NCBI GenBank assembly: GCA_001821395.1 | Contig: MHLM01000006.1 | Location: 1-64,000, forward strand | Length of the DNA stretch: 64,000 nt | Direction of reading: 5' to 3' | Source of the DNA: Candidatus Lloydbacteria bacterium RIFCSPHIGHO2_02_FULL_50_18 | GTDB taxonomy: Bacteria > Patescibacteriota > Minisyncoccia > Phycocordibacterales > UBA6899 | Shown here: positions 1-64,000 of the stretch, one piece after another | Position numbering within the stretch: position 1 is the stretch's first letter | How the letters are laid out: each line of letters begins with the position of its first letter | The notes under the pieces: model-generated | The model's input: only the letters and a program-made list of their open reading frames with translations | Databases searched by the model: none | What the model was told of the DNA's origin: nothing | Position numbers and translations under genes: made by a program

Positions 1-289
1 ACTCCTTGCAAGGTATTCGGAGCATGTTGCGTTTCAAGATAGAATTTAAGTGCACTCATCGCAGCCCTCATTTATTTGGCGATAGCAACAGTTCTACAAT
101 AATAAGTTTAGGATATTTGAATCTCATCCTCACTCATCACATAATCGATTTCGAATCCTGTGTGATGATTAATAACTGCACCCGCAGGAAGAATACCTGT
201 TTTTCCCCTTATTCGTTCGCGTAATTTAACTATTTTAGTGACAGATGACGCACATATTCAACCTATTCAGTCAAAAACTTTCTATACCG

Positions 290-346
290 AAAAGCGACCC
301 TTATCGGTCGCCTCTTGAGTCTCTGCGTCGGGGGTGCCTATAGGGA
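290..346. repeat. Putative attL: 57-bp direct repeat of the tRNA-His 3' end plus terminator hairpin (54/57 identical to 21303..21359)
   Basis: aaaagcgaccc..tcgggggtgcctataggga recurs at 21303..21359 with 3 mismatches; contains the tRNA-His acceptor/T-arm 3' fragment in the same orientation as the tRNA. Confidence 0.75.
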
Positions 347-372
347 GATCTCGGCTTACAGCCGCAGTACAC

Positions 373-418
373 CTTTGCGATTTATTCAGCATGAGAATGC
401 TTCACAAATAACGCAAAG
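373..418. repeat. Conserved hairpin motif, copy A: core TTTATTCAGCATGAGAATGCTTCACAAATA enclosed by the CTTTGCG/CGCAAAG stem
   Basis: Core is 30/32 identical to 29727..29756; the outer stem sequence differs but stays complementary (covariation). Confidence 0.6.
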
Positions 419-475
419 CTCTTCGATTCCCTATCGCAAGCAAAGCAGTTTGCTTGCTTAGTCACCCCTCAACGA

Positions 476-505
476 AAAAACTCCCGGGAGGGAGTCTTTT
501 CTTAT
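476..505. terminator. Bidirectional rho-independent terminator-like hairpin (A-run, CTCCC-GGGA-GGGAG, T-run)
   Basis: aaaaaactcccgggagggagtcttttctt. Confidence 0.5.
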
Positions 506-797
506 TCGGGGTGCCAATCCAGTTGTGAACCATACCCGCGAGACGGTTGAGAGGTTTCTTGACCGATATCTCGAGATCGCACTAATGCAATGCGGTCTGG
601 GTCTGATCGATACCTCTCTCCCTTCTACTCCCTCTCTGACTCCCCCTCCTACCTCTGACGATTCTCGACCCCAGTGAGACACCACAAGGGTTTCTTGTGT
701 TTCGCGAATAGTTCGACAATTCAGGAGCCCTGCTCCTCGGTCGTGAACCAATTATGTAGGGTGAGGAGGCAGTTTATCAATTTTAATCACACACAAT

Positions 798-1457
798 ATG
801 CAACTCTCTGAAGAGTCGGTTGATGAATTTAAGGAAATTTACAAGAAAAAGTACGGCAAAGAATTGGGTGATGCCGAGGCGCATGAATCCGCGAGAAAGC
901 TTGCGGGGTTCTTCGAGCTACTCTACAAGTGCGCACAGGAAGACAGCGCGAAGAAGCGTCGACTGAAAAAAGAGCCTGGAGGGTTCCCCACTGACGGGAA
1001 TCGCAACTGTCTTGTCTGTCATGCAATGATCACATCAGAAAATGGTTGGTACGATAAGTACGGTCAGAAATGTCTCAACTGCCAGCGCGCACTCAACACG
1101 GGTGCTGTTCCAACTTATGTCTTTATTAACCACGATAGTTTCTTCCTCCCTTGGCAGCTCAAGAGTAAGTTCGATCTCCCGCATGCAACTATGCGCAAAT
1201 TATTGCGACAGGGAAAATTAACAGCGAGAGTTATCACCACCGAGAATGGAGGTGTTCACGAATACATTCTTCTCAAAAAAGAAAATCCTGCGCTTGTTGC
1301 TCTTGAGAAATGGAATCCGATGCGAAAGTCATATGATCGACATCGGGATAAGGTGCACCGACGAGAAATGCGTGAGGAACTAAAAAAATTAAAGGCGGGA
1401 CTCTACGCTGAACACGCGAAGTGGAAAAAGAAGATCGAGAAACTGCGTACACGTTGA
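798..1457 (+). CDS. Hypothetical protein with a CxxC..CxxC zinc-ribbon and a basic C-terminus
   Basis: 219-aa ORF with NCLVCH..CLNCQ; no recognisable family. Confidence 0.5.
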   Translation: MQLSEESVDEFKEIYKKKYGKELGDAEAHESARKLAGFFELLYKCAQEDSAKKRRLKKEPGGFPTDGNRNCLVCHAMITSENGWYDKYGQKCLNCQRALNTGAVPTYVFINHDSFFLPWQLKSKFDLPHATMRKLLRQGKLTARVITTENGGVHEYILLKKENPALVALEKWNPMRKSYDRHRDKVHRREMREELKKLKAGLYAEHAKWKKKIEKLRTR

Positions 1458-1491
1458 TTGCGTACGCAGTCTCAAATCCTTCGAGTTGCAA

Positions 1492-1701
1492 TTACCCGAA
1501 ACGGTGCTCGACCTCTAATACAAGAGAGGGGTCTTTTCGATGATCCGCGATTTCGGCAACAACTTTCAATACATGCTCCTTGGTCAGATTGCCGATTTTC
1601 GCGTCTGCGACCCACTGGGAAATGTATCCACGAAATGCGGCATCCGCGCTGACTTCCTCGATCCACTCTTTGCCCCAGATGATATTTGGATTAGTGCTCA
1701 T
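1492..1701 (-). CDS. Small hypothetical protein (69 aa)
   Basis: Protein-like composition; competing overlapping ORFs on both strands. Confidence 0.25.
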   Translation of the reverse strand: MSTNPNIIWGKEWIEEVSADAAFRGYISQWVADAKIGNLTKEHVLKVVAEIADHRKDPSLVLEVEHRFG

Positions 1702-1837
1702 GTTCTTATCGATTAACTAATAATATCCTTATTTTACAAGAGTACATTTCGATCACGGGGGGATAGATTTCGGTGCGATTCCTCCGGGGACTGCTCCTCG
1801 GTCGTGAACTAAAATAGTACGACCCTCGAGGACATTG

Positions 1838-2347
1838 CTACTGCGTCACCGCATCACTCCCATGGTCACTCACTTGTGCATCAAACCACGCATGGATAGC
1901 ACTAAGTGTTTCGGTGTCTGTAGTCTCAAAATCGATCTTTGCTCCGTTCTCAATCTCACTGTAGGTTACCTTCATCTTTGTATAATTTGTTTTCAAAACG
2001 GATATACCTGCCATGCTCTCTCCGTGTAACCCCGTTGGGTCGGAAAAATTACCCTGCGCAAAGTTCTGCGCTTCCATCTGTAAGTGCATACGTATGAGCG
2101 AGAGATCTTGTGTGTCTCCCGGGTCACGCACAACGACACTCTGTGTTCCCCCGTTTTCGGTCTTCTTAAAGATATGCTGCGTCTTATCAAGACTGAACGG
2201 CATCACATTCTGACCTTTTTCATGGATCATTTGCTGGCGTGATGCGGGTTGTCTATTCCCAAGGAGAACATAAGACACGGCAACTACTACAATAACCGAT
2301 ACGGCTCCAATGATGATTTTGTGTGTGTTTTGAATTTGCATGCTCAC
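1838..2347 (-). CDS. Membrane-anchored hypothetical protein (N-terminal TM helix)
   Basis: 169 aa with an N-terminal hydrophobic helix; overlaps the downstream SHOCT gene by 4 bp (operon). Confidence 0.5.
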   Translation of the reverse strand: MSMQIQNTHKIIIGAVSVIVVVAVSYVLLGNRQPASRQQMIHEKGQNVMPFSLDKTQHIFKKTENGGTQSVVVRDPGDTQDLSLIRMHLQMEAQNFAQGNFSDPTGLHGESMAGISVLKTNYTKMKVTYSEIENGAKIDFETTDTETLSAIHAWFDAQVSDHGSDAVTQ

Positions 2348-2589
2348 TGGAGATCTTTCTTTTTTTCCTCAAACTCCTTCTGGTCTATCTCCCCTTTGGC
2401 ATACCGCTCTTTCAAAATATCAAGCGGAGATTTTTCGTGAGCATCACCACCATGGTTGTGTCCACATGCATGACCACCACCAAAACCTGATCTCACCAAG
2501 GAGACGATGCCCCAGATGACGAGGCCCCAAAAGATAATCATAAAGATCGGACCAAAACCGCCCATATATCCGTATCCAAAATCCATCAT
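2344..2589 (-). CDS. SHOCT-domain membrane protein
   Basis: N-terminal TM segment, Gly/His-rich linker, C-terminal LKERYAKGEIDQKEFEEKKKDL (SHOCT signature). Confidence 0.7.
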   Translation of the reverse strand: MMDFGYGYMGGFGPIFMIIFWGLVIWGIVSLVRSGFGGGHACGHNHGGDAHEKSPLDILKERYAKGEIDQKEFEEKKKDLQ

Positions 2590-2626
2590 ATGTTTGTGAA
2601 TTAATTATTAATAGTCGCAGGAATGA

Positions 2627-2956
2627 TCAAAACGTGACGACTTTATCCGAAGTCTCGATCATCTTGAGTAAGTCAGTCATCGTGGAAATGGGGCAGACTC
2701 CGCTCTCTTCTTTATTGCGAAGCTTCAGACACGTACCGCAAGCAAAGATCTCGCCCTTCAGTTCCTTAAACTCCGCTACCTTTACCGAGATGTCGAAATG
2801 TTCAGAATCTGCAATCGTATCGAGCTCGGATCCCTCGCTCATTAAAAAAACTTCCGCCTGATTGCCCGCTTTGAGCGCGGTGATTCCAAGGCGGAATGCA
2901 TTCCACGCATGTTCAGGGTTATTCGATTGCAAGATGATGCCGAGTTTCATTTTCAA
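2627..2956 (-). CDS. DsrE/DsrF (YchN)-like sulfur-relay family protein
   Basis: 109 aa; MKLGIILQS..; Cys-containing DsrE-like fold pattern. Confidence 0.55.
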   Translation of the reverse strand: MKMKLGIILQSNNPEHAWNAFRLGITALKAGNQAEVFLMSEGSELDTIADSEHFDISVKVAEFKELKGEIFACGTCLKLRNKEESGVCPISTMTDLLKMIETSDKVVTF

Positions 2957-3139
2957 ATTGTATCATAAATTAGCAGTGCGTGATTCCTTGGAGGTAATCC
3001 TTCAGGGAGTCGAACCAGATGTTACAAATGTTACACCCAAAGCCCCATTTTGGAGGCAATCTGAGCGAGCGTTTTTAAAAACGAAACGGCTATAAATATA
3101 GGTATTTGACGAAAAAAAGGGTTGATATAATGAGGGTAT

Positions 3140-3766
3140 ATGAATACACACAAAACGCCGCGATTCTCGGCACGTAAAAAGAACAAGGATCATATGACGC
3201 TTCTCCTTAGCTCGGAAGCGTTCCAGGCGGACGTCAAACTTCTCCGTGAGAGGTTCAACATCCATAAGGGTGGGAATACACAGGATGGTGCTCAACTCGC
3301 ATGGCTCTCACTGAACGCACCCCAGATGTATGAGTACGTAAAGGCAGTGAGCGATCTCGCAAGAGCATACCAAGTACCGGGGAACTTCGGCCGTCACTTG
3401 AAGACATATATCGAAGAAGGGATCGTGAGTAATCCCGTGAATCGCTTTGATGTGATCCCTCCGAATCCCCTCAATCCCTCGCTCACGGTGCAGATGCATG
3501 CAAAGCTCACCCGTGACGAGAAGGAGGATACGCTTGCGGAGGTCGACCGAGTTGGCGAAGCACTCATGGCATATGGAACGATCAAGGATCTCCCCGACCT
3601 CCTTGAAAGCGAGCGCCTTTATGGCGAGTGCGAGCAATACAATACAAGCAAGGATCGTGAGTACATCCTCACAGTGAAAGAGCAGGATCCGCGCAATACC
3701 GATCGCCACTACGAGAACATGCGCGTCCTCCGCAAAAAGCGCAATGAGCGATTCGGAATAAAGTGA
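3140..3766 (+). CDS. Hypothetical protein
   Basis: 208-aa ORF with GC-rich coding-like composition; no family recognised. Confidence 0.45.
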   Translation: MNTHKTPRFSARKKNKDHMTLLLSSEAFQADVKLLRERFNIHKGGNTQDGAQLAWLSLNAPQMYEYVKAVSDLARAYQVPGNFGRHLKTYIEEGIVSNPVNRFDVIPPNPLNPSLTVQMHAKLTRDEKEDTLAEVDRVGEALMAYGTIKDLPDLLESERLYGECEQYNTSKDREYILTVKEQDPRNTDRHYENMRVLRKKRNERFGIK

Positions 3767-3811
3767 GGAGGGTTTTTCCCAAGTCGAGAAAATAAGGGTG
3801 AAACACTGAAT

Positions 3812-5131
3812 ATGCGGTCACACGATCGCATTATTCACTCATCTTTACCCTCTATGGCAAAGACGCAACTCACTTGGCAGACGGAGAAACGCAAGGTCGA
3901 TGACCTCGTTCCCCACGCCAAGAACCCTCGCACCCTCTCTCCAAAGCAGAAGGAGGAAATCGAAGCGAGCATTACCAAGTTTAACCTCGTCGAGATCCCC
4001 GCGATCAACACCGACAATCTCGTCCTCGCCGGACACGTTCGCCTGAAGACCATGCAGGCACTCGGGCGCGGGCAGGAACTGATCGACGTGCGCGTCCCAA
4101 ATCGCACGCTCACTGCAAAGGAGTGCGAAGAGTACCTTCTCCGTTCCAATAAGAACACCGGCTCATGGGATTATGAGCTACTCAGAGCATTCGATACCGA
4201 GTTTTTGCTCGACATCGGATTCGACGATACCGACCTTTCGAATATTTGGGACGATGTACTCTCACTCGAAGACGACGACTTCAATGAGACGAAAGAGCTC
4301 GAGAAAGCCAAGAAAACCACCATCAAGGTCGGTGACTGCTTTCAGCTCGGTGATCACTCCCTCATATGCGGTGACAGCACCGACGAAGCGGTCGTGAAAG
4401 ACTTGGTCGGAGGCTTCCGCATCGACACCATCTATTCGGATAGCCCGTACAACATCGACCTGAACTATGACAAGGGCGTAGGCAACAAGCAGTCATACGG
4501 TGGAGATGTCGACGACAACAAGTCTGATGCGGAGTTCAGGGCATTCACCGTGAAGACCCTTGCGAACGGACTCTCGGTCATCAAGAAGGACGCACATGTC
4601 TTCTGGTGGTGCGACCAGCGTTATGTCGGGATGATCCAATCGGTGTATCAGGAGGTTGGGATCAAGTACAAGCGCACCTGCTTGTGGATCAAGAACGGAT
4701 TTTCGCCGACACCCAAGGTCGCCTTCAACAAGTGCTACGAGCCTTGTATCTATGGCACTATCGGCAAGCCCTATCTCTCCGACAAACAGCGCAAACTCCA
4801 CGAGATACTCAACACCGATGTTGGCACGGGAAACGCCACGGTAGATGACATCAGTGACATGATCGACATATGGCTTGCAAAGCGTGTGAGTAGCGACGAG
4901 TACGAGCACCCCACCCAGAAGCCACTCACGCTCCACGAACGCCCACTCCTGCGCTGCACGAAGATTGGCGATAATGTCCTCGACCTCTTCGGGGGAAGTG
5001 GTTCGACGCTTCTCGCTTGTGAACAACTGGGGCGCAAGGCCTTCCTCGTCGAACTGAGCCCCATCTTTTGTCAGCTCATCATCAACCGCTATGAAAAATT
5101 CACCGGAGACAAAGCAATCAAGCTCAATTAA
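3812..5131 (+). CDS. ParB-like nuclease domain fused to a beta-class DNA (N4-C/N6-A) methyltransferase
   Basis: N-terminal ParB-like motif region; motif IV DSPYN then motif I DLFGGSGST (order IV then I is beta class). Confidence 0.8.
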   Translation: MRSHDRIIHSSLPSMAKTQLTWQTEKRKVDDLVPHAKNPRTLSPKQKEEIEASITKFNLVEIPAINTDNLVLAGHVRLKTMQALGRGQELIDVRVPNRTLTAKECEEYLLRSNKNTGSWDYELLRAFDTEFLLDIGFDDTDLSNIWDDVLSLEDDDFNETKELEKAKKTTIKVGDCFQLGDHSLICGDSTDEAVVKDLVGGFRIDTIYSDSPYNIDLNYDKGVGNKQSYGGDVDDNKSDAEFRAFTVKTLANGLSVIKKDAHVFWWCDQRYVGMIQSVYQEVGIKYKRTCLWIKNGFSPTPKVAFNKCYEPCIYGTIGKPYLSDKQRKLHEILNTDVGTGNATVDDISDMIDIWLAKRVSSDEYEHPTQKPLTLHERPLLRCTKIGDNVLDLFGGSGSTLLACEQLGRKAFLVELSPIFCQLIINRYEKFTGDKAIKLN

Positions 5132-5888
5132 GACGGGAGATGTGATCGCGCTCGGTGATCACATCCTGATCTGTGGAGATGCGACAAAGGTTGACCTCGC
5201 GAGCATTGTGAAAGGCAGAGTCCACCTTGTCCTCACCGACCCGCCGTATGCGATCGACTACGTGGCGAGCAAGCGCAACATCGTCGGCGTGTCGAAGGAC
5301 AAGGATATTGCGAACGATGGCTTCATGAGTGATGCAGAGTATGTGACATTCACGAAGGGGTGGCTCACGCCAGTACTCCCCCTCCTTGAGAAGAAGAACA
5401 GCATCTACGTCTTCAACTCGGACAAGATGATCTTCGCTCTGAGGCAGGCATTCGTGGAGCTCAGGCTCAAGGTGGCACAGCTCATCATTTGGGTGAAGGA
5501 TCGCGCCATCGTCGGGAGACTCGACTACCTCCCACAACATGAGCTCATCCTCTATGGATGGCACGGGACCCACGACTTCAAGCGCGGGAAGGACAAGTCA
5601 GTCATGTTCGTGCCGAAGCCATCACGCAGTACGCTTCACCCCACCATGAAGCCGATCCCTCTCCTCCGCAAACTCATCTTGAACAGTACCGATGTGGGTG
5701 ACGTGGTCTATGACCCGTTCGGAGGGAGCGGATCGACGCTCATCGCCTGCGAACACACGAAGCGCAGATGCGTCATGGTGGAGATGGATCCCGAGTACTG
5801 CGCAACGATCGTTCGTCGCTACGAGCAGTTGATTAACCGCGAAGACAATGGCAAGCAAGCACCCCACAGTACTGGAAAAGCGAATTGA
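5091..5888 (+). CDS. Beta-class DNA methyltransferase (DPPY)
   Basis: LTDPPYAIDY (motif IV) then DPFGGSGSTLIA (motif I); overlaps the upstream MTase by 41 nt. Confidence 0.8.
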   Translation: MKNSPETKQSSSIKTGDVIALGDHILICGDATKVDLASIVKGRVHLVLTDPPYAIDYVASKRNIVGVSKDKDIANDGFMSDAEYVTFTKGWLTPVLPLLEKKNSIYVFNSDKMIFALRQAFVELRLKVAQLIIWVKDRAIVGRLDYLPQHELILYGWHGTHDFKRGKDKSVMFVPKPSRSTLHPTMKPIPLLRKLILNSTDVGDVVYDPFGGSGSTLIACEHTKRRCVMVEMDPEYCATIVRRYEQLINREDNGKQAPHSTGKAN

Positions 5889-6246
5889 TGCCCAAAAGGA
5901 AAAGGTTATCGAGTTCCTTGCTGAATCCGGCAACATCAGCTTCGCATGCAAGCGAGGGGGTATCAGTCGCGAGACATACTACCGATGGAGGGACGATGCG
6001 AGGTTTGCGGCAAAGGCTGACAGTGCCATTCAGTCGGGCAAGACCTTCGTGAACGACCTTGCCCACACCCAGCTCATCCGCAAGATCCAAGAGGGTGACA
6101 TGCAAGCGATACGCTTCCATCTCGTGAACTGCCATGACGACTATCGCCCGAAGCTGCCCGAGCGCATCGAGCGCGTGGTGCCGATCACTGCGGTGGAGAT
6201 CATTCAGGCGAGCCATGACTGCAAGAAAGAGGTTAACGCCGAGTAG
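5848..6246 (+). CDS. Phage terminase small subunit-like HTH protein (P27 family-like)
   Basis: GNISFACKRGGISRETYYRWRDDARF..AIRFHLVN pattern typical of TerS-type HTH proteins; no large terminase nearby. Confidence 0.55.
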   Translation: MASKHPTVLEKRIDAQKEKVIEFLAESGNISFACKRGGISRETYYRWRDDARFAAKADSAIQSGKTFVNDLAHTQLIRKIQEGDMQAIRFHLVNCHDDYRPKLPERIERVVPITAVEIIQASHDCKKEVNAE

Positions 6247-6982
6247 TCGCCTCCATAATCTTCTCCGCGATCTGTTTCCAATCATTATTCGATACTCCGT
6301 GTGCCACCGAGTGAGGGACGACTGCATATACTGTGTGGTCGTCTTTTGCTACATAGAGTTTCTTGGGAATTGTTTCGTGAAATGGTGCATCAGTGATCTC
6401 TCTCCAGTCTTCGAGATAGACCATGGAGTAACAGATGACGACTTTGGGTTTGTGTTTTTGGATGAGTTCACGGAGACGCTTAATGCGTTCGGGTTTGTAC
6501 ATCTTGAGGTACTCACGGCGAGATGACAGCCCCTCAATTCCCGATGATGCATACACCCAATCTTTTGCATGGAGCGAACGAGCAGGGAGCGGCATCAATT
6601 CGAGTAGCGCGTGATCATTGTTCTTTCTGCCAAAATGATTGATCTGGTATTCGCGGATATCTTCAAGTGATGGTTCTTTGCTTGTTTGGAAATAGCGTAG
6701 CAGATAGATCAGCTTGCGATAGGTTGCTTGTGTCGGCGCACCGTCCGTAAACCACGCCATGTGATCCGCATCACCGCCCATATCGTCGCAGATATCAAAG
6801 ACTTCTCCGTTTGATGTTGCTTCGAAACGTTTGATGAGTTTGGGTATTGATCCGTCGCATCCTTCTTCCATTCCTACAAACCACACATCACTATCTAATT
6901 CTCCATAACCCCAGAAATGTGCAATGCGTTCGTTGATCAGATGCCGAAAATTCCCTTCCGAAGAAAGTGTCGAGTTGTTCAT
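6233..6982 (-). CDS. Hypothetical protein
   Basis: 249-aa ORF; CTCTAGCGGG motif 10-20 nt upstream of the start. Confidence 0.45.
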   Translation of the reverse strand: MNNSTLSSEGNFRHLINERIAHFWGYGELDSDVWFVGMEEGCDGSIPKLIKRFEATSNGEVFDICDDMGGDADHMAWFTDGAPTQATYRKLIYLLRYFQTSKEPSLEDIREYQINHFGRKNNDHALLELMPLPARSLHAKDWVYASSGIEGLSSRREYLKMYKPERIKRLRELIQKHKPKVVICYSMVYLEDWREITDAPFHETIPKKLYVAKDDHTVYAVVPHSVAHGVSNNDWKQIAEKIMEATTRR

Positions 6983-7014
6983 ATATTGCTCTAGCGGGTT
7001 GGCAAATATGCTCG

Positions 7015-7581
7015 CTACTCTTTATCGGTTGTTCCATCCTGATAGATGATCGTACCAGGAAGCCAGACGTACTTGAGATTTTCAAGATCGGTGTTGTTCA
7101 ACTTGATATCGCTATCAATGAACTGGTTGTATTTGATGCTTGCAACCCACGCTTTGTCGGTGTGTGCAGCAATGGGAGTATCGTCGTATGCAATGCTCAC
7201 GCGTTTGATCTCGTTCTTGAAGATGTCGTAGAAGATGATCATTCCCTCTACGCCGCGAACATCTTTTGCGGTTTTGTTGGAGAACTTAAAGCCAAGGGTG
7301 ATGTAACTTTGAAATTGACCATCCTCGGCATTTGCGGGGTCAAACTTTTTCGAGGTGACCGTGAGGTCAACCTTTTCACGAAGTTTGTTCGGGGTGGCGA
7401 TATCCGCAACGGGAGCTTTCTCCTCGATGGTGGTTTTTCCATCCATCATGCCCGTGATTCCTTTTAATCCTTCAGATAATGCATTGCGTATTTGATACGC
7501 TTTGTACTCCATACCGGAGAAAAATCCTATGATAAAAATAAGTGCCGCAAGAGCGGTCTTTACGATGTGCTGCTTGTTCAT
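7015..7581 (-). CDS. Membrane-anchored or secreted hypothetical protein
   Basis: 188 aa with an N-terminal hydrophobic helix; structured leader upstream. Confidence 0.5.
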   Translation of the reverse strand: MNKQHIVKTALAALIFIIGFFSGMEYKAYQIRNALSEGLKGITGMMDGKTTIEEKAPVADIATPNKLREKVDLTVTSKKFDPANAEDGQFQSYITLGFKFSNKTAKDVRGVEGMIIFYDIFKNEIKRVSIAYDDTPIAAHTDKAWVASIKYNQFIDSDIKLNNTDLENLKYVWLPGTIIYQDGTTDKE

Positions 7582-7740
7582 AATTTGCTCTAGCGGGGTT
7601 TAAAGCGGGGAGGTAAGCAAAAGGCTCCCAGCCATTGCGATGGTGCCTTTCGGCGACCACCCGTATCCCTTTCGAGACACGACCCGCTAGAGCGACTCTG
7701 ACTGGGAGTCTTTTATTCTCTAGCGGGGATTTTCGACCAT
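7582..7740 (-). promoter_or_regulatory. Structured leader or small RNA with three copies of the CTCTAGCGGG motif able to form alternative pairings, plus nested hairpins
   Basis: CCCCGCUAGAG (from 7718-7728) and CUCUAGCGGG (from 7683-7692) form a 10-bp stem; a third copy (7588-7598) lies 9 nt before the AUG of 7015..7581; GAAA and CGCA tetraloop hairpins between them. Confidence 0.4.
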
Positions 7741-7809
7741 ATCCTAAAGCGTGAGCCGTAGGGGTTAGGTCTCCTATTAAGTTGTACTTGGTATTGTACG
7801 GCATATAAA

Positions 7810-7847
7810 GAAACCGCTCAACCTTAGCTTAGATCAAGCGGTTTGCG
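7810..7847 (-). terminator. Hairpin downstream of the RM operon (AAACCGCT..AGCGGTTT), a possible terminator
   Basis: 8-bp stem with an 18-nt loop; followed on the minus strand by a weak CTTTATAT tract. Confidence 0.3.
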
Positions 7848-7868
7848 AAGCAGAGTTACCAACAGCAA

Positions 7869-9023
7869 TTAATCAACCAGTTGGTAAAAACAGTTAGTTA
7901 ATTGGCGAATTAATTCTGGATAAATAGCGTCAAACGAGGAACCTTCTGGAATACCCAGCCGCTGACATACTGATACTAAGGCTTCAAATTTTTTCTCGTC
8001 ACTTACGGCATGGAGAAGATTTACCCGAAGATCGTACAGAACAAATAATGGGGAAACTATTTTGTGGACGTCCTTTTTAGGAAACTTCAGGCTAAACAGT
8101 AGTTCAATCCTCTTTAGTCCACCCAAATTTTTGGGGTCACCACCCAGCTTAATTATGATTGCCCCAAGATTGCTGACATCCAAAGATTCAATATTTATCT
8201 TATTCAAAAGATCCACGATATCCTTTTGCTCCTTTTCCGTATGAAGGACCGGTGGATTAAGTTTGGAGATGGATTGAATGGTCTCGTTTGTTAAATGACT
8301 CACCTCAAGTCCAAACTCTTTTGTACAAAACTCTAGGAATACAGACCGAGCATTAATTAACTTATCTTCAGGTGTATAGTCAGTAAATTTAACTTCAATC
8401 TGGCCATCATAGAACTCACTTCCAATGTCGTGGTCAGACTCAATATTTTCTGAACGCAGATAGTATTGCTCAGACTCATCTAGCGTGGCCATGTCACCAA
8501 GCCACATTATTACTTTTCCAGACTTGTTTACACCAAAAGATATATCGAAATCCTTTCCGCTGTAAATACTCCCATAGGTTTTTGAAGCAAATCGCACTCT
8601 ATAATCGGAATGGTTCTGGAATTTGAGCAGCACAGATTTTTTAAAAAATACAGGAGTTAAAAACCCAGAATTGTGATCTCTTTGCAGTCCAGGTATATAA
8701 TAGTAATCATCCGCATCATAAATAAATTTAACTTTTGTAAATCCAAGGTCCTCAACTATCTTCCTTCGATTACTGAAAATAGTATCCCGGTGTTCCTCAA
8801 GCGCCTTTTGGTGTAAATGAATGATCACAAATCTACTGTGATCAGGAAAATATTTTAAATCACATGATCCACAAAATAGATACGGTAGGGCTTGAATTGA
8901 TATATTTATTCCTGACACCAGTTCGTTGAAATCGAAATATTTCAAAACCATCGACTGTCCGCAATTTTCACAATATATACGCTGAACTTTTCCATCTTCG
9001 GGAAAGATATCCTTTATATCCAT
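7869..9023 (-). CDS. Uncharacterised zinc-ribbon protein that is the last gene of the type I RM operon
   Basis: 384 aa; N-terminal CENCG..CGSCD; 3-bp gap after the hsdR stop; no Walker motif, so not PrrC-like. Confidence 0.55.
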   Translation of the reverse strand: MDIKDIFPEDGKVQRIYCENCGQSMVLKYFDFNELVSGINISIQALPYLFCGSCDLKYFPDHSRFVIIHLHQKALEEHRDTIFSNRRKIVEDLGFTKVKFIYDADDYYYIPGLQRDHNSGFLTPVFFKKSVLLKFQNHSDYRVRFASKTYGSIYSGKDFDISFGVNKSGKVIMWLGDMATLDESEQYYLRSENIESDHDIGSEFYDGQIEVKFTDYTPEDKLINARSVFLEFCTKEFGLEVSHLTNETIQSISKLNPPVLHTEKEQKDIVDLLNKINIESLDVSNLGAIIIKLGGDPKNLGGLKRIELLFSLKFPKKDVHKIVSPLFVLYDLRVNLLHAVSDEKKFEALVSVCQRLGIPEGSSFDAIYPELIRQLTNCFYQLVD

Positions 9024-9026
9024 AGA

Positions 9027-11996
9027 CTAGTAATACTGCCTTATGTACTCATATGCTTTATCAAACAAAATATTATCTTTATGTAAGGCGTATTTATAGA
9101 GCGTCTTGCGAAGTGCCTGCTTGATCTCTCTCTCACCTGCTGCGGTACTCTGCCAACCCGGGAATCGTACAACTTTAACGATTCCATCTATGTCATTCAC
9201 TATGCGTTCTACTATTACAGGAGTTTGGTCAGTTTTGAGTTCAAGAAAAAGTTCGGAAAGAGCGGTCTTGGCACCATCTCTGCGTGTTTCTGTCTCAACT
9301 TCTTTTTCAGCCTGGACAGTTTCCTTCGCCAATTGAATAAGGTCTTTCAAAAACTCAATACTGTTAATTAGGCCCCGCTCAGCCTTATCCCTTAATTCCT
9401 CCAAGCGTTGACCAAGTGCGACAAAACGGGGGTCACCTTTGTGGCGAAGAAATCTCTTTGTAATCTCGATTTCAATTAGCTTAATTTTTTTCTTGTCAGT
9501 AGTGTGCATCAAATCCTCGATAACCTCTGCATCCAGAACTATTTCTTCGAGATGATCGTCAACTCCTTGGACGTGAATGTGTTCATGAATGAGTTTCATC
9601 GTCTGAGCACCAAGTGCATGCCAGAGAAGCCGACCTGTTTCTCCAGAGGGAGGGCGCACGGATTCATACACCTGCGATAACCATGTGTATTCATTCTGAA
9701 ATTTATTCAATATCGGATCTGGAGACAATGCTTCCCATATTTTACTTAAAACCGAGTAGTCCGCAGCATAGGCATCTCGTTTCTCGTCGGTATTTAAACA
9801 ATCCTGAGCTAGCAAAAGGCCTTCATAGCCCACCACAGATCGGTCGATGCCATGAAAATGACCGAGGCAAGTATTAACTGCTCCCTGAAGCTCATTTTTT
9901 AACTCGTTGAGATTTGTGATTACATACCGAACACTGGCATCGTCAAACTCGAGAGCTTTTGCAACATCATCGAATACGCCAAAATAATCCACGACTAATC
10001 CGTATGCCTTATCTTTATATACACGATTAGTGCGGCAAATGGCCTGTAGAAGGTTGTGATCTTTTAGCGCCTTGTCGAGATACATACACTGGAGAATCGG
10101 CGCATCAAACCCTGTAAGTAATTTAGCAGTAACGATCAAAAACTTAAGAGGATGCTCAGGATCCCGGAAGTTGTCGAGAAGTTTTTCCTGGTCTTCCTTG
10201 CTCATCTCATACTTCTGCTTAAGCATGGTGTCTGTTTCGCCCTTGCCGCCCGTTGAGATGACCACCGCACTTGCTTCCGGAGGTAAAATCTTATCAAGTT
10301 CTTGCTTATAGAGGTCACAGGCGTATCTGTCAGGAGTTACGATTTGGGCCTTAAAGCCCTGCGAATCAATTTTTTCTTGAAAATGTTTTACAACATCTTT
10401 AACGATTGTCTCAATGCGAGCAGGAGATTTAAGAAAAGCAGACATCTTTGCCGCTTCCTTTACCAAGCTCGTTCGATCGTCTTCTGAAAGATGTTCTGTC
10501 ATCTGGTCGAATTCAGCATCAATCAAGTCTCTGTCAACGTGAACATTCAATAGGCGCGGTTCGAAGTGCAGAGGGAGTGTTGCCTTGTCGCGAATTGAAT
10601 CCTGAAAAGTATATCGGGTCATGTAACCCTGATCATCTTCTTCGGCACCAAATGCCCAGAACGTGTTTCTTTCTGTTTTGTTGATAGGGGTACCAGTCAG
10701 ACCAAATAGGAATGCGTTCGGCAGGGCATCGCGCATTTTACGACCAAGATCACCCTCTTGTGTGCGATGAGCCTCATCTACCAAGACAATGATGTTTTCT
10801 CGTTCATTAAGCACGCCTCCAGCCTCAGCAAATTTAAAAATGGTAGTTATAATAATCTTTCTCGTATCCTTGTTTAAGAGATCGTGGAGTTCTGATCGTT
10901 TATCTGTTGACACAACATTTGGTATCTCTGTTGCGTTGAAAGTTCCTGTAATTTGAGTATCCAAATCGACTCGATCAACCACAACGAGAACGGTGGGGCT
11001 TTTTAATTCTTGAGATCGACGGAGCTTCTGCGCTGCAAATACCATCAATAGTGACTTACCAGATCCTTGAAAATGCCAAATGAGTCCCTTCTTCGGCCTA
11101 CCCGCCTTTACGCGCTCAATGATCAGGTTTGCGCCCTCCATCTGTTGGTAGCGGGCTATTATTTTTATCCGCTGCTTTCGCTTGTCTGTCGCAAAGAGCG
11201 TGAAGTTTTGAAGCAAGTCCAAAACAACTCCTGGATCAAGTGCTCCGGAAATCGCTTGTTTAATTTCAGAAAGACCCGCAATGGCACCTTTTGAGTCACG
11301 CCAAGGCCCCCACAACTCGAGCGGCATACGAATTGAGCCGTAACGGAATGTTTTACCCTCGGTTGCAAACGAAAACACATTTGGAACAAATAGTTGCGGG
11401 ATTGTATTTTCGTAATCGTCGTGAATATCGATCGCGCCGTCGAGCCAAGAAATAGAGGGGCGCACGGGTGTCTTAAATTCTCCCACGACGAGCGGAATTC
11501 CATTAACCAACATCACCAAATCGGGACGTTTCTCAGCCTTGCCTTGAACGGTGTACTGATTTGTGACAATGTATGTATTTTTCCCCAAGCTATCGAAATC
11601 AATAAAACTGATCGAAACGTGCTCATTATTTTCGCCAAACGGCATTGTCTTGTCACCACGGAGCCACGCAGAAAATTCTTCGTTCGCTCTAACGAGACCG
11701 GATGTTCCGACCGAGAGAAAGATCGCTCGTATTTTATATAAAACTTCGTCGGCTTTATTGGGGTCAGCTGCAATATCCGGATTAAGACGAATCAGAGCGT
11801 CTTTTAATAGCGACTCAACGATTGCATCTTTGGCTTCGCGCTTGAGTTGAGAGGAGGGAACGTATTGCCACTTCAAACCAGGGTGAAAAGCACTATCTGG
11901 GGCAAGATAGTTTGAATCCTGCATAAGCTCCGGGCTTATGCCGGTAAGTTCGTTCAAGATAAAGTGTTCGGTTGTATTTATTTCGTTAAATTTCAT
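9027..11996 (-). CDS. hsdR: Type I restriction enzyme R subunit
   Basis: 989 aa; SF2 helicase motif I FQGSGKS and DEAH box VLVDEAHRTQ; position after hsdS. Confidence 0.9.
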   Translation of the reverse strand: MKFNEINTTEHFILNELTGISPELMQDSNYLAPDSAFHPGLKWQYVPSSQLKREAKDAIVESLLKDALIRLNPDIAADPNKADEVLYKIRAIFLSVGTSGLVRANEEFSAWLRGDKTMPFGENNEHVSISFIDFDSLGKNTYIVTNQYTVQGKAEKRPDLVMLVNGIPLVVGEFKTPVRPSISWLDGAIDIHDDYENTIPQLFVPNVFSFATEGKTFRYGSIRMPLELWGPWRDSKGAIAGLSEIKQAISGALDPGVVLDLLQNFTLFATDKRKQRIKIIARYQQMEGANLIIERVKAGRPKKGLIWHFQGSGKSLLMVFAAQKLRRSQELKSPTVLVVVDRVDLDTQITGTFNATEIPNVVSTDKRSELHDLLNKDTRKIIITTIFKFAEAGGVLNERENIIVLVDEAHRTQEGDLGRKMRDALPNAFLFGLTGTPINKTERNTFWAFGAEEDDQGYMTRYTFQDSIRDKATLPLHFEPRLLNVHVDRDLIDAEFDQMTEHLSEDDRTSLVKEAAKMSAFLKSPARIETIVKDVVKHFQEKIDSQGFKAQIVTPDRYACDLYKQELDKILPPEASAVVISTGGKGETDTMLKQKYEMSKEDQEKLLDNFRDPEHPLKFLIVTAKLLTGFDAPILQCMYLDKALKDHNLLQAICRTNRVYKDKAYGLVVDYFGVFDDVAKALEFDDASVRYVITNLNELKNELQGAVNTCLGHFHGIDRSVVGYEGLLLAQDCLNTDEKRDAYAADYSVLSKIWEALSPDPILNKFQNEYTWLSQVYESVRPPSGETGRLLWHALGAQTMKLIHEHIHVQGVDDHLEEIVLDAEVIEDLMHTTDKKKIKLIEIEITKRFLRHKGDPRFVALGQRLEELRDKAERGLINSIEFLKDLIQLAKETVQAEKEVETETRRDGAKTALSELFLELKTDQTPVIVERIVNDIDGIVKVVRFPGWQSTAAGEREIKQALRKTLYKYALHKDNILFDKAYEYIRQYY

Positions 11997-13138
11997 GTAA
12001 TTACTTGAGTGAGGATTGCGTTTCGCATCGCCCTCGTTAGTTCGATAGAATTTTGCAACTGCTTCTTGATCTCCGTAAGTTGAGCAAGGTTCCTGAGAAT
12101 ATCTTTTTGCTTCTCGAGAGTAGGAACATAGATTTTATACTCGGAAACAATCTTATGAGATATGCGAGGCATCTTTGTCCCAAACCCCAGGGAAACAGCA
12201 TAGTGAATGAAACCATCAGAGTGTAGGTGGTGGAGAACGTATTCAATGTCTATATCAGGCGTTGCATCATACACAAGCAATTCCGTTGTACAGACTCCAT
12301 CAAATGATGGAATAACAGCCTTATCCAAATTGGGGCGTAGCTTGCTATAGAGCAATTGCCCGCTTTTGAAGACGTTGCAAGAGGACTGTGATTGTTGAGC
12401 GTCGCCATAAGCATCTACATTAAACGACCCTGGTTCAATATGCTCCAAACCTAAGTATTTCTCAAGTTTGTGTGGCGGAGCACTCTTCATCTTTGAAAGT
12501 TTTAAACATTCGCCTAGTTTTTTCCTGTCTAGTTTATTCTTAGTGAGTTCAGCAAAAATTGTCTTGAGTGTCAAATTTATTTTGTCCGCCGCGATTCTGT
12601 ATTTCTCTTCCAATTGATCTGACGCTATCAAAAGACCCAGTATTTTCTTCTGTACCTGACGGGGTGGCAGAAGAAATTTCTGTTGCGCAAGAATTTTCCA
12701 TTTAATGGTCGGTGAAAGTGAGCCTTCAGAGATATCTATCGCCCGATTCATAAATGCGTCAGAATGCATAAAGAATGGAAGAAAATCTGGTTCAATATGG
12801 GATGAATCTGCGCGGACGACCATCGCATGTGCGGAGCAAATTCCATCAAACTCTGCTATGGAGGCTTTTCTCTGGTATGCACGCCGTTTCCCAAAGATTA
12901 TGTCCCCTTTATATACACGAAGCTTGACGCCTTTTACATCAGACGGCACGCCGAATCGACGGATGTGAATAGAGTCGGAATCTAGATGTTCAAGACCAAC
13001 ATAAATATCGGCATCGGAACTGTTCGGGTCAACCCTTTCAGAGATATTCTTCGCTATATCACCAAACTTAGCCAACTCCCAATCGGAGCGGTTATGTTTA
13101 ACGAAAATATTTTCAGCTTGTTTATTAAGAGTTTTCAT
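11993..13138 (-). CDS. hsdS: Type I RM specificity subunit
   Basis: 381 aa with two TRD-like halves and conserved central/C-terminal repeats; operon position. Confidence 0.8.
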   Translation of the reverse strand: MKTLNKQAENIFVKHNRSDWELAKFGDIAKNISERVDPNSSDADIYVGLEHLDSDSIHIRRFGVPSDVKGVKLRVYKGDIIFGKRRAYQRKASIAEFDGICSAHAMVVRADSSHIEPDFLPFFMHSDAFMNRAIDISEGSLSPTIKWKILAQQKFLLPPRQVQKKILGLLIASDQLEEKYRIAADKINLTLKTIFAELTKNKLDRKKLGECLKLSKMKSAPPHKLEKYLGLEHIEPGSFNVDAYGDAQQSQSSCNVFKSGQLLYSKLRPNLDKAVIPSFDGVCTTELLVYDATPDIDIEYVLHHLHSDGFIHYAVSLGFGTKMPRISHKIVSEYKIYVPTLEKQKDILRNLAQLTEIKKQLQNSIELTRAMRNAILTQVIT

Positions 13139-14612
13139 ATGTTTTTTTGTCTAACATCTCTAAGAGAGATCGGGATCCCCTTTTTAGGTCAGAACTATTC
13201 TGAGACCATTCCTCTACTACCACTCGGAGTCCTTTTTCTTTAATACCATTCCCTTGAGTAGATATGTAGAGCGGAATATTAAGATTTGCGTTATTGTTGA
13301 GGATATTTTGATTGTCGATCACTTTCGTAAAATTTGGTATATCAATAAATTCCTTAAATGCTGCATGAATTCTTTCAACATGTGGATCTTCAAGAAAAGA
13401 AAAAGCATTCTGCCGCGTTACTTCTTTAACAGCATTTATAAAAAGTACTCTACCTTTTCGTTCTTTAGGTTTGTCCCAACGGCAAACCAACAAGCAGGCC
13501 TCCATGGGTGAGTTGTAAAATAGATTTGGGCCCAAACCGATGACTGCTTCGATTACGTCATCCTTTAGCATTTTTTCTCTGAACTCCCGCTCAGAATCAC
13601 GAAAGAGAACCCCGTGAGGCCAAAGGACAATGCTCCGGCCGTTTTTCTTGTCTAGGCTTTTGAGAATATGCTGCTCAAAAGCATAGTCTGCACATCCTTG
13701 TGGAGGGGTGCCGTAAATGTTTCTCCCGTAAGGATCATTCGTCCACGCATCTCGATTCCACCTCTTAACTGAATACGGCGGGTTCGCAAGGATGACGTCG
13801 AAGGTTTTAAGTTTGTCGTCCTCCAAAAACTTTGGGCTAGACAATGTGTCTCCACGCTCAATATGAAAGTCCTCGATTCCATGAAGAAACATGTTCATTC
13901 GCGCGATGGAGGATGTCATCAGATTCAACTCTTGCCCATAGAGCTTAAGCGTTCGGTATTCTTTACTCTGGTCCTTAAGTTGGTTTACGCAGTTCAGTAA
14001 TAACCCACCAGAACCACAAGTTGGATCGTATACGCTCTCACCTGGCTGGGGGTTCATTATCAAGCTCATTAAACGAACGACCGTACGATTGGTGTAGAAC
14101 TCAGCAGCTGTATGCCCACTATCATCTGCAAACTTCTTGATAAGGAATTCATATGCATTACCAAGTTCGTCATTGGGAACATTGGCAATGCTTAGGTCTT
14201 GTTCAGAAAAATGTTCGAGTAGGTCTATTAGAATCTCGTCAGATAGACGACTCTTGTTTGTCCAAGAGGCGTCGCCAAAAATACCGAATAAACGATCCTC
14301 GTTCGTCTTTTCAATTTTGCGGAGCGCCTTCTGTAGGGCATCCCCCACATTAACCGTCACCTGTCGAACATCATTCCAGTGTGCCCCTTTGGGAATTTGG
14401 AATCTATGATTTTCATCAAATTTTGCATATTCTTTGTCGCCCCCCGATTCATTGAGTGCCCGCTCGTATTCTTCTTTGTAGACATCACAGATGCGCTTAT
14501 AAAATAATAAGGGGAAAATATATTGCTTGTAGTCTCCAGCATCAATGACACCACGAAGAAGTGTCGCCGCTCCCCAAAGATATCTTTCCAGTTCTTGTTT
14601 TTTAATAGCCAT
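13125..14612 (-). CDS. hsdM: Type I RM N6-adenine methyltransferase subunit (paralog 1)
   Basis: 495 aa; VYDPTCGSGGLLL (motif I) and ILANPPYS (motif IV). Confidence 0.9.
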   Translation of the reverse strand: MAIKKQELERYLWGAATLLRGVIDAGDYKQYIFPLLFYKRICDVYKEEYERALNESGGDKEYAKFDENHRFQIPKGAHWNDVRQVTVNVGDALQKALRKIEKTNEDRLFGIFGDASWTNKSRLSDEILIDLLEHFSEQDLSIANVPNDELGNAYEFLIKKFADDSGHTAAEFYTNRTVVRLMSLIMNPQPGESVYDPTCGSGGLLLNCVNQLKDQSKEYRTLKLYGQELNLMTSSIARMNMFLHGIEDFHIERGDTLSSPKFLEDDKLKTFDVILANPPYSVKRWNRDAWTNDPYGRNIYGTPPQGCADYAFEQHILKSLDKKNGRSIVLWPHGVLFRDSEREFREKMLKDDVIEAVIGLGPNLFYNSPMEACLLVCRWDKPKERKGRVLFINAVKEVTRQNAFSFLEDPHVERIHAAFKEFIDIPNFTKVIDNQNILNNNANLNIPLYISTQGNGIKEKGLRVVVEEWSQNSSDLKRGSRSLLEMLDKKTYENS

Positions 14613-14613
14613 A

Positions 14614-16101
14614 CTATTTTGATATCAGAGAAAACCCATCTAAGAGTCTTTTGAGTTCTGTCTCAGCCTCCCATACCTCCTCGAGAGAATTCTTCAACTC
14701 TTTCGTGGCCTCTTCTACTGACGGGAGTGTCTTACCTGAAATCTTTTCAATATAAAGAGAAATATTTAGGCTCCAATCATTTGCCGCAATGTCTTTGAGG
14801 GTTGCCACCACGGCGTGGTCTTTAACACCCTTGAACGCAGAGTACCAGTCGAAAATCTGATCAACATGCCTCTGCTCAAGATAATTTTGAGCACGATCCA
14901 CGCGCACCTGGTCTGATGCGTCTATAAACAAAACCTTACCTTCTTTGTTGTCAGGCTTATTAGCACGAAATACTAAAATGCATGCGGCAACTGTTGCTCC
15001 ATAGAAGATATTAGGCCCAAGTCCTATCACTGCTTCAAGCGCATCTGTCTCTATTATTTTCTTTCTTATTTGTCCTTCTCGACCCTTGCGAAATAGTGCG
15101 CCATGAGGAAGAACCACGGCTATGCGTCCGCGAGGATAAGACATGGATTTGATCATGTGTTGCACCCACGCGTAATCTCCATAACCAGCTGGTGGTACCC
15201 CTGCAAAATTTCTACCGTATGGGTCCTGAATCCAAAGGTCATCACCCCACTTCTTTAGGGAGAAGGGTGGATTAGCAATAACGCAATCAAAGGTCGAAAG
15301 TTGATCGCCTTCATAGTATGCGGGACTTCGTAATGTATCTCCACGCTGAATTTGGAAGTCCTGAACATCGTGGAGGAACATGTTCATGCGAGCAATGGAT
15401 GAAGTGGTGAGGTTTTTTTCCTGTCCAAATATTTTTAGAGTGCGGGCGTCCTTACCATGAGAGCGTAGGTGCTCAACACAATTGAGTAGCATGCCTCCCG
15501 TACCACAGGCTGGGTCATATACAGTCTCACCTTCTTTTGGATCAATTATACGGCCCATGAGCTGAACAACTGTTCTCGGTGTATAAAACTCCCCCGCTTT
15601 CTTGTTTGTTAAATCAGCAAACTTTTTTATGAGGTATTCGTATGCCTGACCGAGCATGTCGAGGTCGACCGTTCCGTTTGCCAGCTTGTATTCAGAAAAA
15701 TGTTCAATAAGTTCCACCAATAAGCTGTCGGGCAACTTCTCCTTGTTGGTCCATTGTGCATCTCCAAAGATCCCATACAGAAAATCAGGATTGGCTTTTT
15801 CAATTTCACGAAATGCATACTGAAGCTTTGCTCCAACATTCTTTGTGGTGGCGCGCACATCTGCCCAATGACATCCATCAGGAATTATAAATCTATGGAA
15901 TTCTGGCAAAACTGCGTAACCCTCATCGCCCTTAGATTCTTCTAATAGCTTTTTATATTCATCATCATAAACATCTGAAAGTCGTTTAAAAAACAGGAGT
16001 GGAAAAACATATACCTTAAAATCAGCAGCATCAACTGGCCCCTTGAGTATCCATGCGGCTTGAGCGAGATGTTGTTCGAGTTGTGGGAGTGTCAATTTCA
16101 T
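14614..16101 (-). CDS. hsdM: Type I RM N6-adenine methyltransferase subunit (paralog 2, roughly 50% identical to paralog 1)
   Basis: 495 aa; VYDPACGTGGMLL and IANPPFS; collinear with paralog 1. Confidence 0.9.
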   Translation of the reverse strand: MKLTLPQLEQHLAQAAWILKGPVDAADFKVYVFPLLFFKRLSDVYDDEYKKLLEESKGDEGYAVLPEFHRFIIPDGCHWADVRATTKNVGAKLQYAFREIEKANPDFLYGIFGDAQWTNKEKLPDSLLVELIEHFSEYKLANGTVDLDMLGQAYEYLIKKFADLTNKKAGEFYTPRTVVQLMGRIIDPKEGETVYDPACGTGGMLLNCVEHLRSHGKDARTLKIFGQEKNLTTSSIARMNMFLHDVQDFQIQRGDTLRSPAYYEGDQLSTFDCVIANPPFSLKKWGDDLWIQDPYGRNFAGVPPAGYGDYAWVQHMIKSMSYPRGRIAVVLPHGALFRKGREGQIRKKIIETDALEAVIGLGPNIFYGATVAACILVFRANKPDNKEGKVLFIDASDQVRVDRAQNYLEQRHVDQIFDWYSAFKGVKDHAVVATLKDIAANDWSLNISLYIEKISGKTLPSVEEATKELKNSLEEVWEAETELKRLLDGFSLISK

Positions 16102-16331
16102 TTTGGTGACGATGTCAGCTTTTCAACGGTAGTCCCCAGAGCTGTGGCAATTTTTACCATCGTTGCCACTCGGGGATCAGGAGTGAGTCCGCTCTCAATC
16201 TTCGCAATGGTGTGATAATCAAGGCCGGTTTTCGTAACCAGCTTGCTCTTAGACAATCGCTTTTCATTTCTAATTTTTCTCAAGTTTCCTGCGATATTTG
16301 AGAATTTTTTTGGGTGAGATTTCTTTTTCAT
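16098..16331 (-). CDS. XRE-family HTH protein; candidate controller (C) protein of the RM operon
   Basis: 77 aa HTH_3-like (LSKSKLVTKTGLDYHTIAKIESG); 4-bp overlap with hsdM. Confidence 0.7.
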   Translation of the reverse strand: MKKKSHPKKFSNIAGNLRKIRNEKRLSKSKLVTKTGLDYHTIAKIESGLTPDPRVATMVKIATALGTTVEKLTSSPK

Positions 16332-16488
16332 ACGACAACCTTGCTTAGCATAATTATACCAAATTTATTGAGTTTTTGCTGCAATAAAAAGTGGATAAAA
16401 ATAGGGCTATTTGAGGGATGGTTACCAACAGCTTACCAACTGACCCTCCCTGGACTCCCTGGGAGGGTTGCGTCATCAATTGGTGTGT

Positions 16489-17844
16489 ATGAAAAATACA
16501 AACCCGCTAGAGGGCTCTGACGAGCCGAAAATTAAGTACTGTTTATACGCTAGAAAATCGAGCGAATCGGACGAGCAGCAAGCCCTTTCGATCGACTCCC
16601 AAGCCAAGGAGATGCTCCAGCTGGCGCAACGAGAGGGGCTTGATGTGGTCGACATCAAGCGCGAGTCGCACTCCGCAAAAAGCACCGGGCAACGCCCGGT
16701 CTTCAATGAGCTGATCAGCGACCTCAAGGAGGGCAAGTTTAATGCCATTCTCGCATGGCATCCGGATCGCTTAAGCAGAAATGCAGGCGACCTCGGTGCT
16801 ATCGTCGACCTGATGGACGAGCACCGACTTATCGAAGTGAGAACCTTTGGTCAAAAGTTTACAAATAGTCCAAGCGAGAAGTTTCTACTCATGATTCTAT
16901 GCTCGCAAGCAAAGCTTGAGAACGACAACAAGGGCGTGAACGTGAAGCGGGGGCTACGAGCAAAAGTTGAGATGGGACTATGGCCATGCGTTGCACCGAC
17001 CGGATACATCAACGACCGCATGCCTGGGCGTGCAGGATATGTGCTCGTCGACCCGGTGCGTGCTCCGATTATCAAGCAAATATTTGAAAAGGTCGGCAAT
17101 GACCGATGGAGCGCTAGGACGGTTTATAAATGGATGGTCAAAGAAGGAAAGTTCAATAGCGTGAGAAAAGGAAATAAGGCACTCACCCTGAGCACAATCT
17201 ATCGACTTCTGCATCAGCCTTTCTATTCGGGAACATTCGAGTACCCCACCGGGAGCGGTAACTGGTACAAAGGTCAACATGAGCCACTCGTTTCCAAGGA
17301 ACTCTTCGAGAAGGTGCAGCAAAAAATAGCGGAGGAGTTGAAGTCAAAGAAACAATATCAAGAATTCACCTTCACGAACCTTATGCTCTGCGGATACTGT
17401 GGGTCAGGTATTACCGCACAATCAAAAGACAAAAATCTCAAAGATGGGAGCGTCAAAAGTTACACCTACTACAACTGCACGCACAACAAGGATCACTTCT
17501 GCAAAAACCCGTTCATTCGCGAAGAAGAACTTCTCAAACAGATCGATGAGATCTTCGACAAGATCGATATCGACGAACTTGGAACACGGCATATCATTGA
17601 AAGAGAGGTTGCGCGATACAACAACATTCGGGCAAAACTCCTCGGCGCAAAAGAAAATGACAAAGCACTCGACGTCGACGTGCGAAACTATGCCAAGTAC
17701 ATGCTCAAAGAAGGCACGATGCTCGAAAAACGCGAACTCCTAGGGTGCCTAAAAAATAGAATTATTCTGAAGGATAAAACGATAACGCTTGAAAAAAGTT
17801 TGCAAATTAATGACTTAACGCCACAAACACAGATAGCACGCTGA
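16489..17844 (+). CDS. Large serine recombinase (resolvase domain, recombinase domain and zinc ribbon)
   Basis: YARKSSESDEQQALSIDSQ catalytic Ser region; C-terminal CGYCGS..YYNCTH; an alternative TTG start exists at 16468. Confidence 0.85.
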   Translation: MKNTNPLEGSDEPKIKYCLYARKSSESDEQQALSIDSQAKEMLQLAQREGLDVVDIKRESHSAKSTGQRPVFNELISDLKEGKFNAILAWHPDRLSRNAGDLGAIVDLMDEHRLIEVRTFGQKFTNSPSEKFLLMILCSQAKLENDNKGVNVKRGLRAKVEMGLWPCVAPTGYINDRMPGRAGYVLVDPVRAPIIKQIFEKVGNDRWSARTVYKWMVKEGKFNSVRKGNKALTLSTIYRLLHQPFYSGTFEYPTGSGNWYKGQHEPLVSKELFEKVQQKIAEELKSKKQYQEFTFTNLMLCGYCGSGITAQSKDKNLKDGSVKSYTYYNCTHNKDHFCKNPFIREEELLKQIDEIFDKIDIDELGTRHIIEREVARYNNIRAKLLGAKENDKALDVDVRNYAKYMLKEGTMLEKRELLGCLKNRIILKDKTITLEKSLQINDLTPQTQIAR

Positions 17845-18172
17845 GGATGACGAGTATCTTCACCCCACCTCCATACACAATCCAAGTAAATAATTTTTTT
17901 GCAGCAAGCATAACTATTCCGAGCACCAGAATGGAAACTCCAACGCCCGTGAGTGGGTCGTGCAATCCTTTCATAGGAGCATGAGTCCAAACAAAAAATA
18001 TACCTACGACAACCATAAGCCGCGCAATTATGTTAAACCAGCTTATGGAATCTTCGTGGCCAAAAGGAGCACCTCCTATGCCAACTTTCTTAGCAAAGAA
18101 GACACGAGTTACTGCTCCGGCAACACTTGCGATAACACGAATTACTAACTGTTGGAAAAAACTCCCATCCAT
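17807..18172 (-). CDS. Small four-TM membrane protein, last gene of the Ubl/E1 operon (candidate effector)
   Basis: 121 aa with four hydrophobic helices; 1-nt gap after the JAB-E1 stop; convergent 38-nt overlap with the recombinase 3' end. Confidence 0.5.
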   Translation of the reverse strand: MDGSFFQQLVIRVIASVAGAVTRVFFAKKVGIGGAPFGHEDSISWFNIIARLMVVVGIFFVWTHAPMKGLHDPLTGVGVSILVLGIVMLAAKKLFTWIVYGGGVKILVILSVLSVFVALSH

Positions 18173-18173
18173 A

Positions 18174-19565
18174 CTATTTTAAGTTCTCATCAAAAACTTG
18201 ATAACTATCATCATTTGAGTCTCCTTTTCCGGTAAATTCTGAGAATGGGCAATTTGGCAAGCAGTCTTCACCGAGTTTTCTTTCCAGCTCCCCGGTAACA
18301 AAATGGTATAGATTTTCACCGTGATGACTTATGCCGTTGGGTTTTACTACAAGTGCCAACATCTGTAGCACCATCATTGAGGCGAGGTGCATGCTAAAAG
18401 CAAAAACGTTTTGATTGTTCAAGTGATGGCGCAAACCGTCAACGGTGTTTATGTACTCCGAATCATCCAGCAGACCTTTGCGTTCAAGAGACACTTCAGC
18501 AAAGGTGTACTGCCCAATGCACGAGAGACATTTATTACCCGGGGTTGCAGTGTGCGCACGCCAATCCGCTGAGCGCAACAAATCCTCCTTGGTGTGCACT
18601 CGAATACCACCATCAACGACTGGAATCAGGTGTGTATAAGCAATGTAATTAAGAACGTGGCGCGCCCACGGCCTATCAACGCAACTGAACAGGAGGTCAC
18701 AATTTAGTGCACCTCGGTATCCCTCAGCTCCAGTTACATGAACTGGTAATCGTGTGACGAAAAAGTTGTCGGCAGTTGCGTGTTCAATAAGTCTTTTTGC
18801 AATTACATCCGTCTTCAATTCACCAACATCTTTTATCGTCGCATGCATAAGTCGATCGAGGTTGTGTTTCTTTACTACGTCAAAATCGATAAGCGAAATA
18901 TGCTGAACTCCAGTTCTAGCAAGTGCCTCAGCAATAGCACTTCCGACACTTCCCGTGCCGACTATTCCTATGTGTAAACGAGATAATTCGTCTTGCTTAT
19001 CTTGACCCCATGAAGAAATTGTACGTTTCAGTTCTTCTCTAAAACCCTGCGGCTTAAGCAGCGCGTCACAATAGGTGATAGAAAGGCCCATTTGACCTAT
19101 AGTGCGAACACTCTCGCACCATGATGGAGCATATTCCCGAACCCCGGTTCTATTCCAAAAACGAGCACTCCACGCACCATCTGTGCCTATAGTTAGTCCA
19201 AGGAGGGGTCGTTCTGTTATTCCAAAGGTTGCCGCAGCGTGCGATAACTCCGCCCGAACATCGGTCCTGCTCATATTCTGCCATCCAGGAAACGGGTGGC
19301 TATGCATAAAAGCAAGGCCCATATCTCGGGCGGATGCTATTTGTAGTGCTCTCTGAAAATACTCGGGAGAAAAACTCGCGTTGCCATGCACTTCCCGCTC
19401 TCCGTCTTCAGGAAGAATCGGTTCAACCAAGAGTGCTGTCAGTCTTTCTCCTCCGCTGCTCGGCTGCCACAAAGCAAAACATAAGTCTTCCTGCCCATCC
19501 TTACGCACAAGATGAGAAAAGAGTTTCTGGTTTACCTCGGTTGTCATCGCTACGCTGTATCTCAT
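18174..19565 (-). CDS. JAB/MPN (JAMM) metalloprotease fused to an E1-like ThiF/MoeB adenylyltransferase
   Basis: N-terminal HSHPFPGWQNMSRTD (HxH..SxxD JAMM motif); then GIVGTGSVGS..IDFDVVKKHNLDRL E1 Rossmann motifs; C-terminal CxxC pairs. Confidence 0.8.
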   Translation of the reverse strand: MRYSVAMTTEVNQKLFSHLVRKDGQEDLCFALWQPSSGGERLTALLVEPILPEDGEREVHGNASFSPEYFQRALQIASARDMGLAFMHSHPFPGWQNMSRTDVRAELSHAAATFGITERPLLGLTIGTDGAWSARFWNRTGVREYAPSWCESVRTIGQMGLSITYCDALLKPQGFREELKRTISSWGQDKQDELSRLHIGIVGTGSVGSAIAEALARTGVQHISLIDFDVVKKHNLDRLMHATIKDVGELKTDVIAKRLIEHATADNFFVTRLPVHVTGAEGYRGALNCDLLFSCVDRPWARHVLNYIAYTHLIPVVDGGIRVHTKEDLLRSADWRAHTATPGNKCLSCIGQYTFAEVSLERKGLLDDSEYINTVDGLRHHLNNQNVFAFSMHLASMMVLQMLALVVKPNGISHHGENLYHFVTGELERKLGEDCLPNCPFSEFTGKGDSNDDSYQVFDENLK

Positions 19566-19924
19566 AGTGTGTTGAGGAGTTTTATAACGTGAGCAAGGTA
19601 AACATCGACGTTACGTTTACTACTTTCCCAGCTCGGGTGCGGCCTACTAAGATGCATCCACTCAGGGCCAAAATCACTGTCGTGAATTCGATCACGATGC
19701 TCCTGTGATGAGGTGTTGGTGGGCAACGTACGCGGATGAATATGTGGGCCGTGGGGAGCAGTCAGCTCAAAGTCTCCTGGGACATCTACCCCAACGCGAA
19801 CTGTCTTGCCTGCAAGAGTTCCTTCGTTGACAGACAGCGCAAATGCCAGCCGATTGCCTTCAAGGTTTTCAACCTCAAAACCAAGATTCTTGAGACCTTG
19901 AATAAATTTTTCTTTGCCGCTCAT
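19562..19924 (-). CDS. E2/UEV-like protein lacking a catalytic Cys
   Basis: 120 aa, beta-rich, then PHGPHIHP (HPN-like) and two W.P-like motifs; no cysteine; 4-bp overlap with the E1 gene. Confidence 0.4.
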   Translation of the reverse strand: MSGKEKFIQGLKNLGFEVENLEGNRLAFALSVNEGTLAGKTVRVGVDVPGDFELTAPHGPHIHPRTLPTNTSSQEHRDRIHDSDFGPEWMHLSRPHPSWESSKRNVDVYLAHVIKLLNTL

Positions 19925-19929
19925 GTTGT

Positions 19930-20184
19930 TTACCCCACAGGCGTTTGTCCAGTAAACACCGTGACGAACTTCATGTGATTATGCATCTTGATCACCTCGT
20001 CCAAATCTTTATGCGGTTCCTGCTGATGACCCTTAACCTCAACCAAATAGTACTGCTGCGAATCGACATTCGCCATTGATAATATCTCTCGAACAGACAA
20101 CTCCTTCTTTTCAGTAGTGAGTGTTTCACCGTCGACCGTAAAATCGATACCGTGACCTTTTTCCTCCTTCTCGTGGTTTTCCAT
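19930..20184 (-). CDS. Ubiquitin-like beta-grasp protein ending ...TGQTPVG
   Basis: 84 aa; IDFTVDGE..YYLVEV..KFVTVF beta-grasp pattern; terminal Gly; 5-bp gap to the next gene. Confidence 0.5.
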   Translation of the reverse strand: MENHEKEEKGHGIDFTVDGETLTTEKKELSVREILSMANVDSQQYYLVEVKGHQQEPHKDLDEVIKMHNHMKFVTVFTGQTPVG

Positions 20185-20295
20185 ACAGTTTTTTTATATA
20201 ATTAATGAATTAACACATGAACCAATATTCCTCTTGACTCTGGACGAGAGTCGCGGTAACCTGTTTCATATGTAAGACAGTGTACACCTGAGGTG

Positions 20296-20315
20296 TTTCA
20301 CTAGTCAAACACTTT
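20296..20315. promoter_or_regulatory. Near-perfect 20-bp palindrome GTGTTTCACTAGTCAAACAC; candidate operator in the divergent promoter region
   Basis: 18/20 self-complementary; 9 bp upstream of the XRE start and upstream of the divergent Ubl operon. Confidence 0.45.
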
Positions 20316-20323
20316 TTTCATTT

Positions 20324-20674
20324 ATGAAACACAATAAAAACAGCGTCAATTTTGCTATTGAGCAATTGGGTCAGAAGGTCGCGCTTAAAAGATCGGGAAG
20401 CGGGATGAGAGATACCTCCGCAGAGATTGGCATCAGCCCTGCTACCCTCTCGCGAATCGAGAGGGGGTACATGCCCGATATCGGCACATTCCAAAAAGTA
20501 TGCACTTGGCTCAACATTGATCCGGGTGAAATTCTTGGTGCAAAAACTCACGTCAGTGAGGTGCAGATGGCAACTGTGCATTTTCGTAAGAAGCAAACGG
20601 TTGCTCCGGAAACCGCGCAAGCTTTAGCACAACTCATTATTGCAGTACAAAATAATGTTCTCGCATCAGAGTAA
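20324..20674 (+). CDS. XRE-family HTH repressor (CapH/ImmR-like)
   Basis: SAEIGISPATLSRIERG HTH_3; paired with the downstream ImmA peptidase. Confidence 0.8.
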   Translation: MKHNKNSVNFAIEQLGQKVALKRSGSGMRDTSAEIGISPATLSRIERGYMPDIGTFQKVCTWLNIDPGEILGAKTHVSEVQMATVHFRKKQTVAPETAQALAQLIIAVQNNVLASE

Positions 20675-20692
20675 AAAACTGATTATGTTGTC

Positions 20693-21271
20693 ATGTTTAA
20701 AAAAGGATTTAAAACCTGGTGTGAAAGAGCTTCAATTAGTACTCGCAGACAACTGGGTCTGCAATCTTTCGATCCGATAGACTTATACAAGGTCGCGGCA
20801 ATCGTCGAGGCTGATATTAAGTATCCAAAAGATGTTCCTGGGCTTGATAAAAAGTTTTTAAAAATTTTAACGGAGGAGGACCCAGATAGCTGGTCTGCAA
20901 TAACCATAAAAATAAAACAGAAAATCGTTATTATTCTAAACTCTGCCCACACCAAAGCGCGTCAGATGAGTAGTCTTGGTCATGAGTTATCTCATTTGAT
21001 TATCGGACACCCTGCGTCCAAAACTGGTATTTCAGCAGATGGGCTTTTGATAACTGGGTTCGATCGACTTCAAGAGGATGAGGCGGGATGGCTTTCGGGG
21101 TGTCTTCTTTTGCCCCATGATGCGTGTCAGTATATTAAAAAGACAAAGATGGACCAAAGCAGTGCTCAACGACATTACGGAATAAGCGCTGATATGTATA
21201 CATATCGCATGAACGCCTCTGGGGTAAATCGCTTGTGGACCCCTAAAGTAAGTAGCATTAAAGCGAAGTAA
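20693..21271 (+). CDS. ImmA/IrrE-family zinc metallopeptidase (CapP-like)
   Basis: HELSHLIIGH HExxH motif in the DUF955 context, directly after the XRE gene. Confidence 0.8.
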   Translation: MFKKGFKTWCERASISTRRQLGLQSFDPIDLYKVAAIVEADIKYPKDVPGLDKKFLKILTEEDPDSWSAITIKIKQKIVIILNSAHTKARQMSSLGHELSHLIIGHPASKTGISADGLLITGFDRLQEDEAGWLSGCLLLPHDACQYIKKTKMDQSSAQRHYGISADMYTYRMNASGVNRLWTPKVSSIKAK

Positions 21272-21302
21272 CGACCTATCAGGTCTAGAACCTTTAATGC
21301 CA

Positions 21303-21359
21303 AAAAGCGACCCTTCTGGGTCGCCTCTTGGGTCTCTGCGTCGGGGGTGCCTATAGGGA
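21303..21359. repeat. Putative attR: the partner of the 57-bp direct repeat, overlapping the tRNA-His 3' end and its terminator hairpin
   Basis: See 290..346; the GCGACCC-TTCT-GGGTCGC hairpin serves as the tRNA terminator. Confidence 0.75.
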
Positions 21360-21418
21360 ATCGAACCCTAGCTAAAGGCTCCACAAGCCTCTGTGCTAAC
21401 CGCTACACCATAGGCACC
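21346..21418 (-). tRNA. tRNA-His (GTG) with an encoded G-1
   Basis: Acceptor GTGCCTA/TAGGCAC, anticodon loop TTGTGGA, T-loop GGTTCGATTCC, extra 5' G pairing with discriminator C. Confidence 0.85.
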
Positions 21419-21610
21419 ATGCATAAACCAAACTCACACAACGACCACACTACTTTTTCACGTCATGATGTGGACCATGAACGAAAACGCACCTTGCGGT
21501 GCTGACTAGGATAATAACAGACTTTCAAAAAAAATCAACGTCACGCCAGTCTTCGGTTCTCCCCGTTAAAAACAGAAGAAAGGCCCCATGGCAGGAGGCC
21601 TTCTGATAAC

Positions 21611-22078
21611 TCACACGACGTGTTCGATGATGACCCTTCGATGAAGCGTGACGCGGTCTCCCGCCGAGAGCGAAAGTCCGTAGTGATTGAGGGCAAAATA
21701 ATCACTGCTCTCTTTTGCATCAGCACCATACACCCGCACTGCGATCTTTTTTTGAGAGCACGCAACCAACACCACACCATGAAGCACTCGGCAGTCCCCT
21801 TCGTGCCCGTGATGATGACGCCAGAACAAGGTTATGGTCTCTTTTGTCCACGGAGATTTCCCTTGTTGACCGGCAAACGCAAAAAGACCGCGCGTCGCAT
21901 CTGCAAAACATTCCATGAGCAGGGCCTGTTCGGGATCGCCATTCTCTTCGATGAGTTTTTGGAGTGTTGCGACATGCTCCTCCTTTATCAGCCCCCGAGA
22001 AAAACGGTCGTCCGTACAAACATATGCATAGCGCAGAAAAAGCTGCTCTCCCGTCAGTAAGGTCATAATGTTCTCCAA
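21611..22078 (-). CDS. Hypothetical protein
   Basis: 155-aa ORF; no family recognised. Confidence 0.4.
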   Translation of the reverse strand: MENIMTLLTGEQLFLRYAYVCTDDRFSRGLIKEEHVATLQKLIEENGDPEQALLMECFADATRGLFAFAGQQGKSPWTKETITLFWRHHHGHEGDCRVLHGVVLVACSQKKIAVRVYGADAKESSDYFALNHYGLSLSAGDRVTLHRRVIIEHVV

Positions 22079-22122
22079 AGTGCTACCTGTGCGGAGTATA
22101 GCAAAAGAATATTGGAACGCAA

Positions 22123-22641
22123 TTAAAACTTACGGCTATCGTAAGCCCAATGCAAAAGTGCTTGACGCTGGCGGGGACGACAGAAAATATCTCCGGCACG
22201 ACAGTTATTGCGTACCTGCGCGATGTGCCGCGTCATCGCCTTCCAGCGCTTGATCTGTCGGGTGTCTTCTATTGGAATACGCCGACCAATATAATACCGA
22301 CAATACCACTGAAACCAACCGCGCGGATCGTCGTCGTAGATCCAGCCTTTTGCTTTCCATACGGCAAGTGATTGAGAGGCGTGCACACCAAAATAATTCA
22401 ATGACTTATCCGCCTTTCCTTTTGCGAGTCTTGCGCCCTTCCACCACGATGCAGGAAATTCATCAGTGCAGTCACGCATATACTTTCCACCAAAGACACC
22501 GAGTGCGAGCATCTCGCGAGGTGTGAGGTCGGGCTTAAAGAGAGGATCAAAATCCTTTCCCACGAGCGCCGTACACGTGTAGTGATAGTTATGCTGCATA
22601 GTGTCATGGACAACTATCATTCTTGTTTCTCCACTCTTCAT
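22123..22641 (-). CDS. Hypothetical protein
   Basis: 172-aa ORF, Trp/Cys-rich; no family recognised. Confidence 0.4.
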   Translation of the reverse strand: MKSGETRMIVVHDTMQHNYHYTCTALVGKDFDPLFKPDLTPREMLALGVFGGKYMRDCTDEFPASWWKGARLAKGKADKSLNYFGVHASQSLAVWKAKGWIYDDDPRGWFQWYCRYYIGRRIPIEDTRQIKRWKAMTRHIAQVRNNCRAGDIFCRPRQRQALLHWAYDSRKF

Positions 22642-22651
22642 AATTGTATGA

Positions 22652-23215
22652 TCAATAGCGAGGTTGTTCTTCCTTCACATCCCCGCGATGATTTGCCAAT
22701 CGCGCGAGTGCGTAGAGCAGAGATGAAAGTCGATTCATGTATTGAAACATCGGAGGGTGAAGCGCGGGGTCGGCGATATTAAGTGCGCACACAACACGAC
22801 GTTCAGCGCGCCGTGCGACCGTCCGTGCGAAATCACATAATGCCGCAAGCTTCGTTCCTCCGGAAACAAAGAACGAAGTGATGGGTGACAGCTCGCCCTC
22901 GATCAGCCCGATCCATTCCTCCAGTTTTTTGACACGTGTAATATCCATCTTTTTGTCTGCTCCGGCAAGTTCTGCTTGAATAACAAAGAGGTCTTGCTGA
23001 ACGAGCGATAAGAGCTGCTGATAATTAAGACCGTCTGTCGCAATGGTATTTCCTCCCGCTAATTTTACAATACCCAACAGTGAGTTAATCTCATCAACCG
23101 TTCCGAGTGCTTCGGCAATATCCGAACTTTTTGCGATGCGTTGATCGCAACCAAACAGCTGCGTCGTACCGTTATCACCTTTTCCCGTGAATAGCATGTT
23201 CATAGTATAAGACAA
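22652..23215 (-). CDS. ATP:cob(I)alamin adenosyltransferase, PduO/MMAB type
   Basis: N-terminal TGKGDNGTT signature and family length. Confidence 0.8.
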   Translation of the reverse strand: MSYTMNMLFTGKGDNGTTQLFGCDQRIAKSSDIAEALGTVDEINSLLGIVKLAGGNTIATDGLNYQQLLSLVQQDLFVIQAELAGADKKMDITRVKKLEEWIGLIEGELSPITSFFVSGGTKLAALCDFARTVARRAERRVVCALNIADPALHPPMFQYMNRLSSLLYALARLANHRGDVKEEQPRY

Positions 23216-23284
23216 CGTTAACCTTTTGACGAAAGCAGCCCCACGAGATAGAGTGGCGGAAGATCATCAGGAAAGGAGTTCGTC

Positions 23285-23911
23285 ATGGCGCTTCCTTCTC
23301 AAGCCAAAGCAGCTTGCTACCAAAAAACGCTTCCGATCGGTGCCTTTCTTTTTCTTTTTCAAATAGCGATCCTTATCTGGATCGTGTTCAGCCGTACTCT
23401 TGGTGCGGACACGTTTCATGCACTGCTTGACGTCCTTACGCTTGCAGGCACGACATATTTATTCCAACGAAACTGGAAGACGGAAGAAGAGTTCGAACGA
23501 TACGAACATCGATGGCTCCTAATCGGTGTCATCTCGCTCGGATTGGGGGGTATCATGGTTGGACTCGAATCTGCCTCCTGCCTGCTCAGAGGAACGGCCT
23601 CAACACCTCCTCCCGCGTGGCCGCTCCTTATTGCGGCACTCGTGGGTGCACTCGGAAATTGGCGCATGCACCACCTCCTCGAATCGGTCGAGGACGCCGA
23701 GCACGACCACCTGCACAAGAACAACCTCGATCACGTATTCTGGGATATGATTCTATCATTCGCGGTCTTTTGCTCCGGCTGTTCGATGCTGCTCTTTGCA
23801 ACGAGTGCGGTCGACGGTTGGATCGCCACGGTCGTTGGCTTCATCGTTCTCCCCTATCTTGCACTGAAGCGATGGAAAGAGGGGACTCATGAACACGCGC
23901 ATCATCACTAG
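23285..23911 (+). CDS. Cation diffusion facilitator-like six-TM membrane protein with a His-rich C-terminus
   Basis: Six hydrophobic helices; HxxxD motifs in TM2 and TM5 (FHALLD, HVFWD); C-terminal HEHAHHH. Confidence 0.5.
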   Translation: MALPSQAKAACYQKTLPIGAFLFLFQIAILIWIVFSRTLGADTFHALLDVLTLAGTTYLFQRNWKTEEEFERYEHRWLLIGVISLGLGGIMVGLESASCLLRGTASTPPPAWPLLIAALVGALGNWRMHHLLESVEDAEHDHLHKNNLDHVFWDMILSFAVFCSGCSMLLFATSAVDGWIATVVGFIVLPYLALKRWKEGTHEHAHHH

Positions 23912-23999
23912 AACGATACTCCCGCAGTTATGCTGCGGGAGCTTTTTATACAAAAAACCCGCCCATATCATAGGCGGGTTGTAGAACCCAAACAAGAAA

Positions 24000-25559
24000 T
24001 TATTCGTCGTCATCCATTTTCGGTGCCAGACACTTTCGTGTCTCAACAACCTTTCCATCTTCTGCGACGCTTTCGATCTGCACACCGAAGCCCCAAAGGC
24101 GAGCGACATGTCGCAACACCTCATCCGTATCGTCATTCAACGGACGATTATTGGAACGTGTGTGACGCAGCGTCAGCGACCGATCCCCTCGCACATCAAC
24201 ATTCCATACTTGAATGTTCGGCTCCCGGTTTCCCAGGTTGTATTGATTCGAGAGCACCTCACGAACACGTCGATAGCCGGCATCATCATGGATCGCCGTC
24301 ACCACGTATTCTTCCTCATTCTCATCATCAAGGAGCGCGAAGAGATGAAAATCGCGGATGAGTTTCGGACTTAAGAACTGACCGATGAAACTCTCATCTT
24401 TGTAGTTGTGCATTGCATCGTGCAATACTGGCAACCAGTCCTTTCCCGCAATGTCCGGGAACCACTGCCGATCTTCATCGGTCGGCTCCTCACAGATACG
24501 CTTGATATCGGTATACATTGCGAAACCGAGCGCATAGGGATTGAACCCGTTGTAATACCTACTTGAGACCGGCGGCTGGTAGACCACATTGGTATGCGAC
24601 TTCAGGAACTCGATCATGAGTCCGTCGGACAGATACCCGTCATCGAACATCGTGTTCAATATCTTGTGATGCCAAAATGTTGCCCACCCCTCGTTCATCA
24701 CCTGCGTTTGGCGCTGCGGGTAAAAGTATTGCGCGATCTTTCGCACGATGCGCACGATCTCTCTTTCCCACGTCTGCAGATGCGGAGCCCGCTTTTCAAT
24801 GAAGTAGAGCAGGTTTTCCTCAGGCTCTTCCGGAAAACGTTTTTTCAAAGATTCCTTTGACGCGCTACCCGGTTTCGTTGGAACCGTGCTCCAGAGCTCA
24901 TTGACCTGCTGCTGCGCATATTCCGCATGCTCCGCTCTGCGTACCAACTCCTGTGCCAAACTCAATTTTTCCGGATGACGATAGCGGTCTACCCCGTAGT
25001 TCATGAGTGCATGGCAGGAATCGAGCACTTCTTCAACGCGTTCATACCCGTGTCTTTCCTCGCATGCTGCGATGTAATTCTTCGCGTACACGAGGTAGTC
25101 AAGGATGCTTCCCGCGTCAGTCCACATGCGGAACAAATAGTTGCCCTTAAAGAAACTGTTATGCCCATATGCTGCGTGTGCAATCACCAGCGCCTGCATC
25201 CCCATGGTATTTTCTTCCATGAGATAACTGATGCATGGACTCGAGTTGATCACGATCTCATAGGCGAGCCCCATTTCCCCGCGATGATAGCGTTGCTCAT
25301 TGGAGATGAACTCCTTCCCAAAGCTCCAATGCCGGTAATTGATCGGCATCCCGACAGACGCATATGCGTCCATCATCTGCTCGGCAGTGATGATCTCAAG
25401 CTGATTCGGATACGTATCAAGACCGAAGCGCTCTGCCGTGTCTCTGATCACCCGATGATATTGTTCGATCAGCGGAAATGACCATTCACCCGGCGACGGA
25501 AGTCGCTCGTGGGGTCGCTCTCCCGCAGGTAGCGGGATGCGTGGTATGACCTTGCTCAT
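24000..25559 (-). CDS. spoVR: SpoVR/YcgB family protein
   Basis: 519 aa; conserved N-terminal block; third gene of the prkA-yeaH-spoVR arrangement. Confidence 0.8.
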   Translation of the reverse strand: MSKVIPRIPLPAGERPHERLPSPGEWSFPLIEQYHRVIRDTAERFGLDTYPNQLEIITAEQMMDAYASVGMPINYRHWSFGKEFISNEQRYHRGEMGLAYEIVINSSPCISYLMEENTMGMQALVIAHAAYGHNSFFKGNYLFRMWTDAGSILDYLVYAKNYIAACEERHGYERVEEVLDSCHALMNYGVDRYRHPEKLSLAQELVRRAEHAEYAQQQVNELWSTVPTKPGSASKESLKKRFPEEPEENLLYFIEKRAPHLQTWEREIVRIVRKIAQYFYPQRQTQVMNEGWATFWHHKILNTMFDDGYLSDGLMIEFLKSHTNVVYQPPVSSRYYNGFNPYALGFAMYTDIKRICEEPTDEDRQWFPDIAGKDWLPVLHDAMHNYKDESFIGQFLSPKLIRDFHLFALLDDENEEEYVVTAIHDDAGYRRVREVLSNQYNLGNREPNIQVWNVDVRGDRSLTLRHTRSNNRPLNDDTDEVLRHVARLWGFGVQIESVAEDGKVVETRKCLAPKMDDDE

Positions 25560-26938
25560 GCTTTTCGCTCCTTTTGAAATAATCCACGGAATACGGGATA
25601 GATCTCACTCACTGCTTTCACCTTGCGGATAGCAAAGGACTTGTTTCTCTCGGCCAACTTTGCATATTCGCGCCAGAGGTTTTGCTCCTCTTCGACGACT
25701 TGAATATAGGCAAAGTAGCGGCACAAAGGCAACAATCTTGCCTCAAGCAGGTCGGAACAGGTCCCACTATCGTTCCCCCAATTATCACCGTCGCTTGCCT
25801 GCGCGCCGTAGATATTCCATTCACCTGACGGATAGCGTTCACGAATGATCTGCTCCATAAGCAAGAGCGCACTCGAAACGATGGTACCGCCGGTCTCCCT
25901 GGAGTGGAAGAATTCTTCTTCCGTCACTTCCTGTGCTTCAGTGTGATGCCGGATGAACACGATGTCGATCTTTTCATAATGCCGCGTCAAAAAGAGATAC
26001 AGCAGAATAAAGAAGCGTTTAGACAAGTCTTTACGCAGCTCATCCATCGAACCCGAAATATCCATGAGGCAGAACATGACCGCCTTTGAATACGGCATCG
26101 GCACACGCATACGAGCGCGATACTTCAGATCGATCGGATCAAGATAGGGAATGACCCGCATCTTCGATACGATCGCTGCAATGCGATTTGCGATGCTCTC
26201 GTGAGATTCAACCTCTGGATCGTGTCCGATCTTTGTCTCAAGCACACCGATCTCTTCAGTGAGCTTTTGATGCGCTTCGTCGTAACCGGCCGGACACATA
26301 TGACAGACCGACTCAAGCTGATCAAGCTCCTCAAGCAACTCCAGCAACTTTTTGCGGTCGTTCTTGTGGAATGCGATCCCGCGCCCGATCGAATTACGCA
26401 TCGAATGCACAATGGACAGATTATTCGGTGTCCCATCGTTCGTAAATCCCGATCGCACGCTCTTATATTCGGGCGTATCAGCAAGTGTCGTTTTGATCAG
26501 ATTCGGCAACGCGAGGTCGTCGAAAAAGATATTCATGAACTCTTCCTTGGTCAGATGGAAAACAAAATCGTCTTCCCCCTCACCCGAATCGCTCGCACTG
26601 CCTCCACTTCCCTGTCCGCCCCGTGGCCGCTCGATACGGTCACCGGTAACGTATTCTTCGTTACCCGGATGAACACCTTCGCGCGAACCACCCGGCCCAT
26701 GACCGAATACCGGCTCACGGAGGTCACGCTTCGGAATGCGCACGTCCTCGCCGCCATCTCCCACATCTCGGATCCCGCGACCTTCGATCGCGCGCTTTAC
26801 CGCCTCACGCACCTGCTCGCTCTGGCGACGCAGAAAACGTTGGCGATTACCAATAGACTTACCTTTGCCCGCCAAACGACGGTCGATCGGCGGGGGTAGT
26901 GTCCCGGAATCAACTCGCGTTATTTCATGATCACTCAT
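25556..26938 (-). CDS. yeaH: YeaH/YhbH (DUF444, vWA-like) protein
   Basis: 460 aa; operon partner between prkA and spoVR; 4-bp overlap. Confidence 0.75.
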   Translation of the reverse strand: MSDHEITRVDSGTLPPPIDRRLAGKGKSIGNRQRFLRRQSEQVREAVKRAIEGRGIRDVGDGGEDVRIPKRDLREPVFGHGPGGSREGVHPGNEEYVTGDRIERPRGGQGSGGSASDSGEGEDDFVFHLTKEEFMNIFFDDLALPNLIKTTLADTPEYKSVRSGFTNDGTPNNLSIVHSMRNSIGRGIAFHKNDRKKLLELLEELDQLESVCHMCPAGYDEAHQKLTEEIGVLETKIGHDPEVESHESIANRIAAIVSKMRVIPYLDPIDLKYRARMRVPMPYSKAVMFCLMDISGSMDELRKDLSKRFFILLYLFLTRHYEKIDIVFIRHHTEAQEVTEEEFFHSRETGGTIVSSALLLMEQIIRERYPSGEWNIYGAQASDGDNWGNDSGTCSDLLEARLLPLCRYFAYIQVVEEEQNLWREYAKLAERNKSFAIRKVKAVSEIYPVFRGLFQKERKA

Positions 26939-27013
26939 TTGCGTCTCCTAAAGAAAACAGGGTGCGTCTGGCGCACCCTGTAAGGTTTAAATCACAATTG
27001 TCGCACGGTTCTC

Positions 27014-29005
27014 TTATGAGGATTTCCGCACGCGCATATACCACTCACAAAGCAAACGCACCTGTTTCGGTGTGTAGCCTTTTCCGACCATCCGCGTCAC
27101 GAAATTCTCGTGCTTTTCCGCATCATTGGCACTTGCCTTGGGATTGAACGAAATGACCGGAAGCAGCTCTTCAGTATTCGAGAACATCTTCTTCTCGATC
27201 ACCGTCCGCAGCTTCTCGTAGCTCGTCCACACGGGATTCTTCCCTCCATTACTGGCTCGCGCACGAAGCACGAAATTCACGATCTCATTCCGGAAATCCT
27301 TCGGATTGGAAATCCCCGCAGGTTTCTCGATCTTCTCGAGGTCGCTGTTGAGCGCGGCACGATTAAAGGTTTCCCCCGTATCGACGTCGCGATATTCCGT
27401 ATCTTGGATCCAATAGTCGGCATAGTTCACGTAACGGTCAAAAATATTCTGACCATACTCGCTGTAACTCTCAAGATACGCCGTCTGAATTTCCTTCCCG
27501 ATGAACTCCGCATACTTGGTCGCCAATTGCTCTTTGATGAACGCATGGTATTTGTCGGACTGCTCCTTCGGAAGCTGTTCACGATCGATCTGCTGTTCCA
27601 ATACATACATGAGATGCACCGGATTTGCCGCGATTTCAGACGAGTCGAAGTTGAACACTTTCGACAGGATCTTGAACGCAAAACGCGTCGAGATACCCGT
27701 CATGCCTTCGTCGACTCCGGCGTAGTCACGATACTCCCCGTAGCTCTTCGCCTTCGGGTCAGTGTCTTTCAGGCTTTCACCGTCATACACCAACATCTTG
27801 GAAAAGAGATTCGAGTTTTCCGGATCTTTGAGCCGCGTGAGCGTAGCGAACTGCGCCATCATCTTGAACGTCCCCGGAGCACATTTGGCTTCCGAGAGCG
27901 ATGAGTTGCGAATCAATTTCTCGTAGATCTTGATCTCTTCGCTGACGCGGAGACAGTAGGGAACCTTCACGATATAGATACGGTCAAGGAACGCTTCATT
28001 GTTCTTATTGCCGCGGAATGTCTTCCATTCGCTTTCGTTCGAGTGAGCGAGCACGATACCGTCGAACGGGATCGCACCGAAACCCTCAGTACCCTTGTAA
28101 TTGCCTTCCTGCGTTGCCGTAAGAAGCGGATGGAGCACCTTAATGGGCGCCTTGAACATCTCGACGAATTCGAGCAGGCCCTGATTGGCCAAACACAGAC
28201 CTCCCGAGAAGCTATATGCATCAGGGTCGTCCTGCGAAAGATGCTCGATTTTTCGAATATCGGTCTTCCCAACCAAGGACGAAATGTCCTGATTGTTTTC
28301 ATCACCCGGCTCTGTCTTTGCGATAGCGATCTGCCGCAAAATGTTCGGGTAACGTTTCACGACCCTGAATTTGCTGATATCACCGTCGAATTCTTCGGAG
28401 GCGAGGCGTTTGACCGCCCATGGTGACAACACACGATTCAAATACCGTCGTGGAATGTTATATTCCTTTTCAAGCATCTCCGCGTCTTCGAGTGCATCGA
28501 ACAATCCGAGCGGTGATTCGTTCACCGGTGAACCTTCGATAGCGAAGAAGGGTACGTCCTGCATGAGCAGTTTCAGCCGTTCCGCGATAGACGATTTGCC
28601 GCCGCCAACGGGGCCAAGCAAATAGAGGATCTGTTTCTTTTCTTCCAGCCCCTGGGCAGAATGACGGAAGTAGGCGACCACTTGTTCAATGGCATCTTCC
28701 ATACCGTAAAATTCTTCAAAGGCCGGATAGACCTTGATGGTCTTATTCGCAAACAGCCGAGACAAGCGCGGATTAGTCCGCGTGTCGATCATCTGAGGTT
28801 CGCCGATCGCCTTCAGCATCCGCTCGGAAGCGGTTGCATAGGCCATTGGATTCCGTTTGCATTCTTCAAGGTACTCCTCAAGCGACATCGATTCTGAACG
28901 CAAGCGTTCATGACGTTTTGTTGCCTGAAGAGAAAAATGACTATTTCCCATGACTATCTCCTTATTTACCGGTGAATGATAAGCGAAGTGTGGTTGCGCA
29001 CCCAC
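27014..29005 (-). CDS. prkA: PrkA/YeaG serine protein kinase (AAA-type)
   Basis: 663 aa; Walker A LLGPVGGGKSS; family length. Confidence 0.85.
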   Translation of the reverse strand: MGAQPHFAYHSPVNKEIVMGNSHFSLQATKRHERLRSESMSLEEYLEECKRNPMAYATASERMLKAIGEPQMIDTRTNPRLSRLFANKTIKVYPAFEEFYGMEDAIEQVVAYFRHSAQGLEEKKQILYLLGPVGGGKSSIAERLKLLMQDVPFFAIEGSPVNESPLGLFDALEDAEMLEKEYNIPRRYLNRVLSPWAVKRLASEEFDGDISKFRVVKRYPNILRQIAIAKTEPGDENNQDISSLVGKTDIRKIEHLSQDDPDAYSFSGGLCLANQGLLEFVEMFKAPIKVLHPLLTATQEGNYKGTEGFGAIPFDGIVLAHSNESEWKTFRGNKNNEAFLDRIYIVKVPYCLRVSEEIKIYEKLIRNSSLSEAKCAPGTFKMMAQFATLTRLKDPENSNLFSKMLVYDGESLKDTDPKAKSYGEYRDYAGVDEGMTGISTRFAFKILSKVFNFDSSEIAANPVHLMYVLEQQIDREQLPKEQSDKYHAFIKEQLATKYAEFIGKEIQTAYLESYSEYGQNIFDRYVNYADYWIQDTEYRDVDTGETFNRAALNSDLEKIEKPAGISNPKDFRNEIVNFVLRARASNGGKNPVWTSYEKLRTVIEKKMFSNTEELLPVISFNPKASANDAEKHENFVTRMVGKGYTPKQVRLLCEWYMRVRKSS

Positions 29006-29321
29006 ATGATTCCTCGCCGCAGAATGTCAAAGAACGATATTGTTCTTACCCTTTTTCAGACTAACATCGTACTCAACGTCGTAAAGATTGATATATTGTC
29101 AAATATGTTGCGCAACTGAAGCATGGGTGAACAGCGAGGACAACAGCGACTCTTCCGTGGGTAAAGCTTGGATTTCTCTCGACCTGTCTGCTAGACTAGC
29201 CAGATCAAGCACTGAGCGGAAGTACCCCTTGAGATAACTTGGCATTCGTCCTTGTGAATGAGAAAATATCCAAAAGATGTGCGGCTCCATGGGAGTTTCG
29301 AGAGAGTTTTGTGCATTGTGT

Positions 29322-29403
29322 GGGCGTGTGGCGGAATTGGTATACGCGTACGTCTCAGAAGCGTATCCCGTAAGGGTTGGGAGTTCGAGTCTCCCCACGC
29401 CCA
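29322..29403 (+). tRNA. tRNA-Leu (CAG), type II
   Basis: Acceptor GGGCGTG/CACGCCC, anticodon loop CTCAGAA, long variable arm, T-loop GGGAGTTCGAGTCTCCC. Confidence 0.85.
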
Positions 29404-29709
29404 CAGAGTGCAAAAAGAGTCTCCCCAAGTTCACAAATACTCAGTCAGCCAAAGCGGGCGATTTTTGTTTGTAGCGAAACGTCCACTCACGCAAGCCAAG
29501 CAATTAAATAGGGAGGATGCTTGGTCACAGATAATTTTCTCGTCGTCATTCGAAAATTTCTGCGACCCCGACTCGCTGCGGTTTCTGCTGAAACCGCATT
29601 CGCTCCGTCTTTCAAATCCCCTTAAAAAAAGAAGATTTGAATCTTACAGATTCGGTACACCTTTCACCACGAAGAGTACTTCATTTTTCTAAGGCGGAGT
29701 ACCGCTAAG

Positions 29710-29806
29710 AAAAATTGGTCGGTGATTTATTCAGCATAAGAATGCTTCATAAATATCACAAAGCTTTTCAAATCCTCTCTCGCGACTGAAGCAGCGACCA
29801 ATTTTT
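29710..29806. repeat. Conserved hairpin motif, copy B (core 29727..29756) inside an outer 12-bp inverted repeat AAAAATTGGTCG/CGACCAATTTTT, with an inverted 16-nt tRNA-Leu 3' fragment at 29767..29782
   Basis: Core 30/32 identical to 380..411; inner stem GTGAT/ATCAC covaries with copy A's CTTTGCG/CGCAAAG. Confidence 0.6.
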
Positions 29807-29861
29807 CTTCATGGTATTCCATGTTAGAAAAATGAAGTACCCTTGTGGTGTTCAGTCGCTT

Positions 29862-29914
29862 CGGGCACAAATACAAAAAAGTCGCACTGTGCGACTTTTT
29901 TGTATTTGTGCCCG
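29862..29914. repeat. Perfect palindrome with 26-bp arms abutting and overlapping the last 6 nt of tRNA-Leu(GAG)
   Basis: cgggcacaaatacaaaaaagtcgcac t gtgcgacttttttgtatttgtgcccg. Confidence 0.8.
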
Positions 29915-29992
29915 AGAGAGGATTTGAACCTCCATGCCCTTACGAGCGCTACCACCTCAAGGTAGTGCGTCTACCAATTTCGCCACCCGGGC
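29909..29992 (-). tRNA. tRNA-Leu (GAG), type II
   Basis: Acceptor GCCCGGG/CTCGGGC, anticodon loop TTGAGGT, long variable arm, T-loop GGTTCAAATCC. Confidence 0.85.
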
Positions 29993-30090
29993 TTGGGATT
30001 TAACTACTATACGCAAAACATCCGATATTTTCAAGCTCAAAGAAAAAAACGAGGTGCCCTCAGTAAAACTTGGTCACCCCGCTCTCGTTC

Positions 30091-30543
30091 TTATTCAGCA
30101 ACGGCTTCGTTGGACTCTGCTTCCACGGGAACCTGGGTTGCCTCAAAATCCTTCGTTGATCCGCCTCCCATGCGGGTCTGTTTTAATTTGCGGCGGACAT
30201 CTCGGACAGCCTTGTCACGCACATAGTAGAGTTTCGAACGACGGACGACGGAACGTTTTACGAGTTCGATCTTATCGATCATCGGTGAGTAGAGCGGGAA
30301 GATACGCTCAACACCAACATTACTTGCGACCTTGCGCACGGTGAATGTCGCCCCAGTCTCCTTTCCATGCTTTCGTGCGAGCACCATTCCCTCGAATGCT
30401 TGCAAGCGATACTTTTTCTTTTCCGCATCCTCAAGCACCTTTACCCAAACGCGAACGGTGTCACCGGTGCGAAACTCAAGCTTGCGGCGTGACTCCACGT
30501 CAACAGGAGAGAGCGTAAACTTCGTGTGCAATGTGGAATTCAT
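30091..30543 (-). CDS. rplS: Ribosomal protein L19 with a basic C-terminal extension
   Basis: FRTGDTVRVWVKV..EGMVLARKHGKE..GVERIFPLYSP L19 core. Confidence 0.85.
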   Translation of the reverse strand: MNSTLHTKFTLSPVDVESRRKLEFRTGDTVRVWVKVLEDAEKKKYRLQAFEGMVLARKHGKETGATFTVRKVASNVGVERIFPLYSPMIDKIELVKRSVVRRSKLYYVRDKAVRDVRRKLKQTRMGGGSTKDFEATQVPVEAESNEAVAE

Positions 30544-30669
30544 AAGTTGATATTAATGATAGTATTCGCGTGTCACTTATGCAGAGGGGGGCTTTTATGC
30601 CGACCAACCTGCTCCACGTATGCGAATGTAGTCGCCAATCTAGCACGACCACCCCCATCGTGCAACTGT

Positions 30670-30732
30670 CCTATATTTTGCTTCATATTTTCTCACTTTT
30701 TTGTCAAGGTTTAACCTTGACATTTTGCTAAG
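30670..30732 (+). repeat. REP-like element copy 1 (extended 5' part plus palindrome TGTCAAGGTTTAACCTTGACA)
   Basis: Roughly 55 bp similar to 50601..50653 and, inverted, to 31463..31520. Confidence 0.75.
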
Positions 30733-30737
30733 TTTCG

Positions 30738-31424
30738 ATGAGAATGTGCGCTATGGCAAGATCAATTACGTTCGCCCCCGGTGAGTATTACCATATCTAT
30801 AATCGTGGCACCGACAAACGCCTCATCTTCCTTGACCAAGCAGACCATGAGCGCTTCATCTCTCTCCTCTACCTCTGCAACAGCGGCATCCCCATTCATC
30901 GGAGTGATCACCGCGTCACTTCTCTCGATGATATTTTTCTTATTCCGAAGGAGACATCACTGGTAAACATCGGTGCATACTGCCTCATGCCAAATCACTT
31001 TCATTTATTGTTGAACGAACAATCAGAAGGCGGCATCAGTCTCTTCATGCAAAAGCTCATGACCGCGTATACGATGTACTTCAACAAAAGGCATCTCCGC
31101 AAAGGAACGCTTTTTGAAGGCAGTTTTCAGGCGACACACGCGCAGAAAGATGAATACCTGAAGTATCTTTTCGCGTATATCCACTTGAATCCGATCGGCA
31201 TCAACGCCGAAGGATGGAAAGAGCACCACATTAAGGACACCAAGGCGGCAGAACTCTTCATTCAAACATACCCGTATTCAAGCCACCTTGATTATGCAAA
31301 GTTAGGATCCCCGCGCAGACAAGGAGTAATCCTCAACAAGCTCGCATTTCCCGAATACTTCGAAAAGCAACGGGATTTCAATGAATACATTAAAGACTGG
31401 ATGAGTGGGGACAAAGAGCCATAG
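30738..31424 (+). CDS. IS200/Y1-type HUH transposase, RAYT-like (REP-associated tyrosine transposase)
   Basis: YHIYNRG..CLMPNHFHLLL HUH motif; flanked by inverted REP palindromes. Confidence 0.8.
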   Translation: MRMCAMARSITFAPGEYYHIYNRGTDKRLIFLDQADHERFISLLYLCNSGIPIHRSDHRVTSLDDIFLIPKETSLVNIGAYCLMPNHFHLLLNEQSEGGISLFMQKLMTAYTMYFNKRHLRKGTLFEGSFQATHAQKDEYLKYLFAYIHLNPIGINAEGWKEHHIKDTKAAELFIQTYPYSSHLDYAKLGSPRRQGVILNKLAFPEYFEKQRDFNEYIKDWMSGDKEP

Positions 31425-31462
31425 TTTGAGACTACCCCCAGTCGCCCTCCGCCGTCCACGCA

Positions 31463-31520
31463 TGTCAAGGTTAAACCTTGACAAAAAAGGTCAAAAAAAT
31501 GGCTTAAAATATGAGATAGG
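31463..31520 (-). repeat. REP-like element copy 2 (inverted relative to copy 1)
   Basis: TGTCAAGGTTAAACCTTGACA plus an extended arm whose reverse complement matches copy 1. Confidence 0.75.
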
Positions 31521-31551
31521 CTGTCGCTGGATTATGAAGATGGTGTGCGCC

Positions 31552-32292
31552 CTACCCTAATGAAACTCCAAAAAGTGGGGCTGCGCTTTCAAAATCGGTG
31601 GGGTACGGTGCCGTGACCTCCATCTTTTTTCCTGCATAAAGAAACGCAATCCTCCGTGCATGTAGCGCCAAGCGCTTGAACCCGCACGCAGACGCTTTTG
31701 TTCCTCCATACCGAGTATCCGCAGCGATCGAATGTCCGAGTGCACTCAAATGCACGCGCAACTGGTGTGTGCGACCGGTTTTTGGACTTAACTCAAGAAA
31801 GGAATACTTATCATATTCTCCAAGCACAGCGTAGTCGGTAATGGCTGACCGAAGTGTCCCTCGTGCATGCGGCGCAATTGCCCACTGTCGAAAGTCCGCA
31901 CGGTTACGCCCAATGGGCATATCGATCCTTCCGTGGTCATTTTCGAGAGATCCGCGCACGACCGCATGGTACGTCTTCTCGATCTTTCTTTCGAGAAATT
32001 GTCGCTGCAGGTCGAGGAATGTTTGCGCATCTTTTGCAATGAGTAGCACTCCCGATGTGTCACGATCAAGGCGATGCACGATACCCCACCGCTCGACATA
32101 TCGCCCCGAGTCGAGCGTATGTAGCCCACCGATATCTTTCAGTTCAGGATATTTTTCTTTCACCCAGTCGCTGAGCGTAGCCTCCGTAGTGCGCCCATCT
32201 GAATGCACAACGAGACCAGCCGGCTTGTTTATCACGAGCAGGTGCTGATCTTCATAAAGGATCGTTGGGGTGATTTGACTCACAATACTCAA
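31552..32292 (-). CDS. RluA-family pseudouridine synthase
   Basis: HRLDRDTSGVLL catalytic motif. Confidence 0.8.
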   Translation of the reverse strand: MSIVSQITPTILYEDQHLLVINKPAGLVVHSDGRTTEATLSDWVKEKYPELKDIGGLHTLDSGRYVERWGIVHRLDRDTSGVLLIAKDAQTFLDLQRQFLERKIEKTYHAVVRGSLENDHGRIDMPIGRNRADFRQWAIAPHARGTLRSAITDYAVLGEYDKYSFLELSPKTGRTHQLRVHLSALGHSIAADTRYGGTKASACGFKRLALHARRIAFLYAGKKMEVTAPYPTDFESAAPLFGVSLG

Positions 32293-32316
32293 TAGGTTAG
32301 CGTACTTACAGACAGT

Positions 32317-32691
32317 TTGAAAGGACGCGTCATGAAGAAAAGTTCCCCATCTGACTCGGTCAACAAAAAATCAGCGCCGGTTGACGCAAAAACTCGACGG
32401 CAAGCAAGGAGGTGGCTCGAAAAGATCTGGCCATCACTCATCAAGCCCAAGCGACTGCGCAATGTCGTGCGCCGTGCAGTACGTAAAACAAAATCGAAAG
32501 AGTTTGCCGACAAACTCGATGCGGTATTGCTGTTCATGGCCACTGTCCACGACCTCACACAGCAAGAGAATGCGATGAATCCAAGTCCGGCGTTGCTCAA
32601 ATTGCAGCGCAGCGGAACGGTCACACGAGAGATCAAGGAAGAATTCCAGAAACTCTTGGCAGCCTGGAAGGAATTAATTGCCATAGTTTAA
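32317..32691 (+). CDS. Hypothetical basic protein
   Basis: 124-aa ORF. Confidence 0.4.
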   Translation: MKGRVMKKSSPSDSVNKKSAPVDAKTRRQARRWLEKIWPSLIKPKRLRNVVRRAVRKTKSKEFADKLDAVLLFMATVHDLTQQENAMNPSPALLKLQRSGTVTREIKEEFQKLLAAWKELIAIV

Positions 32692-32854
32692 CATTTAACA
32701 CAGCATTGGCTGTGTTTTTTATTTATATTTTCACCGAAAATTGGTGGCCACTATCAGGGAAAGAAAGTTCTTCGAACAAGAGAGAATATCCTCTCGTACG
32801 GCTCTAGGTGAAACGTTACACACGATACAGAAACTGCCAAACTCACGTGCGTTC

Positions 32855-33595
32855 CTATTTTCCCAACCTACGTTCCCGCTCACTGTAATTTTTAAGAATC
32901 GAAAGAAACTCTTCTTTGGAAAAATCCGGCCAGAGGGTCTTGGTAAATACTAGCTCGCTATACACGCTCTGCCACGGAAGAAAATTCGACAACCGCTCCT
33001 CGCCGCTCGTGCGAATGATCAGGTCGGGGTCACACATCTCTTTTGTCCAAAGCAATTGTGCAAATTCATCTTCGGAGATCGTTTCAAGTTTTTCTTTAGG
33101 AATACGGTGGATCGCATCAATGATCTCCGTGCGGCCCCCATACGAAAGCGCGATACCAAATGTGAGTGACACGTACATTCGCGTCTCTTGTTCTGCACGT
33201 TCGATCGCCTGCAGAATATCTTCGGCAAATCGTGTCCGCTCACCCAAAAAGATCAATCGTGTTTGTTTTTCTTTGGCTTCTTTTGTCATCGTCGCGATCA
33301 TTTCACGAAATAGATTCATCAGATAACCGACTTCTTCTGTCGTCCTATTCCAATTTTCTGTCGAGAATGCATAAACGATGATCTCATTTATTCCCGCTTC
33401 CTTTGTCCAAGAAAGGACGTCACGCAATTTATGATAACCCATGCGATGGCCTTCGAGGGTCGGTAGGCCTTTTGCTTTTGCATAGCGGCGATTGCCATCC
33501 ATGATTATCGCAATAGATTGAGGAACGAGATTATTTTTCTGCCGTAATAATTCCATATGATAATATTTTTTTTCTATATAAATACCCTTGAGCAA
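32855..33595 (-). CDS. uppS: Undecaprenyl diphosphate synthase
   Basis: HIAIIMDGNRRYA signature. Confidence 0.9.
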   Translation of the reverse strand: MLKGIYIEKKYYHMELLRQKNNLVPQSIAIIMDGNRRYAKAKGLPTLEGHRMGYHKLRDVLSWTKEAGINEIIVYAFSTENWNRTTEEVGYLMNLFREMIATMTKEAKEKQTRLIFLGERTRFAEDILQAIERAEQETRMYVSLTFGIALSYGGRTEIIDAIHRIPKEKLETISEDEFAQLLWTKEMCDPDLIIRTSGEERLSNFLPWQSVYSELVFTKTLWPDFSKEEFLSILKNYSERERRLGK

Positions 33596-34631
33596 TCATG
33601 GCAAGTGAATTTTTCCAAAATATGTCAGATAATATATTTATCAGTCGCAAGGGGAAAAAAGCAATTAAATTCGACACTCCAGATAGAACACGCCCAAGTA
33701 CGCAACCACTAATTGCATCGGAGTAATCATGATACACGACATTACGAAATCCCGCCTTCTTAAAATACTGGATCGCTTCAACTTTTGTTGACACAGATGG
33801 CGCAAGAAAACCGTCACAAAAATTAGTATATGCAGATAATTCTGTTGGTGCAGAAGGTTGCTTGAGAAGAAAAAGATCGGCAACAATAATTCGACCATTA
33901 GGCTCCAACACGCGGTATGCTTCGTTCACAAATCGAGCCTTTTCATGAACATGACAAATACTTTCGAGTGCCCACACAAGAGAAAAATACCCAGAAGTAA
34001 AATGCATATTCAACATATTTTCTTCGAAGACATTAATGCGCTTTGTATATTTCTTCCGTTTGATAAGTTTTTTGACCACAGAGACCTCACGTGCACCGAT
34101 TGTCACCGCATCAATGGTGCATAAATAGTGACGAGCAAGCCAAAACAAACTCCCACCCTGCCCACAACCAGCATCAAGAATATGATCTGAATCAGCGACA
34201 TGAGCAAGATGTGCAAGTTCTCTGTTTATATCAAGAGGCCATCGCATCTGATAATGAATATTGGGCGAATAAAGTCGAGAAAATCTCATAAATGCAGAGG
34301 CGGCAAAATTGTAAAAAGCAGGAACGGCATCTTCTCTTTCTTTTTCTTTATTTTTTTCATAGATGATCCGGAAATCACGATACAATCCGCTCGATTCCAC
34401 ATAATGGACATGCACATCTTCCACGGCAGAGAGTAGAGATCCTCGCTTTAATAGATCGATAAGCCTACAAAGTTGTGACTCATCACCTTCCGCAATGACG
34501 CGGACAGTACCATCCGTTTCGTTCCACACTTCCCCGACGACCCCGAGTTTTTTCGCATTCCGTGATACAAAATCACGAAACATCACCATCTGGACGCGCC
34601 CAAAAATCGTGCATTCAACGCGTTTTTTCAT
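33531..34631 (-). CDS. Acylphosphatase-like domain fused to a class I SAM-dependent methyltransferase
   Basis: N-terminal IFGRVQMVMFRDF (acylphosphatase signature-like); central ILDAGCGQGGS (SAM motif I). Confidence 0.6.
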   Translation of the reverse strand: MKKRVECTIFGRVQMVMFRDFVSRNAKKLGVVGEVWNETDGTVRVIAEGDESQLCRLIDLLKRGSLLSAVEDVHVHYVESSGLYRDFRIIYEKNKEKEREDAVPAFYNFAASAFMRFSRLYSPNIHYQMRWPLDINRELAHLAHVADSDHILDAGCGQGGSLFWLARHYLCTIDAVTIGAREVSVVKKLIKRKKYTKRINVFEENMLNMHFTSGYFSLVWALESICHVHEKARFVNEAYRVLEPNGRIIVADLFLLKQPSAPTELSAYTNFCDGFLAPSVSTKVEAIQYFKKAGFRNVVYHDYSDAISGCVLGRVLSGVSNLIAFFPLRLINILSDIFWKNSLAMIAQGYLYRKKILSYGIITAEK

Positions 34632-34666
34632 ACAGCAATAGTAACTCTCGATAAAATAAAACCATG

Positions 34667-34696
34667 CTTGACATAATCACAAAAAAGATATATACT
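34667..34696 (+). promoter_or_regulatory. Sigma70-like promoter (TTGACA, 18-bp spacer, TATACT)
   Basis: Consensus hexamers upstream of a non-coding 200-nt segment. Confidence 0.5.
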
Positions 34697-34702
34697 GTTA
34701 TT

Positions 34703-34900
34703 AGTTCACTTCCGCAATCTGAAGATGCAATGACTTGTTTCTTCTGACTGCGGCGGAGGAGCGATCCTTACAAGGAAGCCGGTCTATCGTTCGGGGAAGC
34801 TCGAATGGTGTCCACAGCTGTGAGAAGCTGGACCTCGAAGACGGAGGAGCCGTCGCAGCCAACACTAGTCGCCGAGCAATCGGCGACTAATCTTTTTTTC
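34703..34900 (+). ncRNA. Candidate small RNA (about 200 nt) bounded by a promoter and a terminator; possibly SRP/4.5S-like
   Basis: No ORF; contains an AAGGAAGC block resembling the SRP helix-8 consensus; ends with GTCGCCGA-GCAA-TCGGCGAC plus a T-run (34868..34900). Confidence 0.35.
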
Positions 34901-34940
34901 TTTTGAGATTTAGCGTAAGCTATGGACACGGAAGAGATAC

Positions 34941-35012
34941 GTCCTCGTAGTTCAATGGATAGAACGAAAGCCTTCTAAGCTTTAGATCTAGGTTCGATTC
35001 CTAGCGGGGGCA
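34941..35012 (+). tRNA. tRNA-Arg (TCT)
   Basis: Acceptor GTCCTCG/CGGGGGC, anticodon loop CTTCTAA, T-loop TTCGATT. Confidence 0.8.
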
Positions 35013-35081
35013 CAACCGGATTGCAGAGAGCAGTAAAATGTTCTATTGTTCAGAAATCTCAAGTGGGCGCGTATGTCATAT

Positions 35082-35154
35082 GCGCGATTAGCTCAGTTGG
35101 TAGAGCAGCGCTTTTACACAGCGAAGGTCGCAGGTTCGAATCCTGCATCGCGCA
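35082..35154 (+). tRNA. tRNA-Val (TAC)
   Basis: Acceptor GCGCGAT/ATCGCGC, D-arm GCTCAGTTGGTAGAGC, anticodon loop TTTACAC. Confidence 0.85.
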
Positions 35155-35331
35155 CAAGAAAACCACCCTTTGGTGGTTTTTGCGCGATAGGACACAACTG
35201 CTTGTGTCCGTAAGGATTCGAAAGGATATTCATTATCGAGTCTTCGAGATTGAATATCACCTGCGGCGGTAGCCGAGAATCCTCTGCATCGCGCACAGTC
35301 AGCGAGAAACTCCTGCATCGGCCACTGTTCA

Positions 35332-35748
35332 CTAATTCGGTGTCGCCTCAAAAGGGACCGCATCGTTACCCACATTCAACACTTCAACCTGAGCGGAGTC
35401 GACGATCTTTAGATCGATTCCTCTATCCCCACCGAGCGCCGGGGCGGTCGGTTGTGTCACAAGAAGTTCATCATATCGTTTTTGTTTTTCCGTATAAAAA
35501 TCGATGATACGATGGATCTCTTCGCTCGAGACAGTGCCCCTATCGACTTTTTGATCGACTACGGGCTCTTCAAGGGTTGACGCCCACTGGTAGGAATAAG
35601 AGGCGAATATCGCAAGACTGGTGAGCACGAGTAAGGTACTTGCAATAATAATCCTCCAGGAAAGATCGGGGTTCATATTACCGCTCGTCAATGAACGAAA
35701 CGAGGTTAAAAGAGCGGTAAACGTCGGTTTGGGGTTAAATTTTTCCAT
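35332..35748 (-). CDS. Membrane-anchored hypothetical protein in the pilus assembly operon (PilP-like position)
   Basis: 138 aa; N-terminal TM; follows pilO. Confidence 0.4.
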   Translation of the reverse strand: MEKFNPKPTFTALLTSFRSLTSGNMNPDLSWRIIIASTLLVLTSLAIFASYSYQWASTLEEPVVDQKVDRGTVSSEEIHRIIDFYTEKQKRYDELLVTQPTAPALGGDRGIDLKIVDSAQVEVLNVGNDAVPFEATPN

Positions 35749-35753
35749 AATGT

Positions 35754-36278
35754 TTACTGCACGCTTTTTAAGCTATCTAAGACTATCGCTGCGGTACCTG
35801 ACCAGACCCCGCCTGCTCCAGACCCTTTCACTTCAAATCGTGAGATGGTCAAATGGGAGGGAAATTCTTCCAGAAGTCGCAGAAAATGATACATTTGCCC
35901 CCAAGTTCCACTCATTGAAAATGAGCCACGCAGACTAGGCTGTGCATCAGTGCTCAAATCGAGTGATACTGTTTCTATCCTCGCACCGGTCGTACTCGAA
36001 CCGAGTTGTTCCATCCGTGAAACAAAATCTATTTGGCTTTCATCACTCGGATCATATAAGAATTTTAGCATTTCCTCATGGTCTTTTTCTACGGTAGCCA
36101 ATGTGCGTTTCAGGGCGATCAGGTTTCTCCCTTTTTGATCCTGCAGGAGCAACTCCTTACGTAATTCACTACCCTCATCTTTTTTACTCTGTATCACTGT
36201 ATACCCCCACCACAAACCCGCCGCCATGAATGCGTCGAGTGCGAGCAGTATCATCAGGATGTGTAAAATACGTTTCAT
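35754..36278 (-). CDS. pilO: Type IV pilus assembly protein PilO-like
   Basis: 174 aa; N-terminal TM; operon position after pilN. Confidence 0.55.
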   Translation of the reverse strand: MKRILHILMILLALDAFMAAGLWWGYTVIQSKKDEGSELRKELLLQDQKGRNLIALKRTLATVEKDHEEMLKFLYDPSDESQIDFVSRMEQLGSSTTGARIETVSLDLSTDAQPSLRGSFSMSGTWGQMYHFLRLLEEFPSHLTISRFEVKGSGAGGVWSGTAAIVLDSLKSVQ

Positions 36279-36279
36279 A

Positions 36280-36825
36280 CTATTTGATCGTTTTTTTGAA
36301 TGTTACCGTCACGGTAAAATCGATCGGTGACTTCTTCGTAATGAAACTGCTTCCGAATTTTATCGATTCCACCATTGATGTCTTGAACGCCTTCTGCAGT
36401 GCAAGTAATTCTTCACGAGTTATTGCAGTTCCCGAAAATTGGATGGCGATGATCCCGCCCATTTCAGCATACGCAACAGAAGAGAGCTCTATCCCGCGAG
36501 GTTTATTTTGCAGCAACTCCCCAATCAGACGTGAGGGCGGTATCCCGAGTATGTCATCGGACGATTGAAGCAACGCAAGCTCCTTTTTGATCGTCGTTAA
36601 TTGCGAAGGAATTTGCTCATTCACTTCAGGAGAAAGCGTCTTCTTCTGTTCCAATTCATCTGCAAGAGTTTTTGTCATCGAATTCATAATAAAATATGAC
36701 GGCAAAAAGAGGATGACCGAGGAGAGCTCAAGGACAAAGAGCGCGCACAGGACCACGATGACCAGACGAAGTCGGTATTCCTTATGGATCGTTTTTTTCG
36801 CGATAGGAGGGAGGAGGTTGATCAT
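36280..36825 (-). CDS. pilN: Type IV pilus assembly protein PilN-like
   Basis: 181 aa; N-terminal TM; adjacent to pilM; 4-bp overlap. Confidence 0.6.
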   Translation of the reverse strand: MINLLPPIAKKTIHKEYRLRLVIVVLCALFVLELSSVILFLPSYFIMNSMTKTLADELEQKKTLSPEVNEQIPSQLTTIKKELALLQSSDDILGIPPSRLIGELLQNKPRGIELSSVAYAEMGGIIAIQFSGTAITREELLALQKAFKTSMVESIKFGSSFITKKSPIDFTVTVTFKKTIK

Positions 36826-37916
36826 AGGTGGGAAAAGGTATTACGGAGAGCCAGTCCGATCGCCGCTGAATACCCATGGGACTCACGCATCGTAAGCGGC
36901 GGCACATATGTCTCGAACGAACAAACGTTGACCCAAGAATTTGCGATCGTGACCCTTACGGCTAATTCCATTCCAAGAAACTCGGTGATACCGCGCAAAT
37001 TCGCCCCTCCTCCGGTGATAAATACGCATTCAATGTTCCCTCCGACCTTTTCACCATGATGCGTCTGCCAATATGAATAGTGCCTCATCAATCGCGTGCG
37101 AAGGTCGGACACCACGGGTAGCATGGCATGATAGACCGCATCCGATTTCTCTCCCCCGACCAGACCATGCAGGACCTTTAATGCTTCAGCCTCATCATGG
37201 GTGACATTAAGTGCGCGCTCAATAGCCTGCGTCAGATAATGACCACCAATATCGAGTGATGCGGAGAACTGCACGACCCCGTTCGCAGCAACAAAAACAT
37301 TCGTTTCCATTTTTCCGATATCCAACACGAGAAAGGTCCCATTGTCCCCATGCGGAATAAGTGCGCGCGCCATTGCCTGCGATTCAAATTCAAACGCCTT
37401 CGGAGTGATCCCCGTCCCTGAAAAAATATCGAGATATTCTTCAACGACGACACGGGGCAGCACGGACACCACAACGTCCATATTTTCCTGACGCTTTGTC
37501 GCCGACTCCCCGACAACAACATAATCAAATACGGCATCAACGCCTGAAATTGGTACGTGTTCTTCAAGTCGTAGCTCGATCGTATCATGAAGGTCTCCAG
37601 GTGAAACGCGGGGAATACGCATATTAGCCAGATATGCCTGCTCCTCGGGAAGCGAAATATTCGCAAAAGAAAGATCGTGCTCCTTTGCAAGTGAGGCGAT
37701 CGCATCCTGTAGTTTTTTCTTGTCACGAACATGTCCCTCGGAAATGATCCCGAGAGGAAAATTCCTTGTGGCATGTCGCACGACCTCAAGGCAACCGTTC
37801 CGATTCTTGTCGAGTTCGATGAACCGAAGCGCATCAGCGGAAATATCAAAGCCGACCGCAGGCATGGAGAGGAATTTGGGTGCAGTAAGAAAAGGCATCA
37901 CCCATATTATACGCAA
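36822..37916 (-). CDS. pilM: Type IV pilus assembly protein PilM (actin-like ATPase fold)
   Basis: 364 aa; VGFDISADALRFIEL N-terminal motif. Confidence 0.8.
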   Translation of the reverse strand: MRIIWVMPFLTAPKFLSMPAVGFDISADALRFIELDKNRNGCLEVVRHATRNFPLGIISEGHVRDKKKLQDAIASLAKEHDLSFANISLPEEQAYLANMRIPRVSPGDLHDTIELRLEEHVPISGVDAVFDYVVVGESATKRQENMDVVVSVLPRVVVEEYLDIFSGTGITPKAFEFESQAMARALIPHGDNGTFLVLDIGKMETNVFVAANGVVQFSASLDIGGHYLTQAIERALNVTHDEAEALKVLHGLVGGEKSDAVYHAMLPVVSDLRTRLMRHYSYWQTHHGEKVGGNIECVFITGGGANLRGITEFLGMELAVRVTIANSWVNVCSFETYVPPLTMRESHGYSAAIGLALRNTFSHL

Positions 37917-37973
37917 TTGGCCCTACTCTGCCAAAGGAAAACTGCATGTGGTGGCGGGATTATTTGAAAGACG

Positions 37974-38321
37974 CTAGCGTAGTGCGCTTCCGGCGGGTAC
38001 CTCCTTGTCCGGATGCAGCAACACCGCACCTCCATCGGCGACACCAACAGCAAGGATCATGCCGTAACTCGTAAGTCCGCGCATCGTTCGTGGCTCAAGG
38101 TTGGTCACAAAGGGGCACTGCTTTCCGATCAGCTCTTCAGGCTGATAATATTCACGGATCCCGGAAAGGATCTGCCGCGGTTCCGCCTCACCGAAATCAA
38201 CAGTGAGTTTCAGTAGTTTATCCGCGCCCTCGATGTACTCGGCGGTCATGATCGTTCCGATCTTCATTTCAATCGCGTGGAAATCCTCTACGGTGGCCAT
38301 ATGGCAGGTATAGTAACACAA
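37974..38321 (-). CDS. tRNA-binding domain protein (CsaA/Trbp111-like)
   Basis: 115 aa EMAP/MetRS C-terminal-like OB fold (KIGTIMTAEYIEGADKLLKLTVDFG). Confidence 0.75.
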   Translation of the reverse strand: MCYYTCHMATVEDFHAIEMKIGTIMTAEYIEGADKLLKLTVDFGEAEPRQILSGIREYYQPEELIGKQCPFVTNLEPRTMRGLTSYGMILAVGVADGGAVLLHPDKEVPAGSALR

Positions 38322-38792
38322 CTACTCGTCATCAGAAAATTCTTCCTGCAGTTTTGGGAAATGTTTATCCAAATAACTCTGCAGGATGATGGCCGCAGCC
38401 GACGCATCATTTTGGGGATTATCCCCCTGCAAATGCATTGCTTCCCGGGAAGAAAGCACTTCGTTCATAAGAAAAATGGGGAGCGACGTCGTCGTCTTCA
38501 ACTGTCCCATGAACACGCCGATCTTTTTCATGATCGGATTCGGTAGATTCTGAAAATTCAACGACTCACCAATAACGATGGCATCAATGTGTTCCTTTTG
38601 ACAAATAGCAACAATATCCTCGATCAAGGAGTGAGTATTCAAGATGACGCACAAAGGAAAGGCCATCGTTCCCCCATCTGGGGCAACCGCAAGCCCAACG
38701 CGCTTTGTTCCAAAATCAATACCTAAATATTTCATCTCTACACAGTAGCGCACGTTCTCTGAGGGCACAACGTGATGAGTTTCGGTGAGCAA
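38322..38792 (-). CDS. ruvX: Holliday junction resolvase-like YqgF/RuvX
   Basis: KYLGIDFGTKRVGLAV N-terminal signature. Confidence 0.85.
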   Translation of the reverse strand: MLTETHHVVPSENVRYCVEMKYLGIDFGTKRVGLAVAPDGGTMAFPLCVILNTHSLIEDIVAICQKEHIDAIVIGESLNFQNLPNPIMKKIGVFMGQLKTTTSLPIFLMNEVLSSREAMHLQGDNPQNDASAAAIILQSYLDKHFPKLQEEFSDDE

Positions 38793-38855
38793 TCAAGCAA
38801 AGCGCTCTCCTTTGACTAATCAAAATGGCGCCACATGGCGCTCATTTTTAACGGG

Positions 38856-38942
38856 CGGAGGAGGTGAGATTCGAACTCACGGTCCACTTACATGGACGAC
38901 GGTTTTCAAGACCGTTGCCTTAAACCACTCAGCCACTCCTCC
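38856..38942 (-). tRNA. tRNA-Ser (TGA), type II
   Basis: Acceptor GGAGGAG/CTCCTCC, anticodon loop CTTGAAA, long variable arm, T-loop GAGTTCGAATCTC. Confidence 0.8.
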
Positions 38943-39235
38943 CTTATTGCACTCAGCCTCTCTTTCTAAATCGAACGAAACGCACAAATTCATTCGTGCT
39001 CATCACTATACTGAAAAATAGATAATTGGCAAAAGATCAATGTGGTATTGCTAATTCTTTTTTAATCGGAGCGCTTGACAAGCTGAACATATTGTGCTAA
39101 ACTTTCGCTAGTCTTCTTTGAAGAACCGTCTGTGGTCACCCCCGTGTCAATAAAAGCCTTATGGGCATCGGGGTGACCACAACAATACCGTTACCAGCCC
39201 ACGGCGGGTGTCAGCCGAAACTTTAGGAGATCTCC

Positions 39236-39739
39236 ATGGAAACAAACACTATGTCCTTCAATGAGCGTGAGACATTGCGCATCAGCGCATTCCGCGTCTC
39301 CGAGGCAAAAAAGACAAAAGGGAGGCTGTTGGCCTGGGCAGAAGCCGAGAAGCCACCGCTCGTCACATTCGTGAAGGAGCTGTCCGCTGCAGGGTTCGAC
39401 TACTCGCATGATGACCGCAATGCGGCGGTCTATGTCTGCGAAGGCGTGGAGATCCGCGCATTCGGCGGGGCGATCAACCCACCGGAAGCAAACGGAAAGC
39501 GGTTTACCGCCAACTTGAATCGTGAGCAACTCATGGCAAAATCGCGCCGCGAGGAGCTCGCGCGAAATCGTGCCCATGCACCTGAAACGGCCGCCGATCG
39601 GGCAAAGCGCGAGTCGGACCGTGTGGCTCGTCGACTTGAACGTCAGTCCGCTCAACCCAAGAAAGGCTTCGGCGGATCAACCGATCCTCACGGTAAGGGT
39701 AAGGATAAGGGCGACAAGAAAAACGGCAAGAAAAAATAG
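39236..39739 (+). CDS. Hypothetical protein with a Lys-rich tail
   Basis: 167-aa ORF followed by the terminator CCCCGCATGCGGGG plus a T-run at 39762..39787. Confidence 0.5.
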   Translation: METNTMSFNERETLRISAFRVSEAKKTKGRLLAWAEAEKPPLVTFVKELSAAGFDYSHDDRNAAVYVCEGVEIRAFGGAINPPEANGKRFTANLNREQLMAKSRREELARNRAHAPETAADRAKRESDRVARRLERQSAQPKKGFGGSTDPHGKGKDKGDKKNGKKK

Positions 39740-39841
39740 TCCTGCCACAAGCACATTTAAGACCCCGCATGCGGGGTCTTTTTTCTTTTCCCCTTTTTAC
39801 ATTGAGCAGCGACAAAGTGCATGCTACTATGAACTGACATT

Positions 39842-40291
39842 ATGGAGTGGGACACCCTTGAACATTCATATCATGAAAAAACGAACGACTGGTATCTATC
39901 AGTTATTTTGATCGCGAGTGCATTGATCATTGTGGAATTTTTCATGAATAACTTCCTCTTGATCACACTCACCTTCATCGGGACCATCGCCTTTGTCCTA
40001 CTCGCAGCACGAATACCGGAGATGATACATATCGAGATCCGTGAGATGGGTATCCGCGAGGGAGACCTGCTCTATCCGTACCAGAGTCTCGATGCGTACA
40101 CCGTCACCACATACGAGCACGAAACAAAACTGCTCCTTGAGTCGAACCGCCGCCTCATGCCACTTATTGTCATTCCCATTCCCGATGATATCGACCCCGA
40201 TCAGGTGCGCGTGGAATTAGACAAACATCTCCCCGAAAAAGAACTCCATGAGTCATTTGCACACCTACTCCTCGAACGCCTCGGATTCTAA
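39842..40291 (+). CDS. Hypothetical membrane protein
   Basis: 149 aa with two TM helices. Confidence 0.45.
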   Translation: MEWDTLEHSYHEKTNDWYLSVILIASALIIVEFFMNNFLLITLTFIGTIAFVLLAARIPEMIHIEIREMGIREGDLLYPYQSLDAYTVTTYEHETKLLLESNRRLMPLIVIPIPDDIDPDQVRVELDKHLPEKELHESFAHLLLERLGF

Positions 40292-40368
40292 GCGTTTTTG
40301 ACGAAATACCATTTCGTATGGTAATGTATCCCTAGCCACCCTCCTTGTTTGTTTGGTGGCTTTTATTT

Positions 40369-40440
40369 GTCTCCGTCGTTCAATGGATAGGACAAGAGTT
40401 TGCGGAACTCTAAATATAGGTTCGATTCCTATCGGGGGCA
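40369..40440 (+). tRNA. tRNA-Arg (GCG)
   Basis: Acceptor GTCTCCG/CGGGGGC, anticodon stem AGAGT/ACTCT, loop TTGCGGA. Confidence 0.7.
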
Positions 40441-40679
40441 CAAAACGAGATTCAAAGAGCGCTCTGCAGCGCTCTTTGCGTTTTGTGCGGGCACAGCGAT
40501 GTTTCGTCAGCAGACGAAACCGCGAGCCGGGGTCGCGAGCACTTACGTTTTTTAGTTAGGCTTTGCGCTAAAAAACTTAGTGACTTGTGACACAAGATAG
40601 ATCTCGCCTCCGAAGGAGCCAGCATGACGCGGACGTCGTCCTAGTAGCACGAAATTTTTTACGCTATACTGTCTACAAC

Positions 40680-41066
40680 ATGGAATCCAAAAAAGTACTT
40701 TCGATCGAAGATGACGCGTTCCTCTCCAGTCTTGTTTCAGGGAAACTGGTCGAAAGAGGATTTTCCGTCGTGACCGCGAGCACCGGCAAGGATGGGCTCG
40801 CAAAGGCGACACTCGAACATCCTGATCTTATCCTACTCGACATCATGCTTCCCGATATGGGAGGCTTTGAGATCCTTGAACATCTAAAAAACAACCCCGA
40901 AACAAAAAATATACCCGTGATCATTCTTTCAAATCTTGGAGGAAGAGATGAGATCGAAAAGGGAGTGTCGCTTGGAGCCTCTTCATATCTAATCAAATCA
41001 AACATTCTCCCGCATGAAGTAGCGGAAATGGTCCAAAGCCAGATCGCATCGGCCTCGCATAATTAA
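40680..41066 (+). CDS. Stand-alone response-regulator receiver domain (CheY-like)
   Basis: LLDIMLPDMGGFEILEHLK; the conserved Asp; the ATG at 40680 is preferred over the longer ORF. Confidence 0.8.
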   Translation: MESKKVLSIEDDAFLSSLVSGKLVERGFSVVTASTGKDGLAKATLEHPDLILLDIMLPDMGGFEILEHLKNNPETKNIPVIILSNLGGRDEIEKGVSLGASSYLIKSNILPHEVAEMVQSQIASASHN

Positions 41067-41191
41067 CGAGAAAAAATAGCATAGGACTCGTCCACCAATA
41101 ACTTCATAGTTATTGGTGATGACGGTCCTTTGTGCATCATCCATTTTTTATAGCAACTTATTCATGGATGAGGCCATGGCTCACCATCGTA

Positions 41192-41230
41192 GAAAAAAAC
41201 ACACTCATGAATCATGAGTGTGTTTTTTGT
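41192..41230. terminator. Bidirectional rho-independent terminator
   Basis: aaaaaaacacactcatgaatcatgagtgtgttttttg between convergent genes. Confidence 0.7.
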
Positions 41231-41237
41231 TTCAAAA

Positions 41238-41549
41238 TTACTTTTTTGCTTTCGCGACCTTCGGTACCTTTACGACGGGAATTTTTACGCTTTCCTTTTT
41301 CATAAAGAGCACGAGACGTGACTTCTTTCTTGCGGCAGTGTTCTTTTTGATCACTCCGCGCTTTGCCGCCTTATCAATAGCCTTATATACACCGGGAAGT
41401 GCTTTTAACGCACCCTCATGATTCCCCGCCTCAGACAACTTGCGGAGCGCCTTCATCCCATCCTTCATCGTGTCTGAACGACGAAGATTCAATACGCGCT
41501 TACGCGCCGATACTCTGATTGCCCGCTTTGCGGAAGACGTGATTGCCAT
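41238..41549 (-). CDS. rpsT: Ribosomal protein S20
   Basis: MAITSSAKRAIRVSARKRVLN... (S20 family); the longer ORF's N-terminal 90 aa is judged spurious. Confidence 0.8.
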   Translation of the reverse strand: MAITSSAKRAIRVSARKRVLNLRRSDTMKDGMKALRKLSEAGNHEGALKALPGVYKAIDKAAKRGVIKKNTAARKKSRLVLFMKKESVKIPVVKVPKVAKAKK

Positions 41550-41672
41550 AATCGAGAATCCTACAGGAGTCGCAAACAAAAGGCAAGCGGACGGCCGTGG
41601 GGGGCAAACAGTCGCACGAACGATCTCGCCACCCATCGCCACAATGCGTCTTCGCATAGTACAATATGATTC

Positions 41673-42248
41673 ATGATCGGATACATAGAAGGAACCGTAA
41701 AATGGAAGGATGAGCGCACGCTCATCGTGCTTGTTTCCGGCATAGGCTACATACTTTCCGGTACTCCGCACCTTCAAAATGCGGCCAAGGTCGGTGGATC
41801 GATAGCACTCTTTACCCACCTTGCCGTTCGGGAAGATGCACTCGATCTGTATGGTTTTCTAGAGCGGGACGAACTCATGCTTTTTCGATTGCTCATCGGT
41901 ATTTCCGGTATTGGACCGCGGAGCGCAATGAACGTCCTTGCGCTTGCCGATCGCAGTACACTCATTCATGCCATACAAAAGGGTGACGCAAGTTATCTCA
42001 CCAAAGTCTCAGGTATCGGAAAAAAGCTCGCAGAGAAAATCATTCTTGAACTCAAAGATAAGGTCGCCACATGGAACGCGGGGGAACAAAGTGCGAGTGC
42101 TGAAAGCGAAGCGCTTGATGCGCTCGAAGCACTCGGATATCTCCCCAGAGATACAAGAGAGATCGTACGACTACTCACGAAAGAGCACGAAAAACCCGAA
42201 GACATCATTCGTCGTGCACTACAGATCCTCGGGGGACGCCTAGAGTAG
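41673..42248 (+). CDS. ruvA: Holliday junction branch-migration complex subunit RuvA
   Basis: MIGYIEGTV..LLIGISGIGPRSAMNVL. Confidence 0.9.
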   Translation: MIGYIEGTVKWKDERTLIVLVSGIGYILSGTPHLQNAAKVGGSIALFTHLAVREDALDLYGFLERDELMLFRLLIGISGIGPRSAMNVLALADRSTLIHAIQKGDASYLTKVSGIGKKLAEKIILELKDKVATWNAGEQSASAESEALDALEALGYLPRDTREIVRLLTKEHEKPEDIIRRALQILGGRLE

Positions 42249-42300
42249 CGGGATGGCCTACCGCTTTTTTTGAAGCATTTCGTCATGCTATGATAGCTTC

Positions 42301-43563
42301 ATGCTTTCGATCGTGAAACGTATCACTCCGCAATTCGTTCTGCGCGCACTGCGTCCCGTCTACCACTACCTGCTTGCCCTCATCGGCGCGCTCTATTACC
42401 GCTTCCCGGGAAGAGAGCTCATCGTCGTCGGGGTGACCGGAACAAAAGGCAAATCAAGTACCGCGGAGATACTGGGAAATATTTTTGACCGTGCGGGATA
42501 TACGACAGCTGTGCTTGGGACGATCAAATTCAAGATCGGCAACACCACGGAGCGCAATCTCAAAAAAATGACGATGCCTGGTAGATTTTTTGTGCAAAAA
42601 TTTCTTCGCGATGCCGTCCGAGCCGGCTGTACGCACGCGGTCATCGAAATGACTTCTGAGGGTGCCAAGCAATACCGAGAACGATTCATCGACATGGATG
42701 CGCTCATCTTCACCAACCTCTCTCCGGAACATATCGAATCGCACGGCTCGTATGAGCACTATCGTGCAGCGAAACTTGCTATTGCACGCACACTCGCACG
42801 CTCAAAAAAACAGAAGCGCTTCATGGTCGGGAATGCAGACGACAAGGAATCCGCTTTATTCTTTGCCGTGCCTGACGTCATTCCCATACCCTTCTCCCTC
42901 GACCAAGCGAAAGGGCTCATTGCGGACGAGAAACACATCGCATTTCTCTGGCATGACACCGCGGTAACGAGTGACCTCGGCGGTCGATTCAACGCCTTTA
43001 ACATCCTCGCTGCGGCAACGGTGGCGCGCGAGCTTGGAGTGCCTCTCCCCGCGATCGTGGATGGCATAGCAACAACTGCGAAGATCGACGGGCGACTAGA
43101 GCGCATCGAAGTCGGACAGACCTATCCGGTCATCGTAGACTACGCGCATACGCCCGACTCCCTTGAGGCGGTCTACAAGACCTTTACCGAATACGACACG
43201 ATATGCGTACTAGGAAATACCGGTGGAGGAAGAGATAAGTGGAAGCGCCCCGTCATGGGAGCACTCGCAGAGCGCTACTGTGGAGAGGTGATCCTCACGA
43301 ATGAAGATCCATATGATGAAGACCCAACACAAATACTCACAGAGATCGCAAGTGGGATGAAACAAAAACATCCGGAGATCATCCTCGATAGACGTGAGGC
43401 GATCATGCGTGCACTATTGCTGGCAAAAGAGAAAAAACATCCCGCCGTACTCATCACAGGTAAAGGGACTGACCCGTTCATCATGGGCCCGAATGGAACA
43501 AAAGAACCGTGGGACGATCGCAGTGTGGCGGAGGAGGCACTGCACAAGGTCCTCGCCTCGTAA
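42301..43563 (+). CDS. Mur ligase family protein, MurE-like
   Basis: VGVTGTKGKSST P-loop and DYAHTPDSLEAV C-terminal motif; shorter than canonical MurE. Confidence 0.55.
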   Translation: MLSIVKRITPQFVLRALRPVYHYLLALIGALYYRFPGRELIVVGVTGTKGKSSTAEILGNIFDRAGYTTAVLGTIKFKIGNTTERNLKKMTMPGRFFVQKFLRDAVRAGCTHAVIEMTSEGAKQYRERFIDMDALIFTNLSPEHIESHGSYEHYRAAKLAIARTLARSKKQKRFMVGNADDKESALFFAVPDVIPIPFSLDQAKGLIADEKHIAFLWHDTAVTSDLGGRFNAFNILAAATVARELGVPLPAIVDGIATTAKIDGRLERIEVGQTYPVIVDYAHTPDSLEAVYKTFTEYDTICVLGNTGGGRDKWKRPVMGALAERYCGEVILTNEDPYDEDPTQILTEIASGMKQKHPEIILDRREAIMRALLLAKEKKHPAVLITGKGTDPFIMGPNGTKEPWDDRSVAEEALHKVLAS

Positions 43564-43575
43564 TACTCCCCGTCT

Positions 43576-44076
43576 TTAACGGATATTCCTATCTGTATCG
43601 AACATGCGATACATAGCTACACCGAACGCGACCGCAACGTTCAATGATTCCTTCTTTCCACGCATCGGAATCTCAACGATCGTATCTGCATGACGCTTCA
43701 TCGCGGGGGATAAACCAAGCACTTCATTGCCGACGAGCACCAATACTTTTTCAGATGCACACTGATACTCCTTGTAATCGATCGCGGACTCATCTTGTTC
43801 TATCGCGACGATTGCAAACCCCTCTTTTTTGAGTTTGTTGATGAGTCGTACAGCACTCTTCACTCCTTCCCAGGCGATCGTCTGCTCTGCACCAAGCGCT
43901 GTCTTCGCGATCTCTTTCACGGGACGGCCAAATCGGTCGAGGGGCAACGGAGCATATCCGGAAAGATAGATGTGTGAAACACCGATCGCATCAGCGGTGC
44001 GGAATATCGATCCCACGTTGTGGGCACTGCGAATGTTGTGCAACAAGATGCGAATATCATGAGACATTGATCCCAT
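43576..44076 (-). CDS. SpoU/TrmH-family RNA 2'-O-methyltransferase
   Basis: IRSAHNVGSIFRTADAIG SPOUT motif. Confidence 0.8.
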   Translation of the reverse strand: MGSMSHDIRILLHNIRSAHNVGSIFRTADAIGVSHIYLSGYAPLPLDRFGRPVKEIAKTALGAEQTIAWEGVKSAVRLINKLKKEGFAIVAIEQDESAIDYKEYQCASEKVLVLVGNEVLGLSPAMKRHADTIVEIPMRGKKESLNVAVAFGVAMYRMFDTDRNIR

Positions 44077-44149
44077 CGTACCTCGGCCTTTAAAAAATCA
44101 AAAACATGTGTTAGTATCGCTTTGTTTCACCATTGTTATATACTTTCCA

Positions 44150-44260
44150 ATATCCCCCTATAACTGTTTTGGTAGATAACAGGAATTAGGGAAAATAAAG
44201 GAAAAAATCTACAGTAATGAACGAAGCACCCACTATAGCTGTTTTGGTAGACAACAGCGG
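44150..44260 (+). repeat. Two degenerate copies of the tRNA-Lys 5' half (44154..44183 and 44229..44258)
   Basis: CCCCCTATAACTGTTTTGGTAGATAACAG and CACCCACTATAGCTGTTTTGGTAGACAACAG versus tRNA CCCCCTATAGCTCAGCTGGTAGAGCAG. Confidence 0.6.
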
Positions 44261-44301
44261 ATAAGTGTAGCCAGAAATAACTCCACCACACACAATGACA
44301 T

Positions 44302-44374
44302 CCCCCTATAGCTCAGCTGGTAGAGCAGTAGCCTTTTAAGCTAACGGTCGCAGGTTCGAGCCCTGCTGGGGGGA
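44302..44374 (+). tRNA. tRNA-Lys (TTT)
   Basis: Acceptor CCCCCTA/TGGGGGG, anticodon loop CTTTTAA, T-loop GGTTCGAGCC; terminator AAAACCGCGCAAGCGGTTTTTT downstream. Confidence 0.85.
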
Positions 44375-44530
44375 CAAGACATAAAACCGCGCAAGCGGTT
44401 TTTTGCTGGGACCCACAAGAAAGTGCCCTACGGCACTTTCGGCAGGGCTCGAAAAGGTTCTCCGTTATTTTCTGGAAATTCCTATTTCTAGAAAATCGGA
44501 AACCTGCACTGCGCCTGTAAGGCGAGAGAC

Positions 44531-44547
44531 CCCTGCTGGGGGGACAA
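44531..44547 (+). repeat. 17-bp direct repeat of the tRNA-Lys 3' end (CCCTGCTGGGGGGACAA); a possible att scar
   Basis: Identical to 44361..44377; the intervening ~150 bp contains a terminator and an 8-bp-stem hairpin (44419..44442). Confidence 0.6.
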
Positions 44548-44731
44548 TGTGCTCTATTCCCCCCAAGAAGGTGCTTTGCGGCGACTAATTTTTCTTATTC
44601 GCTAAATGAGTGAGCGACATGAGAAAGCTTGCGTTCTCATGTTCGAGCGAATGACGCGAAAAAGAGGTCGTCCGATTAGCGGTACTCCGCCTTAGAAATA
44701 CGTCATAACTATTGTTCTGATCCTCGTAGCT

Positions 44732-44968
44732 GTGCAATTCCGCGGACTGTTCGTTTCCGACGACGTCGGCGCACAGGCGCTGAAGAATGAGGGATACACG
44801 AATGTCCGCGTAACAGACAACGCATTCTTCTTGGTCGGAATTCGCGGGTGCGACAACACTGATGCCACGCGGATAACCGCGCTTGTAACAAACTCACAGG
44901 GCAAAGAAGTCACTATGTACGCCTGCGTCGGTTGGCCGTTCAAGGGCGCAACAGTGCGAAACCCCTGA
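44732..44968 (+). CDS. Small hypothetical protein
   Basis: 78-aa ORF followed by the terminator GCCGAGGATCTCTCCTCGGC plus a T-run. Confidence 0.35.
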   Translation: MQFRGLFVSDDVGAQALKNEGYTNVRVTDNAFFLVGIRGCDNTDATRITALVTNSQGKEVTMYACVGWPFKGATVRNP

Positions 44969-45084
44969 TCAGAGTACTAATTCAAAAGCCGAGGATCTCT
45001 CCTCGGCTTTTTTCTGTCCAAATATGCACCTTGCACCAATGAAAATGCAACAAAAAAAACCCGCAATAAATTGCGGGTTGTGTT

Positions 45085-46278
45085 TCAAAAGAACGAGTCG
45101 GGCGAGCGATACTCTTTCGAGAGATCGTGATGTGCCGCTACGTGCTCGTTGGTAACGTATCCGTTATAGGTCTGGAGTCCTTTTCTGAGATCGGTATTAT
45201 CTCGTAATGCGGTATATTCTCCGCCTTTGGAACGCAGACTTTCGGAAACCAAAACAAGGACATACGGCAACGTTGTGTCGGTGAGCGCGAGGGTTGCCTC
45301 AGCGGGAACCGTTGAGCCGGGAATATTCGGAACAGCAGAGAACACGAGCTTGCGCGCGCCGCGGGTGAACGTCTCACCGGGCTTGGTGGGATTTCCCTTT
45401 GTCCACGCAGTTGAACCGCCTTGATCGATCGACACATCCGCGATGTAGCACCCTTGCTTCATGATGCGGAAATGTTTCTGCGTAAGGACGATCGGAGCCT
45501 CTTTCCCTCCGGGAAGCATCGGTCCGGAAATAACGATATCCGCTTCCTTCAGATATTTCCTCACACTCTTGTCATCCAGCATCGTGAGGGGAAAGATCTT
45601 CACTTTTTCTATGCGACCATACTCTTTTTTCAGCTCAAGAATACGCTTCTCCCAAGCCTCAAAGATCACGATTGAACCAACGCCGCATACGGCACGGCAG
45701 AGAGCCGCCTCTCCGACATTTCCTCCGCCGATGATGACGACGGAAAGATCTTGATGATGCTCCGGCTGGTGACGCGCGAGTGCACCGTGCATCGCTTGAG
45801 TTCCTGCGATCTGCGACATGGGCACAAGAAGTGGAAACACCGCTCTGTTGTCTTTCCCAGGCAGAGACACCGTTTCATAGGCAATTGCAGTGATCTTATT
45901 GTCCAACAACGTGCGCGTGAGGTCAATTGCGCCTCCTGCCAAGTGCAGATACGTGAAGAGCGTCCTTCCCGCAAATGAACGTAAGTGCGGATACTCAGAC
46001 TTGATCGGCTCCTTGATCTTCACGACGATATCCGCGTTCTTCCAGATCTCGTCCGAAGTTTCGACGATGATTGCGCCGAGATCTTTGTATGCTTGATCAG
46101 AAAATCCCGACAACACTCCCGCATCATGCTCAACGAGCACTCTCCCGCCCAACTGGGTGACCACCCAAACGCCGGCCGGAGTCATGCCGACCCGACCTTC
46201 TTGAGTTTTCTGTTCCCGAGGAACACCAACGACACATTCAGCCATGACCAGCTCCTTTACAAAGTAATCCTCCATCAA
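45085..46278 (-). CDS. ald: Alanine dehydrogenase / PNT-alpha family NAD(H)-binding protein
   Basis: VGVPREQKTQEGRVGMTP N-terminal signature, Rossmann VIIGGGNVG; terminator downstream. Confidence 0.7.
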   Translation of the reverse strand: MMEDYFVKELVMAECVVGVPREQKTQEGRVGMTPAGVWVVTQLGGRVLVEHDAGVLSGFSDQAYKDLGAIIVETSDEIWKNADIVVKIKEPIKSEYPHLRSFAGRTLFTYLHLAGGAIDLTRTLLDNKITAIAYETVSLPGKDNRAVFPLLVPMSQIAGTQAMHGALARHQPEHHQDLSVVIIGGGNVGEAALCRAVCGVGSIVIFEAWEKRILELKKEYGRIEKVKIFPLTMLDDKSVRKYLKEADIVISGPMLPGGKEAPIVLTQKHFRIMKQGCYIADVSIDQGGSTAWTKGNPTKPGETFTRGARKLVFSAVPNIPGSTVPAEATLALTDTTLPYVLVLVSESLRSKGGEYTALRDNTDLRKGLQTYNGYVTNEHVAAHHDLSKEYRSPDSFF

Positions 46279-46300
46279 TCTAGACCTTCCGAAATAAAAG

Positions 46301-46876
46301 TCAAAGGATCACGCCCCTTTTTAGGAGAATCTGATATGCACCCTCTACTGTTTCCTCAAATTTACCATCAATGTTCAGAACCTCCTCGTCAAATGCGGTC
46401 CGTGAATGCATTTCCTCTTCAGCAACCGTAAGTCTCTTTTGTATTTCTTCATCACCAGTTCCCCGCAAATGCAGACGAACAGAGAGATCTTGCATATCTC
46501 CGGGAGAGAGAAATATCACCAACGCATCGGGCTCAAGTTTTTTTACAATATGACACCCCTCCACATCAAGTGCTCCAAAAACGATCGGATGCTGCTCAAG
46601 GAGGCTATGCACCTGTAACCGTGAACTACCGTAATACCCCGTCGGCCGCTCAACCGCTTCGTAGAATTCCCCTTTTGCCTTTCTTTCGATGAAGTCTTCC
46701 GCTGTCGTGAACTCATAATCGACACCGTGTTTTTCAGTGGGTCGGATCGCACGCGTCGTCGTCGATATGATAACGCCGGTATTTGGGATGCGTTTTCGCA
46801 ATGCATCAATGAGTGTCGTCTTGCCGACACAGGTCGGTCCAACGATAAGAATGATCTGTCCTTTAGTGTTAGTCAT
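46301..46876 (-). CDS. gmk: Guanylate kinase
   Basis: IILIVGPTCVGKTTL P-loop and family length. Confidence 0.85.
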   Translation of the reverse strand: MTNTKGQIILIVGPTCVGKTTLIDALRKRIPNTGVIISTTTRAIRPTEKHGVDYEFTTAEDFIERKAKGEFYEAVERPTGYYGSSRLQVHSLLEQHPIVFGALDVEGCHIVKKLEPDALVIFLSPGDMQDLSVRLHLRGTGDEEIQKRLTVAEEEMHSRTAFDEEVLNIDGKFEETVEGAYQILLKRGVIL

Positions 46877-47225
46877 GTATGTTTAATATAACACAATGAG
46901 TTATCCACAGTTTGTCCTTGACCTTGATAAAGGACACCGATATACTTGTCCCAGACGCGATTGCAGTAATATCCTCTTTTTTAAAGGACTACTGCACAAG
47001 CAGTAGTTCTTTACACAATCCAAAAAGTTTTCCTCCAACAAAGACCTCCGAGATCTCCAGCTCGGGGGTCAATTTTTATAAAAAAAGCTCATTTCATGGG
47101 CTTTTTTTATTCCTCGGTGAAGAAAACACAAGATTCTTCACCATTTGAGATGCCTCTCGTTCTTGTCTCGCAAAATGCTTCCTCACCCTTCCGGACCTTG
47201 AATAAGCCAATCTAGACCTCAGATG

Positions 47226-47975
47226 CTAGGCATTCAGGAAATACTGCTCAAGCAGCGTATCAAGATCACCTTCGCCGTGATGCGCCTTGTGATACATATC
47301 CTTAAGTTCGCGGAGGCGATCTTCAAGCTCGTGACCGAGATATTTCTTCGAGTTGGTCAGATAGCGCTGATAGTTATATGGACTCACCCCGGCCTTTATG
47401 GCCTCATCTTTGTCGCAATGCGCGCAGAGATAGAGCAGTTTCGTCGCCCAAAATATGGTCCCATGAATCTCTTCCGCCGCCGCCCCACGTGACTTTGCAC
47501 GTACAAACTCCACCCAAGCAGTCTTCTTATCCCGCGCGGCGATGGCATCAGCGATCACAAAATTATTCTCAATTTTAGCCTTTTTAATCAGTGGAAAATC
47601 GTGAACTGTTCCGACCTTCTGAAAAAGTTTTAACATATCCTTATTTGGAGCCGTTTCACGGATAAAGAGGTGATTGGGAGTCGCAGCTATCTCTTCAGAA
47701 TAAAATGACTCAGCCTCTTTTGAGCCCGATATCCCATCAAAAACGATCATATTTTTCTCTCCAAAGAGATTTTGCGCAAAAATAGCCTCACGTGCGGCCA
47801 TTGGATCAAAACTCACATCGGAAAAGCGTGATACTCCGACGGATGGATCATCCGATATTGTAGCATCTACGGCCTTGCGTAAGGCTTTTCTGGCGGATTG
47901 AGTATCTTCTCCGATGAATATGTCGATCATAGGTAGGTACATTTTATCATGCCGGCACGAAGAGACCGAATGCAC
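47226..47975 (-). CDS. Hypothetical protein; possibly a short DNA polymerase III delta (HolA)-like protein
   Basis: MIDIFIGEDT N-terminus resembles HolA; shorter than usual. Confidence 0.35.
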   Translation of the reverse strand: MHSVSSCRHDKMYLPMIDIFIGEDTQSARKALRKAVDATISDDPSVGVSRFSDVSFDPMAAREAIFAQNLFGEKNMIVFDGISGSKEAESFYSEEIAATPNHLFIRETAPNKDMLKLFQKVGTVHDFPLIKKAKIENNFVIADAIAARDKKTAWVEFVRAKSRGAAAEEIHGTIFWATKLLYLCAHCDKDEAIKAGVSPYNYQRYLTNSKKYLGHELEDRLRELKDMYHKAHHGEGDLDTLLEQYFLNA

Positions 47976-48008
47976 AGCTTCCGGTGATTCATATTGGAGT
48001 TCTTCCTA

Positions 48009-50522
48009 TTATTTTAGACTTCCCCAGCGTTTTCCATGCTTGCTGTCCACGACAAGCGGGACATTTGCACCGCGGGTACCTACATTGACCGATGTCATGG
48101 CCTTTTTGATCACTTCCGTTACCGTTGTAATGGTTTCCGGGTCATCGCGCACTTCAAGAATGAGTTCATCATGAACCTGAAGGATCAGTGCCGCATCATT
48201 ATCCAGATGCTTATCTTTCAGCGCATTATCGGCCTTCTGCATTGCGATCTTAAAAAAGTCCGCCGCAGTCCCCTGAAGAGGTGCATTCATTGCCATACGT
48301 TCCGCCATCGCTTTCATAAACGGAATACGTGAGCGAAGGTTCGGAAAATACCGACGTCTTCCAAAGAGCGTTTCCGTATAGCCCTTTTTTGTTGCTTCAA
48401 CTTTTACGTTATCAAAATATGCGGCGATCTTTGGAAATGCGATAAAATACTGATCATAGAACTGTTGTGCTTCCTCACGCGTTGCGCCGAGATTCTGTTT
48501 GAGTGCATTCACTCCCATCCCATAGATGATACCGAAGTTGATGACCTTTGCGCGACGGCGCATTTCTTTTGTCACTTCTTCGGGCTTCATACGGAAAACA
48601 CGTGACGCAACCGATGTATGGATATCCGCGCCCGATCGAAATATTTCTGCCAACCCCGGATCTTCGGAGAGCATCGCGAGCACGCGCATTTCGATCTGTG
48701 AATAATCAAACGACATGAGCACGGATCCCAGAGGGGCAATAAATGCGTCGCGCACGACCGCACCCAAGCCCTCACGAACGGGGATGTTTTGGACATTCGG
48801 ATTGGATGAGGAAAATCTTCCGGTTGTCGTACCATCTTGATGCAGCGTCGAATGAAGCCGGCTGTGCTCATCAACCATGAGTGGAATATTGTCGATATAG
48901 GTCGAAAGGAGTTTTTGGACTTCCCGATATGCAAGGATGGAAGCAATGATCGGATGTACGTCCCGAAGCTTCTCCAGCTCTGACTCGCGCGTTGAGCGCG
49001 CCCCACCCGCGGTCTTCTTCAGACCCTTCACCGCAAGCCCCATGTGGTCAAAAAGAACGACCCCGAGCTGTTTTGGCGAATTCATATTGAATTCTTCCCC
49101 CGCAAGACGATATATCTCTTTTTCCGACTTATCGAGCTGTGCATGATAATCAAGCGAGAGCTTTTTCAGATACGCAACATCAATGAGCACGCCCTTTTTT
49201 TCTGCACGGAGAATGAGTGGAATGAGTGGAAGCTCAATATCCTCATACAGATGCAGGAGCCCCTGTGCCGCAAGCTCTCCTATGATCTTCTGATGCGCAA
49301 GAGATAGATCATGCTCTCCTGTGTGATCGACGATCTCCTCTATGCCGGGCGTGGTTAGATCTGAATTGAGCAACCATAAGCCTATCGCGGTCTTTCTGAG
49401 TAACACTTGATCAACGTCTCCCCCATCCTTCTTCTCCTTACCCCCCGTAATTTTTTTTTGTTTTGTCTCATCGCTCTTCTCTACACTATCATTAAGCGAT
49501 CTCACGCGAGCGCCGAGGTTTTTAAATTCAAGCTGATTAAAGAGCGTAATGGCCTTATCAACAGTGAATGTTTCTTTCCATGTTTTCTCCGGCAGTGTGT
49601 AGGTAATTGGCGCATCCCTCCGTATCGTCCCAAGCATTTTTGAAAAAAGCGCATCTTCCTCACCCGCAATGAGCAGCTCGACCATGCGTGGTGAAATTCC
49701 CGCTTCGGTGAGTTTCTCTTTCCCCTTTTTCAACGCCGCATATATTCCTTCTATCGTGCCAAATTTTTGGATCAATGTGCTTCCGGTCTTTTCTCCGATG
49801 CCTGCGATACCAATGATATTGTCGGACGGATCACCGCGCAGACCCTTATAGTCAGGCAGCTGTAACGGACCAAAGCCAAATCGCTCGTTCACCTTATCCT
49901 CATCGTAAACAATCGTATCATTAATGCCTTTCCGCAGGGTGTACACTCGTACGCGTTTTTTTGATACGAGCTGAAGCGTGTCCATATCTCCGGTCACGAT
50001 AAGAATTTCAAGATCCTTCTCTTTCTTTAGCTGCTCCACGATCGTCCCGAGCATGTCATCAGCCTCAAACCCCGGCGTATCGTAAATCGGAATATGAAAT
50101 GCGGAAAAGATGTCGCGACTTCGATTGAGCTGCTGTTTCAGCTCTTCATCCGCCTTTGCGCGTCCCGCCTTATAGTCTTTATATTCTTTATGACGGAACG
50201 TCGGACCGGGGAGATCGTAGCAGGCCGCCATATAGTCAGGCTGAAATTCCTGGATCGAACGCAGGAGCATCGTCGAAAGACCATACAGGCCTCCTGTTGG
50301 CTCTCCTGCCTTTGTCGCGAACTCGGGAAGTGCATGATACGCACGATGCACGATCGCGTGTGCATCAAAGAGGACGAGTCGTTTTGCATGGGTTTTTGCA
50401 ACCATGTGGATATCATACCAGTTCGTTGATGTTTTCCACTCTCGCCCATACCAATATTGTTCATATTTGGCAAAAAACTGAGAAAGAAGATTGTGATCTC
50501 CATTAAGCATAACGAAACACAC
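48009..50522 (-). CDS. polA: DNA polymerase I
   Basis: 837 aa; 5'-3' exonuclease N-terminus; pol motifs RRRAKVINFGIIYGMG and QVHDELILE. Confidence 0.9.
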   Translation of the reverse strand: MCFVMLNGDHNLLSQFFAKYEQYWYGREWKTSTNWYDIHMVAKTHAKRLVLFDAHAIVHRAYHALPEFATKAGEPTGGLYGLSTMLLRSIQEFQPDYMAACYDLPGPTFRHKEYKDYKAGRAKADEELKQQLNRSRDIFSAFHIPIYDTPGFEADDMLGTIVEQLKKEKDLEILIVTGDMDTLQLVSKKRVRVYTLRKGINDTIVYDEDKVNERFGFGPLQLPDYKGLRGDPSDNIIGIAGIGEKTGSTLIQKFGTIEGIYAALKKGKEKLTEAGISPRMVELLIAGEEDALFSKMLGTIRRDAPITYTLPEKTWKETFTVDKAITLFNQLEFKNLGARVRSLNDSVEKSDETKQKKITGGKEKKDGGDVDQVLLRKTAIGLWLLNSDLTTPGIEEIVDHTGEHDLSLAHQKIIGELAAQGLLHLYEDIELPLIPLILRAEKKGVLIDVAYLKKLSLDYHAQLDKSEKEIYRLAGEEFNMNSPKQLGVVLFDHMGLAVKGLKKTAGGARSTRESELEKLRDVHPIIASILAYREVQKLLSTYIDNIPLMVDEHSRLHSTLHQDGTTTGRFSSSNPNVQNIPVREGLGAVVRDAFIAPLGSVLMSFDYSQIEMRVLAMLSEDPGLAEIFRSGADIHTSVASRVFRMKPEEVTKEMRRRAKVINFGIIYGMGVNALKQNLGATREEAQQFYDQYFIAFPKIAAYFDNVKVEATKKGYTETLFGRRRYFPNLRSRIPFMKAMAERMAMNAPLQGTAADFFKIAMQKADNALKDKHLDNDAALILQVHDELILEVRDDPETITTVTEVIKKAMTSVNVGTRGANVPLVVDSKHGKRWGSLK

Positions 50523-50600
50523 GCAAAAAGCGGGGGTCTTTCACTTCGTCTATTAACGGTTCATTCCAATGACTTCATCCTCGACTCTCCAACGAACTCA

Positions 50601-50653
50601 TCCTATATTTTTCAACATATTTTCACCGTTTTTTGTCAAGGTTTAACCTTGAC
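50601..50653 (+). repeat. REP-like element copy 3 (solitary)
   Basis: CCTATATTTTTCAACATATTTTCACCGTTTTTTGTCAAGGTTTAACCTTGACA, near-identical to copy 1. Confidence 0.75.
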
Positions 50654-50683
50654 AAAAAACGTCGATGGAGGAGCGGGGGGTGT

Positions 50684-50917
50684 TTAATCTTTATCCTCAC
50701 CCCATCCTGATCCAAACTCATAATTAAGCAGCGTGCGCGCCTCATCCACGTCCTCTTCTCGAAGCGCAAAAAGGTCGAAACCAAAGGCCTCTCCACTCGT
50801 TTCAGATCTCGCTCCTTCACGATTGCGAATGAAGCTCTTGATCCCATGCGTGATCAAGAACTGGCGTGTATCTCGCGCCTGATCCGCCTCGCGAAAGAAT
50901 TTGATCCGCGTACTCAT
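50684..50917 (-). CDS. Small hypothetical protein (DUF2007-like?)
   Basis: 77 aa; 4-bp overlap with tsaE. Confidence 0.35.
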   Translation of the reverse strand: MSTRIKFFREADQARDTRQFLITHGIKSFIRNREGARSETSGEAFGFDLFALREEDVDEARTLLNYEFGSGWGEDKD

Positions 50918-51378
50918 ATATTTCCTTTTTTATCATAAATGCGCCGCACTGTCTCACTGATTACCTGAAAAAAAAGAATTGCTCCATATGAAGGAAAGCT
51001 CTTCCCGATCATCTCCGGCCATTCAACAAGAAGAAGATTCGTCGGCTCTGCAAGCAACGCGCTCCATCCGATCGGACCAAGCTCATCCTCGGATCCGATA
51101 CGATACGCATCCACATGCACGAGCCGACGAAATTGCGCAGTATTTGGAATGTCATAAAATCGCGCAATCACAAATGTGGGTGAGGGAACGGATTCACGAA
51201 TACCGAGCGCACGTGCAAACGATTGTGTAAATGCTGTTTTCCCGGCTCCCAACTCACCGGAAAGACCGAGTACGGTCGCATGAGTAGCATGAGCATCTTT
51301 CGTCTCACGAAGCATTTGTTCAAGTATCGCTGCTGCAACACCGTCCATCTCGATCTTATTGTTGATGATCTTTTCCAT
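50914..51378 (-). CDS. tsaE: tRNA t6A biosynthesis ATPase TsaE (YjeE)
   Basis: GELGAGKTAFTQ P-loop in a 154-aa protein. Confidence 0.85.
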   Translation of the reverse strand: MEKIINNKIEMDGVAAAILEQMLRETKDAHATHATVLGLSGELGAGKTAFTQSFARALGIRESVPSPTFVIARFYDIPNTAQFRRLVHVDAYRIGSEDELGPIGWSALLAEPTNLLLVEWPEMIGKSFPSYGAILFFQVISETVRRIYDKKGNI

Positions 51379-51439
51379 CGTGATGTCATTCTCTCACAAA
51401 AAAGCACCACATGGTGCTTTTTTGTTTTGTTTTCTTCAT

Positions 51440-53113
51440 TTAACGGGGTGTCCCGCCCACCGAAGGAAGCATTCGCGCAAGCCGCGAACCGTCTTCCTCC
51501 TGCTCCATCGCCTCGATCGAGGCTTTCTTCTGTCGGTAATATGCTATTCCTTTTCGGACCCCAATGATCGCAAGCACAACAAATATGAGGTAGAGGATCC
51601 AGCCAACAAACGAACTGGGGAGCATACCGTTTCCCGCTCCCGCAGTGTTTGCTCTTGCTCCCGTACTTCCTTTTGCGCCGGCTAGGGCGGTGCCGCCCGA
51701 CGATACGACACGCGTCGCACCCATCTGCTGAAATTCCAATCGTGCACGCGCATCAGGAAAACCTTTTGCACTTCCCGTTGTCATACCAAGAATGCTCAAC
51801 ACTCTCGTTCCACCTTTTTCAAGACGCCCAATCGGAAGAACGTACGTACGCTCTCCTCCTGATCCATCTTCAAGCAAGAGCTCATTGTTCGTATTATCAC
51901 CGATATACACAACGTCAAACGGAATGATGATCTTCAATTTCGCACCGGTTGCAACGGATGATTCCCCGTATTGATAGGTGATACGATACTCCACCGGAGT
52001 ATGGATCGAGACATTGGTGGGTCCGATCTTTTCTATCTGCACCGCGGTCTTCTTATCGCTCCCCATAAGTGCATTCCAAAATGCGCCGAGTGGTCCGCCT
52101 GCCGTGGCGACACTCGCGACTTGCGCGCTGGGATCATTGACCATGCTGGTATTCACGGAGTCTGCGGTGTCAGATTGAGGAGTGGCCGTTGTTGTTTTTT
52201 TCCGAAAAAGTGAAGCGAGGAGATCGCCGGCAAAGTTCTGCGAAGTAATCCCGCCCGCGGCCACTGATGACCCCTGATTCGTTGCAAGATAGACCCCGCT
52301 TGACGACGTCGTGCGGGCAACACCGTCGCCACCCACTGTCGCAGGCGGAATTGCTTGAGAAACTTGCGCTTCGGGTGGCGGAGGAGGAGTGCCTGCAGTA
52401 TTCAATATGCGGATTGCACCATAGGTACGCCCTGCGGAATTTTCCGCAACGATCCGATAAAAATATGTCGTTCCGGGAGTCAGGCTCGAGAGAGCGCTCT
52501 CAAAGAAATTTGCGTTCGACGAGACGCCCACTTTAGACGTTTGGCCTTCAAGGCGCTGGGACGTACCCCAATCAAACCATGCCTTTGTCGTAGTGTCCCC
52601 ATGCGGGCTCACGTACCCCCGAAGCGTCACCGTCGTTTCACCGACGGCGCTTGGAGAGTCCGTCTCTGCAATCACCAGCGGCGGGACACCAATGACGAGT
52701 ACCTTTGTGGTGAAATACAATGTTTGACCGACATCCTTACCGCGTCCGTTCTCTACGATCTGACGGTAAAAATATTGTGTACTCGGCGCGAGCCCAACGA
52801 TGTCCGCACTTGTGTCAGTAAGCGTGTTTCCATACCAACTCGACACCGACTGATGCGTGGTCTCGTAGACGACCCCGGGTCGGCCGGAAATTCCCCACTC
52901 AAACCAGGCATAGGCATCGGGCATTTCACTAGGATTCGCCTGACCATTCAGCTTTGCGCTCTTTTCCGTGATGAATAATGCCTGCTTTGAGATCGCGATC
53001 GGTGCGGCCTGATATGCAAAGACCGTCACCGGGGAGATGATGAGCAGTAGCGGCATCACAAAAAGGGAGACCGATAAATAATTCGATGTCTTTTTCATTC
53101 GCCCATTATACAC
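51440..53113 (-). CDS. Surface-anchored protein with Fn3-like repeats, a Pro-rich linker and a C-terminal TM anchor
   Basis: Signal peptide; two repeated ..WFEWG..YFYR.. Fn3-like modules; PPPPP linker; C-terminal hydrophobic helix then a cytoplasmic tail. Confidence 0.55.
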   Translation of the reverse strand: MYNGRMKKTSNYLSVSLFVMPLLLIISPVTVFAYQAAPIAISKQALFITEKSAKLNGQANPSEMPDAYAWFEWGISGRPGVVYETTHQSVSSWYGNTLTDTSADIVGLAPSTQYFYRQIVENGRGKDVGQTLYFTTKVLVIGVPPLVIAETDSPSAVGETTVTLRGYVSPHGDTTTKAWFDWGTSQRLEGQTSKVGVSSNANFFESALSSLTPGTTYFYRIVAENSAGRTYGAIRILNTAGTPPPPPEAQVSQAIPPATVGGDGVARTTSSSGVYLATNQGSSVAAGGITSQNFAGDLLASLFRKKTTTATPQSDTADSVNTSMVNDPSAQVASVATAGGPLGAFWNALMGSDKKTAVQIEKIGPTNVSIHTPVEYRITYQYGESSVATGAKLKIIIPFDVVYIGDNTNNELLLEDGSGGERTYVLPIGRLEKGGTRVLSILGMTTGSAKGFPDARARLEFQQMGATRVVSSGGTALAGAKGSTGARANTAGAGNGMLPSSFVGWILYLIFVVLAIIGVRKGIAYYRQKKASIEAMEQEEDGSRLARMLPSVGGTPR

Positions 53114-53184
53114 TATTTATATTTTTTGTCAAACATTAATATAACTTCTTGTTGAGCCATCGCAGAGGGAGTACAATATGATTT

Positions 53185-54864
53185 ATGCCCCATTTTCAAG
53201 ACGAAAAACAAACAAAGGTGTTCAGCGATATGCGCGAAAAGGAAGCAGAAGACCTTGCGCAGATCCTTGCAGCACGATATGAGCTTCCCTACGTTGACCT
53301 TTCACGGGTCATCATCAACAACAACGCCGCACGTCTTATACCGGAAGAAACGGCACGCAAGGCAAAGCTCATCGTGTACTCGGTCGACATGAAAAATGTC
53401 AGTATTGCGATACAGACTCCGCACATAGAGGGCGTCAACCAGGTCGTCACAGAGCTCACTCGACAAGGTTATAATCCTACCATATTGATCGCATCGGAAT
53501 ACGGGATCGCTCGCGCATGGGAGGTCTACAAAGAGGTCTCGCACGCGATCGCCTCGACCGCAGGAGTGATGTCAGTATCGAACGAAACAATGCAGAAATA
53601 TGTCTCAATGATCAAGACCATCGCGGACGTGAAGGCGGTCGTTGATGAAGCGATCGGCTCGGGTGATGTGCACTCACTTTCTACGGTCGTGGAGATCATC
53701 TTGGGCGGTGCAGTTGCGACAAGCGTCTCCGATGTGCATATCGAACCGGAGAAGGAAACGGTCCGCGTGCGTTATCGTCTCGATGGAGTCCTCCAGGATG
53801 TCGTTGAGATCACACACGTCGGCTATAAAAAAGTACTCGCGCGCATTAAGCTGCTGGCGGGAATGAAGCTCAATGTCACCCACGAAGCCCAAGACGGACG
53901 GTTCACGATCAAGATCAACGACATCGATGTTGAGGTGCGTACCTCGGTACTCCCGGCCGCATATGCGGAATCGGTAGTGATGCGTATTTTGAATCCGAAA
54001 TCCATTTCCGTTCCGCTTGAGGAACTCGGTATGGATGAATACTTTTATAAGATCATGACGGAGCAGATTGGAAAACCGAACGGACTCATTCTTACGACCG
54101 GGCCGACCGGATCAGGAAAAACAACGACACTCTACGCCTGTCTAAAAAAATTACGTAGCCCGCAAATAAAGATCATCACCATTGAGGACCCTATCGAATA
54201 CCACCTTGACGGCATCTCGCAAACACAGATCGATCACGAAAAAGGTTACGACTTCTCTCATGGGCTCCGCGCAGCGGTGCGCCAAGACCCCGATGTCATC
54301 ATGGTCGGTGAAATTCGAGACGAAGAAACAGCTTCCGTTGCGATCGACTCTGCGCTCACCGGTCACTTGGTCTTTTCAACACTCCATACCAATAATGCCG
54401 CCGGCGCTATTCCTCGACTCATCGATATCGGTGTGAATCCGAAGATCATCAGTTCCGCGCTCAACATCGCAATCGGTCAACGACTCGTGCGCAGACTCTG
54501 CACGCAGTGCAAAGAAGAATATGTTCCCGTAGGGAAAGAGATAGAGCTGCTCATGCGCGAATTACCGGAGATAAAAAAATATCGTCCGAACATAGAATTT
54601 CCCGAACACCTTTGGCGACCCGCCGGATGTGAAAAATGTTCGTTCACCGGTTATAAAGGCCGCATCTCTATTTACGAGGGTATCCTCATGGATAGAAACA
54701 TTGAGGAGATCCTTCGAGAGAACCCGAGCGAGCGCGAGATCAAAGAAGCCTCAAAATCGCAAGGGCTCCTGGATATGCGCCAAGACGGGATCATCAAGTG
54801 CATCAAAGGAATAACTTCAATCGCCGAAATCGAGCGGTCTGTCGGACTCGAAGAATCACGCTAA
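53185..54864 (+). CDS. pilB: Type II secretion / type IV pilus assembly ATPase (GspE/PilB family)
   Basis: LILTTGPTGSGKTTTLYA Walker A and a C-terminal tetracysteine motif. Confidence 0.85.
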   Translation: MPHFQDEKQTKVFSDMREKEAEDLAQILAARYELPYVDLSRVIINNNAARLIPEETARKAKLIVYSVDMKNVSIAIQTPHIEGVNQVVTELTRQGYNPTILIASEYGIARAWEVYKEVSHAIASTAGVMSVSNETMQKYVSMIKTIADVKAVVDEAIGSGDVHSLSTVVEIILGGAVATSVSDVHIEPEKETVRVRYRLDGVLQDVVEITHVGYKKVLARIKLLAGMKLNVTHEAQDGRFTIKINDIDVEVRTSVLPAAYAESVVMRILNPKSISVPLEELGMDEYFYKIMTEQIGKPNGLILTTGPTGSGKTTTLYACLKKLRSPQIKIITIEDPIEYHLDGISQTQIDHEKGYDFSHGLRAAVRQDPDVIMVGEIRDEETASVAIDSALTGHLVFSTLHTNNAAGAIPRLIDIGVNPKIISSALNIAIGQRLVRRLCTQCKEEYVPVGKEIELLMRELPEIKKYRPNIEFPEHLWRPAGCEKCSFTGYKGRISIYEGILMDRNIEEILRENPSEREIKEASKSQGLLDMRQDGIIKCIKGITSIAEIERSVGLEESR

Positions 54865-55470
54865 GGTAATTTTGACGCACTACTTGTTATTTTTTTGCTC
54901 GGTCTTGGGGCAGTATCACTCATACAGCCCCTGCAACACTGCGCCAAAAATAACTTCGTATTGCATTCAAAATAATCTCAGCGAAACATATCGAAATACA
55001 AAACAACCGCGTTAAGCGGTTATTTCATCATCTCATTATCTTGCCGAAAGCGCAGTGAAGAAGTGCCGGAAACTATTGAGCACATTACCCTTCAAATAAC
55101 TACTTTAATCAAAGTTGAAAAAAGTTAAAGGTATTCCTAAGGAGATCGCCAGCACGTACGCACGGGGCGACAACCAGTGAATCCTCGGATATACATCATG
55201 GAAGCCTGTGGGGCCTTAATTATTTGAAGGGTGACATGTTCAAGAGCAGAACCTCTGCCACCGAAGCGAGTGAGAAGATCAGTACAGATGCATAATATCA
55301 CAGATAATATCTTTTGTCAAGAGATTACCGTGTAGACATGAAAACTCAATCTTTTTGGGGAAGAGTCTTACTTATGGCATACTGAGAAGGAAATTGGCCG
55401 AAGGTATTCCGAAGCGTTTTTTCGAGCCACCAATTTCTGTACTAAAGGCAGCATAGCACAACCATTTTTT

Positions 55471-56484
55471 ATGTCAAGCGATATTTCCCCTCAACACAAA
55501 GAAGCATTATTTTTGGACCAAAAACTCCGCCCCGAACGGTGGGAAGATTACATCGGGCAAAGCCATATCAAGCAGAATCTGGAAATCCTTCTCGCTGCAG
55601 CAAAAGAGCGCGCGCACCCTCCCGAGCACCTGCTCTTTTACGGGCCTCCGGGCTTGGGAAAAACGACGCTTGCGCACTTGATCGCAAAAGAAACTCAGTC
55701 ACAGATGAAAAGCACTTCCGGCCCGGCGATCGAGAAGGTCGGTGACCTCGCGTCCATTCTTACAAACCTCAATCCGGGTGATATTTTATTCATCGATGAG
55801 ATCCATCGTCTAAATAAAATGGTTGAAGAGGTACTCTACCCCGCGATGGAATCAGGAATCCTCGACATCATCATCGGCAAGGGTCCTTCGGCACGGACAA
55901 TCCAGCTTGAGCTTCCTCCTTTTACACTGATCGCCGCCACCACGCGTATTGCTCTTCTCTCGGCACCCTTGCGTTCACGTTTTTCCGGAGGGGTATTTCG
56001 TCTCGAATTCTACACGGAAGCGGAGATCGAGGAGATCGTCTCCCGCTCCGCTCTCATACTCGGGGTACCGCTCGCAAGCGGTGCGGGTCATGAGATCGCA
56101 ATGCGCAGTCGATTCACTCCCCGTACGGCGAATTATTTCTTAAAACGTGCACGTGATTTCGCCCAAGTGAGCAAAACCTCACTGAATGAACTAGCGGTCA
56201 AAGAAGCACTTCGACTTCTTGAGATCGATGAGATAGGACTCGGGCAACCCGATCGACACATGCTCACCATTCTTATCGAAAAATTTGGCGGTCGTCCGGT
56301 CGGGCTTGGCACTATCGCCGCCGCGACAAGTGAAGAAGCCGCAACCATCGAAGAAGTCTACGAACCCTATCTCCTCAAGCTCGGACTGCTCGAACGCACT
56401 CCCCGCGGACGAATACCGACAAAGAGGGCATATGAACATCTCGGGTTTGATTATCCGGAGGCCCTGCAGGAAAAATTATTATAA
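55471..56484 (+). CDS. ruvB: Holliday junction ATP-dependent helicase RuvB
   Basis: [19 protein letters not shown] Walker A and DEIHRL. Confidence 0.9.
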
Positions 56485-56508
56485 TTATTTATTTTAATCA
56501 ACACATAT

Positions 56509-57039
56509 ATGTCCGGTCACAGCAAGTGGGCGCAAATTAAACGGCAAAAAGGTGCGGAGGACTCGAAGAAATCGAAGGTATTTGGAAAACTCGGTAGTCT
56601 CATAGCAACGGAATCCCGTAAGGCCGGAGGTGATGTCAACGCGCCGGGCCTGCGTATGCTGATCGAGAAAGCAAAAAAAGAGAACATGCCAAAAGACACA
56701 ATCGAACGCGCCGTTAAAAAAGGCGCCGGAGGTGAGGTCGAGACCATGGAGGCACTCACCTACGAGGGGTACGGGCCGGGCGGCTGCGCGCTCATCATCG
56801 AGGCATTCACCAGTAATCGGAACAAAGCATCCCAAGAGATCAAACACATCTTAACAAGAAGCGGGGGATCGCTTGCCGCACAAGGAGCTGCCGCGTGGGC
56901 TTTCACAAAAACAGAGGAAGGATGGGAGCCAAACTCCACCATTCCACTCTCCGACGAAGATGGTGCGGTACTCTCGACTATCATCGAAGACCTTGAGAAC
57001 AATGACGAAGTACAGGAGGTCTTCACCAACGCCGACTAG
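56509..57039 (+). CDS. YebC/PmpR-family protein (short)
   Basis: MSGHSKWAQIKRQKG N-terminus. Confidence 0.75.
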   Translation: MSGHSKWAQIKRQKGAEDSKKSKVFGKLGSLIATESRKAGGDVNAPGLRMLIEKAKKENMPKDTIERAVKKGAGGEVETMEALTYEGYGPGGCALIIEAFTSNRNKASQEIKHILTRSGGSLAAQGAAAWAFTKTEEGWEPNSTIPLSDEDGAVLSTIIEDLENNDEVQEVFTNAD

Positions 57040-57180
57040 TCAATCACGAGAGGTGCTGCGACTGAAGTACTTTTCACGATTTGTTTTTTCATCATACAAT
57101 ACGCATCCCAGTAACTCAGTAGCCCGAGATAAAAAGCGGGTGACAATGTGTCATATCAACCACCATACTATTCGACATTT

Positions 57181-57210
57181 AGAGCATTTGCTACTATAAG
57201 CAAATGCTCT
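57181..57210. promoter_or_regulatory. Perfect 12-bp-arm palindrome AGAGCATTTGCT-ACTATA-AGCAAATGCTCT; related imperfect copies at 57640..57657 and 58197..58220
   Basis: Overlaps the ATG of the 57204 ORF; operator-like. Confidence 0.45.
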
Positions 57211-57587
57211 ATCATTCGAAAGCAAAATTGGAAAAATTGAAAAAGAAACGGATCGCGGCACGATATGATATGTCCGGACGACCGACCCCCGAAGAACGAG
57301 CACGAAGACTTTTGCATGCAGAGCCGATCTGGGGACCAATACTCCGCGAATGTCTCGCCATCGCGGACGAGAAAGAACGCAGTAAAAAGAGCACGAGTGG
57401 CTTTGCTGGTGCATGGGTCATGCAAGCACTGCGAGCGAAAGGTATCACTCCTCCAAACAATCTGCGTACCCCAGCCTGCCTTGGTATTTTGAAGTTAGTC
57501 GCGACGACACGCTCCGGGAATCGCGCCTACTACCACATCCCCGATCCAAAAGGTCTCGCCAGGGCATTAAAAAGTTCGACCCGCTGA
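57204..57587 (+). CDS. Hypothetical basic protein
   Basis: 127-aa ORF whose start codon lies inside the palindrome. Confidence 0.35.
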   Translation: MLYHSKAKLEKLKKKRIAARYDMSGRPTPEERARRLLHAEPIWGPILRECLAIADEKERSKKSTSGFAGAWVMQALRAKGITPPNNLRTPACLGILKLVATTRSGNRAYYHIPDPKGLARALKSSTR

Positions 57588-57805
57588 GTAGCGAGGCTTC
57601 CACTGCTCCGCTCACCCCAATATCCACATTTGTGAATCTGCACATGCTTATCGTAGCGACCTGAATTTCACGACCGCAGGGAGATGAAATTGGAAGTACT
57701 CTCTATGGTGCAAATGCAAGATGAACCAATTGGTGGAGAAGACTTCATCTTCCTTTATGAATTAGGCGCTTCAAAATGAAGCTCCACGCAGCAAGCTGTA
57801 CCCTC

Positions 57806-58049
57806 GCTCGCTCCGCTCCGCATCGGCGTGGTATCTCAGGAGCTCCGCTCTAGATTATCTTGAGAAACCAACGGTTTCTCAGGCTCTTCCTCAGCGGAGT
57901 CCCCGCCGCAAGCGGACGGGGTATGGAGAGAAATGAAGCCCCCCGAGGCAGAGCATACCCTCACTCCGCTACCGCTCCGTATCGACAGAATATCGAGAGA
58001 TTCGCCCTAGACCACCCTGAGAAACCAACGGTTTCTCAGGCTCTTCCTT
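57806..58049 (+). repeat. Two ~85-bp direct repeats (period ~160 bp), each carrying the hairpin GAGAAACC-AACG-GTTTCTC
   Basis: 31-bp cores at 57861..57891 and 58018..58048 identical; no ORF. Confidence 0.7.
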
Positions 58050-58583
58050 GGTGGAGACCCTGTAGTAGAACCACGAGGAATTGAGAGACTGAAAACTGGT
58101 GTGTCGATATTATCGATACCACAGACGGTGTCCAAAAAGGGGAGGTGTCGGATGAAACAAATTATCGAATAACTACCGCCATTATGTTTTCTCTTTGCAC
58201 ATGCTTATAGTAGCAAATGCGAAGAGTAAAATTACTGTTGCAACTAATTTCCGTTAGGTATCACCACAATTCAGGGGAACAAGATTTCAAGAAATTATTT
58301 CGCACGAAGTTTCAACGTATCAAAAATACAAAGGGCCAGTTCGATCACCATGGGCAGGAGCCCGGGGGTTAATCGTCGGCTAGAGTGTGGAAGTGAAATA
58401 GGGCATCAGCGAAGCGCTGGTGAGTTTTACGCACCGCAGCGCCTATTACTCAAACTGCGCGTCCATTCCCGTGCAGAGCACGGGATTTTAATTCCGCACA
58501 ATAAAAAGCCCCGCGCCGTATTTGCATACATGCGTGGGGCGATATTGAAGGTCAAAATATCAGCATGACACAAGAAATCCAAG

Positions 58584-60461
58584 TTACCCAGCATCAGACT
58601 TGCGGATACGGAAGACAAACTGGTAGCTCGCACTCCACCTACCCGAGGGCTCCGCATGGCTCGTGTTGAGCCACAGACCATCATCGTTCCGATAGAGGTT
58701 GAATATGTTCGGGTAGCCATCGCGGACAGAAATTTGTTTAATTCCTATGCGCATCCATTCGGGATTGTCAGTGGCGAGGCGCAGTGCGGGACCCACTTCG
58801 GGAGGACAGAGTTCCAGTCCCCACTCGTTTGCTCGCTTGTATATTTCATCAGTCGTTGCACCTTGTGAAAGTCCGAGGTCGAAAACGGTGAGGCGTACGA
58901 GTGCGATATGCTCGCCGGATGGAAGTGTGACGAACTCAGGACTTTCCAAGAGTTGCTGTGCATAGGTACCAATTTTGATGTTTTTCTCTGTAAGTGCATT
59001 GAGGTATTCTTCTTTGGCTTTTCCTCCGATCTCGATGTTGTATGTTTGGAGTTTGCCTTCGGGAAAAGTGGTATAGATATGTTCGATGTTTGATTGAAAG
59101 ATTTTGGAGGAAAGTGTTCCCACATAGGCGATAGTATCCGTGGTAACCTCGCCTTCATTGTGCGCGATCTGTTCTTTTGTGCAACCGAAGATCATTGGCA
59201 TGTCTTCTCCGGGGTTTCTTTTATCGCGGAGTTCTTTGATGCGCGGGTCTTTCTTGTAGCCAAAGCCTTCTATCGAAGTGTCAACTTCATAGAGGAAGGT
59301 GAGGTCTTCTTTGGAGAATGATTCGCCCTTCTTTGTCTTCTGTTCAAGCAGCGTGAGATACCTCATGTCTTCCGACTTTTTTTCATAGGAGGCTCCATCG
59401 GGAAATTCCTTCATTTTCAGGGCTATGACGGGAGCGATGAAGGGGTCGATGTTTTGATTGGGAGCGATGCCGCGGACCTCAGCGATGCTTCCCTCTTGCA
59501 TGCGGATGGCGGCACGGGGAATGACTGCTTCACCGTCCTGGTTTATTGAGTAGTATACGAAGAAGTCACCTCCTTCGAGCTGTGTCTGTGCAGTGCTCAT
59601 GTTTGCGGTGCACCATTCGAGGGGATAGCCGTCGAGTGAGCGGACGAGCGGGGTGGGGTCTGAGTGTTGCGGATAGGTGACCCACTCGCCGCGCGTTTCT
59701 TCAAGCCCTTCTTTGCTATATGCAGGAAGCTCGATCAAGAATTGGGTATAGAGCTTGGGGAAGCTTTCCCCCGCAAGGAGGGTGGCAAACTCCTCATCGA
59801 AAAGCTTAGTACTCGTATTTGGTACGGGCATGCGCTCGCCTTTTGCTTTTTGTTGCTCGGTGATGCGTTTTTCCATTGCGGCGACGACCATACCCAGTGC
59901 GCGAGGGTTGAGCGGAGGAAATGGTGCAACGGTATTCTTTTCACGCTTCGCAAAGCGTGCGGATTCTTTTCCTTCTTCGTCTTCCGCCTTCTCAAACTTT
60001 CCCATATTGACCATCTGGGTGAATGCCCAATACTTTGCCCATATGGGGTATTGTGCATCGGGTGAAGTGAGATAGTCGACCCACTTATCGAGGCTTTCTT
60101 CTTGGGCATGGATGATTTCCTCCTGCTTTTTTTCTTTGTATTCGTTGGTGATTTCAACCGTACCATGTCCGAGATTGCGGGCGATGCGTTGCTCGAGGAG
60201 GTATGCGGCCTCGGGTACTTCGTCCGGAGTGATGACGTATTCCTTTTTATAATAGTCCTTGATGCGCTCGAGGACTTCCGGATTGTCGGGGTGTCCCATG
60301 TGGGTCTCTTCAAGAACACGCATCCAATCCGCGATCTTGTCTGCGGGTTTTTGGTGTACTTCCTCACCTGCACGTGCGCGCTGTGTCTGCTCGTACTCAA
60401 CGGGGTCGGAAATGTGGAGTGCGGGGTCTTTTTGGTGGAGGAATTGTTCGGGGGATTCCAT
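58584..60461 (-). CDS. Large hypothetical protein (625 aa), acidic, with no recognisable domains
   Basis: Long ORF with a terminator at 58508..58545 downstream. Confidence 0.5.
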   Translation of the reverse strand: MESPEQFLHQKDPALHISDPVEYEQTQRARAGEEVHQKPADKIADWMRVLEETHMGHPDNPEVLERIKDYYKKEYVITPDEVPEAAYLLEQRIARNLGHGTVEITNEYKEKKQEEIIHAQEESLDKWVDYLTSPDAQYPIWAKYWAFTQMVNMGKFEKAEDEEGKESARFAKREKNTVAPFPPLNPRALGMVVAAMEKRITEQQKAKGERMPVPNTSTKLFDEEFATLLAGESFPKLYTQFLIELPAYSKEGLEETRGEWVTYPQHSDPTPLVRSLDGYPLEWCTANMSTAQTQLEGGDFFVYYSINQDGEAVIPRAAIRMQEGSIAEVRGIAPNQNIDPFIAPVIALKMKEFPDGASYEKKSEDMRYLTLLEQKTKKGESFSKEDLTFLYEVDTSIEGFGYKKDPRIKELRDKRNPGEDMPMIFGCTKEQIAHNEGEVTTDTIAYVGTLSSKIFQSNIEHIYTTFPEGKLQTYNIEIGGKAKEEYLNALTEKNIKIGTYAQQLLESPEFVTLPSGEHIALVRLTVFDLGLSQGATTDEIYKRANEWGLELCPPEVGPALRLATDNPEWMRIGIKQISVRDGYPNIFNLYRNDDGLWLNTSHAEPSGRWSASYQFVFRIRKSDAG

Positions 60462-60542
60462 ACTCCAAATCTATCAGAGATGGGTTTCTCCGTCTAACAG
60501 CGAACACTTGCTTCCTGATGTCCGATACTTAATACTGATGTC

Positions 60543-61034
60543 ATGACTGTCTTAGCCATCGATCCGGGATTTGGGCGGTGTGGGGTTGCCGTACTTGAGG
60601 GAGACGGAGCGAGGGCAACCCTCCTTTATTCTGCGTGCGTGGAAACAGGTCCGAAGAATACTTTTCCTGAACGCCTACTTACGGTCGCAACTGAAGTGAC
60701 GCGTCTCATTGAAGTGTATACACCGGAAACAATGTCCATCGAGGAGATCTATTTCACCAACAACGCAAAAACGGCGATCAATGTCGCGGAGATCCGCGGC
60801 ATGCTTATTTACCTTGCCACTTCACGAAAAATTCCCCTTGTTGAATTCAATCCCCTTGCGGTCAAGATCGCCATAACGGGGTACGGCCGCGCGACGAAAG
60901 AGCAGGTTACCAAAATGGTGAAAAAACTTGTCGCTATCCCAAACAAGAAGATGCTCGACGACGAATATGACGCCATCGCCCTTGGCCTCACCGCTCTCGC
61001 CCACGCGCGACACACACAATCTCGAAAGCTCTAA
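60543..61034 (+). CDS. ruvC: Crossover junction endodeoxyribonuclease RuvC
   Basis: VLAIDPGFGRCGVAVLE N-terminal signature. Confidence 0.85.
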   Translation: MTVLAIDPGFGRCGVAVLEGDGARATLLYSACVETGPKNTFPERLLTVATEVTRLIEVYTPETMSIEEIYFTNNAKTAINVAEIRGMLIYLATSRKIPLVEFNPLAVKIAITGYGRATKEQVTKMVKKLVAIPNKKMLDDEYDAIALGLTALAHARHTQSRKL

Positions 61035-61391
61035 CTCTATTAAGCGAGGGTTTTCCTTTTTGAGAAGCCTTGCGGAGGCCCATGAGCCCGGCATGGTCAA
61101 CGCCGAAGGCGTTGCGGGCTCGCCGAGCAGAATCACAATTTTTCGCTGGAAAAATTGATGATGAGCTTTTCAAAAAGGAAAACCCGAGCGCCCCTTTATC
61201 CACAGTTTTCTTCCCAACCCTTGCAAAAAAACACTGAAATATGTTACATAATGGATTAGCCCTGTGAGTTGTATTCTCTCTAGTGTTCCGACTGAGCATT
61301 CTACTCGGACGCCAGAGGCATCTCACGAACGTGTTGCATTGTTGTCACATGGGGTGGTCGGATTATGAATTAATTAAGGTAAAATCTAATC

Positions 61392-61550
61392 ATGAGCGAT
61401 GATTTTCTCGCAGGAGGGGTCCTCCCGGGTGATGATGCATTAGTAGGCGCGGATGATCCAAATGCGGTGAGCAGTGATGCTTTCCTCGATGAACTCGATC
61501 TACCTCTCGGAATTTTCGAGGAGGATGACGAGATGCCTGAAGACGAATAG
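61392..61550 (+). CDS. Small, highly acidic hypothetical protein (52 aa)
   Basis: ATG..TAG ORF below the ORF-track length cutoff; followed by a strong terminator. Confidence 0.25.
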   Translation: MSDDFLAGGVLPGDDALVGADDPNAVSSDAFLDELDLPLGIFEEDDEMPEDE

Positions 61551-61560
61551 CCGGTCACAA

Positions 61561-61592
61561 TAAAAAACTCGCCCTAGTGGGCGAGTTTTTTA
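61561..61592. terminator. Bidirectional rho-independent terminator (AAAAAACTCGCCC-TAGT-GGGCGAGTTTTTT)
   Basis: Perfect hairpin flanked by an A-run and a T-run between convergent genes. Confidence 0.8.
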
Positions 61593-61593
61593 T

Positions 61594-63042
61594 TTACTTG
61601 ATGTCGAATGAAACGAACCGATGTTTTCCTATCTTGAGGATGATCGGCTCATTGATCACCACCTGAGGATCGGTCAATTTTTCCTCTCCGTTCTTCTTGA
61701 TCGCCCCATCGGTCATCAGTCTACGGAAGTCAGTCTTTGACTCAACGATATGCTGTGTGAGCAGCGCGTCGACAAGCAATGTTCCTCTTGCGACCGAAAC
61801 GACTGGGATATCATCGGGAATTTCTTTTTTCTGGAACGTATTCACAAAATTCTCACGTGCACCCCTCCCCGCCTCTGCACCATGGTAGATATTCACGATC
61901 TGTTCGGCAAGGTCCATTTTCACCTCCTTTGGATGCAGCTTACCGGATGCCAGTTTTTTCTCTATTTCTCTTACCTCTGCGACGGGTGTATAAGTACAGA
62001 GTTCGAAATATTTCGGCAAAACACTGTCAGGGATACTCATTAATTTGCCAAACATATCATTCGGCTCATCCGTGATTCCCACATAATTATCAAGTGATTT
62101 CGACATTTTTTCTTTCCCATCGAGCCCGACGAGGAGATCGAAGGCAAGTACCGCTTGAGCTTCTTTTTTGGTCATTTCCATTACCTTCCTCCCGATAAGC
62201 ATATTGAACGTCTGGTCAGTCCCGCCAACCTCAAGGTCACATGAGCCATATACTTGAGCAAGTACATCGGAGTCGATCCCCTGCATCACCGGATAGAGCA
62301 TCTCATGCATGAACAGTGGCTCACTGCTTTTTATGCGATCCTGAAACATGTCGCGTTCGATCAACTGCGCAAGAGAGATCTTTCTCAATACGGCGAGCAT
62401 GTTGACCAGCGAGACACTGTGCACTGCGGTGCGGGAAAGAAAAGATTTTTGCATGCGCGTATTCTCGTACACGACGGCTTTTGAAACAAAAGAATTGGAC
62501 GCGATAGGAATATTGATTTTCTTTCCGTCGAATTCTGCCGTGAGCGCGCTCTGACTCGCACCCTCGGGAGTGATATCGGTGACTCCATAGAACCAGTCAG
62601 AATTGCGCATCCAACTGAATGACCGGCCATCCTTCATCGCACCAGAATCATCTCTTTCAACAAGAAGGATCTTGTCTACCTGATCAAGATACGTACGCAT
62701 GTTCTCATTGATCGCCGCCTGGTCGACCTCCGGCCGAACTTTGCTTTTGCCGGTAGGGTCACCGATCAACGCGGTAAAATCCCCGATCAAGAAGATGACC
62801 TTCACTCCCATGTCCTGCATTTGGCGGAGCTTACGCAGTACTACGGCGTGACCCAAGTGAATGTCCGGTCGGGTCGGGTCGACACCGAACTTCACGATAA
62901 TCTCGGCATTACTTGTTCCATTCGCCCTTGCGATCAATTTTTTGCGAAATACTCCATTGGGATCAACGAATGTGCCGACCCCGCGCGTCAAAATGTCGTC
63001 GACGCGTGCTTCTATCTCCTTTGTATTGTCTATCTTTTCCAT
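61594..63042 (-). CDS. tyrS: Tyrosine--tRNA ligase
   Basis: HLGH (HIGH) motif, IGDPTGKS, KMSKS, C-terminal S4-like domain. Confidence 0.75.
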   Translation of the reverse strand: MEKIDNTKEIEARVDDILTRGVGTFVDPNGVFRKKLIARANGTSNAEIIVKFGVDPTRPDIHLGHAVVLRKLRQMQDMGVKVIFLIGDFTALIGDPTGKSKVRPEVDQAAINENMRTYLDQVDKILLVERDDSGAMKDGRSFSWMRNSDWFYGVTDITPEGASQSALTAEFDGKKINIPIASNSFVSKAVVYENTRMQKSFLSRTAVHSVSLVNMLAVLRKISLAQLIERDMFQDRIKSSEPLFMHEMLYPVMQGIDSDVLAQVYGSCDLEVGGTDQTFNMLIGRKVMEMTKKEAQAVLAFDLLVGLDGKEKMSKSLDNYVGITDEPNDMFGKLMSIPDSVLPKYFELCTYTPVAEVREIEKKLASGKLHPKEVKMDLAEQIVNIYHGAEAGRGARENFVNTFQKKEIPDDIPVVSVARGTLLVDALLTQHIVESKTDFRRLMTDGAIKKNGEEKLTDPQVVINEPIILKIGKHRFVSFDIK

Positions 63043-63236
63043 AGAACAAATCCTAACATGGTGTCTTTAGTTTGTCTTATGAACCCATTTTTTGTGATAA
63101 ACTGTGTAGGATTTGCATATTTTGCGAATTTCTTCTTTACTACACTTTCTTGCTTCCGAATTGTAGAGCGCGAGAGCGTAGCAGGAAGCAGTGCTTGCCC
63201 TCGGGGCAACATGAACACACGCAGACCTTACTGAAT

Positions 63237-64000
63237 ATGCTAAAAAAACACCGCAGGAATAAGGGGAATTTCTTATATTGGCTACAGATCATAACGATCA
63301 CCATGCTTATTTTGGGTATTTTTTTAGTGAGCGCATTCCTAATCTGGGCCGCAACGATCAAGATACCGGACTTTAGCCTGTTCGAATCGCGCAAAGTCTC
63401 TCAATCCACCAAGCTCTATGACCGTACCGGAACGATCCTTCTGTATGATGTCCACAAGGATATTCGCCGTACGATCGTACCGTTTGAAAAGATCAGCCCG
63501 TATGTCAAGAATGCCAGCGTCGCGATCGAGGATGAGCGCTTTTACCAACACATAGGGATAGAGCCGAAAGCGATATTACGTGCGGTCTTGGTGAATCTTC
63601 ATCTTCGCGAGGGATATCTTGGTCAGGGAGGTTCTACGATCACTCAGCAGGTGATCAAAAATGCGCTCTTAACGAACGAGAGGACGATCACCCGCAAACT
63701 GACTGAATGGATACTTGCGATCAAGCTCGAACGACAGCTGAACAAAGAACAGATCTTGACCCTGTATCTGAATGAAGCACCCTATGGAGGAAACATCTAC
63801 GGGGTTGAGGAGGCGAGCATGTCGTTCTTTGGAAAACATGCGGGAGAGATCACCCTTGCTGAAGCGGCATACCTTGCAGCACTTCCTCAATCACCGACGC
63901 GCTACTCACCGTACGGAAACAATATTACACTGCTTGAAACACGCAAAAATATCGTATTAAAAAAAATGAGCGAGCTCGGCTCAATCTCGGAAGATGAATA
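63237..64000 (+). CDS. Penicillin-binding protein 1A (GT51 transglycosylase domain), partial; continues beyond the window
   Basis: N-terminal TM; IEDERFYQHIGIEPKAILRA and GGSTITQQVIKN transglycosylase motifs. Confidence 0.8.
   Translation, partial: MLKKHRRNKGNFLYWLQIITITMLILGIFLVSAFLIWAATIKIPDFSLFESRKVSQSTKLYDRTGTILLYDVHKDIRRTIVPFEKISPYVKNASVAIEDERFYQHIGIEPKAILRAVLVNLHLREGYLGQGGSTITQQVIKNALLTNERTITRKLTEWILAIKLERQLNKEQILTLYLNEAPYGGNIYGVEEASMSFFGKHAGEITLAEAAYLAALPQSPTRYSPYGNNITLLETRKNIVLKKMSELGSISEDE

Follow-up and report, generated by a model that had tools for sequence, protein, structure and literature searches.

The minus-strand operon described here, which lies in the window (the whole 64,000-nucleotide stretch of contig MHLM01000006.1 that was analysed), is probably a Bub-type ubiquitin-like (Ubl) conjugation operon (family '6e', or Type I Bub-like) pared down to three enzymes. 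The system itself has been described before, so this is a variant and not a new architecture. A sequence-only reading had found no known architecture to match and had held that Bub keeps JAB and E1 separate, has an E2 with a Cys and ends its Ubl in GG; neither statement survives comparison with the literature. The defining features of Type I Bub (6E.1) are that JAB and E1 form one protein (BubCD), that the E2 (BubB) has no Cys and uses a catalytic Ser, and that the Ubl ends in one Gly (PMC11601596). Row 6e of an earlier analysis already lists a solo Ubl or polyUbl together with an E2/RWD-like domain deemed inactive and a JAB joined to E1 (Iyer, Burroughs & Aravind 2006, PMC1779556). In that family, the E2-like domain sometimes has a gene of its own, placed between those for the Ubl and JAB+E1, and the operons are highly mobile (PMC1779556).

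The six open reading frames of the operon and its divergent regulators were all found where the sequence-only reading had placed them, with the same spacing (Table 1): a 5-bp gap separates the Ubl and E2-like genes, the E2-like and JAB-E1 genes overlap by 4 bp, and 1 bp lies between the JAB-E1 and four-TM genes. The operon genes are not chance ORFs, because the JAB-E1 protein has homologues, the Ubl, E2-like and JAB-E1 genes are conserved together in 79–81 of 82 related loci, and the four-TM gene shows substitutions of the coding type.

Table 1. Features of the operon and its surroundings (positions in the window)
Feature	Coordinates	Strand	Remarks
Large serine recombinase	16468-17844	+	Pfam Resolvase + Recombinase + Zn_ribbon_recom
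Four-TM orphan protein	17807-18172	-	121 aa, four hydropathy segments
JAB-E1 fusion	18174-19565	-	463 aa; HSHP...SRTD, GTGSVG, DFDVV..NLDRL, CLSC (346-349), CLPNC (435-439)
E2-like (BubB-like, Prok-E2_E family by profile)	19562-19924	-	120 aa, no Cys, contains PHGPHIHP
Ubl (BubA-like)	19930-20184	-	84 aa, ORF, ends ...FTGQTPVG, no C-terminal extension
Divergent intergenic region, presumed promoter/operator for the Ubl operon and the regulator pair	20185-20323	.	139 bp
XRE-family HTH regulator, CapH-like position	20324-20674	+	116 aa, Pfam HTH_3 E 3e-8
M78 (ImmA/IrrE-type) zinc metallopeptidase, CapP-like	20693-21271	+	192 aa, HELSH, Pfam Peptidase_M78 E 2.8e-9
tRNA-His (GTG), module border	21343-21418	-	ARAGORN

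More than 3,300 homologues of the JAB-E1 protein score E <= 1e-3, the best 120 of which cover 94–100% of its length, and full-length homologues occur on 102 plasmids. The protein matches Pfam ThiF at E 2.7e-30. Its top sequence match in the PDB is Citrobacter BubCD (E 2e-23 with the single sequence, 4e-36 with a profile), at 23–24% identity. An AF2 model (pLDDT 86.9, pTM 0.90) submitted to Foldseek returned BubCD as all of the top eight matches (E 8.7e-34, TM 0.74/0.77), followed by Uba4/ThiF at 1e-13. The closest solved relative is thus BubCD, both by sequence and by fold, with a matching domain arrangement. JAMM residues are present at E26, H88, H90, S99 and D102, adenylation residues at R238 and D297, and a Tyr at position 371 of the crossover loop; this Tyr is found in 82 of 82 JAB-E1 sequences, and the loop contains no conserved Cys. 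All experimentally tested BubCD residues have aligned counterparts (E28/H91/H93/D104/R227/Y370 of BubCD corresponding to E26/H88/H90/D102/R238/Y371), each at least 97% conserved among the 82 sequences. PADLOC E1-E2 models matched the Rossmann core only.

These data also bear on a sulfur-carrier or cofactor/siderophore biosynthesis triad, in which a ThiS/MoaD-like carrier would work with E1 and JAB. The E1 domain does give scores with ThiF/MoeB models, every one of them well short of the cut-offs, and it keeps the zinc-binding CxxC pairs typical of MoeB/ThiF (C346/C349 and C435/C439). Nevertheless, BubCD outscores ThiF/Uba4 structurally by 20 orders of magnitude, a rhodanese domain is absent, an E2-like partner is always present, and no sulfurtransferase, ThiG/MoaE or biosynthetic neighbour accompanies the window locus or 80 relatives; the context instead consists of R-M, recombinase and CapP-like genes. 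We consider such a triad extremely improbable, and the assignment to Ubl conjugation made from sequence alone is upheld.

The E2-like protein lacks Cys entirely and contains an invariant His61 and an invariant Ser93, the latter in the motif W-x-x-x-S-R-P. Pfam Prok-E2_E is matched by 17 of 24 family members. A family profile searched against the PDB gave Citrobacter BubB as its top match (E 0.047), and hhalign gave a probability of 80% for BubB and of 89% for a Rhizobium phaseoli 'E2/UBC family protein' from a DUF6527-containing operon. By these profile matches the family is Prok-E2_E/BubB-like, and the domains assigned earlier to the Ubl, to the E2-like protein without Cys and to the fused JAB-E1 protein all hold. 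In a MAFFT alignment with BubB, S93, R94 and P95 correspond to S333, R334 and H335. The partners of the Type I Bub catalytic Ser, H335 and D299, are thus not conserved here, being replaced by P95 and a variable position, and the invariant His61 appears instead.

Whether this protein acts as an enzyme is the point on which a second alternative turns, namely that it is a catalytically dead UEV/RWD-type adaptor that binds the Ubl, with E1 alone adenylating the Ubl and transferring it directly, or with the Ubl-adenylate being the end product. This proposal follows Iyer et al. (2006) and the sequence-only reading, which called the protein UEV-like. The absence of Cys, the loss of H335 and D299 and the naming of the domain as an inactive E2/RWD-like fold in 2006 (PMC1779556) are consistent with it. 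However, all 78 family members (100%) have both Ser93 and His61, and a pure adaptor would poorly explain just two invariant polar residues in a family of 43% identity. Moreover, Ser93 aligns with the catalytic S333 of BubB, and an S333A/H335A mutant of BubB abolishes conjugation in Citrobacter (PMC11601596). A dead adaptor is unlikely in light of this conservation, the label of an inactive E2 is not supported, and we infer that Ser93 is catalytically competent.

The evidence for the Ubl is at the level of the family. The window protein matches Pfam Multi_ubiq at E 1.3e-4, under the gathering threshold, and 10 of 36 syntenic relatives match the same model, the best at E 1e-17; a PDB profile search returned no match. 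The Ubl is probably a single beta-grasp-type domain, in line with the earlier call. In 10 related loci the Ubl homologue and the E2-like domain are joined in one protein, the arrangement of BubAB. The C-terminal residue is Ser in most Ubls of the clade and Gly in the window Ubl.

Bub enzymes use an oxyester mechanism (Ye, Gong, Chambers & Corbett 2024, PMC11601596). By analogy with Citrobacter Bub, the E1 domain of JAB-E1 would bind the 84-aa Ubl and adenylate its C-terminal Gly84, the invariant Tyr371 would attack the adenylate to give a Ubl~Tyr oxyester, and the Ubl would then pass to Ser93 of the E2-like protein as a Ubl~Ser oxyester and from there to lysines of putative targets. Since the Ubl is encoded with its mature Gly as the last residue and the BubE protease is absent, the intact JAMM domain is most likely a deconjugating or recycling peptidase and not a pre-protein processor.

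The fourth gene underlies a further alternative, put forward from sequence, in which the operon is an abortive-infection or assembly-interference module whose four-TM product serves as the effector or as the target to which the Ubl is conjugated. The gene starts 1 bp past the JAB-E1 stop and is probably co-transcribed. Compared to its closest relative it differs by 21 synonymous and 13 non-synonymous codons, and third positions account for 22 of the 36 differences, a substitution pattern of the coding type. It is kept in all contigs of its lineage, and it holds the slot of bubE in classical Bub operons at about the size of bubE. Against this, it was found only in a near-identical locus (L003) and same-lineage contigs. 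There is no counterpart in 80 related loci, where the sequence-only reading had proposed to look for conservation, and no homologue outside its own close lineage or cluster among 5.8 billion proteins or 1.84 billion representatives. An ORF with any hydrophobic segment lies just downstream in only 12 of 82 loci, and of these only that of L003 is homologous to the window protein. The protein has no match in Pfam, PADLOC or NCBIfam and no similarity to DUF6527. The homologue is absent from the relatives; therefore the conserved system works without the TM protein. We conclude that the gene is a lineage-specific accessory orphan outside the conserved machinery and not a conserved effector, and an integral effector or target role for its product has little probability.

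The regulators are, as proposed, a CapH/CapP-like XRE/M78 pair. M78 matches PADLOC capP at E 1.4e-8, in the peptidase half only (positions 15–129 of the 242-position model), and the XRE protein gave no match to the PADLOC capH model. One M78 cluster is present in 59 of 81 related loci, almost always on the opposite strand and at a median of ~1.2 kb upstream of JAB-E1, and recognisable XRE homologues occupy the equivalent divergent position in nine. The divergent region contains the palindrome GACTCT-N5-AGAGTC and, on the minus strand, a candidate sigma-70-like site (20308-20279, 9/12 positions), a kind of site no more numerous than the shuffled expectation. CapH/CapP regulate CBASS as well as further defence operons (Lau et al. 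2022, bioRxiv 10.1101/2022.04.27.489752), likewise with an XRE HTH gene and an M78 zinc-peptidase gene upstream of the effector operon; the window differs in its short M78 (192 aa) with a partial capP match and its XRE protein without a capH match. As with CapH/CapP, the XRE repressor and M78 probably keep the operon silent until stress or DNA damage is signalled, upon which the peptidase would cleave the repressor.

The operon lies in a tRNA-adjacent mobile/defence island, as had been suggested. The serine recombinase gene is convergent with the TM gene (38-bp overlap), and homology between the window and L003 is confined to a 4.9-kb block (16433-21369) that includes the recombinase and ends 27 nt inside the tRNA-His 3' end. 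In L003 the module edge bears a degenerate version of this 3' end, and a complete tRNA-His follows 2.7 kb beyond it; a second att-like copy was not found in the window. A type I R-M system lies beside the module, and methylases, TIR and ArdC lie downstream in other related loci. The recombinase, tRNA-His and R-M setting fits a putative defence or stress-response role. For no Bub operon is a conjugation target or phage phenotype known, and the authors of the Bub study did not find a phage phenotype (PMC11601596).

Among known systems, Bil (BilABCD) and type II CBASS Cap2/Cap3 share bacterial E1/E2/JAB conjugation in defence islands, but their JAB is separate, their E1 and E2 form thioesters on catalytic Cys, and Cap2 is an E2-E1 fusion. 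Family '6e' (Pfam Multi_ubiq PF14452, Prok-E2_E PF14462) has the same Ubl, Cys-less 'inactive E2/RWD-like' domain and JAB + E1; it also includes a metal-binding protein 'Y' (C-x3-C...H-x2-C), taken to be DUF6527/BubE from its description and operon position, which the window lacks. The 2006 prediction of an inactive E2-like domain contrasts with later biochemistry, in which a Ser is used.

All Bub operons have BubE/DUF6527 according to PMC11601596, whereas it is absent from the window and ~80 related loci; this absence, the low BubCD identity, the changed E2 Ser partners, the sub-threshold and family-level Pfam matches of the Ubl with no PDB match, the want of a known target or phage phenotype for any Bub operon and the lack of a capH match count against the Bub reading. 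Compared to Citrobacter BubAB-BubCD-BubE (PDB 9ea4, 9eae, 9eav), the window also differs in having Ubl and E2 as separate genes (fused in 10 of ~80 clade members, and likewise split in the BubE-containing Rhizobium operon), in His61 in place of H335 and D299, in an E1 that retains the CxxC/Cx3C zinc site lost from Citrobacter BubCD, and in the orphan four-TM gene in the bubE slot. Shared with Type I Bub are the JAB-E1 fold and domain packing, the aligned catalytic residues including the Tyr and the adenylation Arg, a Cys-less E2 with an invariant Ser aligned with S333, a Ubl of the Multi_ubiq type that terminates in one Gly, the frequent presence of regulators of the CapH/CapP type (CapH and CapP occur together in 31% of Bub operons; PMC11601596) and a location on plasmids and tRNA-adjacent mobile elements. 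The differences from classical Bub are real and modest.

The closest sequence match of the window JAB-E1 protein in the PDB is BubCD, the JAB-E1 protein of the Citrobacter Bub operon (E = 2e-23 when the protein was searched by itself; a profile of 28 sequences gave 4e-36). A confident AF2 model of the window protein, built from a 28-sequence alignment (pLDDT 86.9, pTM 0.90), was compared with the PDB by Foldseek, and each of the top eight matches was a chain of BubCD, aligned along its full length with E = 8.7e-34, TM scores of 0.74/0.77 and 23–24% identity; Uba4 and ThiF came next at ~1e-13. PADLOC models of CBASS E1-E2 proteins match only the Rossmann core of the window E1. The functional class assigned in an earlier, sequence-only reading, a ubiquitin-like conjugation operon, was right. 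The six ORFs likewise lie where that reading placed them, and their spacing agrees (gaps of 5 and 1 bp on either side of a 4-bp overlap).

Features of the module and of the adjoining restriction-modification cluster (window coordinates)
Feature	Position	Strand	Properties
Type I R-M cluster	9027-16101		hsdR 989 aa, hsdS 381 aa, two tandem hsdM paralogues of 495 aa each; adjoins the module
Large serine recombinase	16468-17844	+	Pfam
Four-TM (hydrophobic) ORF	17807-18172	-	121 aa; four hydropathy segments; 1 bp gap after JAB-E1
JAB-E1	18174-19565	-	463 aa; 4 bp overlap with E2-like gene; Pfam ThiF, E = 2.7e-30
E2-like	19562-19924	-	120 aa; without Cys; 5 bp gap to Ubl gene
Ubl	19930-20184	-	84 aa; ends ...TPVG (Gly84)
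XRE	20324-20674	+	Pfam HTH_3, E = 3e-8
M78 peptidase	20693-21271	+	Peptidase_M78, E = 2.8e-9; HELSH; PADLOC capP, E = 1.4e-8
tRNA-His	21343-21418	-	ARAGORN

The same reading had considered the operon to be unlike any known architecture, and had described Bub systems as keeping JAB and E1 apart and working with an E2 that contains a Cys and a Ubl that ends in GG. Neither statement holds. The window operon matches operon type 6e, which combines a polyUbl or solo Ubl, a Cys-less inactive E2/RWD-like domain that in some cases has a gene of its own, placed between those for the Ubl and JAB+E1, a JAB-E1 fusion and a metal-binding protein (Iyer, Burroughs and Aravind 2006, PMC1779556). Type 6E has been renamed Bub, and its Type I consists of BubAB (Ubl-E2), BubCD (JAB-E1) and BubE (a DUF6527 serine protease); these pathways operate without catalytic cysteines, E1 using Y370, a Tyr of its crossover loop, and E2 the Ser S333, and BubCD cleaves BubA after a single Gly in the Ubl-E2 fusion (Ye et al. 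2024, PMC11601596). Since Type I Bub itself has a JAB-E1 fusion and a Cys-less E2 and uses a single Gly, the earlier description of Bub was mistaken.

Residues were mapped onto BubCD from a Citrobacter braakii plasmid, whose numbering matches the published numbering. In this alignment, the JAMM residues E26, H88, H90 and D102 of the window protein correspond to BubCD E28, H91, H93 and D104, the adenylation Arg R238 corresponds to R227, and the crossover-loop residue Y371 corresponds to Y370. Each of these residues is at least 97% conserved among 82 JAB-E1 sequences, Y371 being present in all 82, and the crossover loop contains no conserved Cys in this set, whether taken as positions 350–388 or as the stretch between the CxxC motif and N386. 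The window protein carries an intact JAMM domain fused N-terminally to its E1, and shares with BubCD a crossover loop free of conserved Cys, an invariant, putatively catalytic Tyr and the adenylation Arg. Unlike Citrobacter BubCD, the clade formed by the window protein and its relatives keeps the zinc cysteines C346/C349 and C435/C439 (ThiF/MoeB-type CxxC...Cx3C, at least 97% conserved); in BubCD the first pair is gone, with T340 and D343 at the aligned positions.

The E2-like protein by itself matches nothing in Pfam, and a word-indexed homologue search with it returned the identical protein only, which NCBI assigns to a MAG of Candidatus Lloydbacteria, a candidate-phyla-radiation lineage. 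Within its family, 17 of 24 members match Pfam Prok-E2_E, and the top PDB match of the family profile is Citrobacter BubB (E = 0.047); the comparison with human UBE2D2 by hhalign was uninformative (2% probability). The same method gave 80% probability to BubB and 89% to a protein of Rhizobium phaseoli annotated as 'E2/UBC family protein', whose operon also encodes DUF6527. An AF2 model from the single sequence reached a pLDDT of 48.9 and was kept out of the fold search. No residues other than His61 and Ser93 reach 100% conservation in the family (78 members; motif W-x-Y-W-S-R-P), and Ser93 falls on the catalytic S333 of BubB in all three alignments (HMMER, hhalign and MAFFT). The window protein is a Cys-less E2-like protein with an invariant, putatively catalytic Ser. 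The Ser, His (H335, at +2) and Asp (D299) combination of the Type I Bub E2 is not found in the window protein. H335 is replaced by Pro95 (Pro in 90% of the clade) and D299 by a position that varies and is H58 in the window protein, and the clade has the invariant His61 in their place. As S333 is aligned but H335 and D299 are replaced, we conclude that the Ser is kept while its helper residues differ.

The window Ubl, a putative beta-grasp protein, matches Pfam Multi_ubiq at E = 1.3e-4, below the gathering threshold; the same model matches 10 of 36 syntenic Ubl relatives (best E = 1e-17). Searching the PDB with a profile of the Ubl family yielded chance galectin matches only, and hhalign comparison with a Rhizobium multiubiquitin protein was uninformative (3.6%). 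The Ubl-E2 fusion typical of BubAB is absent from the window, where the two proteins are encoded by separate genes. Such a fusion is not universal, because a BubE-containing Rhizobium operon is also split; 10 related loci do encode Ubl-E2 fusions as in BubAB, with D following ...TPVS at the junction. Separate Ubl genes of the clade usually end in ...TPVS (Ser in 49/65, Ala in 4/65 and Gly in 2/65; for example, the ORFs at L005:6353-6619 and L031:6396-6626, L numbers denoting related loci), in contrast to the Gly reported for Citrobacter BubA, and the TPVG of the window (19930-19935) is an exception among clade Ubls. One or two additional N-terminal beta-grasp-like repeats are present in many clade Ubls, with genes of 145–187 aa in L009, L017, L023, L038, L026, L050 and L057 and of 373 aa at L033:5868-6989; these repeats parallel the one-to-three-domain diversity reported for BubA.

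In species-representative genomes, a scan picked out JAB-E1 relatives in 483 stretches, and the best 80 of these 483 loci come from many phyla, including candidate-phyla-radiation groups, with ~50% identity to the window JAB-E1. The operon also occurs in Nomurabacteria and Parcubacteria MAGs (L011 and L019), and one locus (L024) contains a second, distant E1-like gene (12317-13972) close to another XRE gene. Full-length homologues were found on 102 plasmids. Among 50,697 phage records there was no full-length homologue, only E1-core matches with coverage of 40% or less, which makes a phage-encoded origin unlikely. The neighbourhood survey supported the conserved association of the Ubl, E2-like and JAB-E1 genes, which are syntenic in 79–81 of 82 loci, but not that of the four-TM gene, which is absent from 80. 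Besides the three conjugation genes and M78, no other conserved gene was detected in the 82 loci analysed.

According to the published survey of 544 operons, 'all Bub operons possess bubE', encoding a Ser-His protease (PMC11601596), and in the Rhizobium and Citrobacter plasmids DUF6527 is encoded immediately 3' of the E1 gene. The window operon has no BubE. None of 79 downstream ORFs from related loci matches DUF6527, Cys-cluster motif searches found no DUF6527-like ORF, and when the window and all loci were translated in six frames and searched by phmmer with a genuine Rhizobium DUF6527 protein, that protein matched itself only. The same BubE-less three-gene layout is seen in an actinobacterial plasmid copy (L088, Clavibacter plasmid pCCa). 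The four-TM protein by itself matches nothing in Pfam; its coding-type substitution pattern relative to the closest relative indicates that the ORF is probably a real gene. Outside its own cluster, no homologue was found in 5.8 billion proteins or 1.84 billion representatives, and further copies of the gene are confined to contigs from its own lineage. We considered whether it encodes a diverged BubE and rejected this, as the protein is without a Cys cluster and without BLASTP similarity to DUF6527. A conserved effector was rejected as well, given the lack of homologues in the 80 loci and, beyond its own cluster, in either protein set. Occupying the place that bubE would have, the four-TM gene is an accessory gene specific to this lineage.

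CapH and CapP are carried by 31% of Bub operons (PMC11601596). Upstream of the window operon, in divergent order, lies an XRE gene paired with an M78 (HExxH) peptidase gene; the XRE protein did not match the capH HMM at E ≤ 0.1. An M78 gene is found in 59 of 81 related loci, nearly always on the opposite strand and at a median of ~1.2 kb upstream of JAB-E1. The pair probably acts as a stress switch of the CapH/CapP type. Two candidate operators were noted in the divergent intergenic region (20185-20323), a GACTCT-N5-AGAGTC palindrome at about 20236-20252 and a TTTCAT..ATGAAA inverted repeat over the XRE start codon; promoter and terminator scans gave counts not above shuffled expectation. In pCCa, a single upstream regulator of 375 aa annotated as 'HigA family' (L088, 1569-2696), possibly an HTH-M78 fusion, lies beside an AbiE toxin-antitoxin pair.

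The Bub operons studied so far are located in tRNA-inserted mobile elements (PMC11601596). Homology between the window and its nearest, near-identical locus (L003) is confined to 16433-21369, beginning where the recombinase gene starts and stopping 27 nt within the 3' end of tRNA-His, and the far flank differs (type I R-M in the window versus a helicase-like gene in L003). In L003, a full tRNA-His gene is followed by ~2.7 kb with additional genes, histidine phosphatase and NUDIX genes among them (L003:2402-5223), and at the edge of the Bub module 27 nt of the tRNA-His 3' end (cf. window 21343-21369) recur in degenerate form, suggesting a second insertion at the same hotspot. A search of the window for an att repeat, meaning another copy of the 3' end of tRNA-His, gave none. 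Within a defence-type island, this 4.9-kb module behaves like a discrete cassette located at a tRNA-His hotspot. The L003 recombinase is split into ORFs of 302 and 153 aa and may be a pseudogene. In the window, a small HTH gene in the R-M cluster (16098-16331) matches both R-M control-protein and capH models, and two further N6/N4 methylase genes lie at 3812-5888. Directly past the tRNA-His (24000-26938 and on) are genes labelled by Pfam as SpoVR (519 aa) and DUF444/YeaH-like (460 aa). An apparently doubtful ARAGORN call of a permuted 'tmRNA*' (621 nt, 38328-38948) overlaps tRNA-Ser (38854-38942).

To our knowledge, no ubiquitin-like cascade other than Bub uses oxyester (Tyr/Ser) in place of thioester intermediates. 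By homology with Citrobacter Bub, the conserved residues point to four conjugation steps: the E1 domain would adenylate Gly84 of the Ubl, a Ubl~Tyr371 oxyester would form next, the Ubl would then move to Ser93 of the E2-like protein, and it would finally be transferred to target lysines. Given that the Ubl is encoded with its mature terminus and that the operon lacks BubE, the JAMM site, which is strictly conserved, most likely serves deconjugation. The genomic context suggests a role in defence or stress response; no phage protection was found for Bub operons (PMC11601596). As a widespread, minimal system (BubE-less, with split Ubl and E2 genes and mostly ImmA/XRE-controlled), the clade would offer a simpler setting for the search for targets and phenotypes, and would permit testing whether the JAB domain by itself reverses conjugation. 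Clusters annotated as 'ThiF family adenylyltransferase' plus two hypothetical proteins, including those of candidate-phyla-radiation bacteria, should be labelled Bub-like conjugation operons.

A sulfur-carrier triad of the ThiS/MoaD-E1-JAB kind would combine a GG-terminated carrier with a rhodanese domain on E1, whereas the terminus here is VG or VS and Pfam detects no rhodanese domain on the window E1; neither biosynthetic nor sulfurtransferase neighbours were seen in the window or the 80 loci. Relative to Bub, the window operon reveals no new architecture. It is possible, though less likely than not, that the clade (at least 483 species genomes, M78 in 59/81 loci) is a distinct third Bub type, having three genes without BubE, JAMM as sole deconjugase, an E2 Ser-His61 pair replacing Ser-His-Asp and a usually Ser-ended Ubl, with the orphan four-TM protein taken up at the bubE position in the Lloydbacteria-like lineage to serve as a membrane partner specific to it. 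What is new here is more modest: a BubE-less, split-gene variant of Bub with a different E2 helper residue, which is part of a large clade with mostly Ser-ended Ubls and in the window carries an orphan membrane gene.

Follow-up and report, generated by a model that had tools for sequence, protein, structure and literature searches.

A predicted CapH/CapP-type switch with three operators beside a Bub-like operon for ubiquitin-like conjugation in a tRNA-His defence island

The locus described here belongs to an island of roughly 21 kb, inserted at a tRNA-His gene and bounded by 57-bp direct repeats, in a 64-kb window (the whole stretch of DNA analysed, 64,000 nucleotides). Two divergent transcription units share the intergenic region 20185-20323: a leftward ubiquitin-like (Ubl) conjugation operon and, rightward, an XRE-family repressor gene followed on the same strand, after a gap of exactly 18 nt, by a zinc peptidase gene (Table 1). 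A large serine recombinase is encoded 2.5 kb away, on the opposite strand, and its gene and the Ubl operon converge.

Table 1. Genes and observed or predicted sequence elements of the locus, in window positions
Feature	Position	Strand	Basis or remark
Hydrophobic (membrane-type) protein, 121 aa	17807..18172	-	Translation; last gene of the leftward operon
JAB(JAMM)-E1 fusion, 463 aa	18174..19565	-	ThiF, E 2.7e-30
E2-like protein, 120 aa, without cysteine	19562..19924	-	hhalign
Ubiquitin-like protein, 84 aa, ends ...PVG-stop	19930..20184	-	First operon gene; weak Multi_ubiq match just short of the Pfam cutoff, E 1.3e-4
Predicted -35 TTGACT, rightward promoter (XRE-peptidase genes)	20234..20239	+	Read from sequence
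Predicted -10 TAACCT, rightward promoter	20257..20262	+	17 nt after the -35; abuts/overlaps O1
Candidate operator O1, CTGTTTCATATGTAAGACAG	20261..20280		PWM score 25, best-scoring; first site of the conserved O1-O2-O3 array
Predicted -10 TACACT, leftward promoter (Ubl operon)	20279..20284	-	Promoter scan
Candidate operator O2, GTGTTTCACTAGTCAAACAC	20293..20312		Palindrome; right half holds the predicted Ubl-promoter -35
Predicted -35 TTGACT, Ubl promoter	20303-20308	-	Promoter scan; inside the right half of O2
Candidate operator O3, TTTTTTCATTTATGAAACAC	20313..20332		Right half consists of XRE codons 1-3, start codon included (ATG AAA CAC)
XRE-family repressor (CapH-like), 116 aa	20324..20674	+	Pfam HTH_3, family alignment, AF2 model
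V85-H-F-R-K89 codons, predicted peptidase cleavage site (F87/R88)	20576..20590	+	Linker conservation, CapH parallel
M78 (ImmA/IrrE/CapP-type) zinc peptidase, 192 aa	20693..21271	+	Peptidase_M78/PF06114, E 3e-9
HELSH (H97-E-L-S-H101)	20981-20995	+	Within the peptidase ORF

In the leftward operon, the Ubl protein has homologues in the same position at four related loci (L001, L018, L039 and L055). The E2-like protein has no Pfam match; its alignment with the E2 half of Ubl-E2 fusions (L004, L028 and L032) reaches an hhalign probability of 83% (E 8.8e-6). The translation of the JAB-E1 gene carries an N-terminal HSHx8SxxD motif and is matched by PADLOC E1-E2 models, and its Prok-JAB match is weak (E 0.16). 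The order of Ubl, E2-like and JAB-E1 fusion (BubCD) genes, the placement on a mobile element at a tRNA gene and the adjoining CapH+CapP-type regulators are shared with Type I Bub operons (6E.1; PMC11601596). Those operons differ in having a BubAB (Ubl-E2) fusion and DUF6527 (BubE), whereas here Ubl and E2-like are separate ORFs, 5 nt apart, with no BubAB-type fusion, and no DUF6527 was found in the operon or in ten other large island ORFs scanned. The position after the E1 gene, where Bub operons carry DUF6527, is taken by the 121-aa membrane-type protein, a candidate member of the system that has no family match and is conserved in L001 only.

The repressor ORF matches Pfam HTH_3 with an E value of 3e-8. 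Its AF2 model places an HTH at residues 5-70 and, beyond a flexible linker, a C-terminal part at 95-115 that is modelled as a single helix with moderate confidence (pLDDT 74.7). In the family alignment, S38 and A40-R44 of the recognition helix are invariant, and the otherwise variable linker keeps a VHF(R/K)K motif at residues 85-89 throughout, in which H86 and F87 are invariant and V85 nearly so. On the basis of the parallel between this linker motif and the cleavage of CapH between F82 and R83 (10.1101/2022.04.27.489752), we predict that the peptidase cuts the repressor between F87 and R88.

The peptidase is made up of a peptidase domain and a short helical domain, without GAF. An alignment of 31 family members has HExxH plus a downstream Glu zinc ligand, with R90, H97, E98, H101, E128 and E130 invariant; C10 and C137 are near-invariant, and none of the aligned proteins has a cysteine between H101 and E128, the region of the cysteine-switch loop. 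Across all 80 related loci the peptidases, about 182-203 aa long, lack a GAF domain, and neither a separate GAF gene nor a conserved third gene was found downstream of them.

The pair is widespread: GTDB species genomes contain at least 276 such loci, and an XRE homologue lies directly upstream of a peptidase homologue in 79 of the 80 related loci. Most of the divergent cargo consists of ubiquitin-like conjugation systems or CBASS. The family counts among divergent cargo ORFs were ThiF 23, Multi_ubiq 13, DUF6527 9, Prok-JAB 9, Prok-E2_E 4, SMODS 4, Metal_CEHH 3 and SAVED 3; they come from a greedy ORF caller that is crude, especially at high GC, and so are minimum figures, given for the whole set and not locus by locus.

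Within the shared intergenic region, three TGTTTCA-N4-TGAAACA sites (O1, O2 and O3) are packed into 72 bp, with the consensus CTGT(T/C)T(C/T)AC-NN-GTGA(A/G)ACAG; only one further 18-mer in the window matches at least 12 of the 14 consensus positions. O1 and O2 are 32 bp apart and O2 and O3 20 bp apart (roughly 3, 2 and 5 helical turns), and all three face roughly the same side of the helix. An earlier, sequence-only reading had reported an HTH_3 gene and, 18 bp on, an HExxH peptidase, which the Pfam matches to HTH_3 and M78 and the measured gap confirm, and had placed a single operator, an 18/20 palindrome, 9 bp before the XRE start codon in the upstream region common to the Ubl operon. The palindrome exists and lies in that region: it is O2, found once in the window and self-complementary at 9 of its 10 pairs. 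It occupies 20293-20312, however, 3 nt to the left of the reported 20296-20315, and ends 11 nt, not 9 bp, before the ATG at 20324. As a candidate operator O2 was borne out, but the description was incomplete, O2 being the middle one of three related sites.

A single palindrome with 9 of 10 pairs is not rare at the 64-kb scale, the window holding seven 20-mers with at least that many pairs against about 2.2 expected from Markov resamples. The significance of the palindrome derives from the clustering of three related sites in 72 bp and from their conservation across loci. In a hold-out analysis of 74 related loci from many phyla, the PWM identified 8.3-8.8 sites per kb (71 and 75 sites) in 230-bp zones preceding the XRE homologues and 0.045 per kb (20-21 sites) elsewhere in these loci, an enrichment of about 185-fold just ahead of the XRE homologues, and 58 of the 74 loci had at least two sites. 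Two to three sites were present in 62 of 77 regions, with O1-O2 distances of about 31-32 bp and O2-O3 distances of about 19-23 bp. Between the window and L001, 6 of 139 intergenic positions differ, none of them within predicted elements. One operator-like match beyond the island, at 36006-36025, is no more than the background rate predicts and was set aside as chance.

Consensus matches and their conservation point to two promoters in this region. For the predicted rightward promoter, whose -10 is weak, 43 of the 60 loci with at least two sites have TTGA(C) 25-30 nt ahead of O1, and related loci also show xAxACT running directly into the CTGT of O1. For the predicted leftward promoter, TAnACT is similarly placed beside O1 in related loci, and GTCAA occurs in or near O2, 35-52 nt after the start of O1, in 50 of the 60. 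Hexamers resembling a -10 thus flank O1 on both strands, and O1 would lie between face-to-face promoters, over the predicted start points of both. No Shine-Dalgarno sequence precedes the XRE ATG, and the N-terminal M-K-Q/H is kept in the closest XRE relatives.

PDB sequence searches with single proteins and family profiles gave only generic HTH matches and very weak IrrE matches, the one match of the single XRE protein being ImmR (E 0.69); beyond weak HTH/HExxH matches, no sequence likeness to the solved CapH, CapP, ImmR or IrrE was detectable. Because these searches left membership unsettled, a fold comparison was needed. Fold and profile match CapP and IrrE: the peptidase has a CapP-like fold without the GAF domain and retains the helical linker domain against which ssDNA packs.

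In the CapH/CapP pairs of the E. coli MS115-1 and Thauera sp. K11 CBASS systems (Lau et al. 2022), as here, an XRE gene is followed by an M78 HExxH gene, the two precede a divergent defence operon and share a promoter region with it, and the repressor combines an N-terminal HTH with a short region for oligomerisation at its C-terminus. CapH is the repressor, and in response to ssDNA or DNA damage CapP cuts it at F82/R83 (10.1101/2022.04.27.489752); an aromatic-Arg motif in the linker or C-terminal domain is common to both repressors (F87-R88 here), and R90 (an ssDNA contact), H97, E98, H101 and E128 carry the same numbering in CapP and in the peptidase here (PMC13228613). [quoted passage not shown] The cysteine-switch loop, found in about one third of CapPs and not strictly defining, is absent here; three candidate operators overlap the predicted promoters here, whereas for MS115-1 one 22-bp site, lying ahead of the -35, was described; and the C-terminal domain is one modelled helix, in contrast to the two-helix V-shaped domain of CapH. 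Pairs resembling CapH/CapP flank 6e systems (10.1101/2022.04.27.489752), CapH+CapP occur beside 6e/Bub and Type II Bil operons (10.1101/2022.04.27.489752; PMC11601596; PMC10557695), and 31% of 544 Bub operons carry them (PMC11601596).

The ImmR/ImmA pairs of Bacillus subtilis ICEBs1 and phage phi105 likewise combine an XRE repressor with a short M78 peptidase that lacks GAF and is encoded immediately after it, divergent from the repressed operon on an integrated mobile element, and their derepression by site-specific repressor cleavage resembles the mechanism predicted here. The targets differ, the ICEBs1 pair controlling excision or transfer genes and the divergent operon here encoding Ubl, E2-like and JAB-E1 proteins; beyond the domain families there is no detectable sequence relationship, and nothing identifiable at this locus corresponds to the activation of ImmA by way of RecA or RapI. 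DdrO/IrrE (PprI) of Deinococcus is more distant in layout, with GAF present, an unlinked gene and a dispersed regulon, as opposed to a GAF-less two-gene cassette with a local target.

Taken together, we consider it probable, at roughly 0.8, that the pair is a CapH/CapP-type (ImmR/ImmA-like) switch for a Bub-like Ubl conjugation operon on a tRNA-His defence island. The ImmR/ImmA or CapH/CapP logic put forward by the sequence-only reading is thereby supported by the pairing in 79 of 80 loci, the Ubl/CBASS cargo and the conserved motif over the predicted Ubl promoter. In the repressed state, oligomerised dimers of the XRE protein would occupy the three operators, to which binding is predicted from their conservation and placement. 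One dimer on O1 should silence the regulator genes (autoregulation) together with the Ubl operon, because O1 lies between both predicted -10s and over both predicted start points; occupancy of O2 would cover the -35 of the Ubl promoter and its spacer, and that of O3 the XRE start codon. Upon a stress signal, the peptidase would cut the repressor linker at the invariant VHF/RK, separating the HTH from the C-terminal oligomerisation helix, so that DNA binding would be lost and the operon of Ubl, E2-like, JAB-E1 and membrane-protein genes expressed.

By analogy with the characterised systems, the inducing signal may be DNA damage or ssDNA. This is the weakest part of the interpretation, because GAF, which forms half of the ssDNA-binding groove in CapP/IrrE, is absent. 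In those proteins the groove that takes up ssDNA is formed by the peptidase and GAF domains, and the GAF domain is also where the HTH of CapH docks (PMC13228613); since both involve GAF, the CapP/IrrE activation mechanism is not simply transferable. A serious contender, short of an even chance, is therefore that the same switch responds to something other than direct ssDNA sensing or DNA damage: RecA, an element or phage partner, zinc or redox state, or a constitutive peptidase limited by access to its substrate. The family-wide absence of GAF favours such a trigger, as do the near-invariant C10 and C137, the reported response of ImmA via RecA or RapI (10.1101/2022.04.27.489752) and the location of most CapP ssDNA contacts (four of the five residues tested), together with the CapH docking surface, outside the peptidase domain (PMC13228613). 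Set against these, R90, the ssDNA contact within the peptidase domain of CapP/IrrE, is invariant here, the helical linker domain is retained, and all characterised relatives respond to DNA damage.

The pair could instead be the immunity module of the island itself, as ImmR/ImmA is for ICEBs1, with excision or transfer, through the serine recombinase, as its main target and the Ubl operon a mere neighbour. The island with its flanking repeats, the nearby serine recombinase, whose homologues also lie near the pair in L001, L003, L043 and L064, and the ImmA-like size of the peptidase would fit; we regard this as unlikely, however, given that the recombinase is encoded on the opposite strand, converging on the Ubl operon, that consensus and PWM scans showed no operator-like site ahead of it, that most related loci lack a recombinase yet have a directly divergent defence operon, and that the operators overlap a predicted promoter reading into the Ubl gene.

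Xre-COG2856 pairs are also a class of toxin-antitoxin or abortive-infection modules, and two small co-oriented genes 18 nt apart, with an O3 overlap of the XRE start that suggests autoregulation, might be a self-contained module regulating itself alone. The conserved divergent partnership with defence operons, the location of the leftward -35 inside O2, seen in 50 of 60 loci, and the fold and profile match to the regulatory peptidases CapP and IrrE make this very improbable. That the palindromes are chance matches or RNA hairpins (a leader attenuator or terminator) and not DNA operators is hardly credible: 9/10-pair 20-mers are indeed expected about twice per 64 kb, and O2 and O3 lie within the predicted 5' leader of the XRE mRNA, but the enrichment in held-out loci speaks against chance, and the RNA explanation was rejected because Rfam (no match apart from tRNA), shuffle folding (a leader fold no better than shuffles, z -1.7) and mirror-position pairing (half-site bases and not pairing conserved, with a C/A mismatch at mirror positions 5/16 in 47 of 147 sites) all argue against it.

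Beyond the CapH/CapP-type switch itself, we tentatively raise a broader and rather doubtful proposal, namely that the GAF-less peptidases of about 190 aa and repressors of about 115 aa form a distinct, widespread mini-CapP/CapH lineage. Such a lineage might respond to a signal other than groove-bound ssDNA and use an undescribed promoter design, in which face-to-face promoters share O1 and two more operators on the same face allow one oligomer to lock both units.

The sequence-only reading was thus correct and, as the basic logic and the association with Ubl operons were already published, the result is confirmatory rather than surprising. The current model of ssDNA sensing by CapP/IrrE depends on GAF, and the locus raises the question of how short-form peptidases are activated. 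What is gained is a regulatory map of three operators, two predicted promoters and one predicted cleavage site, which appears valid for the whole regulator family across many phyla. The biological role of Bub/6E ubiquitin-like operons has yet to be demonstrated (PMC11601596), and learning how they switch on is a practical route to finding it.

The interval 20185-21271 comprises a 139-bp intergenic region (20185-20323) followed by two plus-strand genes 18 nt apart, which Pfam matches confirm as the HTH_3 XRE gene and HExxH peptidase gene proposed from the sequence alone. A conserved pair, a conserved operator array overlapping the predicted Ubl promoter and defence cargo together support the proposed ImmR/ImmA or CapH/CapP logic, making this a putative CapH/CapP-ImmR/ImmA-type regulator of a Bub-like operon. 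That interpretation is right, yet it is not new in kind, because CapH/CapP beside Bub, Bil and 6e systems has already been published: Lau et al. 2022 defined CapH/CapP as a pair divergent from its defence operon and noted such pairs beside 6e ubiquitin-like systems (10.1101/2022.04.27.489752), Ye et al. 2024 found CapH and CapP at 31% of 544 Bub operons (PMC11601596), and Chambers et al. 2023 reported the pair at 15% of Type II Bil operons (PMC10557695). What we add is the operator and promoter map.

Features of the locus and of the island around it
Feature	Coordinates	Strand	Details
Direct repeat, 57 bp	290-346 and 21303-21359		94.7% identical
tRNA-His	21343-21418	-	3' end and terminator hairpin lie in the repeat
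HsdR, type I restriction-modification	9027-11996
HsdS, type I restriction-modification	11993-13138
HsdM-like genes, two in tandem	13125-14612 and 14614-16101		495 aa each
HTH_3 gene	16098-16331		77 aa; stop overlaps start of upstream hsdM-like gene by 4 nt
Large serine recombinase	16468-17844	+	Resolvase, Recombinase and Zn_ribbon_recom domains
Hydrophobic protein	17807-18172	-	121 aa, strongly hydrophobic
JAB-E1 protein		-	463 aa; N-terminal JAMM-type HSHx8SxxD motif; ThiF/E1 domain, E 2.7e-30
E2-like protein	19562-19924	-	120 aa, cysteine-free
Ubl		-	84 aa, C-terminal Gly; Multi_ubiq E 1.3e-4, just under Pfam cutoff
Rightward (XRE-peptidase) promoter, predicted -35	20234-20239	+	TTGACT
Rightward promoter, predicted -10	20257-20262	+	TAACCT
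Leftward (Ubl operon) promoter, predicted -35	20308-20303	-	TTGACT; also by consensus scan
Leftward promoter, predicted -10	20284-20279	-	TACACT; also by consensus scan
O1, predicted operator	20261-20280		CTGTTTCATATGTAAGACAG
O2, predicted operator	20293-20312		GTGTTTCACTAGTCAAACAC
O3, predicted operator	20313-20332		TTTTTTCATTTATGAAACAC
XRE gene	20324-20674	+	116 aa; HTH_3, E 3e-8
M78 peptidase gene	20693-21271	+	192 aa; Peptidase_M78/PF06114, E 3e-9; H97-E-L-S-H101

The XRE-peptidase/Ubl locus forms the right end of a ~21-kb island (~347-21302) in which GC dips to 37-44%, bracketed by a direct repeat that takes in the end of a tRNA-His gene; Bub operons have been described within mobile elements at tRNA genes (PMC11601596). 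The related locus L001, found in a MAG from a glacier stream, has this operon too (89-98% protein identity) and matches the island up to ~21348 but diverges beyond, and the island therefore lies in a different flank there. Other defence genes occupy 3812-5888 and 7869-16331 and include two adjacent N6/N4 DNA methylase genes and a type I restriction-modification set, whose accompanying 77-aa HTH_3 product could be a controller-type protein. Outside the island, a permuted tmRNA called by ARAGORN (38328-38948, minus strand) overlaps a tRNA-Ser (38854-38942), has an odd tag peptide and looks like a false positive. The serine recombinase gene and the final Ubl-operon gene are convergent and overlap by 38 nt, and recombinase homologues adjoin the XRE-peptidase pair in the related loci L003 (53% identity, directly downstream), L043 and L064. 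It is improbable that the pair is an island immunity module controlling this recombinase, which is encoded on the opposite strand, lacks an operator-like site in front of it and is missing from most related loci. A stand-alone toxin-antitoxin pair is less probable still, as it leaves unexplained a cargo promoter built into the operator array.

That array crowds three related sites into 72 bp. O2 is the palindrome of the sequence-only reading, which had correctly counted it as 18/20 self-complementary (9/10 pairs) and put it upstream of both the XRE gene and the leftward-running Ubl operon; its single occurrence in the window lies 3 nt to the left of the proposed 20296-20315, and 11 nt rather than 9 bp from the XRE ATG. 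Taken alone, this palindrome exceeds chance only weakly; the window has seven 20-mers that pair at 9/10 or better, and Markov resamples give ~2.2. For comparison, one genome per GTDB species was scanned, giving 276 loci, 80 of which were fetched from Acidobacteriota, Pseudomonadota, Planctomycetota, Chloroflexota, CPR lineages and others. A position weight matrix seeded with the three window sites only, with one half of the loci for training and the other for testing, recovered 71 and 75 sites in held-out 230-bp zones upstream of XRE genes (8.3-8.8 per kb) and 20-21 in the remainder of those loci (0.045 per kb), with at least two sites in 58/74 loci of the held-out sets. The sites share the consensus CTGT(T/C)T(C/T)AC-NN-GTGA(A/G)ACAG, and two or three of them occur in 62/77 regions, mostly 31-32 bp apart for O1-O2 and 19-23 bp for O2-O3. 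The window spacings of 32 and 20 bp thus put the three centres on about the same helix face. Half-site bases are conserved across loci, whereas pairing between arms is not, the XRE leader RNA folds no better than shuffled sequence, and an Rfam search gave no family matching the palindromes; O1-O3 are therefore predicted to be protein-binding DNA sites. With such hold-out enrichment and no pairing constraint between the arms, chance matches or RNA structure are very improbable readings.

Promoter positions were inferred by aligning related loci on O1. A TTGAC element lies 25-30 nt left of O1 in 43/60 loci, O1 is fused at its left edge to an xAxACT hexamer and at its right edge to an opposite-strand TAnACT hexamer, and the right half of O2 reads TTGACA on the opposite strand (GTCAA in 50/60 loci). 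From these positions, the XRE and Ubl promoters appear to face each other, with both predicted start points inside O1. Repressor on O1 would block both promoters; at O2 it would cover the Ubl promoter's -35 and spacer. The XRE start codon falls within O3, whose right half, ATGAAACA, encodes the conserved M-K-Q/H N-terminus. L001 departs from the window at 6/139 intergenic positions, none in an operator or promoter element (chance of all six missing, (74/139)^6, ~0.02). By contrast, just one site, lying upstream of the -35, has been described for CapH/CapP of E. coli MS115-1.

The XRE family, mostly 107-124 aa, has an invariant recognition helix (S38, A40-R44, E46), which fits an operator conserved across phyla. 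The model places an HTH at residues 5-70 and a C-terminal helix at 95-115, joined by a low-confidence linker; this C-terminal domain appears simpler than that of characterised CapH. The linker is variable except for V85-H86-F87-(R/K)88-K89, which is wholly or almost invariant; since CapP cleaves CapH between F82 and R83 (10.1101/2022.04.27.489752), we predict by analogy a cut at F87|R88 that would release the HTH from its oligomerisation helix.

The peptidase family is tight (~183-204 aa, 80/80 homologues equally short), with R90, H97, E98, H101, H106, E128 and E130 invariant. By numbering alone, these coincide with the zinc site (H97/H101/E128), catalytic E98 and peptidase-domain ssDNA contact R90 of MS115-1 CapP (PMC13228613). 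For the AF2 model, which is confident (pLDDT 89.9), the top-ranked Foldseek match is PprI/IrrE, and the PADLOC capP profile matches at E 1.4e-8, covering positions 15-129 of 242 only. Unlike characterised CapP, this ImmA-sized protein is a peptidase domain plus a short helical domain, with neither GAF domain nor cysteine-switch loop, and the 80 loci share no conserved third gene after it. C10 in FK(T/S)WCE and C137 in GCLLLP (codons ~20720-20722 and ~21101-21103) are near-invariant and outside the position of the CapP switch loop. The trigger is the weakest step of this reading, because CapP and IrrE bind ssDNA where their peptidase and GAF domains meet, and the GAF domain, absent here, is also the docking surface for the CapH HTH (PMC13228613).

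The four-gene operon running leftward resembles Type I Bub (6E.1), as hhalign (83%, E 8.8e-6) identifies its 120-aa product as a homologue of the E2 portion of Ubl-E2 fusions, but its Ubl and E2 are separate genes, and the place of DUF6527, which gave no hit in the operon or in ten further large island ORFs, is taken by the 121-aa hydrophobic, membrane-type protein. The lack of a catalytic Cys in this E2-like protein may be compatible with 'diverged' Bub chemistry; its three closest homologues conserve the His/Pro-rich motifs GPH..PR and H..S.FG..W..SRP. The hydrophobic protein has no family match and is conserved in L001 only; in the related loci L018 and L039 there is instead a JAB-E1 protein (570 and 506 aa) extended at its C-terminus by unrelated sequence.

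An XRE homologue directly precedes the peptidase in 79/80 loci, and the divergent genes change. Counted as ORFs per Pfam family, they are mostly ubiquitin-like conjugation components (ThiF 23, Multi_ubiq 13, DUF6527 9, Prok-JAB 9, DUF6791 5, Prok-E2_E 4, Metal_CEHH 3), with CBASS parts too (SMODS 4, SAVED 3, Patatin 2). Some genomes hold two copies of the pair (L023/L024, JAJDDM010000135.1; L012/L060, OZ253557.1), in one case ~13 kb apart on one contig. A constant regulator pair with changing cargo looks like a portable regulatory cassette and, given the paired copies, one that seems to serve more than one operon in the same genome.

Follow-up and report, generated by a model that had tools for sequence, protein, structure and literature searches.

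What kind of element is formed by a Y1 HUH gene that lies between two inverted palindromes, with a third copy of the palindrome 19 kb away? A sequence-only reading of the window, by which we mean the whole 64-kb stretch of DNA analysed here, had taken it for the classic REP/RAYT arrangement and proposed a genome-wide REP family. In the established system, the REPtron, a RAYT (TnpA_REP) protein is found together with REPs, as for YafM of E. coli (PDB 4ER8; Nunvar 2010, PMC2817692; Quentin 2018, PMC6006769; Corneloup 2021, PMC8266576). We consider it probable, at roughly two chances in three, that the module is REPtron- or TIRtron-like, with a Y1 HUH gene of the RAYT type between inverted cognate repeats; on this view, it represents the known REP/RAYT system in a form from Patescibacteria (CPR), with few copies and an unusually conserved hairpin. 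The features concerned are, by position in the window:

30666..30723, + strand: left repeat unit, extension 30666-30701 followed by the hairpin TGTCAAGGTTTAACCTTGACA at 30702-30722
30717..30745, + strand: promoter-like site of the Y1 gene, matching at 10 of 12 positions
30753..31424, + strand: Y1 HUH gene (RAYT-like, class-2 TnpA_Y1), longest ORF 30738..31424; HuH motif H87-F88-H89 and tyrosine motif Y147-IHLNP, numbered on the 228-aa ORF
31462..31519, - strand: right repeat unit, hairpin 31463-31483 followed by extension 31484-31519, inverted with respect to the left unit
50600..50654, + strand: solo repeat unit, extension followed by hairpin 50634-50654, oriented as the left unit
30702-30722, 31463-31483 and 50634-50654: the three palindrome copies

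The palindrome, TGTCAAGGTT(T/A)AACCTTGACA, is perfect over 21 bp and occurs three times in the window, where no fourth copy was found at up to three mismatches; by dinucleotide-preserving shuffles, no match would be expected by chance, even with up to three mismatches. An AT-rich extension of ~35 nt adjoins each copy on one side only, and the whole repeat unit of ~55 nt consists of this unstructured outer part and the perfect hairpin. The arms around the Y1 gene (30666-30723 and 31462-31519) form a 58-nt inverted repeat that is 79% complementary, both with the extension on the outer side, while 50601-50654 repeats 30669-30722 in direct orientation with 89% identity. Which base stands at the loop centre depends on the orientation of the extension. 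As single-stranded DNA, each copy is predicted to form a 9-bp stem capped by a 3-nt loop, with folding energies of -8.2 to -12.1 kcal/mol (z-scores -4.9 to -6.5). The window search and the 58-nt inverted repeat bear out the three copies reported by the sequence-only reading, two of them inverted around the gene, at coordinates that were right to within a few bases. Its placement of the third copy between polA and a small gene was likewise correct: the solo copy lies upstream of polA and 30 nt past the stop (50684) of a 77-aa ORF, beyond which TsaE is the next gene. The stem of this copy is stretched to 13 bp by T5/A5 runs on its flanks, and no -10 box follows it.

Neither a GTAG nor a GTGG tag is present at the foot of any copy, the foot being TTTTT-TGTCAAGG, and the GGGGWSAS TIR motif is absent from the flanks of the Y1 gene. 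A gathering scan of the window with Rfam returned nothing at the hairpins, and a search of viral contigs for the palindrome gave no match. Intrinsic terminators were considered and rejected as an explanation: the left copy fits a simple terminator pattern but is situated upstream, not downstream, of its two neighbouring genes, and the right copy, read in either direction, is not followed by a T-run.

The longest ORF, from 30738, encodes 228 aa; the true start is probably the ATG at 30753, giving 223 aa. An identical protein (P0001) is annotated with a later start codon, and an exact look-up of the 228-aa protein returned no record. The ORF matches Pfam Y1_Tnp (E 6.8e-9), and H87, H89, Y147, N151 and P152 are invariant among 40 homologs. 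Its motifs NHFH, FQ (in SFQ), YIHLNP and SS (in YSS) are class-2 signatures according to Table 1 of PMC6006769, and the tyrosine motif is Y-x3-NP rather than the Y-x3-Q of the IS200 type. The top solved fold match of an AlphaFold model (pLDDT 90.3) is 4er8_A, the E. coli RAYT on a REP hairpin (E 8.8e-6), whereas the TnpA proteins of IS608 and ISDra2 are matched only at ~2e-3; in a sequence search of solved structures, the single sequence gave no match and a 40-sequence profile marginal matches only. Motifs and predicted fold together support the RAYT identity proposed by the sequence-only reading, the gene product being a class-2 Y1 HUH protein of the RAYT type and not an IS200 TnpA.

Likenesses to IS200/IS605 TnpA do exist, namely the Y1 HuH fold and, presumably, the recognition of DNA hairpins adjoining the gene. 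However, these TnpA proteins are encoded in multiple copies, often with tnpB, and measure ~130-150 aa, whereas the Y1 gene is present once in the window with no tnpB. The left and right end hairpins of IS200/IS605 elements, moreover, differ from one another and lie on the same strand, while the ends in the window are one hairpin in inverted orientation.

The window protein belongs to a large CPR clade with 6247 database homologs. Among 83 distinct homologous loci with both flanks, 49 have an exact match of 12 nt or more, in inverted orientation, between the upstream and downstream flanks of the same gene, compared with 3 of 83 for shuffled flank pairs. The palindromes vary by locus (TGTCAAGG, TGTGAAGG, TCTCAAGG, TATCAAGG, CCATAGGC, ACCGAGGG and others), and the changes between loci are compensatory, occurring in both arms and in both copies; the loops of the two copies of a locus are reverse complements of one another. 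Four loci carry two Y1 genes, and the palindromes, where detected, differ between the paralogs. Hairpin and protein co-vary across the family. Nearly all hairpins are perfect: 104 of them contain 5 internal mismatches in total, a number so small that a strand test of G·T against A·C mismatches was uninformative; with such near-perfect hairpins, recognition of folded single-stranded DNA and of a double-stranded inverted repeat are inseparable in these data. The second copy adjoins or overlaps the Y1 stop codon, to which the hairpin is often fused, and both doublets resembling REPINs and rare solo copies are present near homologs. In other family members, TTATCCACA boxes (candidate DnaA boxes) adjoin the hairpins.

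The gene order rplS-Y1-rluA is kept in two related loci (L026, at 74% identity, and L059, at 65%, where both hairpins are altered in place) and in part in a third (L004). Synteny at 65-74% identity argues for vertical inheritance and against an active insertion sequence; the GC content is not anomalous, and no compositional trace of recent transfer was found. By these sequence comparisons, the Y1 gene is a vertically inherited, single-copy gene of transposase origin.

The left hairpin is also part of a predicted promoter. Its 3' arm coincides with the predicted -35 box (TTGACA), a predicted -10 box (GAGAAT) follows after a 17-nt spacer, and the ATG at 30753 begins 7 nt past the -10 box. Across 86 homologous loci, TATAAT is kept at -12 to -7 from the ATG. 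Judging from this short distance between -10 box and start codon, the Y1 promoter appears to give a leaderless mRNA.

The arrangement thus agrees with a REPtron in several respects: a Y1 HuH gene with Y-x3-NP that is present once and passed on vertically, inverted cognate hairpins at the gene with further copies elsewhere in the genome, co-variation of hairpin and protein with a separate hairpin for each paralog, and 4er8 as the best fold match. Perfect-palindrome REPs are a recognised group (PMC8266576). It departs from a REPtron in others, and the word "classic" does not hold: the window hairpin lacks the GT[AG]G tag, as do the published atypical subclasses 2.6 and 3; the protein scores 37.9 bits against NCBIfam NF047646 (REP_Tyr_transpos, the RayT equivalog), below the cut-off of 80; and its motifs are those of subclass 2.1. 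Further differences are the AT-rich 5' extension of ~35 nt in the window lineage, an additional C-terminal region of ~70 aa in the 223-228-aa protein, and the fusion of the hairpin to a -35 box and often to a stop codon. A single 21-mer is, in addition, common to distant lineages, at ~1-12 exact copies per genome, whereas classic REPs are extragenic and number in the hundreds (usually >100).

By its motifs, the window protein resembles subclass 2.1 or Bertels group 1, a likeness that covers motifs only (NH[YF]H, FQ, Y[IV]HLNP and SS; 228 aa against a median of 238 aa). Group 1 genes are flanked by 16-mers at ~12 per replicon (PMC5581495), a low-abundance flanking repeat as in the window, and the TIRYT-TIRtron system (Di Nocera 2013, PMC3733652) similarly combines terminal inverted repeats, part of which are self-complementary, with solo copies in families of moderate size. 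Unlike TIRYTs, the window locus lacks GGGGWSAS, the motif that their repeats often have, and is flanked by perfect hairpins rather than plain terminal inverted repeats. For subclass 2.1, Quentin et al. found no REP-like structures (PMC6006769), while nearly every member of the window family has perfect hairpins; also unlike subclass 2.1, the family gave no Pfam match to HTH or Bac_DnaA_C domains at E up to 1 in 40 homologs. Within the library of papers searched, none links RAYT or REP to CPR or cites the palindrome in that context.

The REPtron/TIRtron-like reading is carried by the association of the gene with a hairpin pair, the inverted orientation of this pair, the co-variation of hairpin and protein across the family, the dispersal of solo copies, the RAYT-like fold and the overlap with the -35 box. 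By analogy with E. coli TnpA_REP and the TnpA proteins of IS608 and ISDra2, the Y1 protein would bind the hairpin in single-stranded DNA, for example on the lagging-strand template, and would cut and rejoin nearby DNA by means of Y147 and the HuH metal site. Such cleavage and rejoining may occasionally copy or move repeat units, of which the solo unit at 50600-50654 could be one product, and from these parallels we infer that the Y1 enzyme propagates the repeats. Protein bound to the upstream hairpin may also repress the promoter of its own gene. Several findings count against this reading, namely the missing GTAG/GTGG tag and the sub-cut-off RayT score, a copy number one to two orders of magnitude under that of classic REPs, and the fact that the subclass most resembled had no REPs according to Quentin et al. 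Others come from the occurrence of the 21-mer beyond the window.

The exact 21-mer occurs 63 times in 21 species-representative genomes, compared with ~0.3 expected by chance, so that it is not confined to the three sites in the window. Its carriers comprise Saccharibacteria, Gottesmanbacteria, Nomura-, Taylor-, Lloyd- and Vogelbacteria and Paceibacterota. The closest species-representative genome has 10 exact copies, most with a related AT-rich extension. A genome-wide REP family, as originally suggested, is judged here indirectly, from the window and from species-representative genomes: dispersed copies exist but are few, the window having a single solo copy in its 64 kb and each of the other genomes between 1 and 12 exact matches. 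Relative to 92 neighbouring or host ORFs, 37 placements face the 3' end of a gene, 32 face the 5' end and 23 are inside the ORF. These ORFs fall into 101 Pfam families, among which only Y1_Tnp recurs once glycosyltransferases and orthologous or syntenic genes are set aside. The neighbours and hosts include PolA, LigA, RecJ, UvrC and an Nth-like gene; the apparent excess of repair genes is a post hoc observation. A DNA-repair regulon or operator was rejected on the grounds that the 101 families have no common theme and the sites no bias to 5' ends.

Roughly one in four exact sites is located in frame within housekeeping genes, with a strongly preferred reading frame, (L/M)SR(L/F)NLD, and four homologous loci (L073, L075, L094 and L133) have in-frame palindromes within the Y1 gene itself, at ~+175 nt. 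Comparable intragenic palindromic repeats are the Rickettsia RPEs, the intragenic REPs described in PMC3733652 and the REPs within tnpA_REP of subclass 2.4 (PMC6006769). Unlike such intragenic repeats, the copy in LigA adds no residues, the 21-mer taking the place of native codons at unchanged length where the DNA of a relative is identical at 13 of 30 positions, and the copies in ArgRS and GatB add almost none (2 extra residues in GatB); the site in RecJ comes with 9. Also unlike them, orthologous in-gene copies stay exact between species: those in recJ, gatB and murD persist amid flanks that are 71-73% identical, with the loop centre as their sole change. Both observations, like the share of exact sites inside ORFs, count against the REPtron/TIRtron-like reading: a length-neutral site in LigA is not what cut-and-paste or copy-in of a hairpin would lead one to expect, and the exact orthologous sites look like conservation rather than turnover.

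These sites raise the possibility that the hairpins are not selfish repeats but conserved chromosomal sites with a host function, bound or processed by a domesticated Y1 protein and comparable to parS, Ter and other sites of low copy number; length-neutral replacement would create new sites, which selection on the DNA would then retain. Besides the LigA site and the orthologous sites, it would account for the low number of copies and for an identical 21-mer in distant lineages whose Y1 proteins are only 43-57% identical to that of the window, as well as for stems that run past the 21-mer with unrelated sequence at 19 of 66 sites (~1.6% expected). On the other hand, no site is universal, most family members having other palindromes, the host and neighbour genes lack a common theme, and intragenic REP insertions are known from other RAYT classes (PMC6006769, PMC3733652). 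The extra residues in RecJ and GatB fit insertion, and the survey took exact matches only, which biases the sample towards conserved-looking sites. We regard host-function sites as unlikely. As a statement about Patescibacteria at large, the idea that a domesticated Y1 nuclease and a low-copy hairpin site form a host system rather than selfish repeats, with length-neutral replacement writing the hairpin into DNA, coding sequence included, and selection on the DNA then preserving it exactly across lineages as distant as Saccharibacteria and Gottesmanbacteria, is doubtful and is put forward tentatively.

Very unlikely, in our estimation, is a palindrome that serves mainly as a double-stranded operator or promoter element, through which the Y1 protein or another dimeric regulator controls the Y1 gene, the remaining copies being additional operators. 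The set distance of the upstream hairpin from the conserved TATAAT and its 3' arm as -35 box would suit such a role, and perfect palindromes with co-changing arms would also result from a dimer on duplex DNA; published subclass 2.1 proteins have a helix-turn-helix-like C-terminal domain. But the copy at the stop codon has no obvious operator role, solo copies are not preferentially placed at 5' ends and can lie inside ORFs (23 of 92), that of the window has no -10 box after it, none of 40 homologs has an HTH or DnaA_C domain by Pfam, and the HuH and tyrosine catalytic residues, needless in a pure repressor, are invariant. An active IS200/IS605-type insertion sequence with hairpin ends, the third copy being a leftover end, can be set aside as highly improbable, since the Pfam domain name "Transposase IS200 like" and the 58-nt terminal inverted repeats that speak for it are opposed by the single copy in 64 kb at a conserved rplS/rluA position, the Y-x3-NP motif, the ends made of one inverted hairpin instead of two different subterminal hairpins on one strand, the missing tnpB and the lack of a palindrome match in viral contigs.

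Descriptions of RAYT/REP systems have so far come almost exclusively from cultured bacteria with complete genomes. The family analysed here, a large CPR clade, has a highly regular layout of REPtron-like type, its cognate hairpins being perfect, and provides a clean natural data set for the co-variation of hairpin and enzyme, with the 9-bp stem as a simple substrate for biochemistry. The hairpin-built promoter, an mRNA that is probably leaderless, and exact copies conserved in essential genes at unchanged length bear on the role that domesticated Y1 nucleases may have in their hosts.

The Y1 gene of the window and its hairpins are best explained as a REPtron- or TIRtron-like module, in which a domesticated class-2 Y1 nuclease is accompanied by a cognate hairpin repeat. 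The palindrome TGTCAAGGTT(T/A)AACCTTGACA, 21 bp in length, is present in three copies, two of them inverted around the Y1 ORF and the third located 30 nt past the stop codon of a 77-aa ORF, upstream of polA, with TsaE as the next gene:

30543..30091, minus strand: rplS, one neighbour of the Y1 ORF
30702-30722: 21-bp palindrome, left copy
30738..31424, plus strand: Y1 ORF, 228 aa, between the two inverted hairpin copies
31463-31483: 21-bp palindrome, right copy
32292..31552, minus strand: RluA-type pseudouridine synthase, the other neighbour of the Y1 ORF
50634-50654: 21-bp palindrome, third copy

The sequence-only reading had thus described the three copies, the inverted pair, the enclosed ORF and the copy by polA correctly. 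Relaxed searches of the 64 kb yielded no further copies, and dinucleotide-preserving shuffles gave zero matches, even at 3 mismatches. On only one of its sides the palindrome continues into a longer repeat: the segments 30666-30723 and 31462-31519 are inverted repeats of 58 nt with 79% complementarity, and 50601-50654 repeats 30669-30722 in direct orientation (89% identity). The AT-rich extension, with a consensus of approximately TATATTTT-N4-6-CCATATTTTC-N3-5-TTTTT, points away from the Y1 ORF at both flanking hairpins, and the base at the loop centre tracks its orientation. Folded as single-stranded DNA, each of the three copies adopts a 9-bp stem with a 3-nt loop (-8.2 to -12.1 kcal/mol, z-scores -4.9 to -6.5), while the extension stays unpaired.

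The window contains other repeats and RNAs as well. Rfam places a LOOT RNA (RF03000) at 7642-7771 on the minus strand (71.4 bits, gathering score 46.4). Unrelated to the Y1 finding are an 86-nt direct repeat (261-346 and 21274-21359, 85% identity), the second copy of which abuts tRNA-His, a 52-nt direct repeat (379-430 and 29724-29775, 87%) and a 61-nt inverted repeat between tRNA-Leu genes (29672-29732 / 29784-29844, 80%). At 29861-29915 lies an inverted repeat of 27 nt, perfect and with a spacer of 1 nt; its outer arm runs into the 3' end of tRNA-Leu(gag) and its inner part, A6-GTCGCAC-T-GTGCGAC-T6, looks like a bidirectional terminator. At 57833-58088, two copies of ~99 nt (74% identity, 157-nt spacing) each carry the hairpin CTGAGAAACC-AACGG-TTTCTCAGG. 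Three ~25-nt repeats with ~74-nt spacing lie at 44152-44324, the third being the 5' part of tRNA-Lys (44302-44375); neither ARAGORN nor Rfam called a tRNA at the first two.

The protein matches Pfam Y1_Tnp over residues 71-149 (E 6.8e-9) and scores 37.9 bits against NCBIfam REP_Tyr_transpos, under the cut-off of 80. A database search returned 6247 homologs, the named ones coming from Patescibacteria (CPR) lineages. In an alignment of 40 homologs, H87, H89, Y147, H149, L150, N151 and P152 are invariant, giving the motifs NHFH and YIHLNP, and 'FQ' and a C-terminal 'YSS' are also conserved. Y-x3-NP defines class 2, the class holding RAYT-type proteins (Table 1, Quentin et al., PMC6006769), and IS200 transposases carry Y-x3-Q (PMC6006769). 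The motif combination matches subclass 2.1, defined by NH[YF]H / FQ / Y[IV]HLNP / SS at ~238 aa (PMC6006769) and equivalent to Bertels group 1 and the 'TIRYT' proteins of Di Nocera et al. A DnaA_C-like tail has been ascribed to published subclass 2.1 proteins (PMC6006769); with Pfam, the last 70 residues of the 40 homologs showed neither an HTH nor a DnaA_C domain. Searching solved structures by sequence proved too insensitive. For a confident AlphaFold model (pLDDT 90.3), the best solved fold match is 4er8_A, the E. coli RAYT on a REP hairpin (E 8.8e-6), followed by ISDra2 and IS608 TnpA (~2e-3). Motif and fold match therefore bear out the proposal that the protein is of the RAYT type rather than an ordinary IS200 TnpA.

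We analyzed the hairpin pair across 80 metagenomic loci together with several contigs encoding named homologs. Nearly all homologs (41-74% identity) have a palindrome ~50 nt 5' of the start codon and a second copy between 15 nt inside and ~50 nt past the stop codon. Among the 83 distinct loci with both flanks, there are 49 in which a gene's own two flanks match each other exactly, in inverted orientation, over 12 nt or more, compared to 3 when flanks were randomly re-paired. The palindromes vary among loci (TGTCAAGG, TGTGAAGG, TCTCAAGG, TATCAAGG, ATCAAGGCG, CCATAGGC, ACCGAGGG, CTGCAAGG), a change in one arm being matched in the other arm and in the second copy, with the inner AGG...CCT mostly retained; the loops of the two copies are mutually reverse-complementary (for example TCTTG / CAAGA), which confirms the inverted orientation. 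Since the hairpins are nearly always perfect (5 internal mismatches in 104), the data fit recognition of a folded single strand and of a duplex inverted repeat alike. In many homologs the downstream hairpin provides the stop codon, which accounts for aligned proteins that end in ...KVEP* or ...SRLNLD. Four loci carry two Y1 genes each, with detected palindromes that differ between the paired genes, and some flanks contain REPIN-like hairpin doublets; both features agree with published RAYT/REP behaviour.

Several loci show further peculiarities. Their own cognate palindrome also occurs inside the Y1 coding sequence in L073, L075, L094 and L133 (~+175 nt), L124 (+290) and L100 (+460); a REP copy inside the Y1 gene has been described for subclass 2.4 (PMC6006769). 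In the Taylorbacteria contig MHRY01000044.1 (L005) the Y1 gene is flanked by another palindrome, ACGAGGTTCGACCTCGT, and six exact 21-mers of the TGTCAAGG type are present in this genome, one at a distance of 4 kb; either a second Y1 gene went unseen or these sites are orphans. Close to the outer side of the hairpins of Y1 homologs, the DnaA box TTATCCACA, with at most 1 mismatch, is present in 21 of the 91 upstream flanks and in 15 of the 83 downstream flanks (background 5.6% per 150 nt), about ten matches being exact 9-mers. Upstream boxes are found at -60 to -72 from the ATG (e.g. L073, L087, L097, L099, L100, L116, L117, L134), downstream ones for example in L073, L082, L100, L116, L117 and L118; the window element is without this box.

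Scanned for exact matches, a set with one genome for each species (596 Gb) yielded the 21-mer 63 times, spread over 21 assemblies, where ~0.3 would be expected by chance, and all assemblies but one are Patescibacteria or unclassified MAGs. Lloydbacteria GFS_13726 carries 12 copies, the closest relative, MAG GL114_DN_metabat_102, 10, a Taylorbacteria and a Gottesmanbacteria genome 6 each, a Nomurabacteria genome 3 and several Saccharibacteria genomes 1-4 each. The sole match assigned elsewhere, in a Tissierellia MAG (L045, JAAYQA010000008.1, 957-977), sits at the start of a ylxM-like ORF and is compatible with the chance expectation of ~0.3. The same 21-mer directly flanks the Y1 gene in loci L026, L022 and L036/L030, and on one side only in L051, with proteins 43-74% identical to that of the window; in the closest genome most copies have an AT-rich extension like the window's. 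Extra palindrome copies within 10 kb of other homologs are rare. The repeat family is real but small, in agreement with the roughly 12 occurrences of the flanking 16-mers of Bertels group 1 (PMC5581495). As to the genome-wide REP family suggested earlier, the species-representative genomes carry dispersed copies, at numbers far below those of classic REPs.

The 92 ORFs neighbouring or hosting sites fall into 101 Pfam families; apart from glycosyltransferases and genes shared by orthology or synteny, Y1_Tnp is the one family met repeatedly. Of the sites, 37 face a 3' end and 32 a 5' end, and 23 are located within an ORF. Unrelated genes and mixed placement argue against a regulon. Stems often run past the 21-mer with site-specific sequence, by at least 3 pairs in 19 of 66 sites (1.6% expected) and by 10 pairs at most.

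Housekeeping genes contain about one in four of the exact sites. Hosts are GatB (L012/L044), RecJ (L015/L019), LigA (two independent sites, L031 and L043), ArgRS (L016), MurD (L021/L055), UvrC (L041), an Nth-like glycosylase (HhH-GPD, L032), two GT4 glycosyltransferases, an FAD oxidase and a PMT_2 protein; several are DNA repair or replication genes, an apparent excess noticed post hoc. The 21-mer is in frame and almost always read (L/M)SR(L/F)NLD. In LigA the length is unchanged: the alignment over the site with E. coli LigA and with another CPR LigA is gap-free, TLSRLNLD standing where the latter has ELARINAS (DNA 13/30 identical); ArgRS differs by 1-2 residues despite a 33-bp perfect palindrome, and GatB and RecJ have 2 and 9 extra residues at the site. 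The in-gene copies are not plain insertions. The recJ sites of two species agree throughout 23 nt, compared to 71% identity over the surrounding 600 nt, the gatB site differs solely at the loop centre with flanks 73% identical, and the murD site keeps its offset in two genomes. That the hairpins are conserved host sites is rather unlikely in our view; collecting exact matches only favours conserved-looking sites, so this cross-species retention is not counted as proof of selection.

Upstream regions of 86 loci aligned on the start codon reveal a conserved TATAAT at -12 to -7, often preceded by TG, and an enrichment of T-T-G at -35 to -33, within the 3' arm of the upstream hairpin. The window has the corresponding elements:

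30717-30722: TTGACA, followed by 17 nt
30740-30745: GAGAAT, followed by 7 nt to the ATG at 30753

This geometry predicts a leaderless mRNA and a start at 30753 rather than 30738. Since TATAAT and start codon leave no room for a ribosome-binding site, CPR bacteria appear to transcribe the Y1 gene family as leaderless mRNAs. A protein bound at the upstream hairpin would overlap the -35 box, which makes autoregulation a reasonable inference; that the hairpin is purely an operator is distinctly improbable.

The Y1 gene is domesticated rather than part of an active IS. An active IS200-type element is scarcely credible given the single gene copy in the window, the lack of any compositional anomaly and the rplS-Y1-rluA order, which is retained in L026 (74% identity) and L059 (65%). 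In L059 both hairpins are altered in place, the left being TGTCAAGACTAAGTCTTGACA, and pairing of the right, TGTCAGGGCTAAGTTTTGACA, survives only via G·T pairs on the sense strand; the L004 contig ends directly after the hairpin following rluA.

RAYTs, REPtrons, TIRtrons, intragenic REPs and REPs that form perfect palindromes are already known (PMC2817692, PMC3733652, PMC6006769, PMC8266576). Our literature search found no paper tying RAYT/REP systems to CPR bacteria or quoting the 21-bp palindrome, and REPs were reported absent for subclass 2.1-type proteins (PMC6006769). What appears to be new is a very large clade of CPR bacteria in which this very protein type keeps to a strict hairpin-gene-hairpin layout, the fusion of the hairpin to -35 box and stop codon, the likely leaderless transcript predicted for the Y1 gene, one identical 21-mer common to distant CPR lineages, and length-neutral conserved copies within essential genes. 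By analogy to E. coli TnpA_REP and IS608/ISDra2 TnpA, the enzyme of this REPtron- or TIRtron-like module would recognise the folded hairpin on single-stranded DNA and then cut and rejoin DNA nearby, which would now and then spread repeat units.
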